A stretch of 41,608 nt of DNA, taken from NCBI GenBank assembly GCA_964596475.1, contig CAZQTS010000002.1, forward strand, positions 1-41,608. The letters run 5' to 3'. The position numbers and the translations under genes were made by a program. This DNA comes from an uncultured Gammaproteobacteria bacterium (lineage in GTDB: Bacteria; Patescibacteriota; Patescibacteriia; UBA1558; 2-01-FULL-52-15). Below, in pieces: positions 1 through 41,608 of the stretch. The notes beneath the pieces are model-generated. The model was not told the origin of the DNA. It was given only the letters and a program-made list of their open reading frames with translations, and ran no database searches. The stretch's first letter is position 1. Each line of letters starts with the position of its first letter.

Positions 1-147
1 GGCCGAAAAATCGTTCTGTACAGACTCAAGCTCTTGTGAGAGGCGAGCGACATCGGGAGCAAGCACTTGAGCCAAACCAACAAGAGGCCAAGCCCAAAAA
101 AGAGCGGCTGCGAAAGAACTTTTACTTAGAGGTGACAATGCGCGCAT
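1..147 (-). CDS. Partial ORF truncated by the window edge; N-terminus MRALSPLSKSSFAAALFWAWPLVGLAQVLAPDVARLSQELESVQNDFSA... (hydrophobic anchor or signal-like segment)
   Basis: Hand translation of the minus strand. ATG at 147-145 is in an open frame running to position 1. It is on the same strand as the neighbouring genes and overlaps the 3' end of the upstream gene by 26 nt. It is too short for the ORF track. Confidence 0.3.
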   Translation of the reverse strand, partial: MRALSPLSKSSFAAALFWAWPLVGLAQVLAPDVARLSQELESVQNDFSA

Positions 148-2137
148 CAAGTATTACCCCTCCCTTAGTATAAACCCTGACTGGATTAAAATCCATCTCA
201 GAGAACTGCGGCGAGCGTTTCGCAAGCTGGCCGACTTTCACGATAAGTCGTTCAAGAAAATTCCTGTCCAGTGATTGTAAAAGCTCCTGATGTTTCAGCT
301 CGCGTATCATTCGACGCGCGTCGTCTGCCTTCGGATACCCGACAGAGAGTGACGTATCACGTATTTCGTCAGCGAAGCTGCCACCGATGCCAACCATCAC
401 CACCACTCCCATGGTAAGATCCTGCTTCATGCCGACGATCATTTCGGTGCCTCCAAATACCATCGGTTGCGCCAGAACGCCTTCAAAATTCCTGCGGAAC
501 TTTCTGCGCACATCCTTCCAAAAACGTGCGACCTCCCAAGGCGACTGAACATGCAACTGCACGGCGCCGCTTTTCATTTTATGAACAATCTGCGGTGACA
601 GTACCTTCAACGCAACCGGGTACCTTTTGATGTATCGAATATCATTGGGCGACTGGAGAATGATTCCCGTCTGCAGCGGGAATTTTTTTGTGCGAAGAAG
701 CCTTTGTACTTTCGCATAACTCATCAGCATGGGCGCGGTACGGCGCACCGATGACTGCAACCGTAGTGGCGCGCGAAATGGTGCGTGTCGCTCGTAGAAT
801 TTTTTCGCCAGATCAAGGGTATGGAGTGCATCGTACGGGTAGCTGAAATTTAAAATTTTGTATCGGGTAAGCAAACGACGTACTGGCGCAACGATTTCAC
901 CTCCTACTAAGCACACGAGGAGATTTTTATCCGTCTTATCACGCAGCTTCTGCAGGTATCGCGCAAGAGTTGCTCGGGGGGTAGTAGTCTGCGGAGTAAC
1001 AATCAAGAGCACATTTCCGAACGACTTCTCCCGAAGAATAATATCAAGGGCATGCCTAAAACGATCAACATCAGCATCTCCAACGAGATCAATGGGATTC
1101 TTGACTGATGCAGCACTCGGTAGCACTCTTCCCAGCTGTTTTTGAACCGCAGAAGGAACAGCGGCAAGTTGCAGTGATGTGTGCGAAAGCAGATCAACCG
1201 CAACAATCGCCGGCCCACCCGCGTTGGTGACGACCACCACGGATCGCGATGGATTGCGAGGTGTAAAGGCGAAAAAATTAATCAGATTAAATAATTCTTC
1301 TAAGTCTTGCACCTCGATTGCGCCTACCCCACGCATCACTGCAGAAAATATCTGTGACGAGCCGGCTAAGCTTCCGGTATGCGACAGCACCGCTTGCTGT
1401 CCGGCAGGAGAATCGCCCGCCTTGAGCACAATAATCGGTTTTTTCCTGCTGATTTTTGATACAAGGGATATGAACCGTGGACCATCGCTTAAACGTTCAA
1501 GATACAGTGCAATAATTGAGGTCTGGGGGTCGGAAGACAGATACTCAAGTGCATCCACCTCGCGAATGCCACTCTCATTTCCCAAACTCACCAGTTTGCT
1601 TATCCCAACGCCGACTTCGCGAGACCAGTCAATTAAACTCACGAGCAGAGCGCCGCTTTGGGTGATAAAAGAAACACCGCCGGGCTTTGGATAGCCTGAT
1701 GAAAAGGATGCATTCAGTTTTACATGAGTATTCACGTACCCCATGCAGTTGGGGCCCAAGAGCTGTATGTTGTATTTTCTCGCTACCCTCCGCAACTGCG
1801 CTTCCCGTGCAACGCCTTCACTACTGATTTCACTAAACCCTGCAGAAATGACCACCGCGAACGGAACCTTCTTTTTACCGCATTCAATAAGCGACGGGGC
1901 AACAAGTTTTGCTGGCAGTACAATAACCGCAACATCAACCGCGCCAGGCACGTCACCAATCCGCGCATAGCACGGCAGGCCCAACATGCGGCGTGCATGC
2001 GGATTGACAGGGATCAACTGACCTTTGAATCCCGACGCTTTGATGTTCGCAAGTACGGCATGTCCGATTTTTTTTGAACTACGTGACGCGCCGATGACCG
2101 CGATGGATTGTGGTTCAAATAGCTTTGAAAGATTCAT
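122..2137 (-). CDS. ADP-forming acetyl-CoA synthetase / acetate--CoA ligase family protein (fused CoA-binding, CoA-ligase and ATP-grasp domains)
   Basis: 671 aa. The N-terminus 'FEPQSIAVIGASRSSKKIGHAVLANI...LIPVNP' is a typical CoA-binding Rossmann domain. 'GPNCMGY' and 'ITQSGAL' are succinyl-CoA-synthetase-alpha-like motifs. The C-terminal ~220 aa look like an ATP-grasp domain. Confidence 0.8.
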   Translation of the reverse strand: MNLSKLFEPQSIAVIGASRSSKKIGHAVLANIKASGFKGQLIPVNPHARRMLGLPCYARIGDVPGAVDVAVIVLPAKLVAPSLIECGKKKVPFAVVISAGFSEISSEGVAREAQLRRVARKYNIQLLGPNCMGYVNTHVKLNASFSSGYPKPGGVSFITQSGALLVSLIDWSREVGVGISKLVSLGNESGIREVDALEYLSSDPQTSIIALYLERLSDGPRFISLVSKISRKKPIIVLKAGDSPAGQQAVLSHTGSLAGSSQIFSAVMRGVGAIEVQDLEELFNLINFFAFTPRNPSRSVVVVTNAGGPAIVAVDLLSHTSLQLAAVPSAVQKQLGRVLPSAASVKNPIDLVGDADVDRFRHALDIILREKSFGNVLLIVTPQTTTPRATLARYLQKLRDKTDKNLLVCLVGGEIVAPVRRLLTRYKILNFSYPYDALHTLDLAKKFYERHAPFRAPLRLQSSVRRTAPMLMSYAKVQRLLRTKKFPLQTGIILQSPNDIRYIKRYPVALKVLSPQIVHKMKSGAVQLHVQSPWEVARFWKDVRRKFRRNFEGVLAQPMVFGGTEMIVGMKQDLTMGVVVMVGIGGSFADEIRDTSLSVGYPKADDARRMIRELKHQELLQSLDRNFLERLIVKVGQLAKRSPQFSEMDFNPVRVYTKGGVILDARIVTSK

Positions 2138-3115
2138 TTATACACGGAGTTTACGCGCATCAGAGCTCTTGAGAATACCGGTCTGCGCCCCCTGCATCGA
2201 GACCACAGACGAGCTATTATACATAGCGAGCTTCAAGGCTCGATCGATCCGCCCGTACTTTATGAGTCCGGTCAAGAAACCTGATCCGAACGCATCGCCG
2301 GCGCCGGTTCGATTCACTTGTTTTCCAATCTTTGCAGGCTGATAATGCATCTTTTTGCCATCAAAAAGATATGCGCCGTCATGGCCGCAGGTGATAATGG
2401 TAATCCGGCATCCGTATTGGTGCAGGAGCTTGAGGAGCATCCGAGGGTCTGGTCGGCGTATACTCCTGCCCGAGCGTGCGATCAGTTCAAGGGCTTCATC
2501 GAGGTTCACCATAAAAACTTCAGTCGACTTCAGATATCGCTTCAAATACATGATGCCAACGCTCATTTGTTCTGATCCGGGATTCCACATCAGGCGCAGC
2601 CCATGTCGGGAACGCGCACCGATACGATCTAAACCCACTCTCCAGTTATGAGAGAGAGACGTCAGATATATCCAGGGAGAGACGATGCGAGAAACAACTG
2701 ATTGCGACAAATCAAGATGACTGCTCGCTCCCCGCGATACAAACCAAACACAATTATTCCGGCCCACGTTCACCATAAAAGTGGTTGCCGTGGGTTCCCC
2801 CTTGATACGCTGCACGGCTGCTGTATCGATGCCCTCCGTCCGCAGATTGGCCAGGCACTCGTCGCCGATGGCGTCGGTGCCGATGGCGCTCACCACAGCT
2901 GGTTTCAAACCTTGACGCGCGAAGGTGACAGCGGCATTTGCCGCGCCGCCCCCAAAGCTAAAGAAAGTGTTCTGTCCAACGATTTTTGTCCCGCGCTCAA
3001 ATCCAAGAAGCTTTAGTCTGCGTAGGTCACGGGGATTGTTAATGAGAGTGCCTTCATCCGCATAAAAATGAATATCGAGAGTGGTCGTGCCTATGGTGGT
3101 GACTGCCGGTTGCAT
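2138..3115 (-). CDS. PfkB-family carbohydrate/nucleoside kinase (ribokinase-like)
   Basis: 325 aa. It has 'GGGAANAAVTFARQG' (N-terminal PfkB motif) and 'NRTGAGDAFGSGFL' (C-terminal PfkB ATP/anion-hole motif). It abuts the upstream gene with no gap. Confidence 0.75.
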   Translation of the reverse strand: MQPAVTTIGTTTLDIHFYADEGTLINNPRDLRRLKLLGFERGTKIVGQNTFFSFGGGAANAAVTFARQGLKPAVVSAIGTDAIGDECLANLRTEGIDTAAVQRIKGEPTATTFMVNVGRNNCVWFVSRGASSHLDLSQSVVSRIVSPWIYLTSLSHNWRVGLDRIGARSRHGLRLMWNPGSEQMSVGIMYLKRYLKSTEVFMVNLDEALELIARSGRSIRRPDPRMLLKLLHQYGCRITIITCGHDGAYLFDGKKMHYQPAKIGKQVNRTGAGDAFGSGFLTGLIKYGRIDRALKLAMYNSSSVVSMQGAQTGILKSSDARKLRV

Positions 3116-3117
3116 AG

Positions 3118-4722
3118 TCAGGTATTTTTGTAGATGTCCTCTTTCTTCTCCCGCAAAAATCGAAACCAGCTTTCTATCATTTCGACGACTAATTTGAACG
3201 GCGCGTCAATGATAAAATCTAAGATAAACGCGAAGAGATTAATGCGTCGCATATTCGTCGAGAACCAGTGTCCCGCCCGAATAAGCGGCAGTGAAAAAAA
3301 CGTAACCACGTAGCCGGTGAAACCTTCGCGTCGAGCCTGGACCGAATAATCCTGCGTTGATTGTCTGATGCGGGTGCCGAAGAAACTAACTGCGGTCACA
3401 AAAAATATAAAGATTGCGCCACTCAATACATTAAACTGGAGCAACCGCAAGAGATACATAATAATCCCGAAAATAAAACCGTACAAGAGTACGTAAAATA
3501 AATATTCAAAAAAGAAAAATACCGGACCTTGTCGTCGTCGAACGCGGAGTTCACACAAAATCTCTCTCGCCGGTTCTCCATAAACGATATTTTGAATTTC
3601 ATCAATAATGGCGCGCGTATTCGAAGCGCCGGGCAGCCGCGCAGATAGGGTTATCAAAAACATAAGCACGGGCGGAATGAAGAGGTTGATACCCAGGGCT
3701 AGAAAATTGACATACCCAACGGTATACAGATCGTACGGATACTCAACAATCAGAGCGAGCGCAACTTTCGTAATGAGAATGTAGAGAACCGCTCGCAGGG
3801 ACCGGCTCTGCAGTTTTCTGCGGAGCGACTTATAGTTTCGGTCAATCACCGTGCGCGCCTCCGTTTCCAAATACTGGGGATTTGCAAACAAATCAACGAG
3901 GTTGTCTTTGTGGACATTGATCAATTCGCGCAAGACTCTAAAGACAACAATCTGCTTCTTCAGGCTTTTTGCAATTTTGGTGCGAATGGTCGAGTTGAGA
4001 TGCGCTTGAATACCGTAGTATACACTTGCAATCTTCTCCGCAACGTATTCAGTAAGCCGCTTGTCAGCTGTGGGCCAGTCGGGAAAATAGAGATTGAGCA
4101 GGTGATACGAAATAATCGGATTATCCGACTTCACCAGTTCCTTATGAAAGGTGATATACAGCTGGATGTTCTTTTCGCGATTCGACAATATTTCGCCCCG
4201 CAGCTTAATGCGATCTTTCACGATCGTATAGAGCGTTTCAATAAGCGCATCAACGCGCCATTCAGGAACCAAAGCGAGATCAATCTCGCACGCCGCAAGC
4301 CCCGCAATCCAGTTGATAATTTTTCGTCGCTCTCGAGTGTGCTGTAACGTATCCTGCACCAAATCAATGAGATACGCGTACTTATTAATAATCACACCGA
4401 GCGTACCTGCCATCGATTCCGGAATCGACTCATTCGGCAGATAGCCGCTGCGAATCAACTCTTCGATCATTGACTGCGCCACTTTCGGTTTCAAGCTTTC
4501 CATGACAATGCGCCGCTTAATGTTTCGTTCAATGGCGAAACGGCGTAACAGATGATCTTCCTGATAGTCCATCGTGTTGCGCAATTTCTCGTACAAGAAT
4601 GACAACTTGCCCACGATATCATCAACCGTGATTGGGTTTTCCGCTTCTGTGGGAGCGCTCCCGACGCGATTAATCGCAATCAGACGACGATACAGCTCTT
4701 CGATGCTGTCCGAAATCTGCAT
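3118..4722 (-). CDS. Hypothetical membrane protein: ~330-aa helical soluble N-domain plus a C-terminal polytopic region
   Basis: 534-aa uninterrupted ORF. Hydrophobic segments include 'AVLYILITKVALALIV', 'FLALGINLFIPPVLMFLITL', 'FFFFEYLFYVLLYGFIFGIIMYLL' and 'AIFIFFVTAVSFFG'. I recognise no catalytic motif. Confidence 0.5.
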   Translation of the reverse strand: MQISDSIEELYRRLIAINRVGSAPTEAENPITVDDIVGKLSFLYEKLRNTMDYQEDHLLRRFAIERNIKRRIVMESLKPKVAQSMIEELIRSGYLPNESIPESMAGTLGVIINKYAYLIDLVQDTLQHTRERRKIINWIAGLAACEIDLALVPEWRVDALIETLYTIVKDRIKLRGEILSNREKNIQLYITFHKELVKSDNPIISYHLLNLYFPDWPTADKRLTEYVAEKIASVYYGIQAHLNSTIRTKIAKSLKKQIVVFRVLRELINVHKDNLVDLFANPQYLETEARTVIDRNYKSLRRKLQSRSLRAVLYILITKVALALIVEYPYDLYTVGYVNFLALGINLFIPPVLMFLITLSARLPGASNTRAIIDEIQNIVYGEPAREILCELRVRRRQGPVFFFFEYLFYVLLYGFIFGIIMYLLRLLQFNVLSGAIFIFFVTAVSFFGTRIRQSTQDYSVQARREGFTGYVVTFFSLPLIRAGHWFSTNMRRINLFAFILDFIIDAPFKLVVEMIESWFRFLREKKEDIYKNT

Positions 4723-4769
4723 ATATCACACTATAGCATATTTTATGCATTCTTTATAGCGGAACAAAA

Positions 4770-4798
4770 TTGACAACCAAAGAGAATCATACTATCGT
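4770..4798 (+). promoter_or_regulatory. Candidate sigma70-type promoter (TTGACA-17 nt-TATCGT) upstream of the tRNA-Gln locus
   Basis: TTGACA at 4770-4775, a 17-nt spacer, then TATCGT at 4793-4798. It lies about 25 nt upstream of the first (truncated) tRNA copy. Confidence 0.35.
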
Positions 4799-4823
4799 TG
4801 GTATGATTTTTTAAACAAATCAT

Positions 4824-4878
4824 TCGGGGATCGTCTAACGGCAGGACACCAGGTTTTGGTCCTGGGAATTGGGGTTCG
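4824..4878 (+). pseudogene. Truncated copy of tRNA-Gln(UUG): exact 55-nt duplicate of the 5' portion (acceptor 5' strand through T-loop position G57)
   Basis: 4824-4878 is identical base-for-base to 5217-5271. Identity ends inside the T-loop (TTCG|AAT). There is no matching 3' T-stem or acceptor strand downstream. Confidence 0.8.
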
Positions 4879-4919
4879 CCCGGTCATCCGACCGGGCGCC
4901 CGGGGTTCATCCCCGGGCG
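4879..4919. repeat. GC-rich double hairpin inserted at the break point of the truncated tRNA copy
   Basis: CCCGGTC-atcc-GACCGGG is a 7-bp stem. It is followed directly by CGCCCGGGG-ttcat-CCCCGGGCG, a 9-bp stem. The next bases are 'aatcc', which continue the T-loop sequence for 5 nt. Confidence 0.7.
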
Positions 4920-4952
4920 AATCCACGCTAATAAACTTGACGAAAAGCGATT

Positions 4953-5231
4953 ATGGTCTACGTATATTTTTTACGTCTCAACGACGCGACTATCTATAAA
5001 GGGTTGACTACGAGGCTTAAGGAACGCTATAACGAACACAGGCTCGGTAAGGTTCATTCAACAAAACACAAGAGACCGTTATTGCTAATTGGATATGAAG
5101 CGTACATGTGTAAAAGCGATGCTGAGCGCCGAGAACGTTTTTTAAAGACCACGGACGGAAGATGCTTGCTGAGGCAACAATACCGTGATGCATTGAACGA
5201 ATCAATGCAACATCTTTCGGGGATCGTCTAA
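4953..5231 (+). CDS. Small GIY-YIG nuclease family protein (UPF0213/YhbQ/Slx1-like)
   Basis: 92 aa. 'VYVYFLRLNDATIYKGLTTRLKERYNEH' carries the GIY...YIG-type motifs and a conserved Arg. 'AERRERFLK' supplies the conserved Glu region. The last 15 nt, including the TAA stop, lie inside the downstream tRNA. Confidence 0.8.
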   Translation: MVYVYFLRLNDATIYKGLTTRLKERYNEHRLGKVHSTKHKRPLLLIGYEAYMCKSDAERRERFLKTTDGRCLLRQQYRDALNESMQHLSGIV

Positions 5232-5290
5232 CGGCAGGACACCAGGTTTTGGTCCTGGGAATTGGGGTTCGAATCCCTATCCCCGAGCCA
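5217..5290 (+). tRNA. tRNA-Gln (anticodon UUG), 74 nt with genomically encoded CCA
   Basis: Manual cloverleaf: acceptor TCGGGGA/TCCCCGA; D arm GTCT-AACGGCA-GGAC; anticodon arm CCAGG-TTTTGGT-CCTGG (TTG); variable GAAT; T arm TGGGG-TTCGAAT-CCCTA; discriminator G; CCA. Confidence 0.9.
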
Positions 5291-5463
5291 GCCTTCGCCA
5301 AGGCTTCGGCTGGCAAGCCCTATTGGAAAAGGCTTAGCGAAGGCTGGCGAGGTTTCCGGCACTCCGTAGCTTCATGCGAAGGGCGCCCAGAGCCATCCGC
5401 CAGAGGCGGATGCCCCGAGCTTGTCGAGGGGCCCCAGTGAGGGTTTGCAAAAGCTCTTTTTTT
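5287..5463. repeat. GC-rich multi-hairpin intergenic element (REP/MITE-like) ending in a T-run; may act as the terminator for the tRNA transcript
   Basis: There is a 12-bp inverted repeat, GCCAGCCTTCGC (5287-5298) with GCGAAGGCTGGC (5337-5348). An alternative partner GGCTGGC lies at 5308-5314. A hairpin CATCCGCC-aga-GGCGGATG spans 5394-5412. GAGCTT (5417-5422) can pair with AAGCTC (5451-5456), followed by seven Ts at 5457-5463. Confidence 0.55.
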
Positions 5464-5531
5464 GTTTGACCCCAGATGAGAAATAGAACTATAATGCTTC
5501 TATAGAATGGGATTCGAACGGGCAGCGGGAA

Positions 5532-7166
5532 TTACTTTCTCTGCAGCGCAGCGCGCATGAATGCTACAAACAGCGGGTGAGGCCGAAGCGGTCGCGATTC
5601 AAATTCGGGATGAAATTGGGTGCCCAAAAAAAATGGATGTTTGGTTCTCGGCAACTCCATAATTTCAACAAGGTTATTGTCAGGACAAATGCCGGAGAAG
5701 ATCATGCCTGCTTGTTCCAGCCGCGCTTTGTAGGCATTATTAAATTCATAGCGGTGACGGTGCCGTTCCCTTATGACACTCTGCCGATACACCGAACGCG
5801 CAAGAGTTCCTTCTTTGAGTCTGCACGCATACGATCCGAGTCGCATGGTATTCCCGTAATTTTTTTTGGCCAAGTTTCTTTCCTGCTTTTCATTGATATG
5901 AATGACCGGATGCGGCGTTTTTGGATTGATCTCTATGGTATGGGCATCTGCCAATTTCGCAACAGTGCGTGCGAACTCAACCGTTGCAAGTTGCATACCG
6001 TAACATAAGCCCAGGTAGGGGATCTTGCGTTCGCGCACATATCGTATCGCGGCAATCACACCCGCAATACCCCGACTGCCAAAACCACCGGGCACAATCA
6101 CCCCATCCATTTTTTTAAGAATCTCAAGTCGCGAAGGATTGCGCTCGAAGTCTTCTGAATCTATCCAATGCAGTGCAGGTCTGCAGGTAAGCTGTGCTGC
6201 AGCGTGTTTAATAGCCTCGATAACTGAAATATAGACGTCAGATAAAATATAGTTGCCCGATGCGAAATACTTACCCACAACCGCGATAGCAACTTTTTTA
6301 CGGGCCGAGAGCAAATTACGCACCATGTGCGCCCATGCCCGCATGTCGCGCGTGCGCGGTTTGACGCCGAACTTTTTCAAAATCTTATTCCCCAAATCCT
6401 GCTTCTCAAAGTTGAGCGGCACGTCGTAAATGCTATCGACATCCGGCGCGGAAATGACATCATCCATGGAAACGTTGCAAAAAGTCGCGATTTTCATCCT
6501 CCTTTTTTTGTCGATCGGATCTTCAGCACGACAGATGACAAAATCATTTTGAATGCCAGCGCTGTTTAAGGTGCGGGACGCGTACTGCGTTGGCTTGGTC
6601 TTCATCTCACCCACTTTTGTTGGTATCGGCAAGTAGCTGACAAGCACAAAAAGTACATCGCCACTCGCTTCAAGCTTCATCATACGAGCAGCTTCAAGAA
6701 AGATGAGGTTCTGGTACTCCCCAACGGTGCCGCCAATTTCGACGATGGTAAAATCAGCGTTGTTTTCGCGTGCAGCTTTTTTTATGCGCCGGATCACTTC
6801 ATTGGGGATATCAGGCACGACCTCCACGTCGCGTCCCTTGTATTCTAGGTTGCGCTCTTTCGTGATGACGGTCAGATACACGCGTCCAGTCGTCATGTAA
6901 TTGGTGCGCGAAAGACTTTTATTCAAAAACCGTTCGTAGTTGCCAATGTCCTGATCAGTCTCATCGCCATCCACCGTGACAAAGACTTCTCCGTGCACCG
7001 TCGGATTCATGGTACCGGCATCGACATTTATATAAGGGTCAATCTTTACTGCCGTAACGGTATAGCCCTTGCTCTGTAAGATAGTACCAATAGATGCTGT
7101 GGTAATCCCCTTCCCCACTCCTGACATGACCCCGCCAACGACAAATATGTATTTTGAATTTTTCAT
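5532..7166 (-). CDS. pyrG: CTP synthase
   Basis: 544 aa. 'YIFVVGGVMSGVGKGITTASIG' is the synthetase-domain N-terminus. 'GLCYGMQL' and 'HRHRYEFN' mark the class-I glutamine amidotransferase domain. Confidence 0.95.
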   Translation of the reverse strand: MKNSKYIFVVGGVMSGVGKGITTASIGTILQSKGYTVTAVKIDPYINVDAGTMNPTVHGEVFVTVDGDETDQDIGNYERFLNKSLSRTNYMTTGRVYLTVITKERNLEYKGRDVEVVPDIPNEVIRRIKKAARENNADFTIVEIGGTVGEYQNLIFLEAARMMKLEASGDVLFVLVSYLPIPTKVGEMKTKPTQYASRTLNSAGIQNDFVICRAEDPIDKKRRMKIATFCNVSMDDVISAPDVDSIYDVPLNFEKQDLGNKILKKFGVKPRTRDMRAWAHMVRNLLSARKKVAIAVVGKYFASGNYILSDVYISVIEAIKHAAAQLTCRPALHWIDSEDFERNPSRLEILKKMDGVIVPGGFGSRGIAGVIAAIRYVRERKIPYLGLCYGMQLATVEFARTVAKLADAHTIEINPKTPHPVIHINEKQERNLAKKNYGNTMRLGSYACRLKEGTLARSVYRQSVIRERHRHRYEFNNAYKARLEQAGMIFSGICPDNNLVEIMELPRTKHPFFLGTQFHPEFESRPLRPHPLFVAFMRAALQRK

Positions 7167-8404
7167 TGCACGCGTCCCTGAATAATCTGCTTTGCTCTTT
7201 CAAGCTGCGGGTCTCGATTGTCGCGGAAGTCCTGCGCGGTCATCGGTACGGTTATGTCCGGTTCAATGCCGAGCTTGTTGATAAAGCGTCCCTTCGGTGT
7301 AATCCACTGCGAAATGGTTACTTTTAATCCAGAGCCGTCACGTAAGGTTTTTAAATCTTGGACCGATCCCTTTCCGTACGTCTTGCTGCCGACAATGGTT
7401 GCTCTCCCATAATCTTGCAACGCACCTGCGAGTATTTCTGATGCGGAGGCAGAGCCCTCGTTGACCAGCACCACGGTCGGCACCTTCGGCGCTTGAATCT
7501 GACGAATCGCACCGTAGTCTTTTGTCAGACGTTCGTCATAATACACCTCGCGCACTACTAAATCATCCCGGGAAAGCCACGCGCTTGCGATATTGACCGA
7601 CCTGTCAAGAAAACCACCGGGGTTGTTTCGCAGATCCACAATGAGTCCGCGGATATTGCGTGTTCGCAAATCATTTATCGCTTTAATAAATTGACGCTCT
7701 GACTCATTGTTAAAATTATAGACGTTAATGACCGCAATCCCGTCTGCAACCGCAACCTTAACTGTGGGCAGCACAATTGTTGCGCGCCGGATGCTGATGG
7801 TCTCTGATGCGCCGCCGTTTTCCTTTCGGTACACGGTGAGGACAACGATGGTTCCTGCCTTGCCGCGAATGAGCGCCACCGCTTGATCAAGAGTGAGGGA
7901 TCCGCTCTCTTTGGAATCAATGGTGAGTATCGCGTCGCCTGCGCGAAGGCCTGCCTTTTCTGCCGGCGAATCTGCAAGGGGCGCAATGACCGTAAGCCTC
8001 CCCTCCTTCACCCCCAGCTCTGCTCCGATACCCTCGAAGGAGCCTTGCAACTCCTCGTTAAATTGCTGATGTTCAGCCGGACTGAAGAATGCGGTATAGG
8101 GATCGCCAATGGCGGCAACCAAGCCCTGAAGTGCTCCGTAAAAGAGCTTCTTTTCATCTATTTTTTGTCGCTCTACATACGTGTCCTTGAGCGTGGAAAG
8201 CACCTCTGCATACAACTGGTCGTCAAAGTAGCCAATCGCAGTCGTGCTACTCGCGGTGCTGCGATATGACGTGATATTCGGGCGGCTGCGCGAAACTCCT
8301 AGGCCGGTAAGGAAACTCACCGCAATGAGCATGAGTATGCCCAGTACAAATAATCCGCGCTTGGGTTTTCTTGGTGAGGGTGATTGCACCGTTGGTAACG
8401 TCAT
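7163..8404 (-). CDS. S41-family C-terminal processing peptidase (Ctp/Prc-like) with N-terminal membrane anchor and PDZ domain
   Basis: 413 aa. It has a TM anchor 'GLFVLGILMLIAVSFLTGLG', a PDZ-like segment 'SPAEKAGLRAGDAILTID', and the Ser/Lys dyad context 'NEGSASASEILAGAL' and 'TYGKGSVQ'. It shares a 4-nt ATGA overlap with pyrG. Confidence 0.85.
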   Translation of the reverse strand: MTLPTVQSPSPRKPKRGLFVLGILMLIAVSFLTGLGVSRSRPNITSYRSTASSTTAIGYFDDQLYAEVLSTLKDTYVERQKIDEKKLFYGALQGLVAAIGDPYTAFFSPAEHQQFNEELQGSFEGIGAELGVKEGRLTVIAPLADSPAEKAGLRAGDAILTIDSKESGSLTLDQAVALIRGKAGTIVVLTVYRKENGGASETISIRRATIVLPTVKVAVADGIAVINVYNFNNESERQFIKAINDLRTRNIRGLIVDLRNNPGGFLDRSVNIASAWLSRDDLVVREVYYDERLTKDYGAIRQIQAPKVPTVVLVNEGSASASEILAGALQDYGRATIVGSKTYGKGSVQDLKTLRDGSGLKVTISQWITPKGRFINKLGIEPDITVPMTAQDFRDNRDPQLERAKQIIQGRVQ

Positions 8405-8406
8405 GG

Positions 8407-9693
8407 TTATTTCCGCCTGATAAGAGCTCCCACGGCACGAAGTCGCGCATCGAGCGCTTCATATCCGCGATCCACCTGATCAATGCCGTGAATAATTGAG
8501 GTCCCTTCGGCAAGTAACGCGGCGAGCACCAGCGTTGCCCCGGCCCGCAGATCGTAACTGGTGATTTCTTTTGCAGAGAGCGGGGTGGGACCCGCCACCA
8601 TGATCCGATGCGGGTCGAGAATCGTGATATTCGCGCCCATTTTTTGGAGCTCATTGACATAGCGGAGCCGACCATCATACATCCAATCATGAATTAGGCT
8701 CACCCCTTGTGCCTGCGTCATGAGTAAGGCAAAGGGTTGTATCAGATCGGCCGCAAATCCCGGATAGGGCATTGAGTGCAGTTTCTTGATTGCTTGCAGC
8801 GTATGCTTTTTGTGCGGTCTAATCGTTGCTATCGTATAGTGCTTCAGGGAATCAGAGCGTTCATCAGCAACGGTGTAGGTCATGCCGATCTCTTCGAATT
8901 TATTGATTTCGCAATCCAGAAATTGCGGGGCGGCATTGGTGAGCTCAAGTTCCGAGTGTGTTGCTGCCGAGAGCGCGATGAACGTGCCGGTTTCAATAGG
9001 GTCAGGCATGATTGCATACTCGACCCCGTGGAGTTTCGCAACGCCGGTAATCGAAAGTGTGTGCGTACCAATGCCATCAATCCGGGCGCCGGCTGCTTCA
9101 AGGAACCAGCAAAGATCCTGCACCACGTGCTCGGCGGCGCAGCACTTGACCACCACCGAATCAGCAAGCACCGATGCAAGGATAACATTTTCCGTCGCGG
9201 TTACGCTAAATTCCTTCATGACAAATTGAGGCTTACTGTTAGTGCGTTTCTCAATAATAAAAAAATTGTCCTCCGCTTCGCAATGGTAGCCCAGGTTACG
9301 AAAGGCATCAAAATGTGCGTCGAGCGGCCGGCTGCCAATATTACAACCTCCGGGCACAGAGATTTTTATTTTCCCAAACCGTTGTGCCAAGCATCCCATA
9401 AAAAAAACAGAGGATCGAATTCTCGAAACCTTATCAAAATCTATTGTTTCAGGGTTGAGTCGGGAACAGTTGATCGTGAGCGTGCCGGACTTGTGACGAG
9501 TGACGCGCGCGCCCATGCTCACGAGGATATCGATCATTGTTGTTACGTCAGAAATAGCCGGAACATTATGGAGCACGCAGTCATCCTCGACTAACACCGT
9601 TGCCGCAAGAATCGGGGTCGCTGCATTTTTTGCGCCGACGATCGGCAGCGTTCCCGTCAGTTTACGACCTCCTTGTATAATAAAAGTTTCCAT
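8407..9693 (-). CDS. murA: UDP-N-acetylglucosamine 1-carboxyvinyltransferase
   Basis: 428 aa. 'IQGGRKLTGTLPIVGAKNAATPILAA' is the MurA N-terminus. 'VPGGCNIGSRPLDAH' retains the active-site Cys. Confidence 0.95.
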   Translation of the reverse strand: METFIIQGGRKLTGTLPIVGAKNAATPILAATVLVEDDCVLHNVPAISDVTTMIDILVSMGARVTRHKSGTLTINCSRLNPETIDFDKVSRIRSSVFFMGCLAQRFGKIKISVPGGCNIGSRPLDAHFDAFRNLGYHCEAEDNFFIIEKRTNSKPQFVMKEFSVTATENVILASVLADSVVVKCCAAEHVVQDLCWFLEAAGARIDGIGTHTLSITGVAKLHGVEYAIMPDPIETGTFIALSAATHSELELTNAAPQFLDCEINKFEEIGMTYTVADERSDSLKHYTIATIRPHKKHTLQAIKKLHSMPYPGFAADLIQPFALLMTQAQGVSLIHDWMYDGRLRYVNELQKMGANITILDPHRIMVAGPTPLSAKEITSYDLRAGATLVLAALLAEGTSIIHGIDQVDRGYEALDARLRAVGALIRRK

Positions 9694-9747
9694 TGTATAG
9701 TTCGGCAGTACCAGCTAATTTTAGTAGATTCGTTAAATTAAAACAAG

Positions 9748-11022
9748 ATGGGCGTGGGCTTGCGACGACTCCTCTATCTCACCGCGTTCCTCTTGTTTGT
9801 TGTTTTTGGGGTTGCGGTGACGCTCTATGCCGCCGGCTACCGGTATAACCAGCAAACGCGGACCGTGTCAAAAGTCGGCGCTTTTTACATAAAGTCATAT
9901 CCGGCAGGATCACGCATTCTTCTCGACGGTAAAGACACTGCCGCAAAAACGCCAGCTCGTCTTCTCAATGTACATCCAGGAGTGCATACGGTCACCGTTA
10001 TGCGGGGTGGTTTTGTGCCGTGGGAAAAGAGTTTAATCGTGGAGGCAGGACAAACAACGTTCATCCGTGACATAGTGCTCTTCAGAGAAAACCCTTCCGC
10101 AACCCTTCTTGGCGCCGGCGGAACACGCGTGATTGTCGCGCAAGAAACCAATGCGTACGCCTTTATCGATCAGCAGGGCAATATACATCTGACGAATATG
10201 GATACGCAGAGGGATTTCATCATCGAGACTTCTCATCGTCCCGAAAAACTGCTCGCTTTCTCGAAAGACAACGGCCTGCTACTTTTCGAATCCGAGAGCC
10301 AGCTCTTCCTCACGAACGTCAATACCGAGGAGAGTAAGCGCCTGGGACCCTCTAGGCCGGTTCGCAAAGCAACATGGGATAGAAACGACAGCACGGTGGT
10401 ATGGTTGCTCGTTGGCAGAAACGTTGAGGTCATGAACCTCGTAACAAGCGAGCAGCAACGTCGCATAAGTGCTGTTGATGATTTTACGCTGGGCGATAGG
10501 AACCTTATGACCCTCACGCGAGGAAATAACGCAACGGTGTTGCGGGAGCATTCGCTCGATGGAGCAACAATTCTCTCGGAACGCATACTACCGACGGATG
10601 ACGTACTGACCTTTTACGAGAGCCGAAATGAGAACATCATGATGCGGGGAGAGAAACGGATCTGGATTGTCGATCAGGACGAAAGTCGGTCGTTCGATGC
10701 TAGTGATGTCGCAATCCATGACGAGTCGCTCCTTATCGCCTCCAATTTTGAGATACTCCTGTACCATCTGCGTACAAAAAAATTGGAACTCGTGGATCGA
10801 ACCTCTACGCCTGTTGAAAAGCTGCAGTGGCATCCGAACGGAAGCTACTTTCTCCGTTCACAAAGTTCCCAATTGCAACTCATTGAACTTGATAGCAGAG
10901 ATCGAAGAAACATGGTGACCCTTAGCTTTGTCAGCGGAGCCTACGAAAGTATTTTCAGCAAGAAGGGCGATCTGCTCTTCATGGTGACTCCGCAAACCAA
11001 TCAGGTCTTGAGTATTCAGTAA
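9748..11022 (+). CDS. Membrane-anchored PEGA-domain protein with a C-terminal beta-propeller-like region
   Basis: 424 aa. N-terminal TM 'LLYLTAFLLFVVFGVAVTLYAAG'. PEGA-like segment 'YPAGSRILLDGKDTAAKTPARLLNVHPGVHTVTVMRGGFVPWEKSLIVEAGQT'. The remainder is beta-rich and repetitive. Confidence 0.6.
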   Translation: MGVGLRRLLYLTAFLLFVVFGVAVTLYAAGYRYNQQTRTVSKVGAFYIKSYPAGSRILLDGKDTAAKTPARLLNVHPGVHTVTVMRGGFVPWEKSLIVEAGQTTFIRDIVLFRENPSATLLGAGGTRVIVAQETNAYAFIDQQGNIHLTNMDTQRDFIIETSHRPEKLLAFSKDNGLLLFESESQLFLTNVNTEESKRLGPSRPVRKATWDRNDSTVVWLLVGRNVEVMNLVTSEQQRRISAVDDFTLGDRNLMTLTRGNNATVLREHSLDGATILSERILPTDDVLTFYESRNENIMMRGEKRIWIVDQDESRSFDASDVAIHDESLLIASNFEILLYHLRTKKLELVDRTSTPVEKLQWHPNGSYFLRSQSSQLQLIELDSRDRRNMVTLSFVSGAYESIFSKKGDLLFMVTPQTNQVLSIQ

Positions 11023-11743
11023 ACTTATTGCGACGGTGCGTGGCGATATACTGCGATGCGGCAAGGAGCGAGTCAAAGGTGCCCGCGTCGAACCAGGGCT
11101 TTTTGATGATCCGCACATCCAGCTCGTTCTGGCGAAGATACCTATTATTGATGTCCGTTATCTCCAGCTCACTGCGCCATGATGGCTTCAAGCTCTTTGC
11201 ATATTCGACCACCCGGGCATCGTACACATAGAGACCGGTGACCGCGAAGTCGCTTTTTGGACGCTGCGGTTTCTCTTCGATGGACATGGCGCGGAATTTT
11301 CTATCAAATTCGACAACGCCGAATCGCTGCGCATCAGGAACTTTTTTTGCAAAAATCCGACCGCCGGATTTGAAACTGTTGATATCCTTGCTCAAATCGT
11401 CGATGAAAATATTATCCCCCAAAATCATCGCCACGTTCTCTCGGTCGATAAAATTCTCACCAATGATAAAAGCGTCCGCAAGGCCCCGAGGCGTATCCTG
11501 AATTTCATACGTACATTTGATATCGGGGCCGAACTCCTTGCCTGAACCCAAAAGATTGAGAAAATGTCCCGCGTACTCCGGAGCGATGATAATCAGAATC
11601 TCCTTAATGCCAGCCCGCATGAGGGTCTGCAAGGGATAAAAAATCATCGGTCGATCGTACACCGGCAGCAGTTGCTTACTGGTTATTTTGGTGAGTGGTC
11701 TTAATCGTGTTGCATGCCCCCCTGCCAAAATAATTCCTCTCAT
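10979..11743 (-). CDS. rmlA: Glucose-1-phosphate thymidylyltransferase (short-form RmlA)
   Basis: 254 aa. 'MRGIILAGGHATRLRPLTKITSKQLLPVYDRPMIFYPL' is the canonical RmlA N-terminus. Its 3' end overlaps the convergent PEGA gene by 44 nt. Confidence 0.85.
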   Translation of the reverse strand: MRGIILAGGHATRLRPLTKITSKQLLPVYDRPMIFYPLQTLMRAGIKEILIIIAPEYAGHFLNLLGSGKEFGPDIKCTYEIQDTPRGLADAFIIGENFIDRENVAMILGDNIFIDDLSKDINSFKSGGRIFAKKVPDAQRFGVVEFDRKFRAMSIEEKPQRPKSDFAVTGLYVYDARVVEYAKSLKPSWRSELEITDINNRYLRQNELDVRIIKKPWFDAGTFDSLLAASQYIATHRRNKFTEYSRPDWFAESP

Positions 11744-11752
11744 ATCGTTATC

Positions 11753-12760
11753 TTACCACGAATCCTCACTAATCTCTAAACGCGACAGGAGCGGCCGCCA
11801 CCACGCTTCGTTTTGCACATACCACTGAATCGTATCCCGCATTCCCTCATGAAAATCTATTTGAGGTTCCCATCCTAAACTCGTGCGCAATTTTGTCGAA
11901 TCAAGGAGGTATCGTCGGTCATGGCCTGGCCGATCCTCCACATAGGTCTTGTGTGACGGATGAAGGCCCAAAGCCTCTATGACCTTGTCTGCGATGGTTT
12001 CGATGTCGGCCTCGGTGCCGGTCCCGACATTATAGGTTTCGCCGATTGTGCCGCGGAGCAGCACTAACTCAAGCGCGCGACAATGATCAAGCACATGGAT
12101 CCATTCCCGCTTATGCTTACTTTGTTTGTAGAGCGGCAATTTTTTCTTGGAAAGTCCCCGTATCGTAAAGTGTGGTATCACCTTCTCAGGAAACTGATAC
12201 GGACCGTAATTATTTGACGCGTTTGATATGGTAACGGGAAGATTATAGGTGGTGTGGTACGCGCGCACGATAACATCGGCGGCCGCCTTTGATGCATTGT
12301 ATGGCGTGCGCGGCCGATACGGTGATTCTTCGGTAAACTGCTCATTCGAGTCAAGCGGCAGATCGCCATACACCTCGCAGGTTGATATGTGATGGAACCT
12401 ACCGGTTCCGACGCGACGCGCAGCCTCGAGCAGGCGCTGGGTGCCGACGACGTTAGTATCGATGAAAATATTCGGGTTCAGGACGGCGCGACTATTATGA
12501 CTCTCTGCCGCAAAGTTGACAATACTATCTGGCAGAAATTTCTTGAGCACCTTGAGATTATTAGGAAAATCGGCAATGTTGCCTCGGACAAATCGATACC
12601 TTCGCGGATACTGCTTCTCTATGTCCACGAGACTTTCGCGGTAGCCCGCGTACGTAAGAGCATCGAGATTTATGATAGTGTCGTGAGAGTACTTCTGGAG
12701 CCAGTACCGAATAAAGTTAGAACCGATGAAGCCTGCACCGCCGGTCACGAGTAGCGTCAT
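11753..12760 (-). CDS. rmlB: dTDP-glucose 4,6-dehydratase
   Basis: 335 aa. 'LLVTGGAGFIGSNF' is the NAD-binding motif, 'YNASKAAAD' is the catalytic YxxxK, and 'HISTCEVYG' is also present. Confidence 0.9.
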   Translation of the reverse strand: MTLLVTGGAGFIGSNFIRYWLQKYSHDTIINLDALTYAGYRESLVDIEKQYPRRYRFVRGNIADFPNNLKVLKKFLPDSIVNFAAESHNSRAVLNPNIFIDTNVVGTQRLLEAARRVGTGRFHHISTCEVYGDLPLDSNEQFTEESPYRPRTPYNASKAAADVIVRAYHTTYNLPVTISNASNNYGPYQFPEKVIPHFTIRGLSKKKLPLYKQSKHKREWIHVLDHCRALELVLLRGTIGETYNVGTGTEADIETIADKVIEALGLHPSHKTYVEDRPGHDRRYLLDSTKLRTSLGWEPQIDFHEGMRDTIQWYVQNEAWWRPLLSRLEISEDSW

Positions 12761-12767
12761 ACGCGTT

Positions 12768-13178
12768 TCATTGAATCCGACTTCTGATTTCGTTGCCGAT
12801 CTGGTCGAGTTCCGCGGCGCCCACCGTACGGTTCGGCCAGTGCCGGAGCCCGTCGTTATTGTAGCGAGGAATAATATGCCAATGCACGTGCTGTACGACC
12901 TGCCCAGCGGCAGGGCCGTTATTCATGCCGAGATTGAATCCGTCCGCCTGCATGACTGCTGCAATCCGTGGTGCCAGATAATGGAGCTTGGACGCCAAGC
13001 GAACGATAATCGCCTGTGGCACCAGATCAAAACGATCAAAATGGATTTTTGGTATGAGCAGGGTATGACCCCTGCTGATGGGGAATGCGTCGAGAAAAGC
13101 GCAGACCGCGTCATCATCAAAAATCTTCTGCGACGGAATCGCGCCTGATACGATTTTGCAAAACACGCAGTCGCTCAT
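12768..13178 (-). CDS. HIT (histidine triad) family protein
   Basis: 'CVFCKIVSGAIPS' and the triad 'QVVQHVHWHIIPR'. The start is set at the internal ATG (13178, 'MSDCVFCKI'), which removes the overlap with the upstream gene. The ORF-track start at 13214 is the alternative. Confidence 0.8.
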   Translation of the reverse strand: MSDCVFCKIVSGAIPSQKIFDDDAVCAFLDAFPISRGHTLLIPKIHFDRFDLVPQAIIVRLASKLHYLAPRIAAVMQADGFNLGMNNGPAAGQVVQHVHWHIIPRYNNDGLRHWPNRTVGAAELDQIGNEIRSRIQ

Positions 13179-13188
13179 GTGATCGATG

Positions 13189-13668
13189 TTAATTTTGATT
13201 TTTTGACCAGTCAAAGTTTATTCGCGGATCATCGTAGCGAATTCGTTCTTCGTCAGGATGACTCGGGTTATAATTTCGATCCGTATGATAAAAAAGTAAC
13301 ACCGCTTCATCGGAAACCACCTGATAGCCGTGGGCAACACCCGGCGGTATCACAATTAACTGATACTCATCCGTACCGGCCAGGAACACATCCGTCTGCC
13401 CGCGCGTGCGCGAGTGCGAGCGAAGATCATGGAGAACAATGCGCGCGGTACCCGATGCAACGAACCAGAGATCGTTCTGATGCTTATGCCAGTGGAAAGC
13501 CTTAATGCTGCCTGGATAAGCAACCGTGAACGTAGTCTGGCCGAAATGTTTCAACAAGCCATCGTCATCGCGGAGCACCTCCATGAGAAAGCCGCTCTGG
13601 CCTGATGATTCAGTGTCCGGCACATCCGGATGCACTTTCAATTTTTTAATAATAACGCCGTCTATCAT
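13189..13668 (-). CDS. rmlC: dTDP-4-dehydrorhamnose 3,5-epimerase-family cupin (RmlC-like)
   Basis: 159 aa. 'GSIKAFHWHKHQNDLWFVASGTARIVLHDLR' and 'LIVIPPGVAHGYQV' match the RmlC cupin core. It lies in an operon with rmlA/rmlB. Confidence 0.7.
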   Translation of the reverse strand: MIDGVIIKKLKVHPDVPDTESSGQSGFLMEVLRDDDGLLKHFGQTTFTVAYPGSIKAFHWHKHQNDLWFVASGTARIVLHDLRSHSRTRGQTDVFLAGTDEYQLIVIPPGVAHGYQVVSDEAVLLFYHTDRNYNPSHPDEERIRYDDPRINFDWSKNQN

Positions 13669-14023
13669 AATGCACCGTCGCGGTCATAAGCATCGCGAGA
13701 ACCCCGAGCAGCAATAAACCTAACAAATAGTTTTTGAATTGTAAAGAAATGTACATCCAGAGTAACAGTGCATCAAAAGCAAGCACAATTCCCGTATATA
13801 TTTTCTTGAATCGATGCACCACCACATGGTGTGCGATGGCGATTCGTAGCATAAAAAAGAGTATGCCTGTGATGACGACAAGATTGAGATCCACGATTGC
13901 GCTCACGAATCCGGGTTTTAAAAGCTCCGCCAGGATGAGTGTTGCGCCCGACAAGCTGACAACGCGAAAGGCGTCATCAATCAATTCATACAACAATTTC
14001 GCCTGCTCTTTCATGACAGCCAT
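13646..14023 (-). CDS. Small hypothetical integral membrane protein
   Basis: 125 aa with about 3-4 hydrophobic helices. It overlaps both neighbours (translational coupling) within the GT-C/rml operon. Confidence 0.45.
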   Translation of the reverse strand: MAVMKEQAKLLYELIDDAFRVVSLSGATLILAELLKPGFVSAIVDLNLVVITGILFFMLRIAIAHHVVVHRFKKIYTGIVLAFDALLLWMYISLQFKNYLLGLLLLGVLAMLMTATVHYDRRRYY

Positions 14024-14550
14024 AACATCCTCTTGAGCGTTTCAAACAGCGATTCGCGATGGAACGTAATCTGTACCTCGCGAATCATAAACGGCATGCT
14101 TTCAAGACGGTCAATCGAAATGATAAATCGCAGATTGCCATCCGTAATTTTTGCGTTCTGCAAATCAAAACGCACAAAACCTGTTCGGTCAGGCGAAAGC
14201 AGCGCGTACGACCACTCTGCCCCAGTGACTTCGAGCCCAATGCGCCAAACCGCCGGAGCCGTTTCAACAACAACACGCAGATCGGCATACTCATACCGAT
14301 GAGGATATCGAACCTTGAAATACACCGGCTGCTCCAAGACACGCTGGGCACCTTCTGTGATGGCAGAAAGACGGTGGGCAGGGAACAGAGGCGAAATCAA
14401 TGCCTGCGGCCGGTCAAGACGATACTGGAGAGAACGAACACCGGAGGGATTCAGATCAACCACGAATGCAAAAAGGAGCACGACCGGTAGGATGGCATAC
14501 AGGACGATCCGCGCCCATCGAACGGTTCGAATCAAAACATATGGTCTCAT
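14011..14550 (-). CDS. Hypothetical membrane-anchored protein (single N-terminal TM plus a ~140-aa beta-rich extracytoplasmic domain)
   Basis: 179 aa. TM 'IVLYAILPVVLLFAFVV'. It has a 4-nt overlap with the upstream GT-C-like gene. Confidence 0.45.
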   Translation of the reverse strand: MRPYVLIRTVRWARIVLYAILPVVLLFAFVVDLNPSGVRSLQYRLDRPQALISPLFPAHRLSAITEGAQRVLEQPVYFKVRYPHRYEYADLRVVVETAPAVWRIGLEVTGAEWSYALLSPDRTGFVRFDLQNAKITDGNLRFIISIDRLESMPFMIREVQITFHRESLFETLKRMLWLS

Positions 14551-16106
14551 TGCAATACAATTCGATACACGCTGATATCAGCCTGTGTGAATATTTTCTC
14601 TTCAAGAGCGAAACGAAAAGGTCTCCATGTTTCGTTGATCTCGGCCATTTTTCTCTCGTCCTTCGTTGGACCAACAAAGTACAATCGCGTACCCCTCCCC
14701 AGATAGTGCGCAAGGGCGCGGCGGCCTGCATCAGATTCATATGACGTGATGACTAAACGGTGCGGCCAGACATACTTATCACTCCTCTCGGCAACAATAA
14801 TGGCGTCCTGTGGCAGCTCTGATCGTACCCATGAAGCGACTGCATCGTACGTGTTAAGCGTCTTCTGTTTTGCAAGAATCGTTTCGGGCGAGCCTGACAT
14901 GGTTACACGATATGAAAAGAGCATGAACAGCAGAATCAGAATGCCACTTGCAGCCTGATACCTGCGCACGGGGAGATATGCCAAACTGCTCCATGCATAG
15001 GCAATTAGAGGAATTGAAAAAACATAGATGGGCAGAAAATATCGGACATACGAGGTACCAATAGTCACTCCCCGCGTATACGTCGAATCAATGATCAACC
15101 ATGAGCCATAGAACGTCAGAAGCACGCATGAGGCAAATAAAAAAGACCAAACAGGAAAGCTGGACCGCTCCCGCCAGAATTCCTTAAGAGATACTGCGGC
15201 CGCAATGAGCACCGCAAGTGTATACGGCCAGAAAAAAGCAATAAGATAATTCCATGCATTAAACAGCATGAGGCGCGGGTGAAATCCGAAGGGAAAGAGA
15301 AGCGAAATAAGGGATCCTTGTGAACTCTGCGGCAGTGTGTAGCCGAAAGGAAAATCCGAAGGGATGATACTGCGATGGAAGGCAGCGATGGCAACACCCA
15401 CGACAGCCATACTGACAACCGATGCCATAAACCATCGCATATTGATCCGCTTTCGAAACACAATCGCGTATGCCACAAGAATTGGAACAAGCCAAATCGC
15501 TTCGGAAGTTCTCACATAGAGCGCAAGCGTTAATGCGGTAAATGCAGCCACATACGACAAGGATTTGGGACGCGGTATAATAATTGCAAAAAAGTAGACG
15601 CTGATGATGAGCAGACTCACAAAGAGCACGTTGGGCAACAAGGAATCGTTCGTGTAATACCACCATGCCGGATGTATCATAAGCAAGAGCAGTGCGAATA
15701 AGCCGGCACGATTGGAGATCAGTTCATTGAGCCGATAGAAGTAATAGAGCGCAGTGCCCGCAATGAGAATGGTGAGATATGGAATTACATTGAGAAAAAA
15801 CAGTTTGCTGGTGAGGCCATACAATACGATTAAACCAAGGAAACCTGTGGGAACCAAACTGCCCCATGTCACTCGGGTACTCCGGGTAAAGAGATAGTCG
15901 CGCGCAAATGAGTCATCCAAAGGCAACGCAACTGCAAAATCTTTCCCCTCTAAAATCCGAAGGGCAAAGTGATAATTGGCGTTCGCATCTGGAGAATTAA
16001 AAACCTGATTCACGCCGCCATTCCATACGAGCGCCAACTGCACCATAACGAAGAGTCCAATGAAAAGAAGTCCAGCAAGACTAGCGCGAGATTGCCTATA
16101 TACCAT
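14547..16106 (-). CDS. Polytopic membrane protein, probable GT-C-fold glycosyltransferase (PMT/ArnT-like)
   Basis: 519 aa with about 12 hydrophobic helices over the first ~400 aa and a ~110-aa soluble C-terminal domain. This architecture, and the context with GtrA/GtrB-like genes, fits polyprenyl-phosphate-sugar-dependent transferases. I could not verify a specific catalytic motif. Confidence 0.5.
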   Translation of the reverse strand: MVYRQSRASLAGLLFIGLFVMVQLALVWNGGVNQVFNSPDANANYHFALRILEGKDFAVALPLDDSFARDYLFTRSTRVTWGSLVPTGFLGLIVLYGLTSKLFFLNVIPYLTILIAGTALYYFYRLNELISNRAGLFALLLLMIHPAWWYYTNDSLLPNVLFVSLLIISVYFFAIIIPRPKSLSYVAAFTALTLALYVRTSEAIWLVPILVAYAIVFRKRINMRWFMASVVSMAVVGVAIAAFHRSIIPSDFPFGYTLPQSSQGSLISLLFPFGFHPRLMLFNAWNYLIAFFWPYTLAVLIAAAVSLKEFWRERSSFPVWSFLFASCVLLTFYGSWLIIDSTYTRGVTIGTSYVRYFLPIYVFSIPLIAYAWSSLAYLPVRRYQAASGILILLFMLFSYRVTMSGSPETILAKQKTLNTYDAVASWVRSELPQDAIIVAERSDKYVWPHRLVITSYESDAGRRALAHYLGRGTRLYFVGPTKDERKMAEINETWRPFRFALEEKIFTQADISVYRIVLQ

Positions 16107-16168
16107 GATGTTTTACTATTTTAGCCCTTGTGCAACAAAAAATCTATGCTAGGATTATTACAACAAAT

Positions 16169-18244
16169 ATGGAATACGTCCGTCAACTGATACTGCGCAA
16201 CGTAATCACCACAGCGCAATTGGCACTCCTCTGGCTCATTGCAGCACTATCCCTTGTCCCCTATGGTGCGAACGCTTTTCTGAAACCGCTACTTGGACTC
16301 GTGTATGGAATACTACTTGTCCAATTGTTTGCGCATCGGTTCTTTGCATACCTACGTTTCGGTCTCTCATGGCTTCTGGGCGCACTGGTTGCAATCGGTT
16401 TTTTTGCCCTTGCCGGAAGCGCGCTTTTTTACGGATACGAATTGAACTCCTTAACTCTTTCTCTACTCACCTTTCTTTGCCCTCTGCTCATGTACTTAAA
16501 AAGGGACAGCCACGCCCAACAGAGCGCGCCACATATTGCACGACCCGACTCGTCGCTGATGGTGCTTGCCGCTACCTCCGCCTACCTTCTTGTCGTTGCT
16601 GCTCTTGCGGTGCTCTTCGTGCAAGGGATCGCTCGCGAAAGCCTCGTAAGCCCCTGGCTCACCCTCTCTCCACTTGTCTTCATCGGTTTTTTCAGTCTGT
16701 GCGCGCTCACCCTCGTCCTTCTCCATCAACGCAGGTCATCGTGGCTCTATTACCTTGCCCTCTTTGCTATCGCGATCAGTGTTACCACTATAGTCTTCCC
16801 TCTGGGCAATGGCTTCGATCCTTTCATTCATCAGGCAACTGAAAAAATTTTGATTGGGACTGGCACGATACTGCCAAAGCCTCCCTACTATACAGGTTTC
16901 TACGCGCTCGTTGCGTGGCTTGCTCATTGGGGCCTGCCCTTTGATGCTGTTGATAGATTCATTTTACCCGTATCCATCGCCGCCATTCTGCCCGCAAGCG
17001 TGTATCTCACCTCTCGATACCTGTTGCAAGAAAAAAAAATGGCGCTTCTCATGCCGTTTCTGCTGCTGGTCTTTCCCTATCCTGAACTTGTGCAATCAAC
17101 GCCCCAGGGTGCATCGTTTCTGTGGTCGCTGCTCACCATTGTGCTCTCGCCTTTGTACCTCCGAACGAACCTGCTGCCCTTCTGGGTCATGATAGTGGTT
17201 GCAACAACCAGTCTCGTGTTTCATCCCTTAACCGGAATTCCAACACTCGTCTTCGGATTGTACTGCGGTATCTATAAAAAAATGCAAGATCGGAACCGGC
17301 GACTCCTGACAATCGGGTTCGTGATAACAGGAATCTTTTTAATGCCCCTCCTTTTTATATTGGCTCCGCTCTTTTCCTCATCACTGTCAGTATCTTTTAT
17401 CATCCCGGCAGCGCTCACGCTCGGATCAGTACCAACCTGGTTTCCTTTTGCCACATTAGACGATCTTCTGTATCTCTATGCGGAAAACTACCGGCTGATA
17501 TTCCTTCTCTTTGCTGTGGCGGGCCTGGTGTGGTTTGTCAGGCATGCCAGGGGTTTTTGGGTTCCCTATGTGCTGGGGTCAGTGGTGGCCTTTGCCAATT
17601 ACTTCGTCGTGAAAAATTTCTATCGTTTTAATTTTGCGACGGCATCGGAAAATGAGATTTTTGCCGACCGTTTGCTTGTGCTCGCGTTCTATTTTCTCAT
17701 TCCCCTCTGTTTTATGGGCTTCTACGCCGTGGTACGGCGGTTACGCTCTGCCCTGTACGTTCAGACCTCCCTGCTTGTCGCCCTCTGCCTGCTTGCAACA
17801 GTGCCATGGTACCTTTCCTATCCGCGCTTTGACACAAGATCCCAGTCAAAAGGATACAGCGCGTCTCGATATGACTATGAAGCAGTGCATTGGATCAATA
17901 CTGATGCGCGGGCAGACGCGTATGTGGTCCTCGCCAATCAAACGGTCTCGGCCGTCGCAGTGAAGGAATTTGGCTTCCAACGATACTATGAGGGAACTTT
18001 TTACTACCCGCTGCCGACCAATGGGTGGCTGTATCAAATGTATTTGGATCTTACTCGAAAAAAAGACCTCGCAGCCACGCTTTCGACCATTAAACAAAAA
18101 ACGGGGGTGGGAAGCGTCTATTTCGTCTTAAACAATTACTGGGACAAGGCCGCGGAGCTTGAGGCCCTCTGGGCACCCCGTGCGCAAAAATATCAGCGGA
18201 TCGGCGAGGGCAAAATCACTATCTTCAAGTTCCGATACGATTGA
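16169..18244 (+). CDS. Large polytopic membrane protein (function unknown; possible GT-C-type transferase or polymerase) with a C-terminal ~170-aa soluble domain
   Basis: The ORF is open from GTG 16130. I prefer ATG 16169 ('MEYVRQL') because a TTGTGC-16 nt-TAGGAT promoter-like pair at 16128-16155 covers the GTG. There are more than 12 hydrophobic helices. Confidence 0.5.
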   Translation: MEYVRQLILRNVITTAQLALLWLIAALSLVPYGANAFLKPLLGLVYGILLVQLFAHRFFAYLRFGLSWLLGALVAIGFFALAGSALFYGYELNSLTLSLLTFLCPLLMYLKRDSHAQQSAPHIARPDSSLMVLAATSAYLLVVAALAVLFVQGIARESLVSPWLTLSPLVFIGFFSLCALTLVLLHQRRSSWLYYLALFAIAISVTTIVFPLGNGFDPFIHQATEKILIGTGTILPKPPYYTGFYALVAWLAHWGLPFDAVDRFILPVSIAAILPASVYLTSRYLLQEKKMALLMPFLLLVFPYPELVQSTPQGASFLWSLLTIVLSPLYLRTNLLPFWVMIVVATTSLVFHPLTGIPTLVFGLYCGIYKKMQDRNRRLLTIGFVITGIFLMPLLFILAPLFSSSLSVSFIIPAALTLGSVPTWFPFATLDDLLYLYAENYRLIFLLFAVAGLVWFVRHARGFWVPYVLGSVVAFANYFVVKNFYRFNFATASENEIFADRLLVLAFYFLIPLCFMGFYAVVRRLRSALYVQTSLLVALCLLATVPWYLSYPRFDTRSQSKGYSASRYDYEAVHWINTDARADAYVVLANQTVSAVAVKEFGFQRYYEGTFYYPLPTNGWLYQMYLDLTRKKDLAATLSTIKQKTGVGSVYFVLNNYWDKAAELEALWAPRAQKYQRIGEGKITIFKFRYD

Positions 18245-19448
18245 GGAGGGTTCTCGTGTACTGGTCAATTGAAAGGTGCGCTATCGAGGCGCGTGCCTGT
18301 GCAGCGCGTAGTGAAACTTCCTGCCGCGAGCCGGCCAAACGCGTAAGCAGTTGTCCCAGCGCTGACCAATTGTCCGCCTCGAAAACCCATCCATTATAAC
18401 CATCACGAACAATTTCCTTCGCCCCGCCGATATCCGAAACGATCACGGGCACACCTGAACTCAACGCCTCGAATACGACCGTCGGCGAATTGTCATAACA
18501 AAGGGTGGGCACCACCACGATATCGGAATCGTGAAGAATCTCTCTCACGTTCGCCGGTGAAAGCCAGCCATAAAAAGATATCCTGGAGTCGGAAGCTGTT
18601 TTCTCCTTCAGTGTCGTCATCAATGGCCCCTTGCCAATGACCTTAAGCGTAAGCGGCATAGTGTGTAAGCGCAGCATAACCTCAACAAGCCCGGCAATGC
18701 CCTTCGCCTTCGAAAGGTGACCGACATACACAAGGCGCAAAGTCGGGCCGGTGAAGCCGAGCCTCGGTAAAGCCGGGCCCTGCCTTTGATCAGACGATGC
18801 AGGTGGCAGCTGAACTGGATTCGGCAACACCGCTGTCCTGATGTTTTTAAGAAAGCCGCGATCACGATAAAAATCCAGCAAGAATTGGGAAGGCGAGATG
18901 ATGAGATTGGTTTTGGAAAAAAGGAACTTCATGAGCGTGCTATAACCCAGTGCGTTCGCAAGTAATTGGGCGAACGAGGTCTCGCCTTTCACGATAAGCC
19001 CTGATGGGTTATAGAGCTGTACATCATGAAGGATATGGACATGCCTCATGCCCAAGCGACGAATGAGCCTCGGAATTAAAAAACCGATTCCCATCATATT
19101 ATGCGTGATGACTATATCAGGTTTTTCTTGCCCCAAAATTTTTTTTATAACTATGACACTGTGCACATTGAAGATGTCGAACACGTGCCAAAAAAAACGA
19201 ACCAACGGGTGAAACCGGAAACCCTGGGCGTAATGATAGAAATTCAAAGGATAGAAACGATACACCGGTACCTCCCCCGCCATCTCACGCTGCATAGTGA
19301 GTGATTTCAATGACTGGTATGGCCGGGTTGTTATGACGAAGACGCGTTGCCCGTGCTTTCGCAAGCCTTCTGCCATAGTCTGCGCCACCATCTCGGCACC
19401 GCCCACAACCAGCGGAGGGTAGAGATTTGAAATAATGCCTATGGTCAT
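18225..19448 (-). CDS. Glycosyltransferase family 4 (GT-B, GT1/GT4-type)
   Basis: 407 aa. N-terminus 'IGIISNLYPPLVVGGAEMV'. The C-terminal half has 'VVPTLCYDNSPTVVFEALSSGVPVIVSDIGGAKEIV' (EX7E-type motif region). Confidence 0.8.
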   Translation of the reverse strand: MTIGIISNLYPPLVVGGAEMVAQTMAEGLRKHGQRVFVITTRPYQSLKSLTMQREMAGEVPVYRFYPLNFYHYAQGFRFHPLVRFFWHVFDIFNVHSVIVIKKILGQEKPDIVITHNMMGIGFLIPRLIRRLGMRHVHILHDVQLYNPSGLIVKGETSFAQLLANALGYSTLMKFLFSKTNLIISPSQFLLDFYRDRGFLKNIRTAVLPNPVQLPPASSDQRQGPALPRLGFTGPTLRLVYVGHLSKAKGIAGLVEVMLRLHTMPLTLKVIGKGPLMTTLKEKTASDSRISFYGWLSPANVREILHDSDIVVVPTLCYDNSPTVVFEALSSGVPVIVSDIGGAKEIVRDGYNGWVFEADNWSALGQLLTRLAGSRQEVSLRAAQARASIAHLSIDQYTRTLLNRIGT

Positions 19449-20593
19449 CGACGTTCTCTATAGAGGGAATTCACCGCTTTGCCAACTACCTCCCAAGTGT
19501 AATGCTCAAGTACTTGGAGACGGCCTTGTTCGCCGTATCTGTTGCCGACCTGCGGGTTTTCGAGAAGATGCCGCATATATTTTGCAAGCGCCGTGATTTG
19601 TCGCGGCTTAAACAAGAGACCGGTCACGTCCTTGTGAACCACGCTCCGAAGTCCCGGTAAATCGGATACAATGACCGGCAATCCGGTCGCCATCGCCTCA
19701 AGAATCGTGAGTCCAAACGCCTCGGAGCGATCAACTGAAGGCAGCACAAACACGTCGCCCACATTGTAGTAAGCGGGCAGCCAATCGTCAGAAACCTCAC
19801 CGGCAAATACAACTTTGCGCTCAAGTCCATAATTGGTGACGAGACTTTCATAGCCGGTCTTCATCGGGCCACCGCCCACGATGAGCAGTCGATACTCGTC
19901 GTTGGAAGCAATGAGCTGAAAGGCTTTAATCAAATAATTGACGCCCTTAAAATAATGTGCGCGGTCAAGCGCGCCTACAAACAAAACGACCTTTTTATTG
20001 TGGAGATGATGTTTATCGAGCAAATCCTTATTCCTGATGCCTGGTTTAAAAACCTGCGGATTAACACCGAGGGGAATCGCGACAAATTTATCACGGTGAG
20101 CATCGTAGTAATCCTTGATCTGTGAGGCGAGTAAATAATTCATCGAGGTAACGATGATTTTATTGGCATGGTCAAGAATGCCAGGCAGGACTCGGGCAGT
20201 ATGAAATGCAAAGAGCCGCTTGAGCATGCCCTCGCCAACGACATCCATGTGATAGTGCAGTATAATATTGAGGTGCCTCACCAGGTCGCGTACGTAGAGC
20301 ATCTCTGCTCCGCCAAAAAAAGGATAATGAAAATGGACGATATCAAAATTTCTTAGCTCCCACAAAAGCTGCGGTACGAACCCGGCGTTCCCATAATAGA
20401 GCAGGGGGCGCATTCTGCGGACCGTAAAGGGAAGACTCTGGTCGATCGCAAGCCCACCCCTGCTCCGGACGGTAAAAACAGTGACCCGATTGCCGAGCTG
20501 GGACAATTCCCAGCTTAAGTGGTAGGCTGCGTTGCCGATGCCGGCCTTATAGGGCGGGAATGTCGAGACGACTTGAGCGATTTTCATCACCAA
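19445..20593 (-). CDS. Glycosyltransferase family 4
   Basis: 382 aa. 'VFVLPSVDRSEAFGLTILEAMATGLPVIVSDLPGLRSVV'. It has 4-nt and 7-nt overlaps with its neighbours. Confidence 0.8.
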   Translation of the reverse strand: MVMKIAQVVSTFPPYKAGIGNAAYHLSWELSQLGNRVTVFTVRSRGGLAIDQSLPFTVRRMRPLLYYGNAGFVPQLLWELRNFDIVHFHYPFFGGAEMLYVRDLVRHLNIILHYHMDVVGEGMLKRLFAFHTARVLPGILDHANKIIVTSMNYLLASQIKDYYDAHRDKFVAIPLGVNPQVFKPGIRNKDLLDKHHLHNKKVVLFVGALDRAHYFKGVNYLIKAFQLIASNDEYRLLIVGGGPMKTGYESLVTNYGLERKVVFAGEVSDDWLPAYYNVGDVFVLPSVDRSEAFGLTILEAMATGLPVIVSDLPGLRSVVHKDVTGLLFKPRQITALAKYMRHLLENPQVGNRYGEQGRLQVLEHYTWEVVGKAVNSLYRERR

Positions 20594-21654
20594 AAAATTA
20601 TTGTTTTTAGGAATTTAAAATAAAGATTTAAGAGCGGGTTCGCCACATACTGCAAGACGGGGTCATGGAGCGGTTGAAAATCAATGCGTCCTGAAAACAT
20701 GCGCATGATCTCCCCGTCCTTGCGGACGCGCAGCGACTGAATCCGCCCGCGATCTCTCATCAGCGCGACCAGATGCTTTGGCAAGAAAAAATAAGCGTAG
20801 GACTTGATTTTTAACGCAAGGGTTTTGCCAACCATCGCTCGAACCAGCATTCCGAACTCCATAATAAGCCAGACAGGAAGGATGAAAAGAAGAGTCAGGA
20901 GACGATAATTCTTCAGCAGTATCCAGAGCCGATTACGCTCAAAAAAATAATACTGACGCATGCCCCGGCTGAATTCATACTTATGATACACGATACTTTC
21001 CGGCACCAGCCGATTCTCCCATCCGCGGAGCAAGAATTTCCAGCCCAAGTCCAAATCCTCAAGGTACATGAACATGAAATCGTCAAAGAGGCCAACCTCG
21101 CGCACTGCCGCAACACGAAGCATCACCGCAGCACCAGAGGCGTAGTTAATGGATTGATTCACTGCCCGCATGCTCTCATCGGCAACTCCGTTATAACTGC
21201 TGTATCCGAATCCAAGATAATGGATGACATTGCCGAGCGAATTAATCTTATGCTGCTGGGGGTACAGCAAAATTTTTGGCTGTACTGACGCAACCCGGGG
21301 CTGCTGATCCATCGCGCGCACCAACGGCTCCAAGAAATTATGCGCAACAATGGTATCAGTATTGAGCAGCATAAGGTATCGGCACCCGGGCAACTCCTCC
21401 TGAATGATACGCCAGCCCAGATTATTGCCCCCGGCAAAACCGAAGTTACGCTCTGCTTGTATCAAGCGCGCCTGCGGCCAGTTTTTGCGAATGTAGTCAG
21501 ACGAACCGTCACGCGAGTCATTATCAACGATGTACAGACGTTGCTCGATGTCATCGTACTGACACGCGGCAAGGGAAGAAAGGCAATCATGGAGATAGGC
21601 AATGCCGTTGTAGTTAACGATCAGGATCGGTATGATGCTCCTTTTTTGTTCCAT
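20587..21654 (-). CDS. Glycosyltransferase family 2
   Basis: 355 aa. 'IPILIVNYNGIAYLHDCLSSL', 'YIVDNDSRDGS', 'FGFAGGNNLG' and 'LNTDT' are GT-A/GT2 hallmarks. Confidence 0.8.
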   Translation of the reverse strand: MEQKRSIIPILIVNYNGIAYLHDCLSSLAACQYDDIEQRLYIVDNDSRDGSSDYIRKNWPQARLIQAERNFGFAGGNNLGWRIIQEELPGCRYLMLLNTDTIVAHNFLEPLVRAMDQQPRVASVQPKILLYPQQHKINSLGNVIHYLGFGYSSYNGVADESMRAVNQSINYASGAAVMLRVAAVREVGLFDDFMFMYLEDLDLGWKFLLRGWENRLVPESIVYHKYEFSRGMRQYYFFERNRLWILLKNYRLLTLLFILPVWLIMEFGMLVRAMVGKTLALKIKSYAYFFLPKHLVALMRDRGRIQSLRVRKDGEIMRMFSGRIDFQPLHDPVLQYVANPLLNLYFKFLKTIIFW

Positions 21655-21967
21655 GTTTCAAAGCGAGTTCGCGCGTCAGCGCTGTCAAGTCTCGGTCAAA
21701 CTTCTCGAGCCTCAAAAATACTCGATAAAGCAAGTACATAATGACGATAATGGCTCCGTACACAATCACATCTGCGCCGCGCGTGATGCCCGTGTAGAGC
21801 GCAATCCTGCTTGCGATCTCGGGCGACCAAAAAAAGACCACCACGGCAAGCCACACCATAAACCAGCCGATGCTCGCCGCAAGCGACATCCGTCGATTCC
21901 GATAATTCTGCCAGAGACGCCACACCACTACGAGCGCAAAGAGGCTTACAATAATCTGCACTACCAT
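21614..21967 (-). CDS. Small membrane protein, DUF2304-like (typically partnered with GT2 enzymes)
   Basis: 117 aa with three hydrophobic helices and a C-terminal amphipathic tail 'RLEKFDRDLTALTRELALK'. It sits between two GT2 genes. The family assignment is from memory. Confidence 0.5.
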   Translation of the reverse strand: MVVQIIVSLFALVVVWRLWQNYRNRRMSLAASIGWFMVWLAVVVFFWSPEIASRIALYTGITRGADVIVYGAIIVIMYLLYRVFLRLEKFDRDLTALTRELALKHGTKKEHHTDPDR

Positions 21968-21968
21968 A

Positions 21969-22637
21969 TTATTTGAAGAATCGCTTGGTTAGTAAATCGA
22001 AATATACGCGCAGCCCTTCTCGCATGCCCTGCCCATACTCGTGGTACGAAATCGTAACAGGGACTTCCGTAAATCGCAAGCGATTCCGCTTAACCTCATG
22101 AATAATCTCTGACGCGTGCGCCATGCGATCCTGTCGAATCACAATACGCGTCGCGGCGTGCCGATTCATCGCACGGAAACCGTTATGCACATCGGTGAGC
22201 CGTAAACCAGTAATGAGATTCTGCAGCACGAGAGCAGGTTTATGAATCAGGAACTTCTTAGTCCACGGCACCTCGTGCTTCTGCAGATAGCGCGAACCGA
22301 TGACGATATCAGCGCGGTTCAGAAAGAGCGGACTTAACAAGCGTTCGATTTCTTCTGCCCGATGCTGACCGTCGGCGTCAAAGTGCACGATATAGAGAGC
22401 GCCGTCGCGCAACGCATACGCTGTGCCGGTGGCAAGCGCAGCGCCCATACCGCGGTTGGTTGCATGCCGGAGTGTTGGGACGAGCGACCTAGCTATGGCA
22501 AAAGTATCGTCGGTGGAACCGTCGTCGACCACAACAATCTGATACCTGCCAATCGCAAGAACCGCTTCAAGCGTTGCACGAATGAAAACTGCTTCGTTGT
22601 AGGCCGGAATGACAATATATATTTTTTCTGCGCTCAT
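21969..22637 (-). CDS. Glycosyltransferase family 2, polyprenyl-phosphate sugar synthase-like (DPM1/GtrB-like)
   Basis: 222 aa. 'IYIVIPAYNEAVFIRATLEAV', 'VVVDDGSTDDT' and 'FDADGQH' (DXD). Confidence 0.75.
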   Translation of the reverse strand: MSAEKIYIVIPAYNEAVFIRATLEAVLAIGRYQIVVVDDGSTDDTFAIARSLVPTLRHATNRGMGAALATGTAYALRDGALYIVHFDADGQHRAEEIERLLSPLFLNRADIVIGSRYLQKHEVPWTKKFLIHKPALVLQNLITGLRLTDVHNGFRAMNRHAATRIVIRQDRMAHASEIIHEVKRNRLRFTEVPVTISYHEYGQGMREGLRVYFDLLTKRFFK

Positions 22638-23785
22638 CCTCGTTTTGCTGCAAACCGTTGCAGGAGCTCCAAAGTCTTTCCGAACACAAGCTTGGGATCA
22701 AATCGCTTAAGATTGCGGAGAGCCGCCGCTGCCAAACGCCCAGCTTTATCTCGATGCTGCAAAAGATCAGTGATGCAGTCGACAATCTCGTCCGCGGCAT
22801 TGTAGCTAAAGAGGAGACCAGAGACTCCATGTTCAACAATCTCCGGATTCCCCCCCGCCCGTGAAGCGGCGACCACTACGCCATGTGCTTGCGCTTCCAG
22901 AACCGTATGCGAAAAACCCTCGTAGCCGGAGTTCAAAACAAAAAGATCGGCAGCCGAATAATAGTGCGCAAGTTCACGAGCCGCTTTTCTGCCGACCAAG
23001 AGACAGCTTGACTGCAAGTGCATCTTTTCAATTATAGTCTCGAGCAGACTGCGTTGGGGTCCGTCGCCTACGATTATCAGTTTCGCTTGCAGTCGTGAAA
23101 GAACGCGCGGCCAGAGCTTAATAAGTTCAGAAAAACCCTTCCAAGGCACCAATCTGCCAACGGATAACACCAGCGGCCCATTGATACCAGGGCGTGAACC
23201 CTCGTGCGCGTGCGCCATTGGCACCGCGTTAAAAATCACGGCAACGCTTTTTTCAGGCGCGCGCCATCCAAGCACCATCGTGCGCAGATAGGCACTGGGC
23301 ACCACCACCTGATCAGCATGTCGCACCACCCAGCGCTGAAGCAAACGAATCACCCGGATAGAGAGTGGGATCCCTTTCGAGGTACGCTGAAATGCATCAA
23401 TTGAAACAGTGCTCTTATACCGAACAACGGCTTGCTCCCACGCATAATCGCCGGTGACCTTGACGGCATAGGGCCGCGCCAAGAGGCGACTCACCAAGAA
23501 ACTCTGTATGCCACCGGCAACTGGCCCCTGCGCGTAGATGCAATCGGCACGCAACGCAAGCTTCCATAATGCAACAAGATACTTGCCATAGGTTATAAAA
23601 ACTCTGCCGCGCGGCACACGATGGACCGTATACGGAGTATCGACATCATCATGCCTTTCTGCCCCATAACAGATCACCGCGACCGTATGTCCCCGCACCG
23701 ACAAATAATCGGCAAGCGCAGCGGCATAGGTCGCCGGCCCTCCTATATCGGGCGGGAAAATCCCCGCGGCGATGACGATACGCAT
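22634..23785 (-). CDS. Glycosyltransferase family 4
   Basis: 383 aa. 'MRIVIAAGIFPPDIGGPATY' and 'LFVLNSGYEGFSHTVLEAQAHGVVVAASRAGGNPEIV'. Confidence 0.8.
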   Translation of the reverse strand: MRIVIAAGIFPPDIGGPATYAAALADYLSVRGHTVAVICYGAERHDDVDTPYTVHRVPRGRVFITYGKYLVALWKLALRADCIYAQGPVAGGIQSFLVSRLLARPYAVKVTGDYAWEQAVVRYKSTVSIDAFQRTSKGIPLSIRVIRLLQRWVVRHADQVVVPSAYLRTMVLGWRAPEKSVAVIFNAVPMAHAHEGSRPGINGPLVLSVGRLVPWKGFSELIKLWPRVLSRLQAKLIIVGDGPQRSLLETIIEKMHLQSSCLLVGRKAARELAHYYSAADLFVLNSGYEGFSHTVLEAQAHGVVVAASRAGGNPEIVEHGVSGLLFSYNAADEIVDCITDLLQHRDKAGRLAAAALRNLKRFDPKLVFGKTLELLQRFAAKRG

Positions 23786-23796
23786 AGGTCAGGGCA

Positions 23797-24846
23797 TTAC
23801 TGCGCTGGTCGTTTATACTGACTATACCGGCGGATGTCTAATCGATCAATGTAATTTGAACGGGCATACGCAATCGTCTGTTTGAGACCTTCATCGATGT
23901 TCACCAGCGGGAACCAGTTAAGTTTCTCCTTGGCGAGCGTAATATCAGGCACTGCCTGCTGGTGCGAGTACGGAATAGCCTCGGCAAACTTTATGGAAGA
24001 ACGTGAGCCGAGGATCGTTTGTATTTTTTCGGCAACATCATTATACAATACGAAATTGTCGTTACCCAGATTCACCGGAACGTTAATGTCCGAATTCATC
24101 AGGGCGATCAGCCCCTCCACCATATCCTTGACATAGCAGAGCGAGGAGCCGGTGCTCACGTCACCAGGGATCACTATGTCCTGGTTCGCGATGGCGCTTG
24201 CGATCATATCGGGGATGAATCGGCCGCTGTGCTTCATCATACGCGGACCATAGGTGGTAAAGATGCGTGCAATGCGAACATCCATTTTATAAAAATCACG
24301 ATAGGTCGACACCAGTGTTTCGGCAAAACGTTTCCCCTCATTGTAGCACGCGCGTGGCCCGATGAAATTGACCTTCCCCAAATAATTCTCATCAATGATA
24401 TTCGATTCCTCCGGAGCCCTGCCGTATACCGCCGAGGATGAAGCCAATAAATAGCGCGCCTTATATTTCCGCGCCATCTCAAGCGATATCCGCGTGCCCT
24501 GCGAATTGGCGAGTGCCGTCTCGATGGGCAGGTTCGTATAATCGTACGCCGAAGTGGGACAAGCCAGATTATAGGCTTCCTGGACACCATTAATGTGCAC
24601 CTTAAACTTCCTCAAGCCCGGTTCCTTGCTGAAGTCAATCTGTTCGGTGATGTCGTGGCGAATAAACTCGAAGTTGGGGAACTCTAACATCATTTTAATG
24701 TTCTCGACGTCGGAAGTGACGAAATCGTCGAGACAAATGACGTTATCGCCCTTTCGCAGCAGGTGTTCGCACAAATGAGAGCCAATAAAACCAGCGCCGC
24801 CCAAGACGAGGATGTTTTTTTTCTGATGCGGAATGGCTACTTCCAT
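23797..24846 (-). CDS. UDP-glucuronate decarboxylase (UDP-xylose synthase)-like SDR
   Basis: 349 aa. 'NILVLGGAGFIGSHLCEHLLRKGDNVICLDDFVTSDVENI', 'FEFIRHDITE' and 'YNEGKRFAE' (YxxxK) closely follow the UXS pattern. Confidence 0.75.
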   Translation of the reverse strand: MEVAIPHQKKNILVLGGAGFIGSHLCEHLLRKGDNVICLDDFVTSDVENIKMMLEFPNFEFIRHDITEQIDFSKEPGLRKFKVHINGVQEAYNLACPTSAYDYTNLPIETALANSQGTRISLEMARKYKARYLLASSSAVYGRAPEESNIIDENYLGKVNFIGPRACYNEGKRFAETLVSTYRDFYKMDVRIARIFTTYGPRMMKHSGRFIPDMIASAIANQDIVIPGDVSTGSSLCYVKDMVEGLIALMNSDINVPVNLGNDNFVLYNDVAEKIQTILGSRSSIKFAEAIPYSHQQAVPDITLAKEKLNWFPLVNIDEGLKQTIAYARSNYIDRLDIRRYSQYKRPAQ

Positions 24847-24868
24847 AATGGTACGTTAATACTAGCAC

Positions 24869-25576
24869 TTAATATTTTCCAAGCAAATACCAGGCGCGAA
24901 CCTTGAGAAGCTCCACAAGAGACGCGATATAGGAGGCTGGTGTCACCCGCGAGTCAACATGATTCGCCCAGCGCACCGGGGACTCATGTATCCGAAACCC
25001 GCCTCGATGCGCAAGAAAAATGAATTCAAAATCAAATCCCCATCGCTCAATTTTTTGCTTTCTGAACAACGCAGCGAGACGCGCCCGAAATAATTTAAAC
25101 CCGCATTGTGTATCAGAAAATGGCAAACCGAGCAGTAATCGAATGACGAAATTGCCCAGTCTGCCCAATGCTTTCTTGAAAGGATTCTGACTGACTGCAA
25201 CCACTGATGTCGCTAACGCGCGCGATCCCATCACCAGATCATAGTTCCTGATTTCTCCCATGAAGTGGTCAAGTTCAGTGATGGAAGTGGAATTGTCAGC
25301 GTCCATATACAGAATATAATCGCCAGCGCTTGCAAGCACGCCCATCTTTACTGCATGCCCCTTCCCCCTGTTTTTTTGGGAACGCAGGAGCTTGACGTTT
25401 TTAAAAACGGAAACAGCGGCGGCGGTTCGGTCCCTTGATCCGTCATCGACCACGATAACTTCATATGATGAAAATCTTTTTGAGAGGTAGCCAAGGACTT
25501 CCCGCAGGGTGCTCGCGATGACTCGTTCCTCATTGAATGCAGGTATGACCACAGTTAACTCCATGTCAGCGACCAA
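24869..25576 (-). CDS. Glycosyltransferase family 2, polyprenyl-phosphate glucosyl/glycosyl transferase-like (GtrB-like)
   Basis: 235 aa. 'LTVVIPAFNEERVIASTL', 'VIVVDDGSRDRT' and 'YMDADNS'. It overlaps the GtrA-family gene by 11 nt. Confidence 0.75.
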   Translation of the reverse strand: MVADMELTVVIPAFNEERVIASTLREVLGYLSKRFSSYEVIVVDDGSRDRTAAAVSVFKNVKLLRSQKNRGKGHAVKMGVLASAGDYILYMDADNSTSITELDHFMGEIRNYDLVMGSRALATSVVAVSQNPFKKALGRLGNFVIRLLLGLPFSDTQCGFKLFRARLAALFRKQKIERWGFDFEFIFLAHRGGFRIHESPVRWANHVDSRVTPASYIASLVELLKVRAWYLLGKY

Positions 25577-25991
25577 AGGTCCAAAATTTATTCATAAAAA
25601 AATTCCAAAATACCACTACTCCTATAGTGAGCACATTAGCGATGAGGTCATAGATCCCGAACCGTCGCACCAAGATATAGAGAATCGATGCAGACAGGCC
25701 GAGCGAGACAAGACTGACAATAACGAATTTGACATATTGCTCAAAGGCGGCTTCCAGCGAACGCGAACGAAACGTCCAGTATTTGTTCATCGTGAAACTG
25801 AAACAGACAGCTGCAAACCACGACACGACCTTTGCCACCATGAAATGCAAGCCGAACACGCGGGTTGCCAGTAGATACACGGTAAAATCGATAATTGAAT
25901 TGCCGGTTCCGACAATGCTGAATTTGGTAAACTGCCTGTAGTGAGGCGGCACGATGCTTACGATGAGCTGTTTTAAATTCATGATGATCAT
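25566..25991 (-). CDS. GtrA-family membrane protein (polyprenyl-phosphate-sugar translocation associated)
   Basis: 141 aa. 'FTKFSIVGTGNSIIDFTVYLL' and 'FSFTMNKYWTFR...FWNFFMNKFWTF' are the duplicated GtrA signatures. It has four TM helices. Confidence 0.8.
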   Translation of the reverse strand: MIIMNLKQLIVSIVPPHYRQFTKFSIVGTGNSIIDFTVYLLATRVFGLHFMVAKVVSWFAAVCFSFTMNKYWTFRSRSLEAAFEQYVKFVIVSLVSLGLSASILYILVRRFGIYDLIANVLTIGVVVFWNFFMNKFWTFGR

Positions 25992-28057
25992 TTCGTTAAG
26001 CTAAAGCCGAAGCGGACATTCCTTTGTACGGTATCGTTCCCCGCAGCATCAATGGTATTGATTATGCGGCCATAATAATCGAACAGGGTCAACGACGTAC
26101 CCGCAACAAGCGGATACGTTATGATATCCACCTGACCGTCGCCGGTGTAGTCAGCAACCAAGAGACTGATCTGCTGTTCAGGGATACTCGGGTTCGGAAA
26201 GAGTGGAAACCGATTCTTCTCCTGTGCCTGACCGTCGAAGATGCGCGCCTGCACGTTGCGATCAGTCTCTTGGGCAACGATAATCTCGTTTCGACCGTCA
26301 TAATCCACATCACCAACACCGAGTGTCAACCCGCCACGGAAATCTGAAGCAAAAGCCATGAACTGGCCTTTGAGACCGCCATGCTGATCAAAAATACGGA
26401 TATGAGGGCCGCCGCGCGATGCAGGAGCAGTTAAAATCTCTGCTCGTCCGTCGTTGTCAATATCTCCTGCCGCAAGTTTCACCCCTCCCCGAAAACGCTG
26501 ATCATAACTGAAAAAGCTGCCAACCGCCCGACCCTTTCCGTCAAACACTCGGACTTGTGGACCTGCTCCGGAAAGCACCGCAACGATGATCTCTGCCTTT
26601 GCATCGCCATCGACATCAGCAACAGCAACACTTAATCCGCCACGGAAGTCGGGTGCGAAAGCCATAAATTGACCCTTGAGGTCACCCTGCAAATTAAAAA
26701 TCCGGACATGGGGACCGCCCTGTGAAAGCGGAACAGTAACGATTTCATTTTCCCCGTCGCCATCAACATCCCCGGTTGTCACCGATACGCCGCCATTAAA
26801 GCGCGGCCCGTAAGCTAAAAACTCTGATATGGTGACGCCGTTTTTGTCCTTTACGAGAACCCGAGAACCAAAACCCCGACCTGGCGCCATGACAATACGC
26901 ACCGGCTTCTTTCGTGAAAGCCCCAGCGCCGCATCAACTGCCTTCTTGATATCCAACATTCCGCTGCCCAGATCCTGATAATTGGTATTTGAGGCCTGCA
27001 GGCTGCTTGCGTTAGTAAGGATCAAGCGGTAGATGTCAGCAAGATTCAAATTCGGTGCCACCGCCTTAATCATGGCGATAGCGGCCGAGACTAATGGTGC
27101 TGCAACCGAGGTGCCGCTCCACCCGCCTGCGTAGTAGAGGTTAAAATCCGGGTTATTCGGGATGTACCACGCCGTGCTAAAAAAATTAGTTCCTGGCGCG
27201 GCGATATCAATACAGGACGATCCGTAATTGGAAAAAGGAGCCAACGTATTGAACGCGTCCACGGCCGCAACGCCCACCACATGATTGATGCCCGCCTCTT
27301 CGCAAATCGGATACCGCGGCATTTCATCCAAATCAACGCCAACATTCTCCTGATTTCCGGACGCTGCAACTACCGCAACACCGGCGTTATACGCAGCCTC
27401 AATACTGTGCACAAGACGCGGATCTCTGACATCACCAATAAGGCTCAAATTGATCACGTCGGCACCGTTTTCGACTGCGTAATCAATTGCTTGCGTCAAG
27501 AGAATTGTATTTCCCGCGCCACTGCTGTCTAAAATCCTTAGGGGCATGATTTTTGTCGAGAGCGACGCGCCGGCAACACCAATCCCGTTATTGATGACTG
27601 CCGCGATGATACCGGCGACCACCGTACCGTGATTGGCACCCTCGTACGAATACCCCTCTTCTAATTTTGGTCGTGGATCAGGCCGTGACAGCAAGAAATC
27701 CCAGCCCTGCACATCATCGATGTAGCTGTTAGCGTCGTTATCAATCCCGTCCGCAGCTATTTCATCTGCATTGTGCCAGATATTCTGCGATAAATCTGGA
27801 TGATCAATGGCAACGCCGGTGTCGAGTACTGCCACCACGATGTCTCGACGTTGTGTGTACTGTTGGACCACATCCCATGCCGAGGATGTTTTTACCCGCA
27901 ACAGATACTCTTGTCGTGCAAATTCCGGATCATTCGGCAGCAGCGCAATCGAGACTTGTTCTCGTCCGAAGCCGCCTGCCCGGAGACCAAAAAAAGGCGT
28001 GCCCGTGATCATGAGCACTAACATAAAACAGAGGTGTTTCTTTACTCGCCAAAGCAT
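25988..28057 (-). CDS. Secreted S8 (subtilisin-family) serine peptidase fused to a C-terminal FG-GAP/integrin-alpha-like repeat propeller
   Basis: Catalytic triad contexts are 'VAVLDTGV' (Asp), 'HGTVVAGIIAA' (His) and 'GWSGTSVAAPLVSAA' (Ser). At least five repeats of the type 'GDVDGDGENEIV / ADVDGDAKAEII / GDIDNDGRAEIL / GDVDYDGRNEII / ADYTGDGQVDII' follow. The start is set at ATG 28057 ('MLWRVKKHLCFMLVLMITG', signal-peptide-like). The ORF-track start at 28159 would run through the promoter-like site and into the edge of the hairpin-element region. Confidence 0.8.
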   Translation of the reverse strand: MLWRVKKHLCFMLVLMITGTPFFGLRAGGFGREQVSIALLPNDPEFARQEYLLRVKTSSAWDVVQQYTQRRDIVVAVLDTGVAIDHPDLSQNIWHNADEIAADGIDNDANSYIDDVQGWDFLLSRPDPRPKLEEGYSYEGANHGTVVAGIIAAVINNGIGVAGASLSTKIMPLRILDSSGAGNTILLTQAIDYAVENGADVINLSLIGDVRDPRLVHSIEAAYNAGVAVVAASGNQENVGVDLDEMPRYPICEEAGINHVVGVAAVDAFNTLAPFSNYGSSCIDIAAPGTNFFSTAWYIPNNPDFNLYYAGGWSGTSVAAPLVSAAIAMIKAVAPNLNLADIYRLILTNASSLQASNTNYQDLGSGMLDIKKAVDAALGLSRKKPVRIVMAPGRGFGSRVLVKDKNGVTISEFLAYGPRFNGGVSVTTGDVDGDGENEIVTVPLSQGGPHVRIFNLQGDLKGQFMAFAPDFRGGLSVAVADVDGDAKAEIIVAVLSGAGPQVRVFDGKGRAVGSFFSYDQRFRGGVKLAAGDIDNDGRAEILTAPASRGGPHIRIFDQHGGLKGQFMAFASDFRGGLTLGVGDVDYDGRNEIIVAQETDRNVQARIFDGQAQEKNRFPLFPNPSIPEQQISLLVADYTGDGQVDIITYPLVAGTSLTLFDYYGRIINTIDAAGNDTVQRNVRFGFSLTK

Positions 28058-28079
28058 TTTGGGTAAACAAAGCCTGCTC

Positions 28080-28108
28080 ATTATACAAGAAAGGTCTGCG
28101 ACGCACAA
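28080..28108 (-). promoter_or_regulatory. Candidate promoter of the 10-gene S8-peptidase/glycosyltransferase operon (TTGTGC-17 nt-TATAAT on the minus strand)
   Basis: Read on the minus strand, TTGTGC lies at 28108-28103, followed by a 17-nt spacer and TATAAT at 28085-28080. This is 22 nt upstream of ATG 28057. Confidence 0.4.
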
Positions 28109-28178
28109 CTTTAATACTTGTCTGCGAGACAAGCCGAAGGCGCAGTCGAGCAGGTACAAGTATTAAACCCTGAGCGAA

Positions 28179-28230
28179 GTCGAGCTTAGCTCGACGAGTC
28201 CCCGCCAGAGGCGGGTGCGCCTAGGGCGCA
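28179..28230. repeat. GC-rich triple-hairpin intergenic element (same family as 5287-5463)
   Basis: GTCGAGC-tta-GCTCGAC spans 28179-28195. CCCGCC-aga-GGCGGG spans 28201-28215. TGCGCC-tag-GGCGCA spans 28216-28230. It shares the exact 13-mer CCGCCAGAGGCGG with 5397-5409. Confidence 0.6.
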
Positions 28231-28243
28231 GAAGGGTCTCCCC

Positions 28244-30328
28244 TTAGAGCTGGCCGAGAAGGTTTTGCGCAAACCCCATGAGGTCTGACTTGAAAGCGTA
28301 TGGGGGGTCAGGCAACCGCTCGATGAACTCCATGACCGCACGGAGCGTTTCTTTTTCTCGATAATTGTAGAGAAATGAAATAATCAGTCGGAAGTGTTCA
28401 GGAGCAAGGCCTAAGTAGGTATCCTCCATATAGGCAAGGAGCGCGTCAAAATTTTGATCGCGCACCCCTCGCGCGCCGAGAAGGAGCAGATTCAAATCAA
28501 AGGCTTGTGGCGCAAGACGTATACTGGTCTCAAGGTCAGATAGTGCCTCAGTCATGTAGTGCTCCTGTTCAGCAGACGTTGAGTTACGTGCGGCAAGATC
28601 AAGGTGAATGAGTCCTCGCAACTGATAGAGTTGCGGGTCTTTTGGACTGATCAAAAGTGCGATCGATGATAAATTCTTCGCGCTAAGAAGCCGATCAGGA
28701 AACGATCCCGATGTATTTCGATATATGCGGGCGAGCAAGGTCAAGAAACGACCGTCGAGCGGATGCTTTTGAACAATCTCGTCGGTCCATACACGTAATT
28801 GCTCGTACGCGCCGATATGCTCCGGCGACGTTACTGGTTGAAGTGATTGCGCAAGTTTTACCACAACAACTTCGCGAGCCTGCTCGGAGAGTGACCATGC
28901 GATTGAAAAGTTCGCAACTTTCCTCTGAAGATCAGCCTCACGCTCTGCTGCCCGGGAAAAAAAACTTGCTGCAACCACGCGGGTCTGGGCGCTCAAGACA
29001 AACCCCGCTGAAATCAATAGCGCGCTCATTGCAATCCAATTCGGAGCATGCGTATGAGCACTGTGGGATTGCCGCGGTGATGCCTGGAGGTGGTAGAAAT
29101 AAGCAAGGTACACAAAAAAGATAAGCGAATCAGCAATTGAATGAAAGAAGAAAAGGAGATACAAGTAATAACCCAGGAGAAACATGAGCAGCGTGGTTTC
29201 TGATTCACTCATGCGACCTCGGCGGAGCCAGCAATACAGAGGCGTTGCGAGAAACAAAAGATACGAGAGCAATCCGAAGAGGCCGGTTGCCACGCCGCGC
29301 TCGAGAAATTCATTGTGCGGTTTGTCAAAAAAAGTGCTCTGACCCCACCCCAGATAGAGCCGCGGATCATAATACCGCTCAAAAACCAAATGATAGTTAT
29401 TATCACCCCAGCCGGTCCACGGTCTTTCTAACATCCCTTGCACGGCCATCTGCCAGTTGGCAAGACGACTGTTGATGGTTTGAGAACCTTTGACCGGATC
29501 ATATCGTTCAGTAAATTCTGAGATTCGTGAACGTTCGATGTTGAGCACAGCGACGGTCAGAAGTATGCTGAACGCGAATGCAGCGAGGACATAGATTCGA
29601 TTGGTATTTGTTTTTCGATCTGATTTCTGCGCAGTAAATCCGAAAAATAACAGTGTGAGCGCCAACGCGACCCCAAGCCCCAAGATCGTTGACCGTGTGT
29701 TGGCTAAAATTAAGATCGGTGTCTGGATACTGATCATTGCTGCATAGAGCACGCGAAACCGTGGGTGGTCAATCAGCAGTAGATAGCAAGCGAGTCCGAT
29801 AACCAATAGTAGGTAGGCGCTCAAAAAAGAAGGATTGCCAACAGTTGAGAAGAGTCGTCCGCCAAAAAAATAAACATCGAATAATGAGAAAGATTGCGCC
29901 CAAGCAAAGAGAGCAACGAGTGCACCGATGCTGACCAGCACGCGAAAATAGTTAATCCATTGCGCACGAGTCCGCAGCACAGTAATCAAAAGAAAAAAAT
30001 ATCCATACAGGTAGAGCCAGTCAGCAACGCCGCCAAACCGCTCCCAGCGACCACTATAGCTTGCCGCGGTATTCAAGCTTACCATGTTCAAGATGAGCAG
30101 CGAGGCGCCAAACGTAGCAAAAAGAAGGAGCGCAAACGATACTCTTGGCCGCGACGTCTGATCAAAGATCCATAGAAAAAGCAGGGGCACAAGACTCAAT
30201 CCAACGACCGCCTGCGTAAAGTGAACTTGCGTAAAGATATACGGGGAGCTCAAATACAGCGAGAATAGAAGTGGCGTGAGTAAGAGTGCATAAGCACAAC
30301 CGTGAAGATATTTTTCCAAAAAAAACAT
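28244..30328 (-). CDS. O-antigen ligase (Wzy_C) family polytopic membrane protein with a ~250-aa C-terminal helical-repeat (TPR-like) domain
   Basis: 694 aa with about 12 TM helices. The Wzy_C signature 'FDKPHNEFLERGVATGLFGLLSYLLFL' is present. The C-terminal soluble helical region begins at 'FFSRAAEREADLQRK...'. Confidence 0.7.
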   Translation of the reverse strand: MFFLEKYLHGCAYALLLTPLLFSLYLSSPYIFTQVHFTQAVVGLSLVPLLFLWIFDQTSRPRVSFALLLFATFGASLLILNMVSLNTAASYSGRWERFGGVADWLYLYGYFFLLITVLRTRAQWINYFRVLVSIGALVALFAWAQSFSLFDVYFFGGRLFSTVGNPSFLSAYLLLVIGLACYLLLIDHPRFRVLYAAMISIQTPILILANTRSTILGLGVALALTLLFFGFTAQKSDRKTNTNRIYVLAAFAFSILLTVAVLNIERSRISEFTERYDPVKGSQTINSRLANWQMAVQGMLERPWTGWGDNNYHLVFERYYDPRLYLGWGQSTFFDKPHNEFLERGVATGLFGLLSYLLFLATPLYCWLRRGRMSESETTLLMFLLGYYLYLLFFFHSIADSLIFFVYLAYFYHLQASPRQSHSAHTHAPNWIAMSALLISAGFVLSAQTRVVAASFFSRAAEREADLQRKVANFSIAWSLSEQAREVVVVKLAQSLQPVTSPEHIGAYEQLRVWTDEIVQKHPLDGRFLTLLARIYRNTSGSFPDRLLSAKNLSSIALLISPKDPQLYQLRGLIHLDLAARNSTSAEQEHYMTEALSDLETSIRLAPQAFDLNLLLLGARGVRDQNFDALLAYMEDTYLGLAPEHFRLIISFLYNYREKETLRAVMEFIERLPDPPYAFKSDLMGFAQNLLGQL

Positions 30329-30336
30329 GCGTGTTC

Positions 30337-30365
30337 ATTATAATTCCTTCTTCGGAAAATGGGAA
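30337..30365 (-). promoter_or_regulatory. Candidate minus-strand promoter for the Wzy_C-family gene (TTCCCA-17 nt-TATAAT), -10 box only 8 nt from the ATG
   Basis: On the minus strand TATAAT lies at 30342-30337 and the ATG begins at 30328. The -35-like TTCCCA lies at 30365-30360. Confidence 0.35.
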
Positions 30366-30414
30366 AGACAGGTTACCGACAAGCGTCGGTTTATGGCAGC
30401 GCACAGTGAAAAAA

Positions 30415-30443
30415 TTGACTCATGGCATCATAATCAGTATAAT
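30415..30443 (+). promoter_or_regulatory. Strong sigma70-type promoter (TTGACT-17 nt-TATAAT) for the plus-strand operon 30455-35326
   Basis: TTGACT at 30415-30420, an exact 17-nt spacer, and consensus TATAAT at 30438-30443. The ATG at 30455 is only 11 nt past the -10 box. Confidence 0.6.
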
Positions 30444-30454
30444 GTGAAAATCTC

Positions 30455-31837
30455 ATGAATACGATGAAACTCAAAAAAATCCTGCTCCTTATTGGAGACG
30501 TGAGCCTCCTCTATGTGGCACTCTATATCACGCTGCTTATTCGCTACTCTCCGAATTTGACTTCTGAACTTTGGATGAGACATCTCATTCCCTTCTCGCT
30601 TCTCTTCGTCGTCTGGATAGTGGTGTTTTTTATCAATAATCTCTATACGGTGCAGCTCATAAAAAATGATTTTCAGTTTTACGGTTACCTTGTTCAGAAT
30701 CTCATCATTAACACGTTGATCGGCTTTACGTTCTTCTACCTCTCCCCTGCCTCACTCACCTCGCTTCGACCCCTGCGGGTGCTGCTGCTCCTTGTCGTCA
30801 TCTACGCGGTGCTCTTTTTGCTCTGGCGCATCAGCTTCTATAGGCTGACCGGTAGCAGAACGCTTGCCAGTCGGCTGCTGCTCATCGGCGTCACACCCGA
30901 GTCAATTCAGCTTTCGGAATTACTTGAGCGAAATCCGCACTATGGTTACAAAGTAAGTCTCATCATCAATTTTGATCAAACTCCCTTGCCGCAAACACTT
31001 CAGCACATCCCTCACCTCAAAGACCTCACCGATCTCGTCAATTCGATAAAAAAATATAAGATCAACACCGTGGTCACCACCAACAATCCGCAGCACAGCC
31101 CAACCATTGCGCGGTACTTATTCGAAACGCTCGGCATCGGGCTCAATTATTTCAATTTCCCTGCCTTTTACGAGAAACTCACCGGCAAGATTCCAATCGC
31201 ATCCCTTGAAAAAACATGGTTTCTCGAAAACCTGCTTTCCGGCAACAAACCGATCTATGAGTTCACGAAACGTCTGCAAGACATTTTTTTCTCTTTCTTC
31301 TTTGGTATCCTTTCCCTACCGCTCATCCCCTTTATCGTGCTGGCGATACGATGCAATTCAAAGGGACCGATTCTCTTTAAGCAGGTCCGCGTCGGCAGGG
31401 GCGGTAAAACTTTTACCGCAATGAAATTTCGAACCATGGTCGCACATGCCGAACAAGAAGGGCCCCAATGGGCAACCAGAGGCGACAAGCGCATTACTCG
31501 TGTCGGAAAATTCCTTCGTAAGACAAGGCTCGACGAAATCCCGCAATTTATCAATATCTTGAAGGGCGATATGAGTTTCGTGGGCCCGCGGCCGGAACGC
31601 CCGGAATTCGTAAGCCTCTTGAGTGAAAAAATTCCCTTCTACAAAGAGCGCCTGCTGGTAAAGCCGGGGCTTTCAGGCTGGGCGCAAATTAATTTCAAAT
31701 ACGGCGATTCAATCGAGGATGCAATGACAAAGCTGCAATACGACATTTTCTACATTAAGAATCGCTCGTTTACACTCGATGTGTCCATTATTCTCAAAAC
31801 GCTCAACACCATCATGAGCGCAAGCCTCGGTCAGTAA
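30455..31837 (+). CDS. Polyprenyl glycosylphosphotransferase (WbaP/PssY-type initiating sugar transferase)
   Basis: 460 aa with N-terminal TM helices. The C-terminal 'bacterial sugar transferase' domain reads 'ILFKQVRVGRGGKTFTAMKFRTMV...DKRITRVGKFLRKTRLDEIPQFINILKGDMSFVGPRPERPEF'. Confidence 0.85.
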   Translation: MNTMKLKKILLLIGDVSLLYVALYITLLIRYSPNLTSELWMRHLIPFSLLFVVWIVVFFINNLYTVQLIKNDFQFYGYLVQNLIINTLIGFTFFYLSPASLTSLRPLRVLLLLVVIYAVLFLLWRISFYRLTGSRTLASRLLLIGVTPESIQLSELLERNPHYGYKVSLIINFDQTPLPQTLQHIPHLKDLTDLVNSIKKYKINTVVTTNNPQHSPTIARYLFETLGIGLNYFNFPAFYEKLTGKIPIASLEKTWFLENLLSGNKPIYEFTKRLQDIFFSFFFGILSLPLIPFIVLAIRCNSKGPILFKQVRVGRGGKTFTAMKFRTMVAHAEQEGPQWATRGDKRITRVGKFLRKTRLDEIPQFINILKGDMSFVGPRPERPEFVSLLSEKIPFYKERLLVKPGLSGWAQINFKYGDSIEDAMTKLQYDIFYIKNRSFTLDVSIILKTLNTIMSASLGQ

Positions 31838-31838
31838 C

Positions 31839-32558
31839 ATGTCAGGCGCAAACCAACTCATCCTCATCACCGGTGGCAGGGGAAGACTCGGTGCGGCACT
31901 CGCCCGCATTCTGCCCGCGCAGTCAGTTGATCGGGACGTGCTCGACATCACCGACGCTTCTGCGGTGAAGATTTTTTTTAAAAAAAATCGCTTCGACATC
32001 GTGATTCACTGCGCTGCCTATACTGACGTCGCCTCTGCCGAACAGAATAAACAGGCCTGCTACATCACGAATGTCATCGGCACCGAGAGCATGATTAGAA
32101 ATTTCAAGGGTCAAAAGTTTGTGTATCTCTCAACCGATTACGTATTCGACGGCGAACGAGGCAATTACCAGGAGGAAGACACGCCGAATCCGGTTAACTA
32201 CTATGCCCTGACGAAACTTCTCGGCGAGATGGTAGTGCGACAGTATCCCCATACCTTGGTAATCCGCACGTCATTCAAAGCAGACGGTCCGTGGCCGTAC
32301 GAAAAAGCGTTTGTTGATCAGTGGACAAGCGCTGATTATGTTTCAGAGCGCGCGCCTGACATCGCGCGCGCCGCGCTCATGCCAAGCCTCTTCGGCGTCA
32401 TGCACATCGGCGGCGAGCGAAAAACCGTCTACGATCTTGCGAAAAAACAATCGCCGCAGGTTGGGAAAATATCGCTTGCGGATATTGGGACAAAGCTGCC
32501 CAGAGACGTTTCGCTCGACTCTTCTCGTTGGCGCGCACTGTTGAAAAACAATCCGTAA
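31839..32558 (+). CDS. rmlD: dTDP-4-dehydrorhamnose reductase-like SDR (short RmlD)
   Basis: 239 aa. 'LILITGGRGRLGAAL', 'DVLDITDASAV', 'DIVIHCAAYTDVASAEQNKQACYITNVIGT', 'STDYVFDG' and 'YALTKLLGE' (YxxxK) follow the RmlD pattern. Confidence 0.7.
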   Translation: MSGANQLILITGGRGRLGAALARILPAQSVDRDVLDITDASAVKIFFKKNRFDIVIHCAAYTDVASAEQNKQACYITNVIGTESMIRNFKGQKFVYLSTDYVFDGERGNYQEEDTPNPVNYYALTKLLGEMVVRQYPHTLVIRTSFKADGPWPYEKAFVDQWTSADYVSERAPDIARAALMPSLFGVMHIGGERKTVYDLAKKQSPQVGKISLADIGTKLPRDVSLDSSRWRALLKNNP

Positions 32559-32562
32559 TACC

Positions 32563-33708
32563 ATGCGCCTCTACGAATACGAAGCTAAAAAAATACTTGC
32601 TGCGTATGGTGTCGCAGTACCGAAACAGATTGCCCTTATCGAAAGCGGCACGAGCGTAAGCAGCACAGTGAGCTACCCCGCGATGGGAAAACTCCAGGTC
32701 CTGTCAGGAAAAAGAGCAGCGCAAGGAGGGATTGCTCTGCTGAAGTCTGAAGCCGACCTCCGGAAATTCTGCAATGCCATGAACGGAAGAGTCCTTATTG
32801 AGGAACACATAGAACCACTTGCGCAGAACCTATACGTTTCAATCCTCTACCTCCAAGGTGGCTTACCGTACGTACTCCTTTCACGAGGCGGAGGCAGCAA
32901 CGTAGAATCTCAATCGAGCACGCTGCTGACGGTGCCCATCGATATCTTAACCCAGCACATGACCCCCGCAAAAATTGAGGCGCTCAACCTGCCTCAACGC
33001 GAGAGACTGTCAGTGGAAAAACTCCTTCAGAAACTTATCGTCTGTTTTTTTGCCGAAGACTGCGTGAGTCTAGAAATAAACCCGCTTGCGTTAACTTCAC
33101 ACCATGACTGGATTGCGCTGGACGCGAAAATCACACTGGATGATCGCGCAATCTTTCGCCACCCCGACCGAACCCATGAAACCCTTGTTTTTAGACCGAC
33201 CCCCTCTTTTACACAGCGAGAGCAAGCGGTACAGACTTTGAATCAGCACCGCGAATACGGCGGCACACCGTGTCGCTATACGGAACTCGACGGCGACGTC
33301 ATACTGCTCTTGTCCGGTGGCGGCGCAAGCATGGTGGTATTCGATGCGCTCGTACACCTGGGCGTCCGGCCAGGCAATTATTCGGAATATAGCGGCAATC
33401 CGCGCAAAGAAAAAGTCGAGGCACTGACGCGCATCGCCCTTGAGAAGCCGAATCAAAAAGGTCTCTTAGTCGCTGGCGCCATCGCCAACTTCACCATGAT
33501 TGATGAAACAATGACCGGCATCGCCGCTGCGCTCATCGAAGCAAAGCCGTCCTATCCGATTGTGATCAGGCGAGGCGGACCGAACGAGAAGCGAGCAAAA
33601 ATTATGATGGAAGACCTTGCGCGCAAACATCATCTTGACATCACGTGGCTCGGCTCAGAAAAAACCCTGCTTGAAGCAGCGCAAATTTTCGCACAAAAAA
33701 TTCGTTGA
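32563..33708 (+). CDS. SucC/AclB/CcsA-like ATP-grasp subunit of an acyl-CoA synthetase (ATP-citrate-lyase-like)
   Basis: 381 aa. 'MRLYEYEAKKILAAYGV', 'LEINPL', 'LDAKITLDDRAIFRHPD' and 'LSGGGASMVVFDAL' are SucC-like. 'VAGAIANFTMIDETMTGI' resembles the ACLY/AclB 'GGSIANFTNVAATFKGI' segment more than SucC 'NIFGGIVRCD'. Confidence 0.65.
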   Translation: MRLYEYEAKKILAAYGVAVPKQIALIESGTSVSSTVSYPAMGKLQVLSGKRAAQGGIALLKSEADLRKFCNAMNGRVLIEEHIEPLAQNLYVSILYLQGGLPYVLLSRGGGSNVESQSSTLLTVPIDILTQHMTPAKIEALNLPQRERLSVEKLLQKLIVCFFAEDCVSLEINPLALTSHHDWIALDAKITLDDRAIFRHPDRTHETLVFRPTPSFTQREQAVQTLNQHREYGGTPCRYTELDGDVILLLSGGGASMVVFDALVHLGVRPGNYSEYSGNPRKEKVEALTRIALEKPNQKGLLVAGAIANFTMIDETMTGIAAALIEAKPSYPIVIRRGGPNEKRAKIMMEDLARKHHLDITWLGSEKTLLEAAQIFAQKIR

Positions 33709-34610
33709 GTATGCGCGAGCCCTACTACACACCAATGCTGCGCATGATCGTCCAGGGCGCCACCGGCACTGAAGGACGGCGCGCCGTCGAGTTCATGAAA
33801 TCATACGGAACCAATGTGGTGGCCGGCGTCACCCCGGGCAAGGGCGGACAGGAAGTCTCCGGCGTACCCATATTCAATTCAATCGCAGAGGTCATTTCGG
33901 AGATTGGCACTATCGACGGCACCTCGCTCTACGTTCCGCCAGCAGCCAATAAAGCAGCTGTGACTGAAGCAGTGAACAACGGAATCACGTTCGTGCATAT
34001 TCTCACCGAAGGCACTCCCCGCAAGGACTTAGCGTACCTCGTGACGCTTTGTAAGCAAAAGGGTGTCCTCCTCCTTGGCCCAGGTTCACTCGGCATTATC
34101 GTAACCGATATCAACCGTATAGGCATGATTGGCGGACCGAACCCGAAAGAAACGTACACAAAAGGCACCATCAGCGTGATCTCGCGGTCCGGCGGTATGG
34201 CAAATGAAATCGTCCACTTTTTAGCCCAGCACGAGCACGGCGTCCGTGCAGTGGTGCACCTGGGTGCAGAAAAAAGCACTGGCGTTTCTCTCACCGAGCA
34301 ACTCACCACATTCCTCAATGATTCGGAAACAGAGACTATTGTGATTTTTGAGGAAATCATGCATCATGACCTTACTGCATTGTATAATTTCGCACAGCAC
34401 CAATCCGTGTCAAAACCCATTTTTCTCATTGTGGCCGGCACATCGTTTACCCGCGTCCCTGCGGATCGACCGTTCGGTCATTTTGAAAACCTTTTGAACA
34501 ACAGCAGCAATCACTTTTTCAAATCATTCGAAGATTTGCATCAGCTGTTTCAAAAACGCGGCATCACCGTGCTCAACCATTACGATGCATTGCGGCAGCA
34601 ATTTCAATAG
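33705..34610 (+). CDS. SucD/AclA-N/CcsB-like CoA-binding alpha subunit with an atypical phosphohistidine loop
   Basis: 301 aa. 'VQGATGTEGR', 'GVTPGKGG', 'GPGSLGI' and 'VISRSGGMANE' are SucD-like. The expected 'GHAGA' loop reads 'FGHFEN'. It has a 4-nt overlap with the upstream gene. Confidence 0.65.
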   Translation: MSMREPYYTPMLRMIVQGATGTEGRRAVEFMKSYGTNVVAGVTPGKGGQEVSGVPIFNSIAEVISEIGTIDGTSLYVPPAANKAAVTEAVNNGITFVHILTEGTPRKDLAYLVTLCKQKGVLLLGPGSLGIIVTDINRIGMIGGPNPKETYTKGTISVISRSGGMANEIVHFLAQHEHGVRAVVHLGAEKSTGVSLTEQLTTFLNDSETETIVIFEEIMHHDLTALYNFAQHQSVSKPIFLIVAGTSFTRVPADRPFGHFENLLNNSSNHFFKSFEDLHQLFQKRGITVLNHYDALRQQFQ

Positions 34611-34615
34611 GGGCG

Positions 34616-35326
34616 ATGGACTGGGAAACTTCAATTAGTCACCTTGATGAAGACGGCAACTTAGACGTGCGCGGTGTGCCGCTATCAAAGCTTTCGCAGC
34701 AGAGCTTTGTGGCAAACCTCTACTTTATCCTCACCGGCCTTACAGCGAACCGAAACGTAGAGAAGCTTCTCAACGTCCTCTTAACATTGAGCATTGATCA
34801 CGGCATTGGTCCTGTTTCAACCATGAACGCCCGTATCGCGGCATCAGCTGACGTTCCGCTCCCCCAGGCGCTCATCGCTGCGCTTTCGACATTCGGTCAT
34901 GCGCATGGAGCTGCAACCGAAGATGCTGCCCATTGGCTCAAGACGCATGCTGACGCCAGTCAATCAGCAAAGGAAGCTGTTCGCGATGCGCTTCTTCGAG
35001 GGAAAATTCCGGGTTTTGGTCACGCAGTTTTGAAAAAAGACCATCGAGCCGATCTACTCATAAACACTGCCCGAAAATTAAAACTTTCCGGTAAGCACTG
35101 CGCGTATGCCCTCGACACCGCGCGCGAACTTGAGTCACAGAAGGGCAAGACAATTCCACTCAACATAGACGGAGCAATCGCTGCCGTTGCGCTTGATCTT
35201 GGTATCGGTGCTGATGTGACCAGTGGATTATTCCTCATTGGCAGGCTACCCGGTCTGCTTGCGCACATTAGCGAAGAAAAGAGTCAAAAAAACGGCCTGC
35301 GGCGACTGCCGGTCGATACCACCTAA
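34616..35326 (+). CDS. Short citrate-synthase-superfamily protein (citryl-CoA-lyase / ACL C-terminal-module-like)
   Basis: 236 aa. 'LTLSIDHGIGPVST' can be compared with ACLY 'LTADHGPAVSG' and CS 'HADHE'. 'GFGHAVLKKDHRAD' matches the citrate synthase signature G-[FY]-G-H-x-[IV]-x-[RK]-x2-D-P-R. 'GRLPGLLAHISEE' can be compared with 'R..GW.AH..E'. Confidence 0.65.
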   Translation: MDWETSISHLDEDGNLDVRGVPLSKLSQQSFVANLYFILTGLTANRNVEKLLNVLLTLSIDHGIGPVSTMNARIAASADVPLPQALIAALSTFGHAHGAATEDAAHWLKTHADASQSAKEAVRDALLRGKIPGFGHAVLKKDHRADLLINTARKLKLSGKHCAYALDTARELESQKGKTIPLNIDGAIAAVALDLGIGADVTSGLFLIGRLPGLLAHISEEKSQKNGLRRLPVDTT

Positions 35327-35332
35327 GAACAG

Positions 35333-36091
35333 CTAAGGCAGAATGCGCACCGGAATGCCTGCCTGCCGCATGCGCTGCTTGATGCTGTTCGAAGTATGTC
35401 CTGAATAATGGAACATGCTGGCCAGTGCAACAGCGCTTGCGCCTGCGTGCACCGCGTCTAGTACATCCTGGACTTTGCCAGCGCCTCCGCAGGCGATAAC
35501 CGGTATTGAAACCGCCGAGGTTACTTTCTGGATCAATGCCACATCAAATCCGGTCATGGTGCCATCGCGATCAATCGAGGTAAGCAATAGTTCTCCCGCT
35601 CCTCTCTGTTCCGCTTCCCGAGCCCAGGCGACGGCCGTCATTCCCGTATTTTCTTTAGCGCGGCGAGTGAACACACGGTATTCGCCGTCTAAAAACTTCG
35701 CATCGATAGAAACAACTACACACTGATCTCCAAACGTGCGCGAAACCTGATTAATAAAATCAGGATTCTTGATCGCTTCGCTCTGAAGAGAAACTTTATC
35801 CGCTCCTATACTTAACAGCCTAGAGACCTGATCCACCGTGTGGATACCGCCGCCGATCGTAAGTGGCATAAAACATTCTGGCACGATCTCACGTATGACA
35901 TCGTAGAGCGGTTCTCGCCCCTCCTCGCTGGCCAAAATATCAATAAAAATCAATTCGTCGACGTTTCTCGCATTATAGACCTTTGCCGTTTGTATCGGGT
36001 TGCCGAGATTGCGTAATTGGCCAAATTGAATGGTCTTGACCAGGCTCATGCCAGAAAAAAGCATGCACGGAATCAGGCGCGTCTTAAGCAT
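35333..36091 (-). CDS. HisF-like cyclase subunit, glycan amidation-associated (WbuZ/HisF2-type)
   Basis: 252 aa. 'RLIPCMLFSGMSLVKTIQF', 'DELIFIDI' and 'GAGELLLTSIDRDGTMTGFD'. It is clustered with HisH-like and N-acetyl-sugar amidotransferase genes, not with his biosynthesis genes. Confidence 0.75.
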   Translation of the reverse strand: MLKTRLIPCMLFSGMSLVKTIQFGQLRNLGNPIQTAKVYNARNVDELIFIDILASEEGREPLYDVIREIVPECFMPLTIGGGIHTVDQVSRLLSIGADKVSLQSEAIKNPDFINQVSRTFGDQCVVVSIDAKFLDGEYRVFTRRAKENTGMTAVAWAREAEQRGAGELLLTSIDRDGTMTGFDVALIQKVTSAVSIPVIACGGAGKVQDVLDAVHAGASAVALASMFHYSGHTSNSIKQRMRQAGIPVRILP

Positions 36092-36686
36092 AGGTCAAAA
36101 AGTTTTTTATCACTTGTATGCCCAAGAGCTGACTCTTTTCGGGGTGGAATTGAGTTCCGAAAATGTTTTCTTTGTGAATGGTTGCGACGAAACGCTCACC
36201 ATAGGTGCAGGTTGAAGTGACCACACCTGGCTCGTCGCACTGGAGATGATAACTGTGCACAAAGTACGCGTTGAGGTCAGGAAGGTCTTTCAGGAGCACA
36301 TCATCTTGAGCAATAGTGATGTCATTCCACCCTATATGCGGTAGGCGTTGCGTCTGTGCCAGCTTCTGTACCCTTCCCTTGATCCAACCCAAACCCTCGT
36401 GAACACCATACTCATGCCCGACCTCTGCCAAGAGTTGCATGCCCAGGCAGATACCCAAGAAGGGCAGCTTTTCCTTGAGTACCTTCGTCTGAAGCATAGG
36501 GATAAGACCGAAGTCCTTCAAACGCTGCATCCCTGCACCGAATGCGCCCACCCCGGGCAACACGATATGGGTCGCCTGCGCAAATACCGCAGGGTCTCTT
36601 GAGACTGCAACCGCGACGCCGAGTTTTCGAAACACCTTCTCTGCAGATGCAACGTTCCCCATTGCGTAGTCAACAACGACAACCAT
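36084..36686 (-). CDS. HisH-like glutamine amidotransferase subunit (WbuY/HisH2-type)
   Basis: 200 aa. 'VVVVDYAMGNVASAEKVF', 'LPGVGAFG', 'GICLGMQLL' (catalytic Cys), 'HIGWN' and 'YFVHSY'. It has an 8-nt overlap with the HisF-like gene. Confidence 0.8.
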   Translation of the reverse strand: MVVVVDYAMGNVASAEKVFRKLGVAVAVSRDPAVFAQATHIVLPGVGAFGAGMQRLKDFGLIPMLQTKVLKEKLPFLGICLGMQLLAEVGHEYGVHEGLGWIKGRVQKLAQTQRLPHIGWNDITIAQDDVLLKDLPDLNAYFVHSYHLQCDEPGVVTSTCTYGERFVATIHKENIFGTQFHPEKSQLLGIQVIKNFLTYA

Positions 36687-36688
36687 GG

Positions 36689-37837
36689 TTACTCGTTATC
36701 GTACTGTACCTTGATTAAATTTCCCGCATCATCACGAATAAAATTGCCGGATGAATCCCGCTGAAAAATCAACGTATTCGTAAAGCGATCAAAAACAGCG
36801 TCCACCTCATCCTTGCGCAAGCCGCTGTACTCAATAAATTTTTGTACCCCATAGTGAGGATACTTACCGTCATATTTTCGTACTAACGTAAGTCCCCCGT
36901 CGCGGGAAATCCGCCCATTGCGAATGTCGAGACATGCATGATCGGTCGCGCGTCCAAATCCATATTTGAGAAACTTCAAATAGTCGTGCACACTGACGGT
37001 TGCTTCATCGAGATTCTCATAGTTGGTATAGGTTCCCTCAACCGGTCCGTCGGTTTTGACGTTAAAACCGTGCTGCAGAATGATACGCACCTGCTTTCGC
37101 GCATCCCACTGAAAGTAGTATCCGAGAAAAATACCTCGCACACCGACGCGCTTTAACTCTTCGTCCCTTGGATAGGTATAGGCGAGCAAATCTTCTTTTG
37201 AAATCCCTTCGATCGTCAGCATATCTTCCACGCGATTGCCCAAGAGTCCGCCGAATTCCTCCAACCAGCGTCGATCAAGTATTTCTCTGTCGGCAGCCGT
37301 GCGGGGCCCGCCGTATTCCATCTGGGAATTTTCTCCCCAAATAATGAGCGGCACCTGATAGTTGACGGCGACGCGGACCGGAACAGTAAAAATGCCCACA
37401 TGATTAGGCCATTCATTATCGCCGACCCGTCGGAATCCCTCTATCACCATTTTTTTATAGACCTGCGGATTTTTTTTAAAATAGATAAGGTCAACACCGA
37501 GATTGTTGAGGTTTTGAAGATTGTGCCTGCCGAGCTCGGTCTGGTACGTAGGCTCAAAACACACGCACAAGGGGTTCAATCCGTACACTTTTTTGATGAG
37601 ATAAGTCTGGTACGTGCTGTCCTTACCGCCGCTCACCGGAATGATGCAATCATAGTTCTGCTTATCTTTTGAGCGATAGGTCAGAGTGAGCCGCTCGAAT
37701 TCCTTCTTTCTCTTGCCCCAGTCAATCACCAGTTTTCGTTCCGAGGACCGGCACGCATCACAGATACCGTCTGCGTCAAAAAAAAGATCTGGTTTTGTGC
37801 TCGGCATGACGCATTTCTTACAGTAGGTTAACTTCAT
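36689..37837 (-). CDS. N-acetyl sugar amidotransferase (WbuX/WbpG/PseA family, PP-loop ATP pyrophosphatase)
   Basis: 382 aa. It has the Cys-rich N-terminus 'YCKKCVMPSTKPDLFFDADGICDACR' and the PP-loop 'IIPVSGGKDSTYQ'. Confidence 0.8.
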   Translation of the reverse strand: MKLTYCKKCVMPSTKPDLFFDADGICDACRSSERKLVIDWGKRKKEFERLTLTYRSKDKQNYDCIIPVSGGKDSTYQTYLIKKVYGLNPLCVCFEPTYQTELGRHNLQNLNNLGVDLIYFKKNPQVYKKMVIEGFRRVGDNEWPNHVGIFTVPVRVAVNYQVPLIIWGENSQMEYGGPRTAADREILDRRWLEEFGGLLGNRVEDMLTIEGISKEDLLAYTYPRDEELKRVGVRGIFLGYYFQWDARKQVRIILQHGFNVKTDGPVEGTYTNYENLDEATVSVHDYLKFLKYGFGRATDHACLDIRNGRISRDGGLTLVRKYDGKYPHYGVQKFIEYSGLRKDEVDAVFDRFTNTLIFQRDSSGNFIRDDAGNLIKVQYDNE

Positions 37838-37848
37838 ACCATGCTCGG

Positions 37849-38580
37849 TTACGTTGTTTTTTGCGCTACACCGGCGTTTATCTGCACCAGTTCCGGGTGC
37901 TCATGCAGATACCCAATAACGTCTCGAACGTCAATGAGCCCCTCTCTTTTGTCAAACTTCTCGTACAACATTTTCAATAAATCATAATCCGCCTGCTCGT
38001 CAAGCGTAAGACGCATCTCTCCTTGGTATGCCGGAGGCGTCGGATAGGCGAGGGTCTTTCCTTTTTTTATGATGTAGGGCGTCACATGTTCTTTTTCTTC
38101 TGCACCCATTGCGTTCTGGTAAGCGTCCGTGAGCGCAGCAAATGAAAAAACCTCACAGTCGAGCCCTCGGGGGAAATTTCTCTCTAAGCAATTGCTGACA
38201 TACGCTACCTCTCTTGCGCGAAACAGCCGGATCGATTCGTCAATAATGAATGGATCGATCAACGGACAGTCTGCAGTCACTCGCACAATCACATCAAGCT
38301 TGTAGCGCAGCGCGCACTGATAGTACCGATCGAGCACATTCAGTACATTTCCCCGAAAAACTTCTATCCCCTGTCGCACACAAAGAGCGTGCACCGCATC
38401 ATCAAGAGAATCAGTCGAGGTGGCAACCACTACCATATGAGACTCAACGCTCGCGAAGCATCGCTCAACCACCCGCATCAGCACCGGCTTGCCTGCTAAA
38501 TCGAGCATGATCTTCCCGGGCAGCCGAGTAGAACCCATGCGCGCTTGGATGATTATTCCTGTTTTTCCGTTAGGGTTCAT
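37849..38580 (-). CDS. SpsF/PseF-like cytidylyltransferase-family protein (CTP_transf_3)
   Basis: 'GIIIQARMGSTRLPGKIMLDLAGKPVLMRVVERC' resembles the B. subtilis SpsF N-terminus. The start is set at ATG 38580 ('MNPNGKTG'), leaving a 7-nt gap to the upstream gene. The ORF-track start is 38610. Confidence 0.7.
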   Translation of the reverse strand: MNPNGKTGIIIQARMGSTRLPGKIMLDLAGKPVLMRVVERCFASVESHMVVVATSTDSLDDAVHALCVRQGIEVFRGNVLNVLDRYYQCALRYKLDVIVRVTADCPLIDPFIIDESIRLFRAREVAYVSNCLERNFPRGLDCEVFSFAALTDAYQNAMGAEEKEHVTPYIIKKGKTLAYPTPPAYQGEMRLTLDEQADYDLLKMLYEKFDKREGLIDVRDVIGYLHEHPELVQINAGVAQKTT

Positions 38581-39208
38581 TTTTTTGCAGTAAAAACATC
38601 GCATCTTCATTATTCTCTTTCAGGTACTTATAGCGTACCTCCCTCACCAGCGTTAGATCCGGGAACAGGTCCAGATAGATCTGCGAAAAATTGGCCTTCC
38701 AGAGTCGATCCGCATGTCCGCGGTACGGAATGGTCACAGAGGCCTCGGAGAAGTACTCAAAACCCCATATATATTTCCTTGACGTACGATGAATCTCCCG
38801 CATCGCGTCCTTAACGGTATCAGGACTTATGTGGATGAGAACGCCAGAGGTGAATACGAGGTCAAAAGACGCATCGGTCGCCGGTATAGCAAAGGCACTG
38901 CCCCTACTCATGGTGATACCAGGCGCTGCTTTCTTGGAAAGCGCTATCGCATCTTCATTTATCTCAATGCCATGTAAATCCGTATATCCCATGGTCTGCA
39001 AGACAAGTAACTGTGCGCCCATATTTGCGCCGACCTCGAGAATACTCTTGATGCGAAGCCCAGAAAGAAACTCTTTATTCATATCAGTCCGCGATATCCC
39101 GTATTTCTTGACGTAGAGCGCATCAAGATCGGCTGGTAAAAAGAAATTACGCTGCGTGTACTCGCTCCCGAAAGCTGACTGCCAAAATTTTTCCTGTGGT
39201 GTGGTCAT
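38570..39208 (-). CDS. Class I SAM-dependent methyltransferase, pseudaminic-acid-biosynthesis-associated methylase-like
   Basis: 212 aa. 'FWQSAFGSEYTQRN' N-terminus, 'ILEVGANMGAQL' (motif I) and 'FDLVFTSGVLIHI'. It sits between the PseH-like and cytidylyltransferase-like genes. Confidence 0.65.
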   Translation of the reverse strand: MTTPQEKFWQSAFGSEYTQRNFFLPADLDALYVKKYGISRTDMNKEFLSGLRIKSILEVGANMGAQLLVLQTMGYTDLHGIEINEDAIALSKKAAPGITMSRGSAFAIPATDASFDLVFTSGVLIHISPDTVKDAMREIHRTSRKYIWGFEYFSEASVTIPYRGHADRLWKANFSQIYLDLFPDLTLVREVRYKYLKENNEDAMFLLQKNEP

Positions 39209-39708
39209 AGTGTTTTGATTCGCGTCTCTTCAAAAATGAGATGCACGACGCCATCGCTTCTGTTCATCTCTACGAATCCGGCTTTCTTGAATGCTTTCAG
39301 TGATGCTTCGTTCTTTTCCTTGATGCGTGCCAAGATCCGTTTCAAAAAAGGTTTTTGTCTTAGAAATGAGCGGCAGCTGTACTCGATGGCGCTGGTGCCA
39401 TAGCCATAACCGCGAAACTCTTGCGCGATGGTAATATTGATTTCAGCATCATCCCCCTGGACATCAAAACGTACCGTTCCGATTGGCTGTCGGCTCTCAT
39501 TTAAAATGATAAAGGCGCGGCTTTTCGGGTCCTTGATAATTCTCTGCAGCCATCGCCGGTGTTCATCCACGCTGATCACTTCCTGATTCCATGAGTTTTG
39601 CCGCACGACAGGATCATTCCGCCACGCAAGCAGCAAGTCCGCATGATCCATGGTGACCGGGATAAGGGCACGCACCGCTCGGGATTGGTCGTGGAGATGA
39701 TCCGTCAT
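39205..39708 (-). CDS. pseH: GNAT N-acetyltransferase, PseH-like (UDP-4-amino-4,6-dideoxy-AltNAc N-acetyltransferase family)
   Basis: 'LLLAWRNDPVVRQNSWNQEVISVDEHRRWL' and 'IAQEFRGYGYGT'. The start is set at ATG 39708, which forms a TAATG stop/start overlap with pseI. The ORF-track start is 39759. Confidence 0.7.
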   Translation of the reverse strand: MTDHLHDQSRAVRALIPVTMDHADLLLAWRNDPVVRQNSWNQEVISVDEHRRWLQRIIKDPKSRAFIILNESRQPIGTVRFDVQGDDAEINITIAQEFRGYGYGTSAIEYSCRSFLRQKPFLKRILARIKEKNEASLKAFKKAGFVEMNRSDGVVHLIFEETRIKTL

Positions 39709-40802
39709 TATCTCGCTCCTTTTTCTTGTACCAGTTTCCATGAAAGAGGGGTACCGCACTCTATATCCAATCGTGCATGCTTTCCAAGCAATTCTTCGTA
39801 GTGCTTTGGGGCAATGCCATCCGCCGGGCGAATAACCCGAATGTTCTTTTCGGTAAATGATTCTCCTCTGCGAATATTCTCTACTGCAAAAATCGAGCGG
39901 CGGAATCGGAGGTTATATGCTTCAGCTTCGTTGACGGGGCCATAGTGCGGCATGCCCACGGCCTTCTCATTGCGACGAATGAGAGCAACCATCTCCTTCA
40001 TCTCAACGGGGTCAATCGAGAAACGCTTATCAAACGTCTCGTCATGGTGACTTTCCACCAAGTGCTTCTCAACAATAGCAGCGCCAACGGCCGCAGCAAG
40101 GATGGGAAACATAATGCCGCCGTTATTGTCAGAAAAGCCGCTGACGACATCAAATCGTTCGGCAAGATCCCGTATGGTACCTAAATTTGTATGTGCGGGA
40201 TCTGATTGATCTGCATAGGTATTGAGACAATGCAGCAACGCAATATCCCTTGCGCCCCCCTCGCGAAGCGCGCGCACCGATTCCGCGGTTTCTTCAAGAG
40301 AATTGAATCCAACCGACATGATGACCGGCTTTCCTATCTTTGCGACTTTCACGAGAAGCGGCAGGTGTGTCATTTCATAAGAAGCGATCTTATAGCATGG
40401 CAGCTTAAGCGTTTCTAAAAAGTCAACCGCGGTCTCATCAAACGGCGTGGAAAAAAATACCAAACCCAAACTTTCGGCTCGTTGTTGCAACTCTTCATGC
40501 CACTCCCATGGCGTATGCGCCTTCTGATACAGCTCATAAAGGGTATGCCCCTTCCATGCATCAGGGTTATCCTTGCCGCCGACCATAAACCACGATTTAC
40601 GGGAATTTATAGTTATTGTGTCAGCAGTATACGTCTGCAACTTGACGGCATCGCAACCAGCTGCTGCTGCAGCTTTCACAAGAGCAACCGCCTTTTCAAA
40701 GCTCTGGCTATGGTTGGCTGATAGCTCTGCTACGATAAAACAAGGCTGTCCATCGCCAATATTGCGCCGACCCCGTGGTGTTTGAATCGTGAACGTACGC
40801 AT
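39708..40802 (-). CDS. pseI: NeuB-family nonulosonic acid synthase, pseudaminic acid synthase-like
   Basis: 'GDGQPCFIVAELSANHSQSFEKAVALVKAAAAAGCDAVKLQTY' is the NeuB/PseI N-terminus, and a C-terminal SAF-like domain 'FAVENIRRGESFTEKNIRVIRP' is present. The start is set at ATG 40802 ('MRTFTIQ'). The 34-codon upstream extension in the ORF track overlaps the upstream gene. Confidence 0.8.
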   Translation of the reverse strand: MRTFTIQTPRGRRNIGDGQPCFIVAELSANHSQSFEKAVALVKAAAAAGCDAVKLQTYTADTITINSRKSWFMVGGKDNPDAWKGHTLYELYQKAHTPWEWHEELQQRAESLGLVFFSTPFDETAVDFLETLKLPCYKIASYEMTHLPLLVKVAKIGKPVIMSVGFNSLEETAESVRALREGGARDIALLHCLNTYADQSDPAHTNLGTIRDLAERFDVVSGFSDNNGGIMFPILAAAVGAAIVEKHLVESHHDETFDKRFSIDPVEMKEMVALIRRNEKAVGMPHYGPVNEAEAYNLRFRRSIFAVENIRRGESFTEKNIRVIRPADGIAPKHYEELLGKHARLDIECGTPLSWKLVQEKGAR

Positions 40803-40806
40803 AGGA

Positions 40807-41415
40807 TTACTGCAACTTATAGGTCCCTTCTTTGAGCTGGGATACGCCCTCCTGCTCTTTCTTAATTCGTTCCTGCATCTGTTTGCTCGCATAGGCGCGA
40901 TCAATCTCCTCCTTCCTCTCCGGCTCCCGCTCTACTAAAATTTCCTCCGCTGATCGAAGCTCAATATGCCCTTGGTTAAGCATGTGCTTGAGTTCGACAT
41001 CCATCTCAATCATCGCTTCAATGCGAGGGAGATGATATGTATTACTGACAATAAGGACGCGTTGAAAATCGTAATCATGGAGAATTTTTTTTAGCGACTG
41101 CAATTGTTGGAATGTATTGCCGGATTCGGTTTCGGTGATGATAGCATCAACCGGTACATCGCACGCAATAAGTTCTTTCTTGATAATGTCAGCGACTGCC
41201 GGTGCGTTTGGAACTTGAGCCAGCTGACCGCGTCCGCCGAGCGCTATTATTTTTTGAGACGTTTCTTCCTTGTAGAGCATTGCGCCCGCAATGACCCGAA
41301 GCCTGTCACCCAGCGCACCGTGCTCGTCGCCCTCGCTCAGCAAGGTAGTGCGCCACCGACCCTGGTCATCTTTTCTAACGCTCCCGCCGACAATAACGAT
41401 TGCCTTACGTGCCAT
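40807..41415 (-). CDS. YdcF/DUF218 (ElyC/SanA-superfamily) protein, soluble form
   Basis: 202 aa. 'AIVIVGGSV', 'IIALGGRG', 'IITETESGNTFQQL' and 'VLIVSNTYHLPR' follow the DUF218 pattern. It has no N-terminal TM segment. Confidence 0.6.
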   Translation of the reverse strand: MARKAIVIVGGSVRKDDQGRWRTTLLSEGDEHGALGDRLRVIAGAMLYKEETSQKIIALGGRGQLAQVPNAPAVADIIKKELIACDVPVDAIITETESGNTFQQLQSLKKILHDYDFQRVLIVSNTYHLPRIEAMIEMDVELKHMLNQGHIELRSAEEILVEREPERKEEIDRAYASKQMQERIKKEQEGVSQLKEGTYKLQ

Positions 41416-41444
41416 AACTATTTTTTTTTACGTAGCCCGTAATA

Positions 41445-41585
41445 CCGCGCAGCTTCACCCACGGGGTGACCGCCCTGTGGGCGGTGCTGCGCGGATGGAG
41501 GGCTTTGAAACAATCGTCGGCGGAGCCGACTCTTCTCGTAAAGAACCCGCCCTGATACCTCGCGGCTTGTCGCGAGGTCGGGTTC
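41445..41585. repeat. GC-rich nested-hairpin intergenic element (same general family as 5287-5463 and 28179-28230)
   Basis: An outer stem CCGCGCAGC (41445-41453) / GCTGCGCGG (41486-41494) encloses the hairpins CACCC-acg-GGGTG and ACCGCCC-tgt-GGGCGGT. GTCGGC-gga-GCCGAC spans 41516-41530. GAACCCG (41543-41549) / CGGGTTC (41579-41585) encloses ACCTCGCG-gcttgt-CGCGAGGT. Confidence 0.6.
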
Positions 41586-41608
41586 ATTCAAAGCTATTTT
41601 TGTGCCTA

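Follow-up and report, generated by a model that had tools for sequence, protein, structure and literature searches.

Very small mobile elements are known from the IS200/IS605 and REP/RAYT groups, in which the enzyme recognizes subterminal hairpins in single-stranded DNA (ssDNA) and cuts at a fixed distance. GIY-YIG nucleases are hydrolases that do not join DNA by themselves, so host repair would be needed to complete any move. Paquin et al. (1994) reportedly described a GIY-YIG ORF in the mitochondrial atp6 gene of Allomyces macrogynus that is mobile with a replacement gene end. SegB, a GIY-YIG nuclease, has two domains and a length of some 200 aa or more. It cuts within tRNA genes at RAWTSGAAC, the complement of the T-loop sequence GTTCGAATC, and drives the recombination-dependent tandem amplification of tRNA and segB (PMC13096335). 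In the Ssn family, GIY-YIG proteins of 94 aa with a single domain bind the hairpin repeats that flank the gene encoding them and cleave ssDNA a few nucleotides upstream (PMC11893778). The locus analyzed here and its relatives carry a partial tRNA copy, one or more hairpins, a single-domain GIY-YIG ORF, and an intact tRNA on the same strand. A literature search returned no published description of such tRNA-lodged GIY-YIG/hairpin cassettes.

The locus lies in a window of 41,608 nucleotides from an ultra-small bacterium of the Patescibacteria, the whole stretch of DNA that was analyzed. The sole tRNA called in the window was an intact tRNA-Gln(UUG) with an encoded CCA at 5217–5290 on the forward strand (ARAGORN; Rfam RF00005, 55.7 bits). 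Its first 55 nt (5217–5271) were identical at 55/55 positions to 4824–4878, for which neither ARAGORN nor Rfam called a tRNA. The repeat extended to 60 nt (4819–4878 and 5212–5271, forward strand), each copy comprising 5 nt of leader and tRNA nt 1–55, with a single mismatch just 5′ of the tRNA (ATCAT vs. ATCTT). A 55-nt exact repeat at a spacing of 393 nt far exceeds chance expectation. The upstream copy was broken within the T-loop (TTCG/AAT), with G4878 as its last nucleotide. Two perfect hairpins stood at this break (TTCG/AATCC), CCCGGTC-ATCC-GACCGGG at 4879–4898 and CCCGGGG-TTCAT-CCCCGGG at 4899–4919, forming a block of 41 nt (4879–4919) that was followed on the forward strand by AATCC (4920–4924), a T-loop/T-stem continuation. 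A forward-strand leader (4925–4952), with the motif GAAAAGCGATT at 4942–4952 immediately 5′ of the ATG, led into the nuclease gene (4953–5231, forward strand). The final 15 nt of this ORF overlapped the tRNA, and its TAA (5229–5231) corresponded to tRNA nt 13–15 in the D-arm. The native tRNA promoter, TTGACA-17-TATCGT (4770–4798, forward strand; 10/12 in a consensus scan), stood before the truncated copy, and the promoter scan found no forward-strand promoter-like site between it and the intact tRNA. The first-pass annotation had described the exact duplication around the gene, the break in the T-loop, the double hairpin, the stop codon inside the D-arm, and a promoter upstream of the truncated copy only; all were borne out, as was the intact tRNA-Gln downstream. 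The single nuclease–tRNA transcript processed by RNase P that it also proposed is putative. A leader motif, GAAA(A)GCGAYT(A/T)TG, also preceded the ORF in other cassettes (C77, C28, C61, L049, L054, L041, and L062), in frame in some and out of frame in others.

Comparison with four related genera (G009, G003, G008, and G001) addressed whether the locus is an insertion. In each, a single uninterrupted tRNA-Gln(UUG) came immediately after the promoter, without a GIY-YIG gene, and TTGAC(A/G)-17-TATCGT was conserved 5′ of this single tRNA-Gln. The truncated copy occupies the position that the tRNA has in these empty sites, that is, the ancestral place. Compared with the related genera, the ~393-bp unit is an insertion, one that left an intact tRNA, as had been proposed from the focal locus before any empty site had been sought. 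The reservation is that precise deletion between direct repeats can equally yield empty sites, so that gain is not fully distinguished from loss. Within one genus, the tRNA-Ser(GCU) site was filled in G003 and empty in G009, and the tRNAs were identical at 90/90 positions. The relatives found for the focal protein were all at most 71% identical, and the focal copy itself bears no sign of recent movement. The intact tRNA, and any target within it, persists in the invaded allele, so the classical logic in which insertion destroys the site is not applicable. Other element types were considered and set aside. An integrase island was rejected, as the insert held only the 92-aa ORF and no tyrosine or serine integrase gene, and the duplicated part was the 5′ 55 nt of the tRNA instead of its 3′ part. 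No Rfam intron was found at the locus, which excluded a group I intron, and an IS200/IS605 element was rejected given that no HUH (Y1) transposase TnpA was present and the sole ORF with a family match was the GIY-YIG gene.

The focal protein (92 aa) matched the Pfam GIY-YIG family (PF01541; E 4.5e-10, 40.1 bits, cut-off 22.6) over residues 2–68. This was its one Pfam domain, and a C-terminal DNA-binding domain was absent. Residues Y5, Y15, G17, R25, H29, and E61 were invariant in the four paralogs of the genome and in the clade alignment. In a PDB profile search (profile A1), the UPF0213 entries 1zg2 (E 5.6e-15) and 1ywl (E 2.1e-12) were recovered. NCBIfam held no family for the focal protein, and TIGR01453 was touched, under its cut-off, by two paralogs over just their N-terminal ~38 residues. 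The dN to the nearest relative was 0.27, and dN values overall were 0.2–0.45, with dS saturated; consequently, only dN and third-position identity are reported. Given the invariant catalytic residues and the dN of 0.2–0.45, the nuclease looks functional. It is a nuclease of the UPF0213/Ssn type with one domain, and not a classical two-domain homing endonuclease. The earlier assignment to the GIY-YIG nucleases stood, with the correction that the protein has the catalytic domain only. Because the DNA-binding domain is absent, site-specific homing in the style of I-TevI or Seg cannot be assumed. A weak fifth GIY-YIG match at 25849–26046 was judged spurious (E 0.12, internal stop). Genome-wide TAG recoding, considered on account of a CUA-anticodon tRNA and in-frame TAGs in some relatives, was rejected, as TAG ended 116 of 489 long ORFs.

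The hairpin block folded as DNA at −21.9 kcal/mol (z = −3.65), a value equaled by 0 of 200 shuffles. The tip of the first hairpin was conserved (TC-ATCC-GA; hairpin tip TCATCCGA) and contains GTCAT. Across 13 hairpins, the tip was fixed while the stems differed; the covariation count is partly circular because the hairpins were chosen for stems of at least 5 bp, and it is used here solely for the differing stems around the fixed tip. Compared with the cassette of G008 (L054), the block was identical at 48/50 nt, and third codon positions were 31% identical. AATCC stood 3′ of the hairpins at the focal locus and at L044, L054, L112, L113, L116, and L118. The first-pass annotation had read it as the T-loop/T-stem continuation of the tRNA. 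Its presence at 4920–4924 was confirmed, whereas its origin was not, since the block in L118 has AATCC where the local T-loop reads GACTCC, and in L054 the block comes after just 10 nt of tRNA; the hairpins and AATCC form a conserved block that accompanies this nuclease clade. The tip TCATYCGA was found in 3/3 sister-clade loci and was absent from the remaining f1 loci that were scanned, about 60 in number. Taken together, the alignments show each protein clade keeping its own hairpin type, and they indicate constraint on both the nuclease and the hairpin block.

Copies of the block also occurred as solo hairpin pairs without an ORF, in the same genome at C40 (in a T-loop), C76, and C56 (in the 16S leader), and as a second copy in L111. 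The pseudo-copies at L044, L049, L050, and L112 had as many as three hairpins inserted in their loops, and the insertion-site consensus was YTCG/AA. GC-rich hairpins numbered 351 in the genome, against about 135 expected, and were clustered near tRNAs. The published Ssn pattern HGTCWY...RNCYNB had five matches in the genome, against about four expected (simulations 1–6), none of them near GIY-YIG genes. The tRNA/cassette junction lay 4–9 nt from the hairpin foot at the focal locus and at C28, L044, L048, L049, L062, L111, L115, and L116.

The layout was recurrent and strictly co-oriented with tRNAs. In the same genome, a cassette at tRNA-Lys (C28) had a 28-nt repeat and a TAG stop at tRNA nt 8–10, one at tRNA-Val (C77) had a mirror layout, a fourth cassette was present at C61, and a remnant without an ORF was found at tRNA-Leu. 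Among 70 GIY-YIG ORFs in 13 sister genomes, ~35 had a tRNA on the same strand whose start lay between −87 and +66 nt relative to the stop codon, and ~6 more had the mirror layout; an adjacent tRNA on the opposite strand was found for 0 of the 70. At no fewer than 15 sister-genome class I loci, as well as at the focal locus and C28, a stretch of 9 nt or more that lies upstream of the ORF matched the tRNA exactly from its position +1. In a phylum sample, the family occurred in 102 of 151 genomes (68%), with the same-strand layout at 14 of 30 loci. Across dozens of loci in different clades, the ORF stop preceded the tRNA by 5–7 nt or fell within it, at tRNA nt 8–10 or 13–15. About half of the genes of the family had no neighboring tRNA; C51, for instance, grouped (SH-aLRT 86–94) with two other GIY-YIG genes that were likewise without one. 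Copies numbered from 1 to 18 per ~1-Mb genome, and some carried premature stops (e.g., L044). At some sites, such as tRNA-Met, tRNA-Tyr, and tRNA-Leu(GAG), cassettes were retained over several genera. The expectation that further cassettes would lie beside tRNA fragments was thus realized in the same genome and across the phylum; the initial interpretation survives with respect to the insertion and these further cassettes, and was corrected on the domain content of the protein, the origin of AATCC, and the survival of a possible target site in the invaded allele.

Related loci were recovered by a search with a three-sequence clade alignment; a search with the single protein returned nothing, and an alignment of the four paralogs offered no conserved segment to search with. 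The nearest relatives of the focal protein (up to 71% identity) lay at tRNA-Gln(CUG), tRNA-Arg, and tRNA-Ser and had an almost identical hairpin block, and more distant ones (up to 70% identical) lay at several tRNA-Ser genes and tRNA-Pro. The focal protein clade (SH-aLRT 99) had cassettes at tRNA-Gln(CUG), tRNA-Arg(UCG), and tRNA-Ser(GCU). On a tree of 42 tRNA-linked cassettes, tRNA identity changed at least 29 times (shuffled mean, 32.6). The tree and the clade memberships show that cassettes of one protein clade evidently occupy different tRNA genes.

The explanation that appears most likely from these comparisons, at somewhat less than an even chance, is a selfish cassette that colonizes tRNA genes via break-induced recombination, with its own enzyme as the putative cutter. 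The locus belongs to a phylum-wide family of minimal cassettes, each pairing hairpins with a nuclease gene, in the tRNA genes of Patescibacteria. In the proposed mechanism, an Ssn-like nuclease would bind its cognate hairpin in ssDNA and nick a few nucleotides away, and the 4–9 nt between the hairpin foot and the pseudo-tRNA/cassette junction would fit this proposed nick distance. The preferred landing site would be TCGAA-containing tRNA loop-coding sequence, chiefly the T-loop, which resembles the hairpin tip. Host recombination would mend the break with conserved tRNA sequence as homology, and the repair would copy the cassette and duplicate part of the tRNA, always leaving one working tRNA while the second copy stays broken and hairpin-tagged. 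The nuclease gene, without its own promoter, would be expressed off the tRNA promoter, and the solo hairpin pairs at other genomic sites would represent derivatives that are no longer autonomous. We consider this full chain, from Ssn-like nick to non-autonomous derivatives, possible rather than probable. The most far-reaching version, in which the cassettes are autonomous mobile elements of only ~320–400 bp whose hairpin-guided nuclease acts on single-stranded loop-coding parts of tRNA genes and which always regenerate an intact tRNA, seems somewhat unlikely.

Several considerations count against the selfish-cassette reading. Cleavage by the focal protein is putative. The invaded allele retains an uninterrupted T-loop, so a tRNA-aimed nuclease would keep cutting its own host, with no immunity. 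A switch to another tRNA would need new tRNA sequence at the right end of the cassette, and a simple T-loop break repaired from the donor would be expected to leave a chimeric tRNA. The many family genes that are not beside tRNAs and the lack of enrichment of the published Ssn hairpin pattern belong here as well, as do the inability of a GIY-YIG hydrolase to join DNA, the equal possibility that empty sites arose by deletion, and the missing signs of recent movement of the focal copy.

A serious, if unlikely, alternative is that what moves is only the hairpin pair of ~40 nt, a tiny palindromic non-autonomous element on which the nuclease acts in trans in the manner of RAYT/REP or SsnA/NTS, the gene itself not homing. 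The pair would land in TCGAA loops, and breaks repaired unequally would give tandem tRNA duplications that trap the nuclease gene, as with SegB in T6. The solo pairs without an ORF (C40, C76, C56, and the second L111 copy), the pseudo-copies with up to three loop insertions (L044, L049, L050, and L112), the YTCG/AA consensus, and the excess of tRNA-clustered GC-rich hairpins (351 vs. about 135) all agree with this account, and segmental amplification driven by SegB has been shown experimentally. However, random trapping does not predict an ORF–tRNA junction as tight and regular as that seen in dozens of loci, and ORF clade and hairpin type reach different tRNAs together.

It is less probable still that the cassettes serve a domesticated host function, be it modulation of recombination or transformation at tRNA genes by an Ssn-like nuclease and its hairpin-tagged pseudo-tRNA, on the model of SsnA/NTS in Neisseria, or a guard of tRNA genes against integrase-type elements, with the differences among genomes reflecting differential loss. 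Long-term constraint on the nuclease and the hairpin block, retention over several genera at tRNA-Met, tRNA-Tyr, and tRNA-Leu(GAG), occurrence in 68% of the sampled genomes, and the host-level role of SsnA in transformation would suit such a function. It is at odds with the range of 1 to 18 copies per ~1-Mb genome, the nearly random tRNA identity on the protein tree, the premature stops (L044) and ORF-less remnants, and the filled and empty sites inside one genus, which are typical of selfish cycles of gain and decay. The assembly is fragmented (78 contigs, with 21 tRNAs found in a genome estimated to be 93% complete), which might suggest an artefact, or else an ordinary tandem tRNA duplication beside an unrelated housekeeping gene of the YhbQ type. 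Either is very improbable, as the architecture recurs in independent assemblies of many genomes (e.g., L116, an NCBI MAG, and L117, an ENA contig), with strict orientation and a conserved hairpin block and leader. The relatives also lack the nuclease gene at this position; the first-pass annotation had named a housekeeping gene fixed there as a ground for abandoning mobility, and four related genera had no GIY-YIG gene at the site.

If the selfish cassettes are self-propagating, a nuclease of <100 residues without a DNA-binding domain would parasitize tRNA genes that are essential and present once, in bacteria whose genomes are the most reduced, through partial duplication and not splicing. 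The UPF0213/Ssn-type GIY-YIG family, large and mostly uncharacterized, would gain a second context beside the control of transformation in Neisseria and a mechanistic link to phage SegB, and the cassettes would offer many natural nuclease–hairpin pairs for ssDNA tools. If autonomous, they would rank with the smallest known bacterial mobile elements that encode an enzyme and would represent a tRNA-specific homing strategy apart from introns, inteins, integrase islands, and HUH transposons. On the practical side, cassettes yield tRNA fragments and repeats that break assemblies, the 21 tRNAs recovered here at 93% estimated completeness being a case in point. They also mislead tRNA finders. The tRNA-Val called by ARAGORN in C77 was a hairpin-patched fragment.

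Among known systems, the IS200/IS605 and REP/RAYT elements share with the cassettes non-autonomous hairpin derivatives spread in the genome, but they use an HUH tyrosine transposase with covalent intermediates, and no such gene is present in the focal insert. The Allomyces atp6 element likewise combines an ORF with a partial copy of the host gene, restoring the gene intact and displacing the resident part as a fragment. It differs in lying in a mitochondrial protein-coding gene, in its in-frame fusion, and in having no known hairpins; its replacement also differs in sequence, so that the target is destroyed, whereas here both copies are identical. The CPR rRNA insertions (PMC11270868) come from the same phylum and include GIY-YIG ORFs in non-intron insertions of structural RNA genes, placed at stem-loop tips or bases. 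There, 16S and 23S genes are interrupted, while here it is a tRNA whose function is kept by duplication and not by removal of the insert.

The resemblance to the Ssn system, site-specific ssDNA nucleases such as SsnA of Neisseria meningitidis with its NTS/SRM hairpin repeats, extends to a single-domain GIY-YIG protein of ~92–94 aa (Y6/Y17/E64 in SsnA, Y5/Y15/E61 in the focal protein), to GC-rich hairpins beside the gene with more copies elsewhere and a hairpin type that co-varies with the protein, and to the SsnA cut a few nucleotides from the hairpin, compared with 4–9 nt from foot to junction here. The likeness to Ssn (cd10448) is one of size, residues, and hairpins only, the best solved relatives of the focal protein being UPF0213 proteins. 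tRNA is unmentioned in PMC11893778, whereas here the gene is wedged in tRNA genes with partial duplication; the cassette hairpins lie on one side only, and the published SRM pattern is not enriched. SegB of T-even phages (PMC2330249, PMC13096335) differs in being a phage gene whose product acts on double-stranded DNA, with neither a hairpin block nor hairpin-tagged pseudo-tRNAs, whereas the focal protein has 92 aa, is chromosomally encoded in bacteria with ~1-Mb genomes, and lacks the C-terminal DNA-binding domain. In both systems, however, a GIY-YIG gene is embedded among tRNA genes, tandem repeats carry tRNA and nuclease gene, and no tRNA isotype is preferred; SegB cuts a T-loop motif, and the cassette hairpins sit at GTTCG/AATC, the same motif on the other strand.

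The only tRNA called by ARAGORN and Rfam in the entire window was an intact tRNA-Gln(UUG) with an encoded CCA end (5217–5290, + strand). Its first 55 nt (5217–5271) are identical to a left direct repeat at 4824–4878 (+ strand), and the repeat grows to 60 nt when one mismatch is allowed (4819–4878 and 5212–5271). This truncated tRNA-Gln copy terminates at G4878, within the T-loop (TTCG/AAT, the slash marking the break). It is followed by two perfect GC-rich hairpins (4879–4919; DNA fold −21.9 kcal/mol, z = −3.65, matched by no shuffle), by AATCC directly 3′ of the hairpins (4920–4924), by a 28-nt leader, and by a GIY-YIG ORF of 92 aa (4953–5231, + strand; Pfam GIY-YIG, E 4.5e-10). The final 15 nt of the ORF double as tRNA-Gln nt 1–15, with tRNA nt 13–15 serving as the TAA stop. 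A TTGACA-17-TATCGT sequence (4770–4798, + strand) was the sole promoter-like site on the + strand upstream of the tRNA. The first-pass annotation had described this repeat, T-loop break, hairpins, ORF, stop codon, and promoter, and all of these points held. The tRNA 3′ end is directly followed by ~170 nt of GC-rich DNA with multiple hairpins (5287–5463), the first of which overlaps the CCA end. Because GC hairpins also sit immediately behind tRNA-Gln in the related genome G001 (L036 370–420), those in the window are independent of the cassette. Genome-wide, 351 GC-rich hairpins were counted vs. ~135 expected.

The genome itself (Patescibacteria; 911 kb, 78 contigs, estimated 93% complete) has a sister genome that carries the label Candidatus Komeilibacteria. 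Anchoring on the gene next door, which encodes a 534-aa membrane protein, we located the orthologous region in the four nearest genomes, representing three further genera in the family. All four contained the promoter TTGAC(A/G)-17-TATCGT and, ~20 nt past it, a single unbroken tRNA-Gln(UUG); a GIY-YIG gene was absent from this site in all four. In the window, the ancestral tRNA place is held by the truncated copy, and the intact tRNA lies 393 nt farther on. These empty sites support the earlier proposal that a unit of ~393 bp was inserted into the tRNA gene and left an intact tRNA behind. Because deletion across the direct repeats, if precise, would yield empty sites as well, gain of the cassette is the more parsimonious reading rather than a proven one. 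A filled and an empty site were also found within one genus, where G003 carries a cassette at tRNA-Ser(GCU) and G009 does not, the tRNA being identical at 90/90 positions.

In a tree of 74 proteins, the window protein grouped (SH-aLRT 99) with those of three cassettes, located at tRNA-Gln(CUG) in G008 (71% identity), at tRNA-Ser(GCU) in G006, and at tRNA-Arg(UCG) in G005. In G008, tRNA-Gln(UUG) is empty and tRNA-Gln(CUG) is filled, the reverse of the window's genome. Other relatives, to 70% identity (Liptonbacteria, Nealsonbacteria, and others), were found at several tRNA-Ser genes and a tRNA-Pro, and the layout of locus L116 nearly duplicates that of the window. Over 42 tRNA-linked cassettes, tRNA identity switched at least 29 times (shuffled mean 32.6), with some sites (tRNA-Met, tRNA-Tyr) common to several genera; the tree shows site switching between tRNA genes. 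Separately, a 58%-identical cassette with the same hairpin type and a mirror layout, in which the intact tRNA comes first and the tRNA fragment last, was seen on a contig labelled uncultured Gammaproteobacteria (L113), reflecting either a binning error or transfer outside Patescibacteria.

The family's 13 sister genomes, each of ~1 Mb, carried 1 to 18 GIY-YIG copies apiece. A census of 70 GIY-YIG ORFs from these genomes that took orientation into account showed that a same-strand tRNA begins −87 to +66 nt from the stop codon in about 35, with distance modes at +5 to +7 and at −9 (where the stop is tRNA T8-A9-G10). About six further ORFs had the mirror layout, and none of the 70 had an adjacent tRNA on the opposite strand; the cassettes are strictly co-oriented with their tRNAs. 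For scale, with an assumed ceiling of 60 tRNA genes per megabase, chance adjacency would be <1% per gene. Upstream of the ORF, at least 15 of the same-strand sister-genome loci had an exact match of at least 9 nt (the longest 46 nt) that starts at tRNA position +1. Even sampling across the phylum found the cassette family in 102 of 151 genomes, with the same-strand tRNA layout in 14 of the 30 top loci. Two species of one genus both carried cassettes at tRNA-Gln(CUG) from distant protein clades and in opposite layouts, fragment-ORF-tRNA and tRNA-ORF-fragment (L089 in G010 and L050 in G012). Within the window's clade, the cassette at tRNA-Arg (L044, G005:C17) has an in-frame TAG at codon 69, where relatives have D/E. 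Single internal stops occur in several other family copies, and copies of this kind are probably decaying.

The expectation that further cassettes would lie beside tRNA fragments in the same genome was borne out on contigs C28, C77, and C61. C28 carries a tRNA-Lys(UUU) 5′ fragment of 28 nt, then two hairpins with 7 further nt of the tRNA behind them; the 88-aa ORF that comes next ends in a TAG formed by nt 8–10 of the intact tRNA-Lys. C77 has the mirror layout, consisting of tRNA-Val, the ORF, and a hairpin-patched 3′ fragment that ARAGORN miscalled as a tRNA. A fourth cassette (C61:5018–5198; tRNA 5′ fragment, hairpin, leader, and GIY-YIG start) is truncated where the contig stops, and an ORF-less remnant at C61:4677–4846 comprises a 12-nt tRNA-Leu 5′ fragment, long palindromes and hairpins, and an intact tRNA-Leu(GAG). 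A paralog of the GIY-YIG gene on C51 has no tRNA nearby.

The broken tRNA copies shared a common anatomy. Each retains the tRNA side facing the native flank, ends 4–9 nt past the ORF-nearest hairpin, and is interrupted by one to three GC-rich hairpins at positions coding for the D-loop, anticodon loop, or T-loop (L044, L049, L050, L112). Several protein clades share the motif GAAA(A)GCGAYT(A/T)TG in the leader ahead of the start codon, in frame or not. In the window's clade, the insertion site is YTCG/AA, found as the T-loop TTCG/AATCC in the window, L044, L112, L113, and L116 and as the anticodon loop CTCG/AAATG of tRNA-Ser(CGA) in L115 and L112. Hairpins of this clade have a fixed tip, TC-ATYC-GA, often in both orientations within a pair, and stems that vary with compensating changes, the count of which is partly circular since hairpins were chosen for having a stem. 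TCATYCGA tips occurred at 3/3 sister-clade loci and at 0 of ~60 other family loci scanned, which bear other hairpins. Compared with the G008 cassette at tRNA-Gln(CUG) (L054), the window ORF has 62% nucleotide identity, with third positions at 31%, saturated dS, and dN 0.27. Despite this divergence, the 50-nt block TCG-hairpins-AATCCA is identical at 48/50 positions, so the hairpin block is a constrained cis element belonging with the nuclease. AATCC is also part of this block, as it is present in L118, where the local T-loop is GACTCC, and in L054 after just 10 nt of tRNA. Nuclease and hairpins are both under constraint, and the two are paired.

From these features we infer that the cassette may be propagated by its own nuclease. 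The enzyme would bind its own hairpins in single-stranded DNA and nick close by, and landing sites would be TCGAA-containing loops of tRNA genes, which resemble the hairpin tip. Host recombination across conserved tRNA sequence would then copy the cassette and duplicate part of the tRNA, so that a working tRNA would always remain; expression would come from the tRNA promoter. One difficulty is that the tRNA left intact would stay cuttable; another is that, on moving, the cassette would have to acquire the 5′ part of a new tRNA. Under the main rival explanation, mobility would belong to the hairpin pair, and the nuclease gene would have been trapped by break-induced duplications. Window-type hairpin pairs without an ORF do occur in the same genome, at C40, C76, and C56. 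Contig C40 begins within a tRNA 3′ part that has a near-identical double hairpin in its T-loop (C40:1–100; TTCG/ATTCC). The assembly holds no intact copy of this tRNA and only 21 tRNAs were found in it; cassette repeats probably break the assembly. On C76, the window's double hairpin lies 70 nt after an ARAGORN tRNA with anticodon CUA (2627–2700, labelled tRNA-Pyl). TAG serves as an ordinary stop in the genome, ending 116 of 489 long ORFs, and the CUA tRNA may be a copy that is decayed or suppressor-like. On C56 (5530–5600), the leader immediately preceding the 16S rRNA gene contains two hairpins, CCCGGTCGTATGACCGGG and TCCGGTCATTCGACCGGA, that belong to the window's motif family.

The window protein consists of the catalytic GIY-YIG domain only, with Y5, Y15, G17, R25, H29, and E61 invariant. 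Its nearest relatives with a solved structure are the UPF0213 proteins 1zg2 and 1ywl, and it matched no NCBIfam family. Missing from it is the DNA-binding domain found in I-TevI and the Seg enzymes, among which SegB is a larger, two-domain phage enzyme. By presumed mode of action, the closest system to this protein would be the Ssn family, 94-aa single-domain GIY-YIG enzymes that bind GC-rich hairpin repeats flanking their own genes and cut single-stranded DNA upstream of the hairpin, at a distance of a few nucleotides (PMC11893778). The Ssn authors regard the hairpin-gene-hairpin arrangement as IS-like and nowhere mention tRNA (PMC11893778). Their degenerate hairpin pattern was not enriched in the window's genome. 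By target, the closest is phage SegB, which sits among tRNA genes, cleaves within those genes at RAWTSGAAC (complementary to the T-loop GTTCGAATC), and drives recombination-dependent tandem amplification of tRNA and segB (PMC13096335). Non-intron insertions encoding GIY-YIG proteins are also contained in CPR rRNA genes (PMC11270868). A full-text literature search returned no account of tRNA genes harbouring GIY-YIG cassettes, and the window copy is, as far as we found, one member of a widespread, apparently unpublished class. The cassette resembles the known pairs of Ssn enzymes and hairpins and to the SegB-type tRNA-associated nucleases.

Follow-up and report, generated by a model that had tools for sequence, protein, structure and literature searches.

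A citrate-splitting enzyme trio of the kind that normally marks carbon fixation lies, in the DNA described here, inside a surface-sugar operon of a tiny-celled bacterium. To judge from homology, its three proteins are a citryl-CoA synthetase/citryl-CoA lyase (CCS/CCL) system and not SucCD with a citrate synthase. In view of the unrelated acetyltransferase families that gather around such trios, we think it reasonably likely that the system supplies acetyl-CoA for sugar acetylation, outside the reductive TCA (rTCA) cycle; no publication linking the trio to sugar acetylation was found in the literature searched. The window, meaning the whole stretch of 41,608 nucleotides that was analysed, is assigned to a Patescibacteria (CPR) bacterium on the basis of MurA, whose best named matches are Komeilibacteria, Parcubacteria, and Patescibacteria. 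The comparison took in about 170 related loci, 68 of them with a full trio.

A probable five-gene operon

The trio makes up the last three genes of a closely spaced series, preceded by a promoter-like site:

30415-30443, plus strand: candidate sigma-70-like promoter, TTGACT-17-TATAAT, 12 nt 5' of the first gene (consensus match only)
30455-31837, plus strand: polyprenyl-phosphate glycosyl-phosphotransferase (PGT, initiating sugar transferase), operon gene 1 (Bac_transf 1.3e-66)
31839-32558, plus strand: short RmlD-like SDR, 239 aa (RmlD_sub_bind 4.1e-40)
32563-33708, plus strand: predicted citryl-CoA synthetase large subunit (beta, AclB/CcsA-like), ATP-grasp and ACL-type citrate-binding domains
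33705-34610 (true start possibly the ATG at 33711), plus strand: predicted citryl-CoA synthetase small subunit (alpha, CcsB/SucD-like), CoA-binding and remodelled phosphohistidine domains
34616-35326, plus strand: predicted citryl-CoA lyase (CCL), 236 aa, truncated citrate-synthase fold (best PDB match 6hxp_A)

The intergenic distances are +1, +4, -4, and +5 nt, and the five tight plus-strand genes of the preliminary description (30455-35326) are thus confirmed by their ORF coordinates, as are the gene order and domain content it had given (Bac_transf; RmlD_sub_bind; ATP-grasp_2 with Citrate_bind; CoA_binding with Succ_CoA_lig/Ligase_CoA; Citrate_synt). The -4 overlap between beta and alpha hinges on a TTG start of the alpha gene; in the sister contig L174 this gene begins at an ATG equivalent to window position 33711, which would make the gap +2. 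The near-consensus promoter described earlier is present and agrees with 11 of 12 consensus positions (CPR promoters themselves being uncharacterised), and such sites occur across the region at chance level (7 vs 6.0 expected from shuffled sequence). Between the five genes, no credible terminator-like site was found in the sequence. The same five-gene series recurs at 88-98% amino-acid identity in L174, an independent assembly, and is therefore not an assembly artefact. Spacing and conserved gene order together indicate that the trio is probably transcribed with the PGT and SDR genes.

The PGT scores 376 bits against TIGR03025 (cut-off 295.55) and shows a dN/dS of 0.064 against L174; in another relative, L173, a PGT stands immediately 5' of the trio. 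The SDR aligns only to positions 3-150 of the 287 in the RmlD_sub_bind model and, at 131.8, scores under the TIGR01214 cut-off of 224. It is kept in L174 (92% identity, dN/dS 0.26). RmlA-, RmlB-, and RmlC-like genes are present elsewhere in the window (10979-13668).

Identity of the trio

The beta subunit carries the domain pair expected of the ATP-citrate-lyase (ACL) family, with matches to PF16114 Citrate_bind (3.1e-23, 82.7 bits, cut-off 26.8) and PF08442 ATP-grasp_2 (9.9e-14, 51.9 bits, cut-off 29.5). Its best PDB matches are Chlorobium limicola AclB (6hxj_A, 1.1e-35) and Hydrogenobacter thermophilus CcsA (6hxq_B, 2.2e-32), and its GAIANFT and RRGGPNE motifs line up with identical citrate-site motifs of the former. 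In the alpha subunit, CoA_binding (1.9e-19) and Succ_CoA_lig/Ligase_CoA (Succ_CoA_lig 3.1e-11) are recognised; the single best PDB match is the SCS alpha chain 2yv2 (1.6e-40), and CcsB (6hxq_A) follows at 3.4e-37.

The lyase matches H. thermophilus CCL (6hxp_A) at 1.8e-40 and the best citrate synthase at only 5.5e-16, and its Citrate_synt alignment covers model positions 145-353 of 357 only, that is, the C-terminal part. Residues H62, H97, H136, R144, D185, R210, and R229/R230 are invariant. H97, H136, and D185 map to the His/His/Asp catalytic residues of citrate synthase, so the catalytic set singled out for checking in the preliminary description is retained on alignment, and the oxaloacetate-binding Arg residues are invariant as well. 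The lyase is 36-40% identical to bona fide Aquificaceae CCLs, much as it is to most CPR homologues. The NCBIfam citryl-CoA lyase model NF004869 gives 168.5 bits, under its cut-off of 212, and other PRK06224 models likewise fall short; indeed, all three trio proteins score under the curated NCBIfam cut-offs.

Three other assignments were considered and rejected. As an ordinary SucCD pair, these proteins fall far short of the model cut-offs (NF001913, 149 vs 370; NF004230, 177.7 vs 336), and the C-terminal domain of beta is Citrate_bind. A citrate synthase has a full length of about 370-430 aa, the lyase has 236, and all citrate synthase models are far under cut-off. In an ATP-citrate lyase, alpha and lyase would be fused into one chain (AclA); the window has them on two ORFs, divided by a stop codon and 5 nt. 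The membership in the ACL family proposed earlier is thus upheld by PDB matches, shared citrate-site motifs, and the low scores of the competing models, and the motifs quoted in its favour (AGAIANFT, FGHFEN, SIDHGIGPVS, and GFGHAVLKKDHRAD) are all found in the translations. What does not survive is the view that the split of the AclA equivalent is unusual: alpha and lyase are separate in 68 of 68 full-trio loci, and the split is the defining CCS/CCL layout.

Glycan clusters and neighbouring acetyltransferases

The operon is flanked on both sides by minus-strand genes:

25988-28159, minus strand: S8 subtilase with FG-GAP repeats, divergent (Pfam)
28244-30328, minus strand: Wzy_C O-antigen-ligase/polymerase-like membrane protein, divergent (Pfam)
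35333-41415, minus strand: pseudaminic-acid operon, convergent, 6 nt from the CCL stop codon, comprising the following
35333-36091, minus strand: WbuZ/HisF-like
36084-36686, minus strand: HisH
36689-37837, minus strand: WbuX amidotransferase
37849-38610, minus strand: cytidylyltransferase
38570-39208, minus strand: Pse-associated methylase
39205-39759, minus strand: PseH-like GNAT (TIGR03585 57.7, under the cut-off of 93)
39708-40904, minus strand: PseI (405 bits vs a cut-off of 340)
40807-41415, minus strand: DUF218

Within the pseudaminic-acid operon, TIGR03572, TIGR01855, TIGR03573, TIGR03587, and TIGR03586 are over their cut-offs. Of the enzymes in the window that use acetyl-CoA, the PseH-like GNAT is nearest to the trio, at 3.9 kb; no transporter that could bring in citrate was seen.

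The clade in which the window trio falls is rare and deep (Kimura distance 0.85-0.94), and it is recovered as monophyletic with each of the three proteins (NJ bootstrap 192/200, 200/200, and 200/200). The link to glycan genes, first proposed for the window, is conserved throughout this clade: all eight independent members sit in clusters of glycan or nonulosonic-acid genes, where the stop codon of one gene often overlaps the start of the next. The arrangements, found in nonulosonic-acid or EPS operons, include PGT-trio-flippase (L173), NeuD/PglD-trio-DegT (L005, L172), and trio-MBOAT (L171), and two or three of PGT, Wzy_C, and S8/FG-GAP also accompany the trio in L003, L005, L172, and L173. 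By homology, glycan markers are detected no more than 10 kb away in 7 of the 8 clade loci, as against 5 of 45 loci outside the clade (Fisher p = 3.7e-5). Genes for acyl-group handling adjoin the trio in several relatives, namely BKACE in L001 and L003, and FkbH, ACP, KR, DH, and PPTase in L171.

Acetyltransferases are common in glycan clusters, so that adjacency within the clade carries little weight; the non-clade loci give the stronger signal. Across CPR and DPANN, an acetyltransferase-like ORF lies within 300 nt of the trio in 22 of 51 non-redundant non-clade loci. Acetyltransferase density is 0.755 per kb by the trio (within 300 nt) vs 0.005 per kb at 2-10 kb, an enrichment of about 150-fold in which the background may be underestimated, since the queries were drawn from ORFs beside trios and other GNAT subfamilies in the distant flank were possibly missed. 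The adjacent enzymes belong to unrelated families, including archaeal-type GlmU-like proteins (TIGR03992, 260-269 bits), stand-alone GlmU-type hexapeptide acetyltransferase domains, small GNATs, and an MBOAT, and GlmS is found 2-5 kb from the trio in 8 loci. No acetyltransferase neighbour accompanies the three full trios of rTCA lineages (Nitrospirota, Leptospirillia: L045, L047, and L057). The small GNATs might, instead of modifying sugars, acetylate proteins and in this way regulate the enzyme.

A proposed role in acetyl-CoA supply

By homology with characterised members of the family, beta would use ATP to phosphorylate His259 of alpha, the phosphoryl group would pass to citrate held by the ACL-type citrate domain, and CoA on the N-terminal domain of alpha would displace the phosphate to give citryl-CoA, which the separate 236-aa lyase would split into acetyl-CoA and oxaloacetate. 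The neighbourhood suggests that the trio may produce acetyl-CoA locally, and recycle CoA, for envelope-sugar steps such as PseH-type N-acetylation; the corresponding steps in relatives would be NeuD/PglD-type N-acetylation and MBOAT-type O-acylation. The preliminary description had suggested that the trio might provide acetyl-CoA specifically for the acylation of sugars, and this idea is now backed by a strong neighbourhood signal on which several unrelated acetyltransferase families converge.

The trio might instead serve catabolism, cleaving scavenged citrate so that an ADP-forming acetyl-CoA synthetase yields acetate and ATP, with its place in a glycan operon incidental. Such a synthetase is encoded at 122-2137, its family confirmed as first described; the citrate and oxaloacetate sites of the trio are conserved, and some non-clade trios, e.g., that of L009, lie among housekeeping genes. 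However, the synthetase gene is 30 kb distant and on the opposite strand, the eight clade members keep to glycan clusters despite varied immediate neighbours and with overlapping frames, and the roughly 150-fold enrichment concerns acetyltransferase families unrelated to one another. Catabolic use is, on balance, unlikely. The same synthetase could also supply acetyl-CoA from acetate.

Remodelling of the alpha subunit

It is in alpha that the clade departs most from its family. His259, in FGHFEN, is invariant in the alignment examined, and a His-loop motif is found in 79 of 79 alpha subunits surveyed; QGxTGxEG, PGKGG, SRSGGM, and the Glu of GExGG are also retained. Around them, GHAGA has become GH-phi-[DES]-x and GExGG has become EExxx (EEIMH in the window), which places an acidic residue two positions past the His, and the GGD motif and a family-invariant Lys are gone. 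Only this clade is remodelled: among 68 non-clade alphas, 67 have GHAGA (L012 has GHVGA) and all 68 have GExGG. The degenerate loop noted in the preliminary description is therefore real, as the signature of a small clade and not of the family. Family-conserved columns have been lost in 20 of 78 cases in alpha, 16 of them within the phosphohistidine domain, compared with 6 of 75 in beta and 4 of 45 in the lyase. With GHAGA and GExGG absent, phosphohistidine chemistry in the clade is not assured.

It is doubtful that the remodelled domain signals a new substrate or an altered mechanism within the NDP-forming acyl-CoA synthetase superfamily. The specific form in which another carboxylate substrate, or another mechanism of phosphoryl transfer, provides a non-acetyl acyl-CoA for nonulosonic acids is distinctly improbable; if true, one possible use would be to decorate the nonulosonic acids of CPR bacteria with unusual N- or O-acyl groups. 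The losses in alpha would fit such a change, as would the clade-specific beta substitutions A271G and T274S on either side of Asn272 of the PxN motif (an acid-binding residue in SCS structures) and the acyl-handling genes next to the trio in L001, L003, and L171. Against this, the clade's beta subunits retain the citrate-site motifs ANFT and RRxGP, the lyase keeps all its catalytic and oxaloacetate-binding residues, and alpha holds on to its His, the Glu of GExGG, and SRSGGM. The non-citrate substrate suggested earlier consequently finds no support, citrate- and oxaloacetate-binding residues being conserved.

The same losses of GHAGA, GExGG, GGD, and Lys could be read as a synthetase that is dead or decaying, its alpha lacking phosphohistidine function and the trio a relic or limited to a structural or regulatory role, but this is highly unlikely: frames are intact, gene order is conserved, L174 carries exactly the same unusual loop as the window, and the invariant His sits in a new pattern, F-G-H-phi-D/E/S-x, that 10 distinct clade sequences share at a Kimura distance of about 0.9. 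The trio is under purifying selection against L174 (dN/dS 0.16-0.23 per gene), with values of 0.16-0.29 for every part: 0.20 for beta, 0.23 for alpha overall, 0.29 for the alpha C-terminal domain, and 0.155 for the lyase.

Comparison with known systems

In the rTCA cycle of Aquificae it is CCS/CCL that cleaves citrate, and its genes count as rTCA markers in metagenomic surveys; even so, a place for the window trio in an autotrophic rTCA cycle, or its operation toward citrate synthesis with a gain of ATP, is very improbable given a Patescibacteria host, a gene context of envelope sugar synthesis, and no further TCA or rTCA gene in the 41.6 kb of the window or in the sequence flanking the clade loci.

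Among the closest described counterparts of the acetyl-CoA-supplying trio proposed here is CcsAB with Ccl, reportedly described from Hydrogenobacter thermophilus and Aquifex by Aoshima and colleagues in 2004. The three-polypeptide layout, with the lyase as a chain of its own (about 240-270 aa), is common to both, and the catalytic His/His/Asp and the phosphohistidine His of the H. thermophilus enzymes are also conserved in the window. The citrate loop of the window beta, by contrast, is of the ACL type (ANFT), whereas that of Hydrogenobacter is ANNT; the window alpha lacks GHAGA and GExGG, and the window proteins score under the NCBIfam cut-offs. In the Aquificaceae loci fetched, CCL stands without an adjacent CCS, whereas the window genes are contiguous and inside a glycan operon, in a CPR host with no rTCA context.

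ATP-citrate lyase (AclBA in Chlorobium, ACLY in eukaryotes) has the same domain set and the same predicted overall chemistry, but joins the alpha and lyase modules in one chain (AclA) where the window has two ORFs; ACL has the canonical GHAGA. SucCD belongs to the same superfamily as the window alpha and beta, yet the window beta has PF16114 where SCS has its C-terminal motifs, and a true SucCD pair, in L164, carries other motifs (FGGITKT, IRLYGTN, and SRSGTLT).

Homologues of CCS/CCL in CPR and DPANN have already been noted in the literature, and the published work searched treats them solely as rTCA markers, with an unclear role. They occur in Magasanikbacteria, Daviesbacteria, Curtissbacteria, Nanoarchaeota, and others, and share with the window proteins the family, the three-gene cassette, and 34-42% identity. 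Outside the window's clade, these trios typically adjoin GlmU-like or GNAT acetyltransferases and GlmS; they have the canonical His-loop and GExGG and lie mostly outside glycan clusters, whereas in the clade of the window the reverse holds on both counts.

The glycan operon and its trio

The preliminary description recognised five plus-strand ORFs in series; their coordinates proved exact, with gaps of +1, +4, -4 and +5 nt, every sequence motif it cited is present in the translations, and its domain content is confirmed by Pfam and NCBIfam.

30455-31837, plus strand: polyprenyl-phosphate glycosyl-phosphotransferase, the initiating sugar phosphotransferase (TIGR03025, above cut-off)
31839-32558, plus strand: 239-aa short RmlD-like reductase (SDR), the RmlD match confined to its N-terminal half
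32563-33708, plus strand: beta subunit, ATP-grasp plus ATP-citrate lyase (ACL) citrate-binding domain (PF16114, 82.7 bits)
33705-34610, plus strand: alpha subunit, CoA_binding plus Succ_CoA_lig/Ligase_CoA (Pfam/NCBIfam)
34616-35326, plus strand: lyase, 236 aa, its match to the citrate synthase model limited to the C-terminal two thirds; top NCBIfam models are citryl-CoA lyases

When each trio protein was compared with the sequences of solved structures (PDB), the top match of the lyase was Hydrogenobacter thermophilus citryl-CoA lyase (6hxp, 1.8e-40, against 5.5e-16 for the best citrate synthase). The beta subunit is closest to Chlorobium limicola AclB (1.1e-35) and H. thermophilus CcsA (2.2e-32), with all succinyl-CoA synthetase (SCS) beta chains ranking lower, and the alpha subunit to an SCS alpha chain (1.6e-40) and CcsB (3.4e-37). 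The beta motifs GAIANFT and RRGGPNE line up with identical motifs of AclB, which form the citrate site in the human ACLY-citrate structure. Lyase residues H62, H97, H136, R144, D185, R210 and R229/R230 are invariant in the homologue alignment and, going by the signature motifs of citrate synthase, presumably represent its His/His/Asp catalytic residues and oxaloacetate-binding arginines. Scores against the SucC, SucD and citrate-synthase equivalog models are far under their cut-offs, and the lyase falls somewhat under that of the citryl-CoA-lyase models (168.5 bits vs 212). The structure and model rankings and the invariant lyase residues argue that the trio, judged on sequence and layout, is a citryl-CoA synthetase plus citryl-CoA lyase (CCS/CCL)-type system. 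The original assignment to the ACL family is thus upheld, and strengthened by the PDB matches, the citrate-site motifs and the failure of the SCS and citrate synthase models; the supposedly anomalous "split AclA" is simply the normal CCS/CCL arrangement of separate alpha and lyase proteins.

A substrate other than citrate, offered at first as an alternative and kept alive by the remodelled alpha subunit discussed below, is unlikely, as the citrate- and oxaloacetate-binding residues are conserved. That the lyase might condense acetyl-CoA with a nonulosonic acid at its 2-keto group was rejected because every oxaloacetate-binding residue is conserved, and an ordinary SucCD with citrate synthase is ruled out by the model scores and PDB ranking.

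Co-transcription of the CCS/CCL-type trio is, like its substrate and physiological role, something that we infer. A TTGACT-17-TATAAT element at 30415-30443 agrees with 11 of 12 promoter consensus positions in a region whose count of promoter-like sites is not above that of shuffled sequence, and the five genes have no convincing terminator-like site between them. L174, a sister contig from an independent assembly, shows this five-gene operon too, at 88-98% protein identity. Between the two contigs dS is 0.158 for each of the phosphotransferase and SDR genes and 0.28-0.31 for the trio genes, a roughly two-fold contrast inside one operon that could stem from recombination or from differing codon constraints. 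The start of alpha is ambiguous, at TTG 33705 (4-nt overlap with beta) or ATG 33711 (2-nt gap); the L174 alpha as called begins at ATG. Just 6 nt beyond the lyase stop codon a convergent operon ends; it is a pseudaminic-acid cluster with PseI (above cut-off), a PseH-like GNAT, a Pse-associated methylase, a cytidylyltransferase and the WbuX/HisH/WbuZ acetamidino set. The PseI ORF (39708-40904, 398 aa, TTG start) matches its model from residue 55 onward only; the true start is probably further downstream, which would do away with the 98 nt by which it seems to overlap the DUF218 gene (40807-41415).

Elsewhere in the window, RmlA-like (NTP_transferase), RmlB-like (GDP_Man_Dehyd/Epimerase) and RmlC-like (dTDP_sugar_isom, 159 aa) genes are located at 10979-13668, some 18 kb upstream of the trio operon; the SDR at 31839-32558 could therefore complete a dTDP-6-deoxyhexose pathway as its fourth step despite its N-terminal-half-only RmlD match. 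Three ORFs, 3118-4722 (534 aa), 14011-14550 (179 aa) and 16130-18244 (704 aa), have no Pfam or NCBIfam match; the last is on the strand opposite to its neighbours, where AT skew shifts sharply at 15-18 kb (+0.32, then -0.18 and -0.24). The sole RNA gene found in the window with ARAGORN and Rfam is a tRNA-Gln (anticodon TTG, 5217-5290).

A rare clade embedded in glycan clusters

MurA of the window has its nearest matches in Komeilibacteria, Parcubacteria and Patescibacteria, and on these affinities the contig is from a CPR bacterium. Trio homologues abound in CPR bacteria and DPANN archaea. Among the matches listed, the window lyase shares 36-40% identity with bona fide Aquificaceae CCLs and 34-42% with most CPR/DPANN homologues, and the matches listed from a profile search of genome contigs with the Ccl alignment include no close relatives, with at most 40% identity.

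About 170 loci were fetched and screened with glycan and nonulosonic-acid marker proteins, a clade being delimited by at least 44% identity to the window lyase. It is small, with 5.8 billion proteins yielding about 10-12 clusters, and a search of 1.84 billion representatives gave only three with the window's motifs besides the window itself. It is also monophyletic for all three proteins (neighbour-joining bootstrap 192/200, 200/200 and 200/200) and deep (Kimura distances 0.85-0.94). The eight independent members whose flanks could be used all lie in envelope-sugar clusters, with differing immediate neighbours.

Gene order around the trio in clade loci
Window and L174: initiating phosphotransferase, SDR, trio
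L173: initiating phosphotransferase, trio, flippase, all overlapping
L005 and L172: NeuB, NeuC, NeuD/PglD, trio, DegT, PseB-like
L003: NeuB, NeuC, cytidylyltransferase, BKACE, uncharacterised protein, methyltransferase, trio
L001: BKACE, uncharacterised protein, methyltransferase, trio, glycerophosphotransferase
L170: MBOAT adjoining trio
L171: FkbH, ACP, KR, DH and PPTase set, then trio, then MBOAT

Glycan homology markers occur within 10 kb in 7/8 clade loci vs 5/45 non-redundant non-clade loci (Fisher p = 3.7e-5). The sole clade locus without them is L171, where Pfam finds MBOAT, formyltransferase and DUF218.

Several accessory modules recur or stand out at these loci. A large S8 subtilase with FG-GAP repeats is kept beside the initiating phosphotransferase in glycan clusters of this lineage, in the window (25988-30328 group) and in L003, L005, L172 and L173, joined by a Wzy_C protein in the window and L003. 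L001 (5120-7918) and L003 (5193-7946) share a three-gene module directly upstream of the trio: a BKACE beta-keto-acid cleavage enzyme, which is acetyl-CoA-dependent (NF052387, 220 bits, under cut-off), a 382-386-aa protein and a class I methyltransferase. Neither this intervening 382-386-aa protein nor the 301-304-aa proteins beside MBOATs have a Pfam or NCBIfam match. Beside the trio and MBOAT of L171 (1163-7835) is an acyl-carrier-based set, comprising an FkbH-domain protein (TIGR01686, 300 bits), a 4'-phosphopantetheinyl transferase, an AAC(3)-like/DUF4910 protein, a short-chain dehydrogenase, a MaoC dehydratase, a PP-binding carrier protein and a formyltransferase, that could be a pathway to an unusual acyl decoration. 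A further locus, L164, has two pairs, one a CCS-like beta/alpha and the other canonical SucCD-like (FGGITKT, IRLYGTN, SRSGTLT), a built-in motif contrast.

Remodelling of the phosphohistidine loop

Few motifs of the superfamily are as conserved as the GHAGA loop. Outside the clade it is present in 67 of 68 alphas (GHVGA in the other), and the GExGG motif in all 68. Every clade alpha keeps the histidine within a loop of the form F-G-H-Φ-(D/E/S)-x (FGHFEN, FGHADA, FGHVDA, FGHVDS, FGHISS, FGHAEV, FGHLDS, FGHLES) and has EExxx in place of GExGG; the "degenerate" loop first noticed in the window is thus real, and is the signature of its clade. Of the columns that show 90% or higher conservation in non-clade sequences, the clade has lost 20/78 in alpha, 6/75 in beta and 4/45 in the lyase, and 16 of the 20 alpha losses fall in the C-terminal phosphohistidine domain, including GGD (now G[AS]E) and a family-invariant Lys. 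The loop has been remodelled and has not decayed: in the comparison of the window with L174, beta has a dN/dS of 0.20, alpha 0.23 (C-terminal domain, 0.29) and the lyase 0.155, and the RPFGHFENLLN segment is identical in the two. More distant alpha-like representatives (P0370, P0372, P0379, P0380 and P0382) have non-canonical loops of their own, YGHTGT, FGHASN, FSHASN, FGHAAA and FGHTSA, with altered GExGG equivalents, suggesting that the superfamily holds more variants yet to be explored.

Acetyltransferase neighbours and a proposed role

What the trio does is best informed by loci outside the clade. An acetyltransferase-like ORF lies within 300 nt of the trio in 22 of 51 non-redundant non-clade full-trio loci and within 2 kb in 8 more. 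The density of such ORFs is 0.755 per kb at 0-300 nt, 0.055 at 300-2000 nt and 0.005 at 2-10 kb, a peak of about 150-fold beside the trio, measured with queries drawn from trio neighbours, so that the distant-flank background may be underestimated. Unrelated families are represented among these neighbours: archaeal-type GlmU-like bifunctional nucleotidyltransferase/acetyltransferases of 430 aa (TIGR03992, 260-269 bits vs a cut-off of 292), 210-240-aa proteins whose match to that model is confined to its acetyltransferase half, small GNATs of 114-141 aa and an MBOAT. GlmS is found 2-5 kb from the trio in 8 loci. The three full trios from rTCA lineages (Nitrospirota and Leptospirillia) have no acetyltransferase neighbour. 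Within the clade an acyltransferase lies within 300 nt in 3/8 members and within 2 kb in 5/8; in the window the nearest candidate acetyl-CoA consumer is the PseH-like GNAT, 3.9 kb off in the convergent operon.

That such unrelated neighbours all use acetyl-CoA or acyl-CoA on sugars points to acetyl-CoA as the trio product that matters, although the small GNATs may instead serve to regulate the enzyme. The idea of acetyl-CoA supply, already advanced for the window, gains from the enrichment of these families beside non-clade trios. With acetyl-CoA as the relevant product, citrate, presumably scavenged, would be converted with ATP and CoA to acetyl-CoA and oxaloacetate, and an acetyltransferase would then give CoA back, so that a compact cycle might provide acetyl groups for amino-sugar and surface-glycan acetylation while recycling scarce CoA. 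This suggests a role for the trio in minimal CPR and DPANN cells other than the rTCA cycle, namely acetyl supply for sugar acetylation, and the window's clade looks like such a module recruited into nonulosonic-acid and exopolysaccharide operons.

Implications and relation to known systems

CCS/CCL and ACL genes are routine metagenome markers of reductive-TCA carbon fixation; CPR and DPANN organisms are not known to have the cycle, and the reason for their CCS/CCL genes has so far been left unexplained. That CCS/CCL-type genes occur in these groups is already known: a preprint noted the CPR/DPANN trio homologues, misannotated as SCS or citrate synthase, and a separate paper listed DPANN homologues as rTCA genes of unclear meaning. 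The searchable literature yielded no account of the link to acetyltransferases and GlmS/GlmU, of the glycan-embedded clade, or of its rewriting of GHAGA and GExGG. If the proposed role is true, functional annotation would be corrected for at least several hundred candidate loci in two collection scans, a host-derived metabolite would be identified on which the episymbiont cell envelope depends, and a simple three-protein module would be at hand for regenerating acetyl-CoA in vitro. The clade's rewritten GHAGA also represents a natural experiment on the swinging phosphohistidine loop.

Among known systems, then, the trio is neither SucCD nor citrate synthase, and its context is not that of rTCA systems. 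Strictly speaking, it is no ATP-citrate lyase either, since its alpha and lyase modules are unfused. It fits CCS/CCL by sequence and layout, but scores under the curated cut-offs and departs from the canonical phosphohistidine-loop motif.
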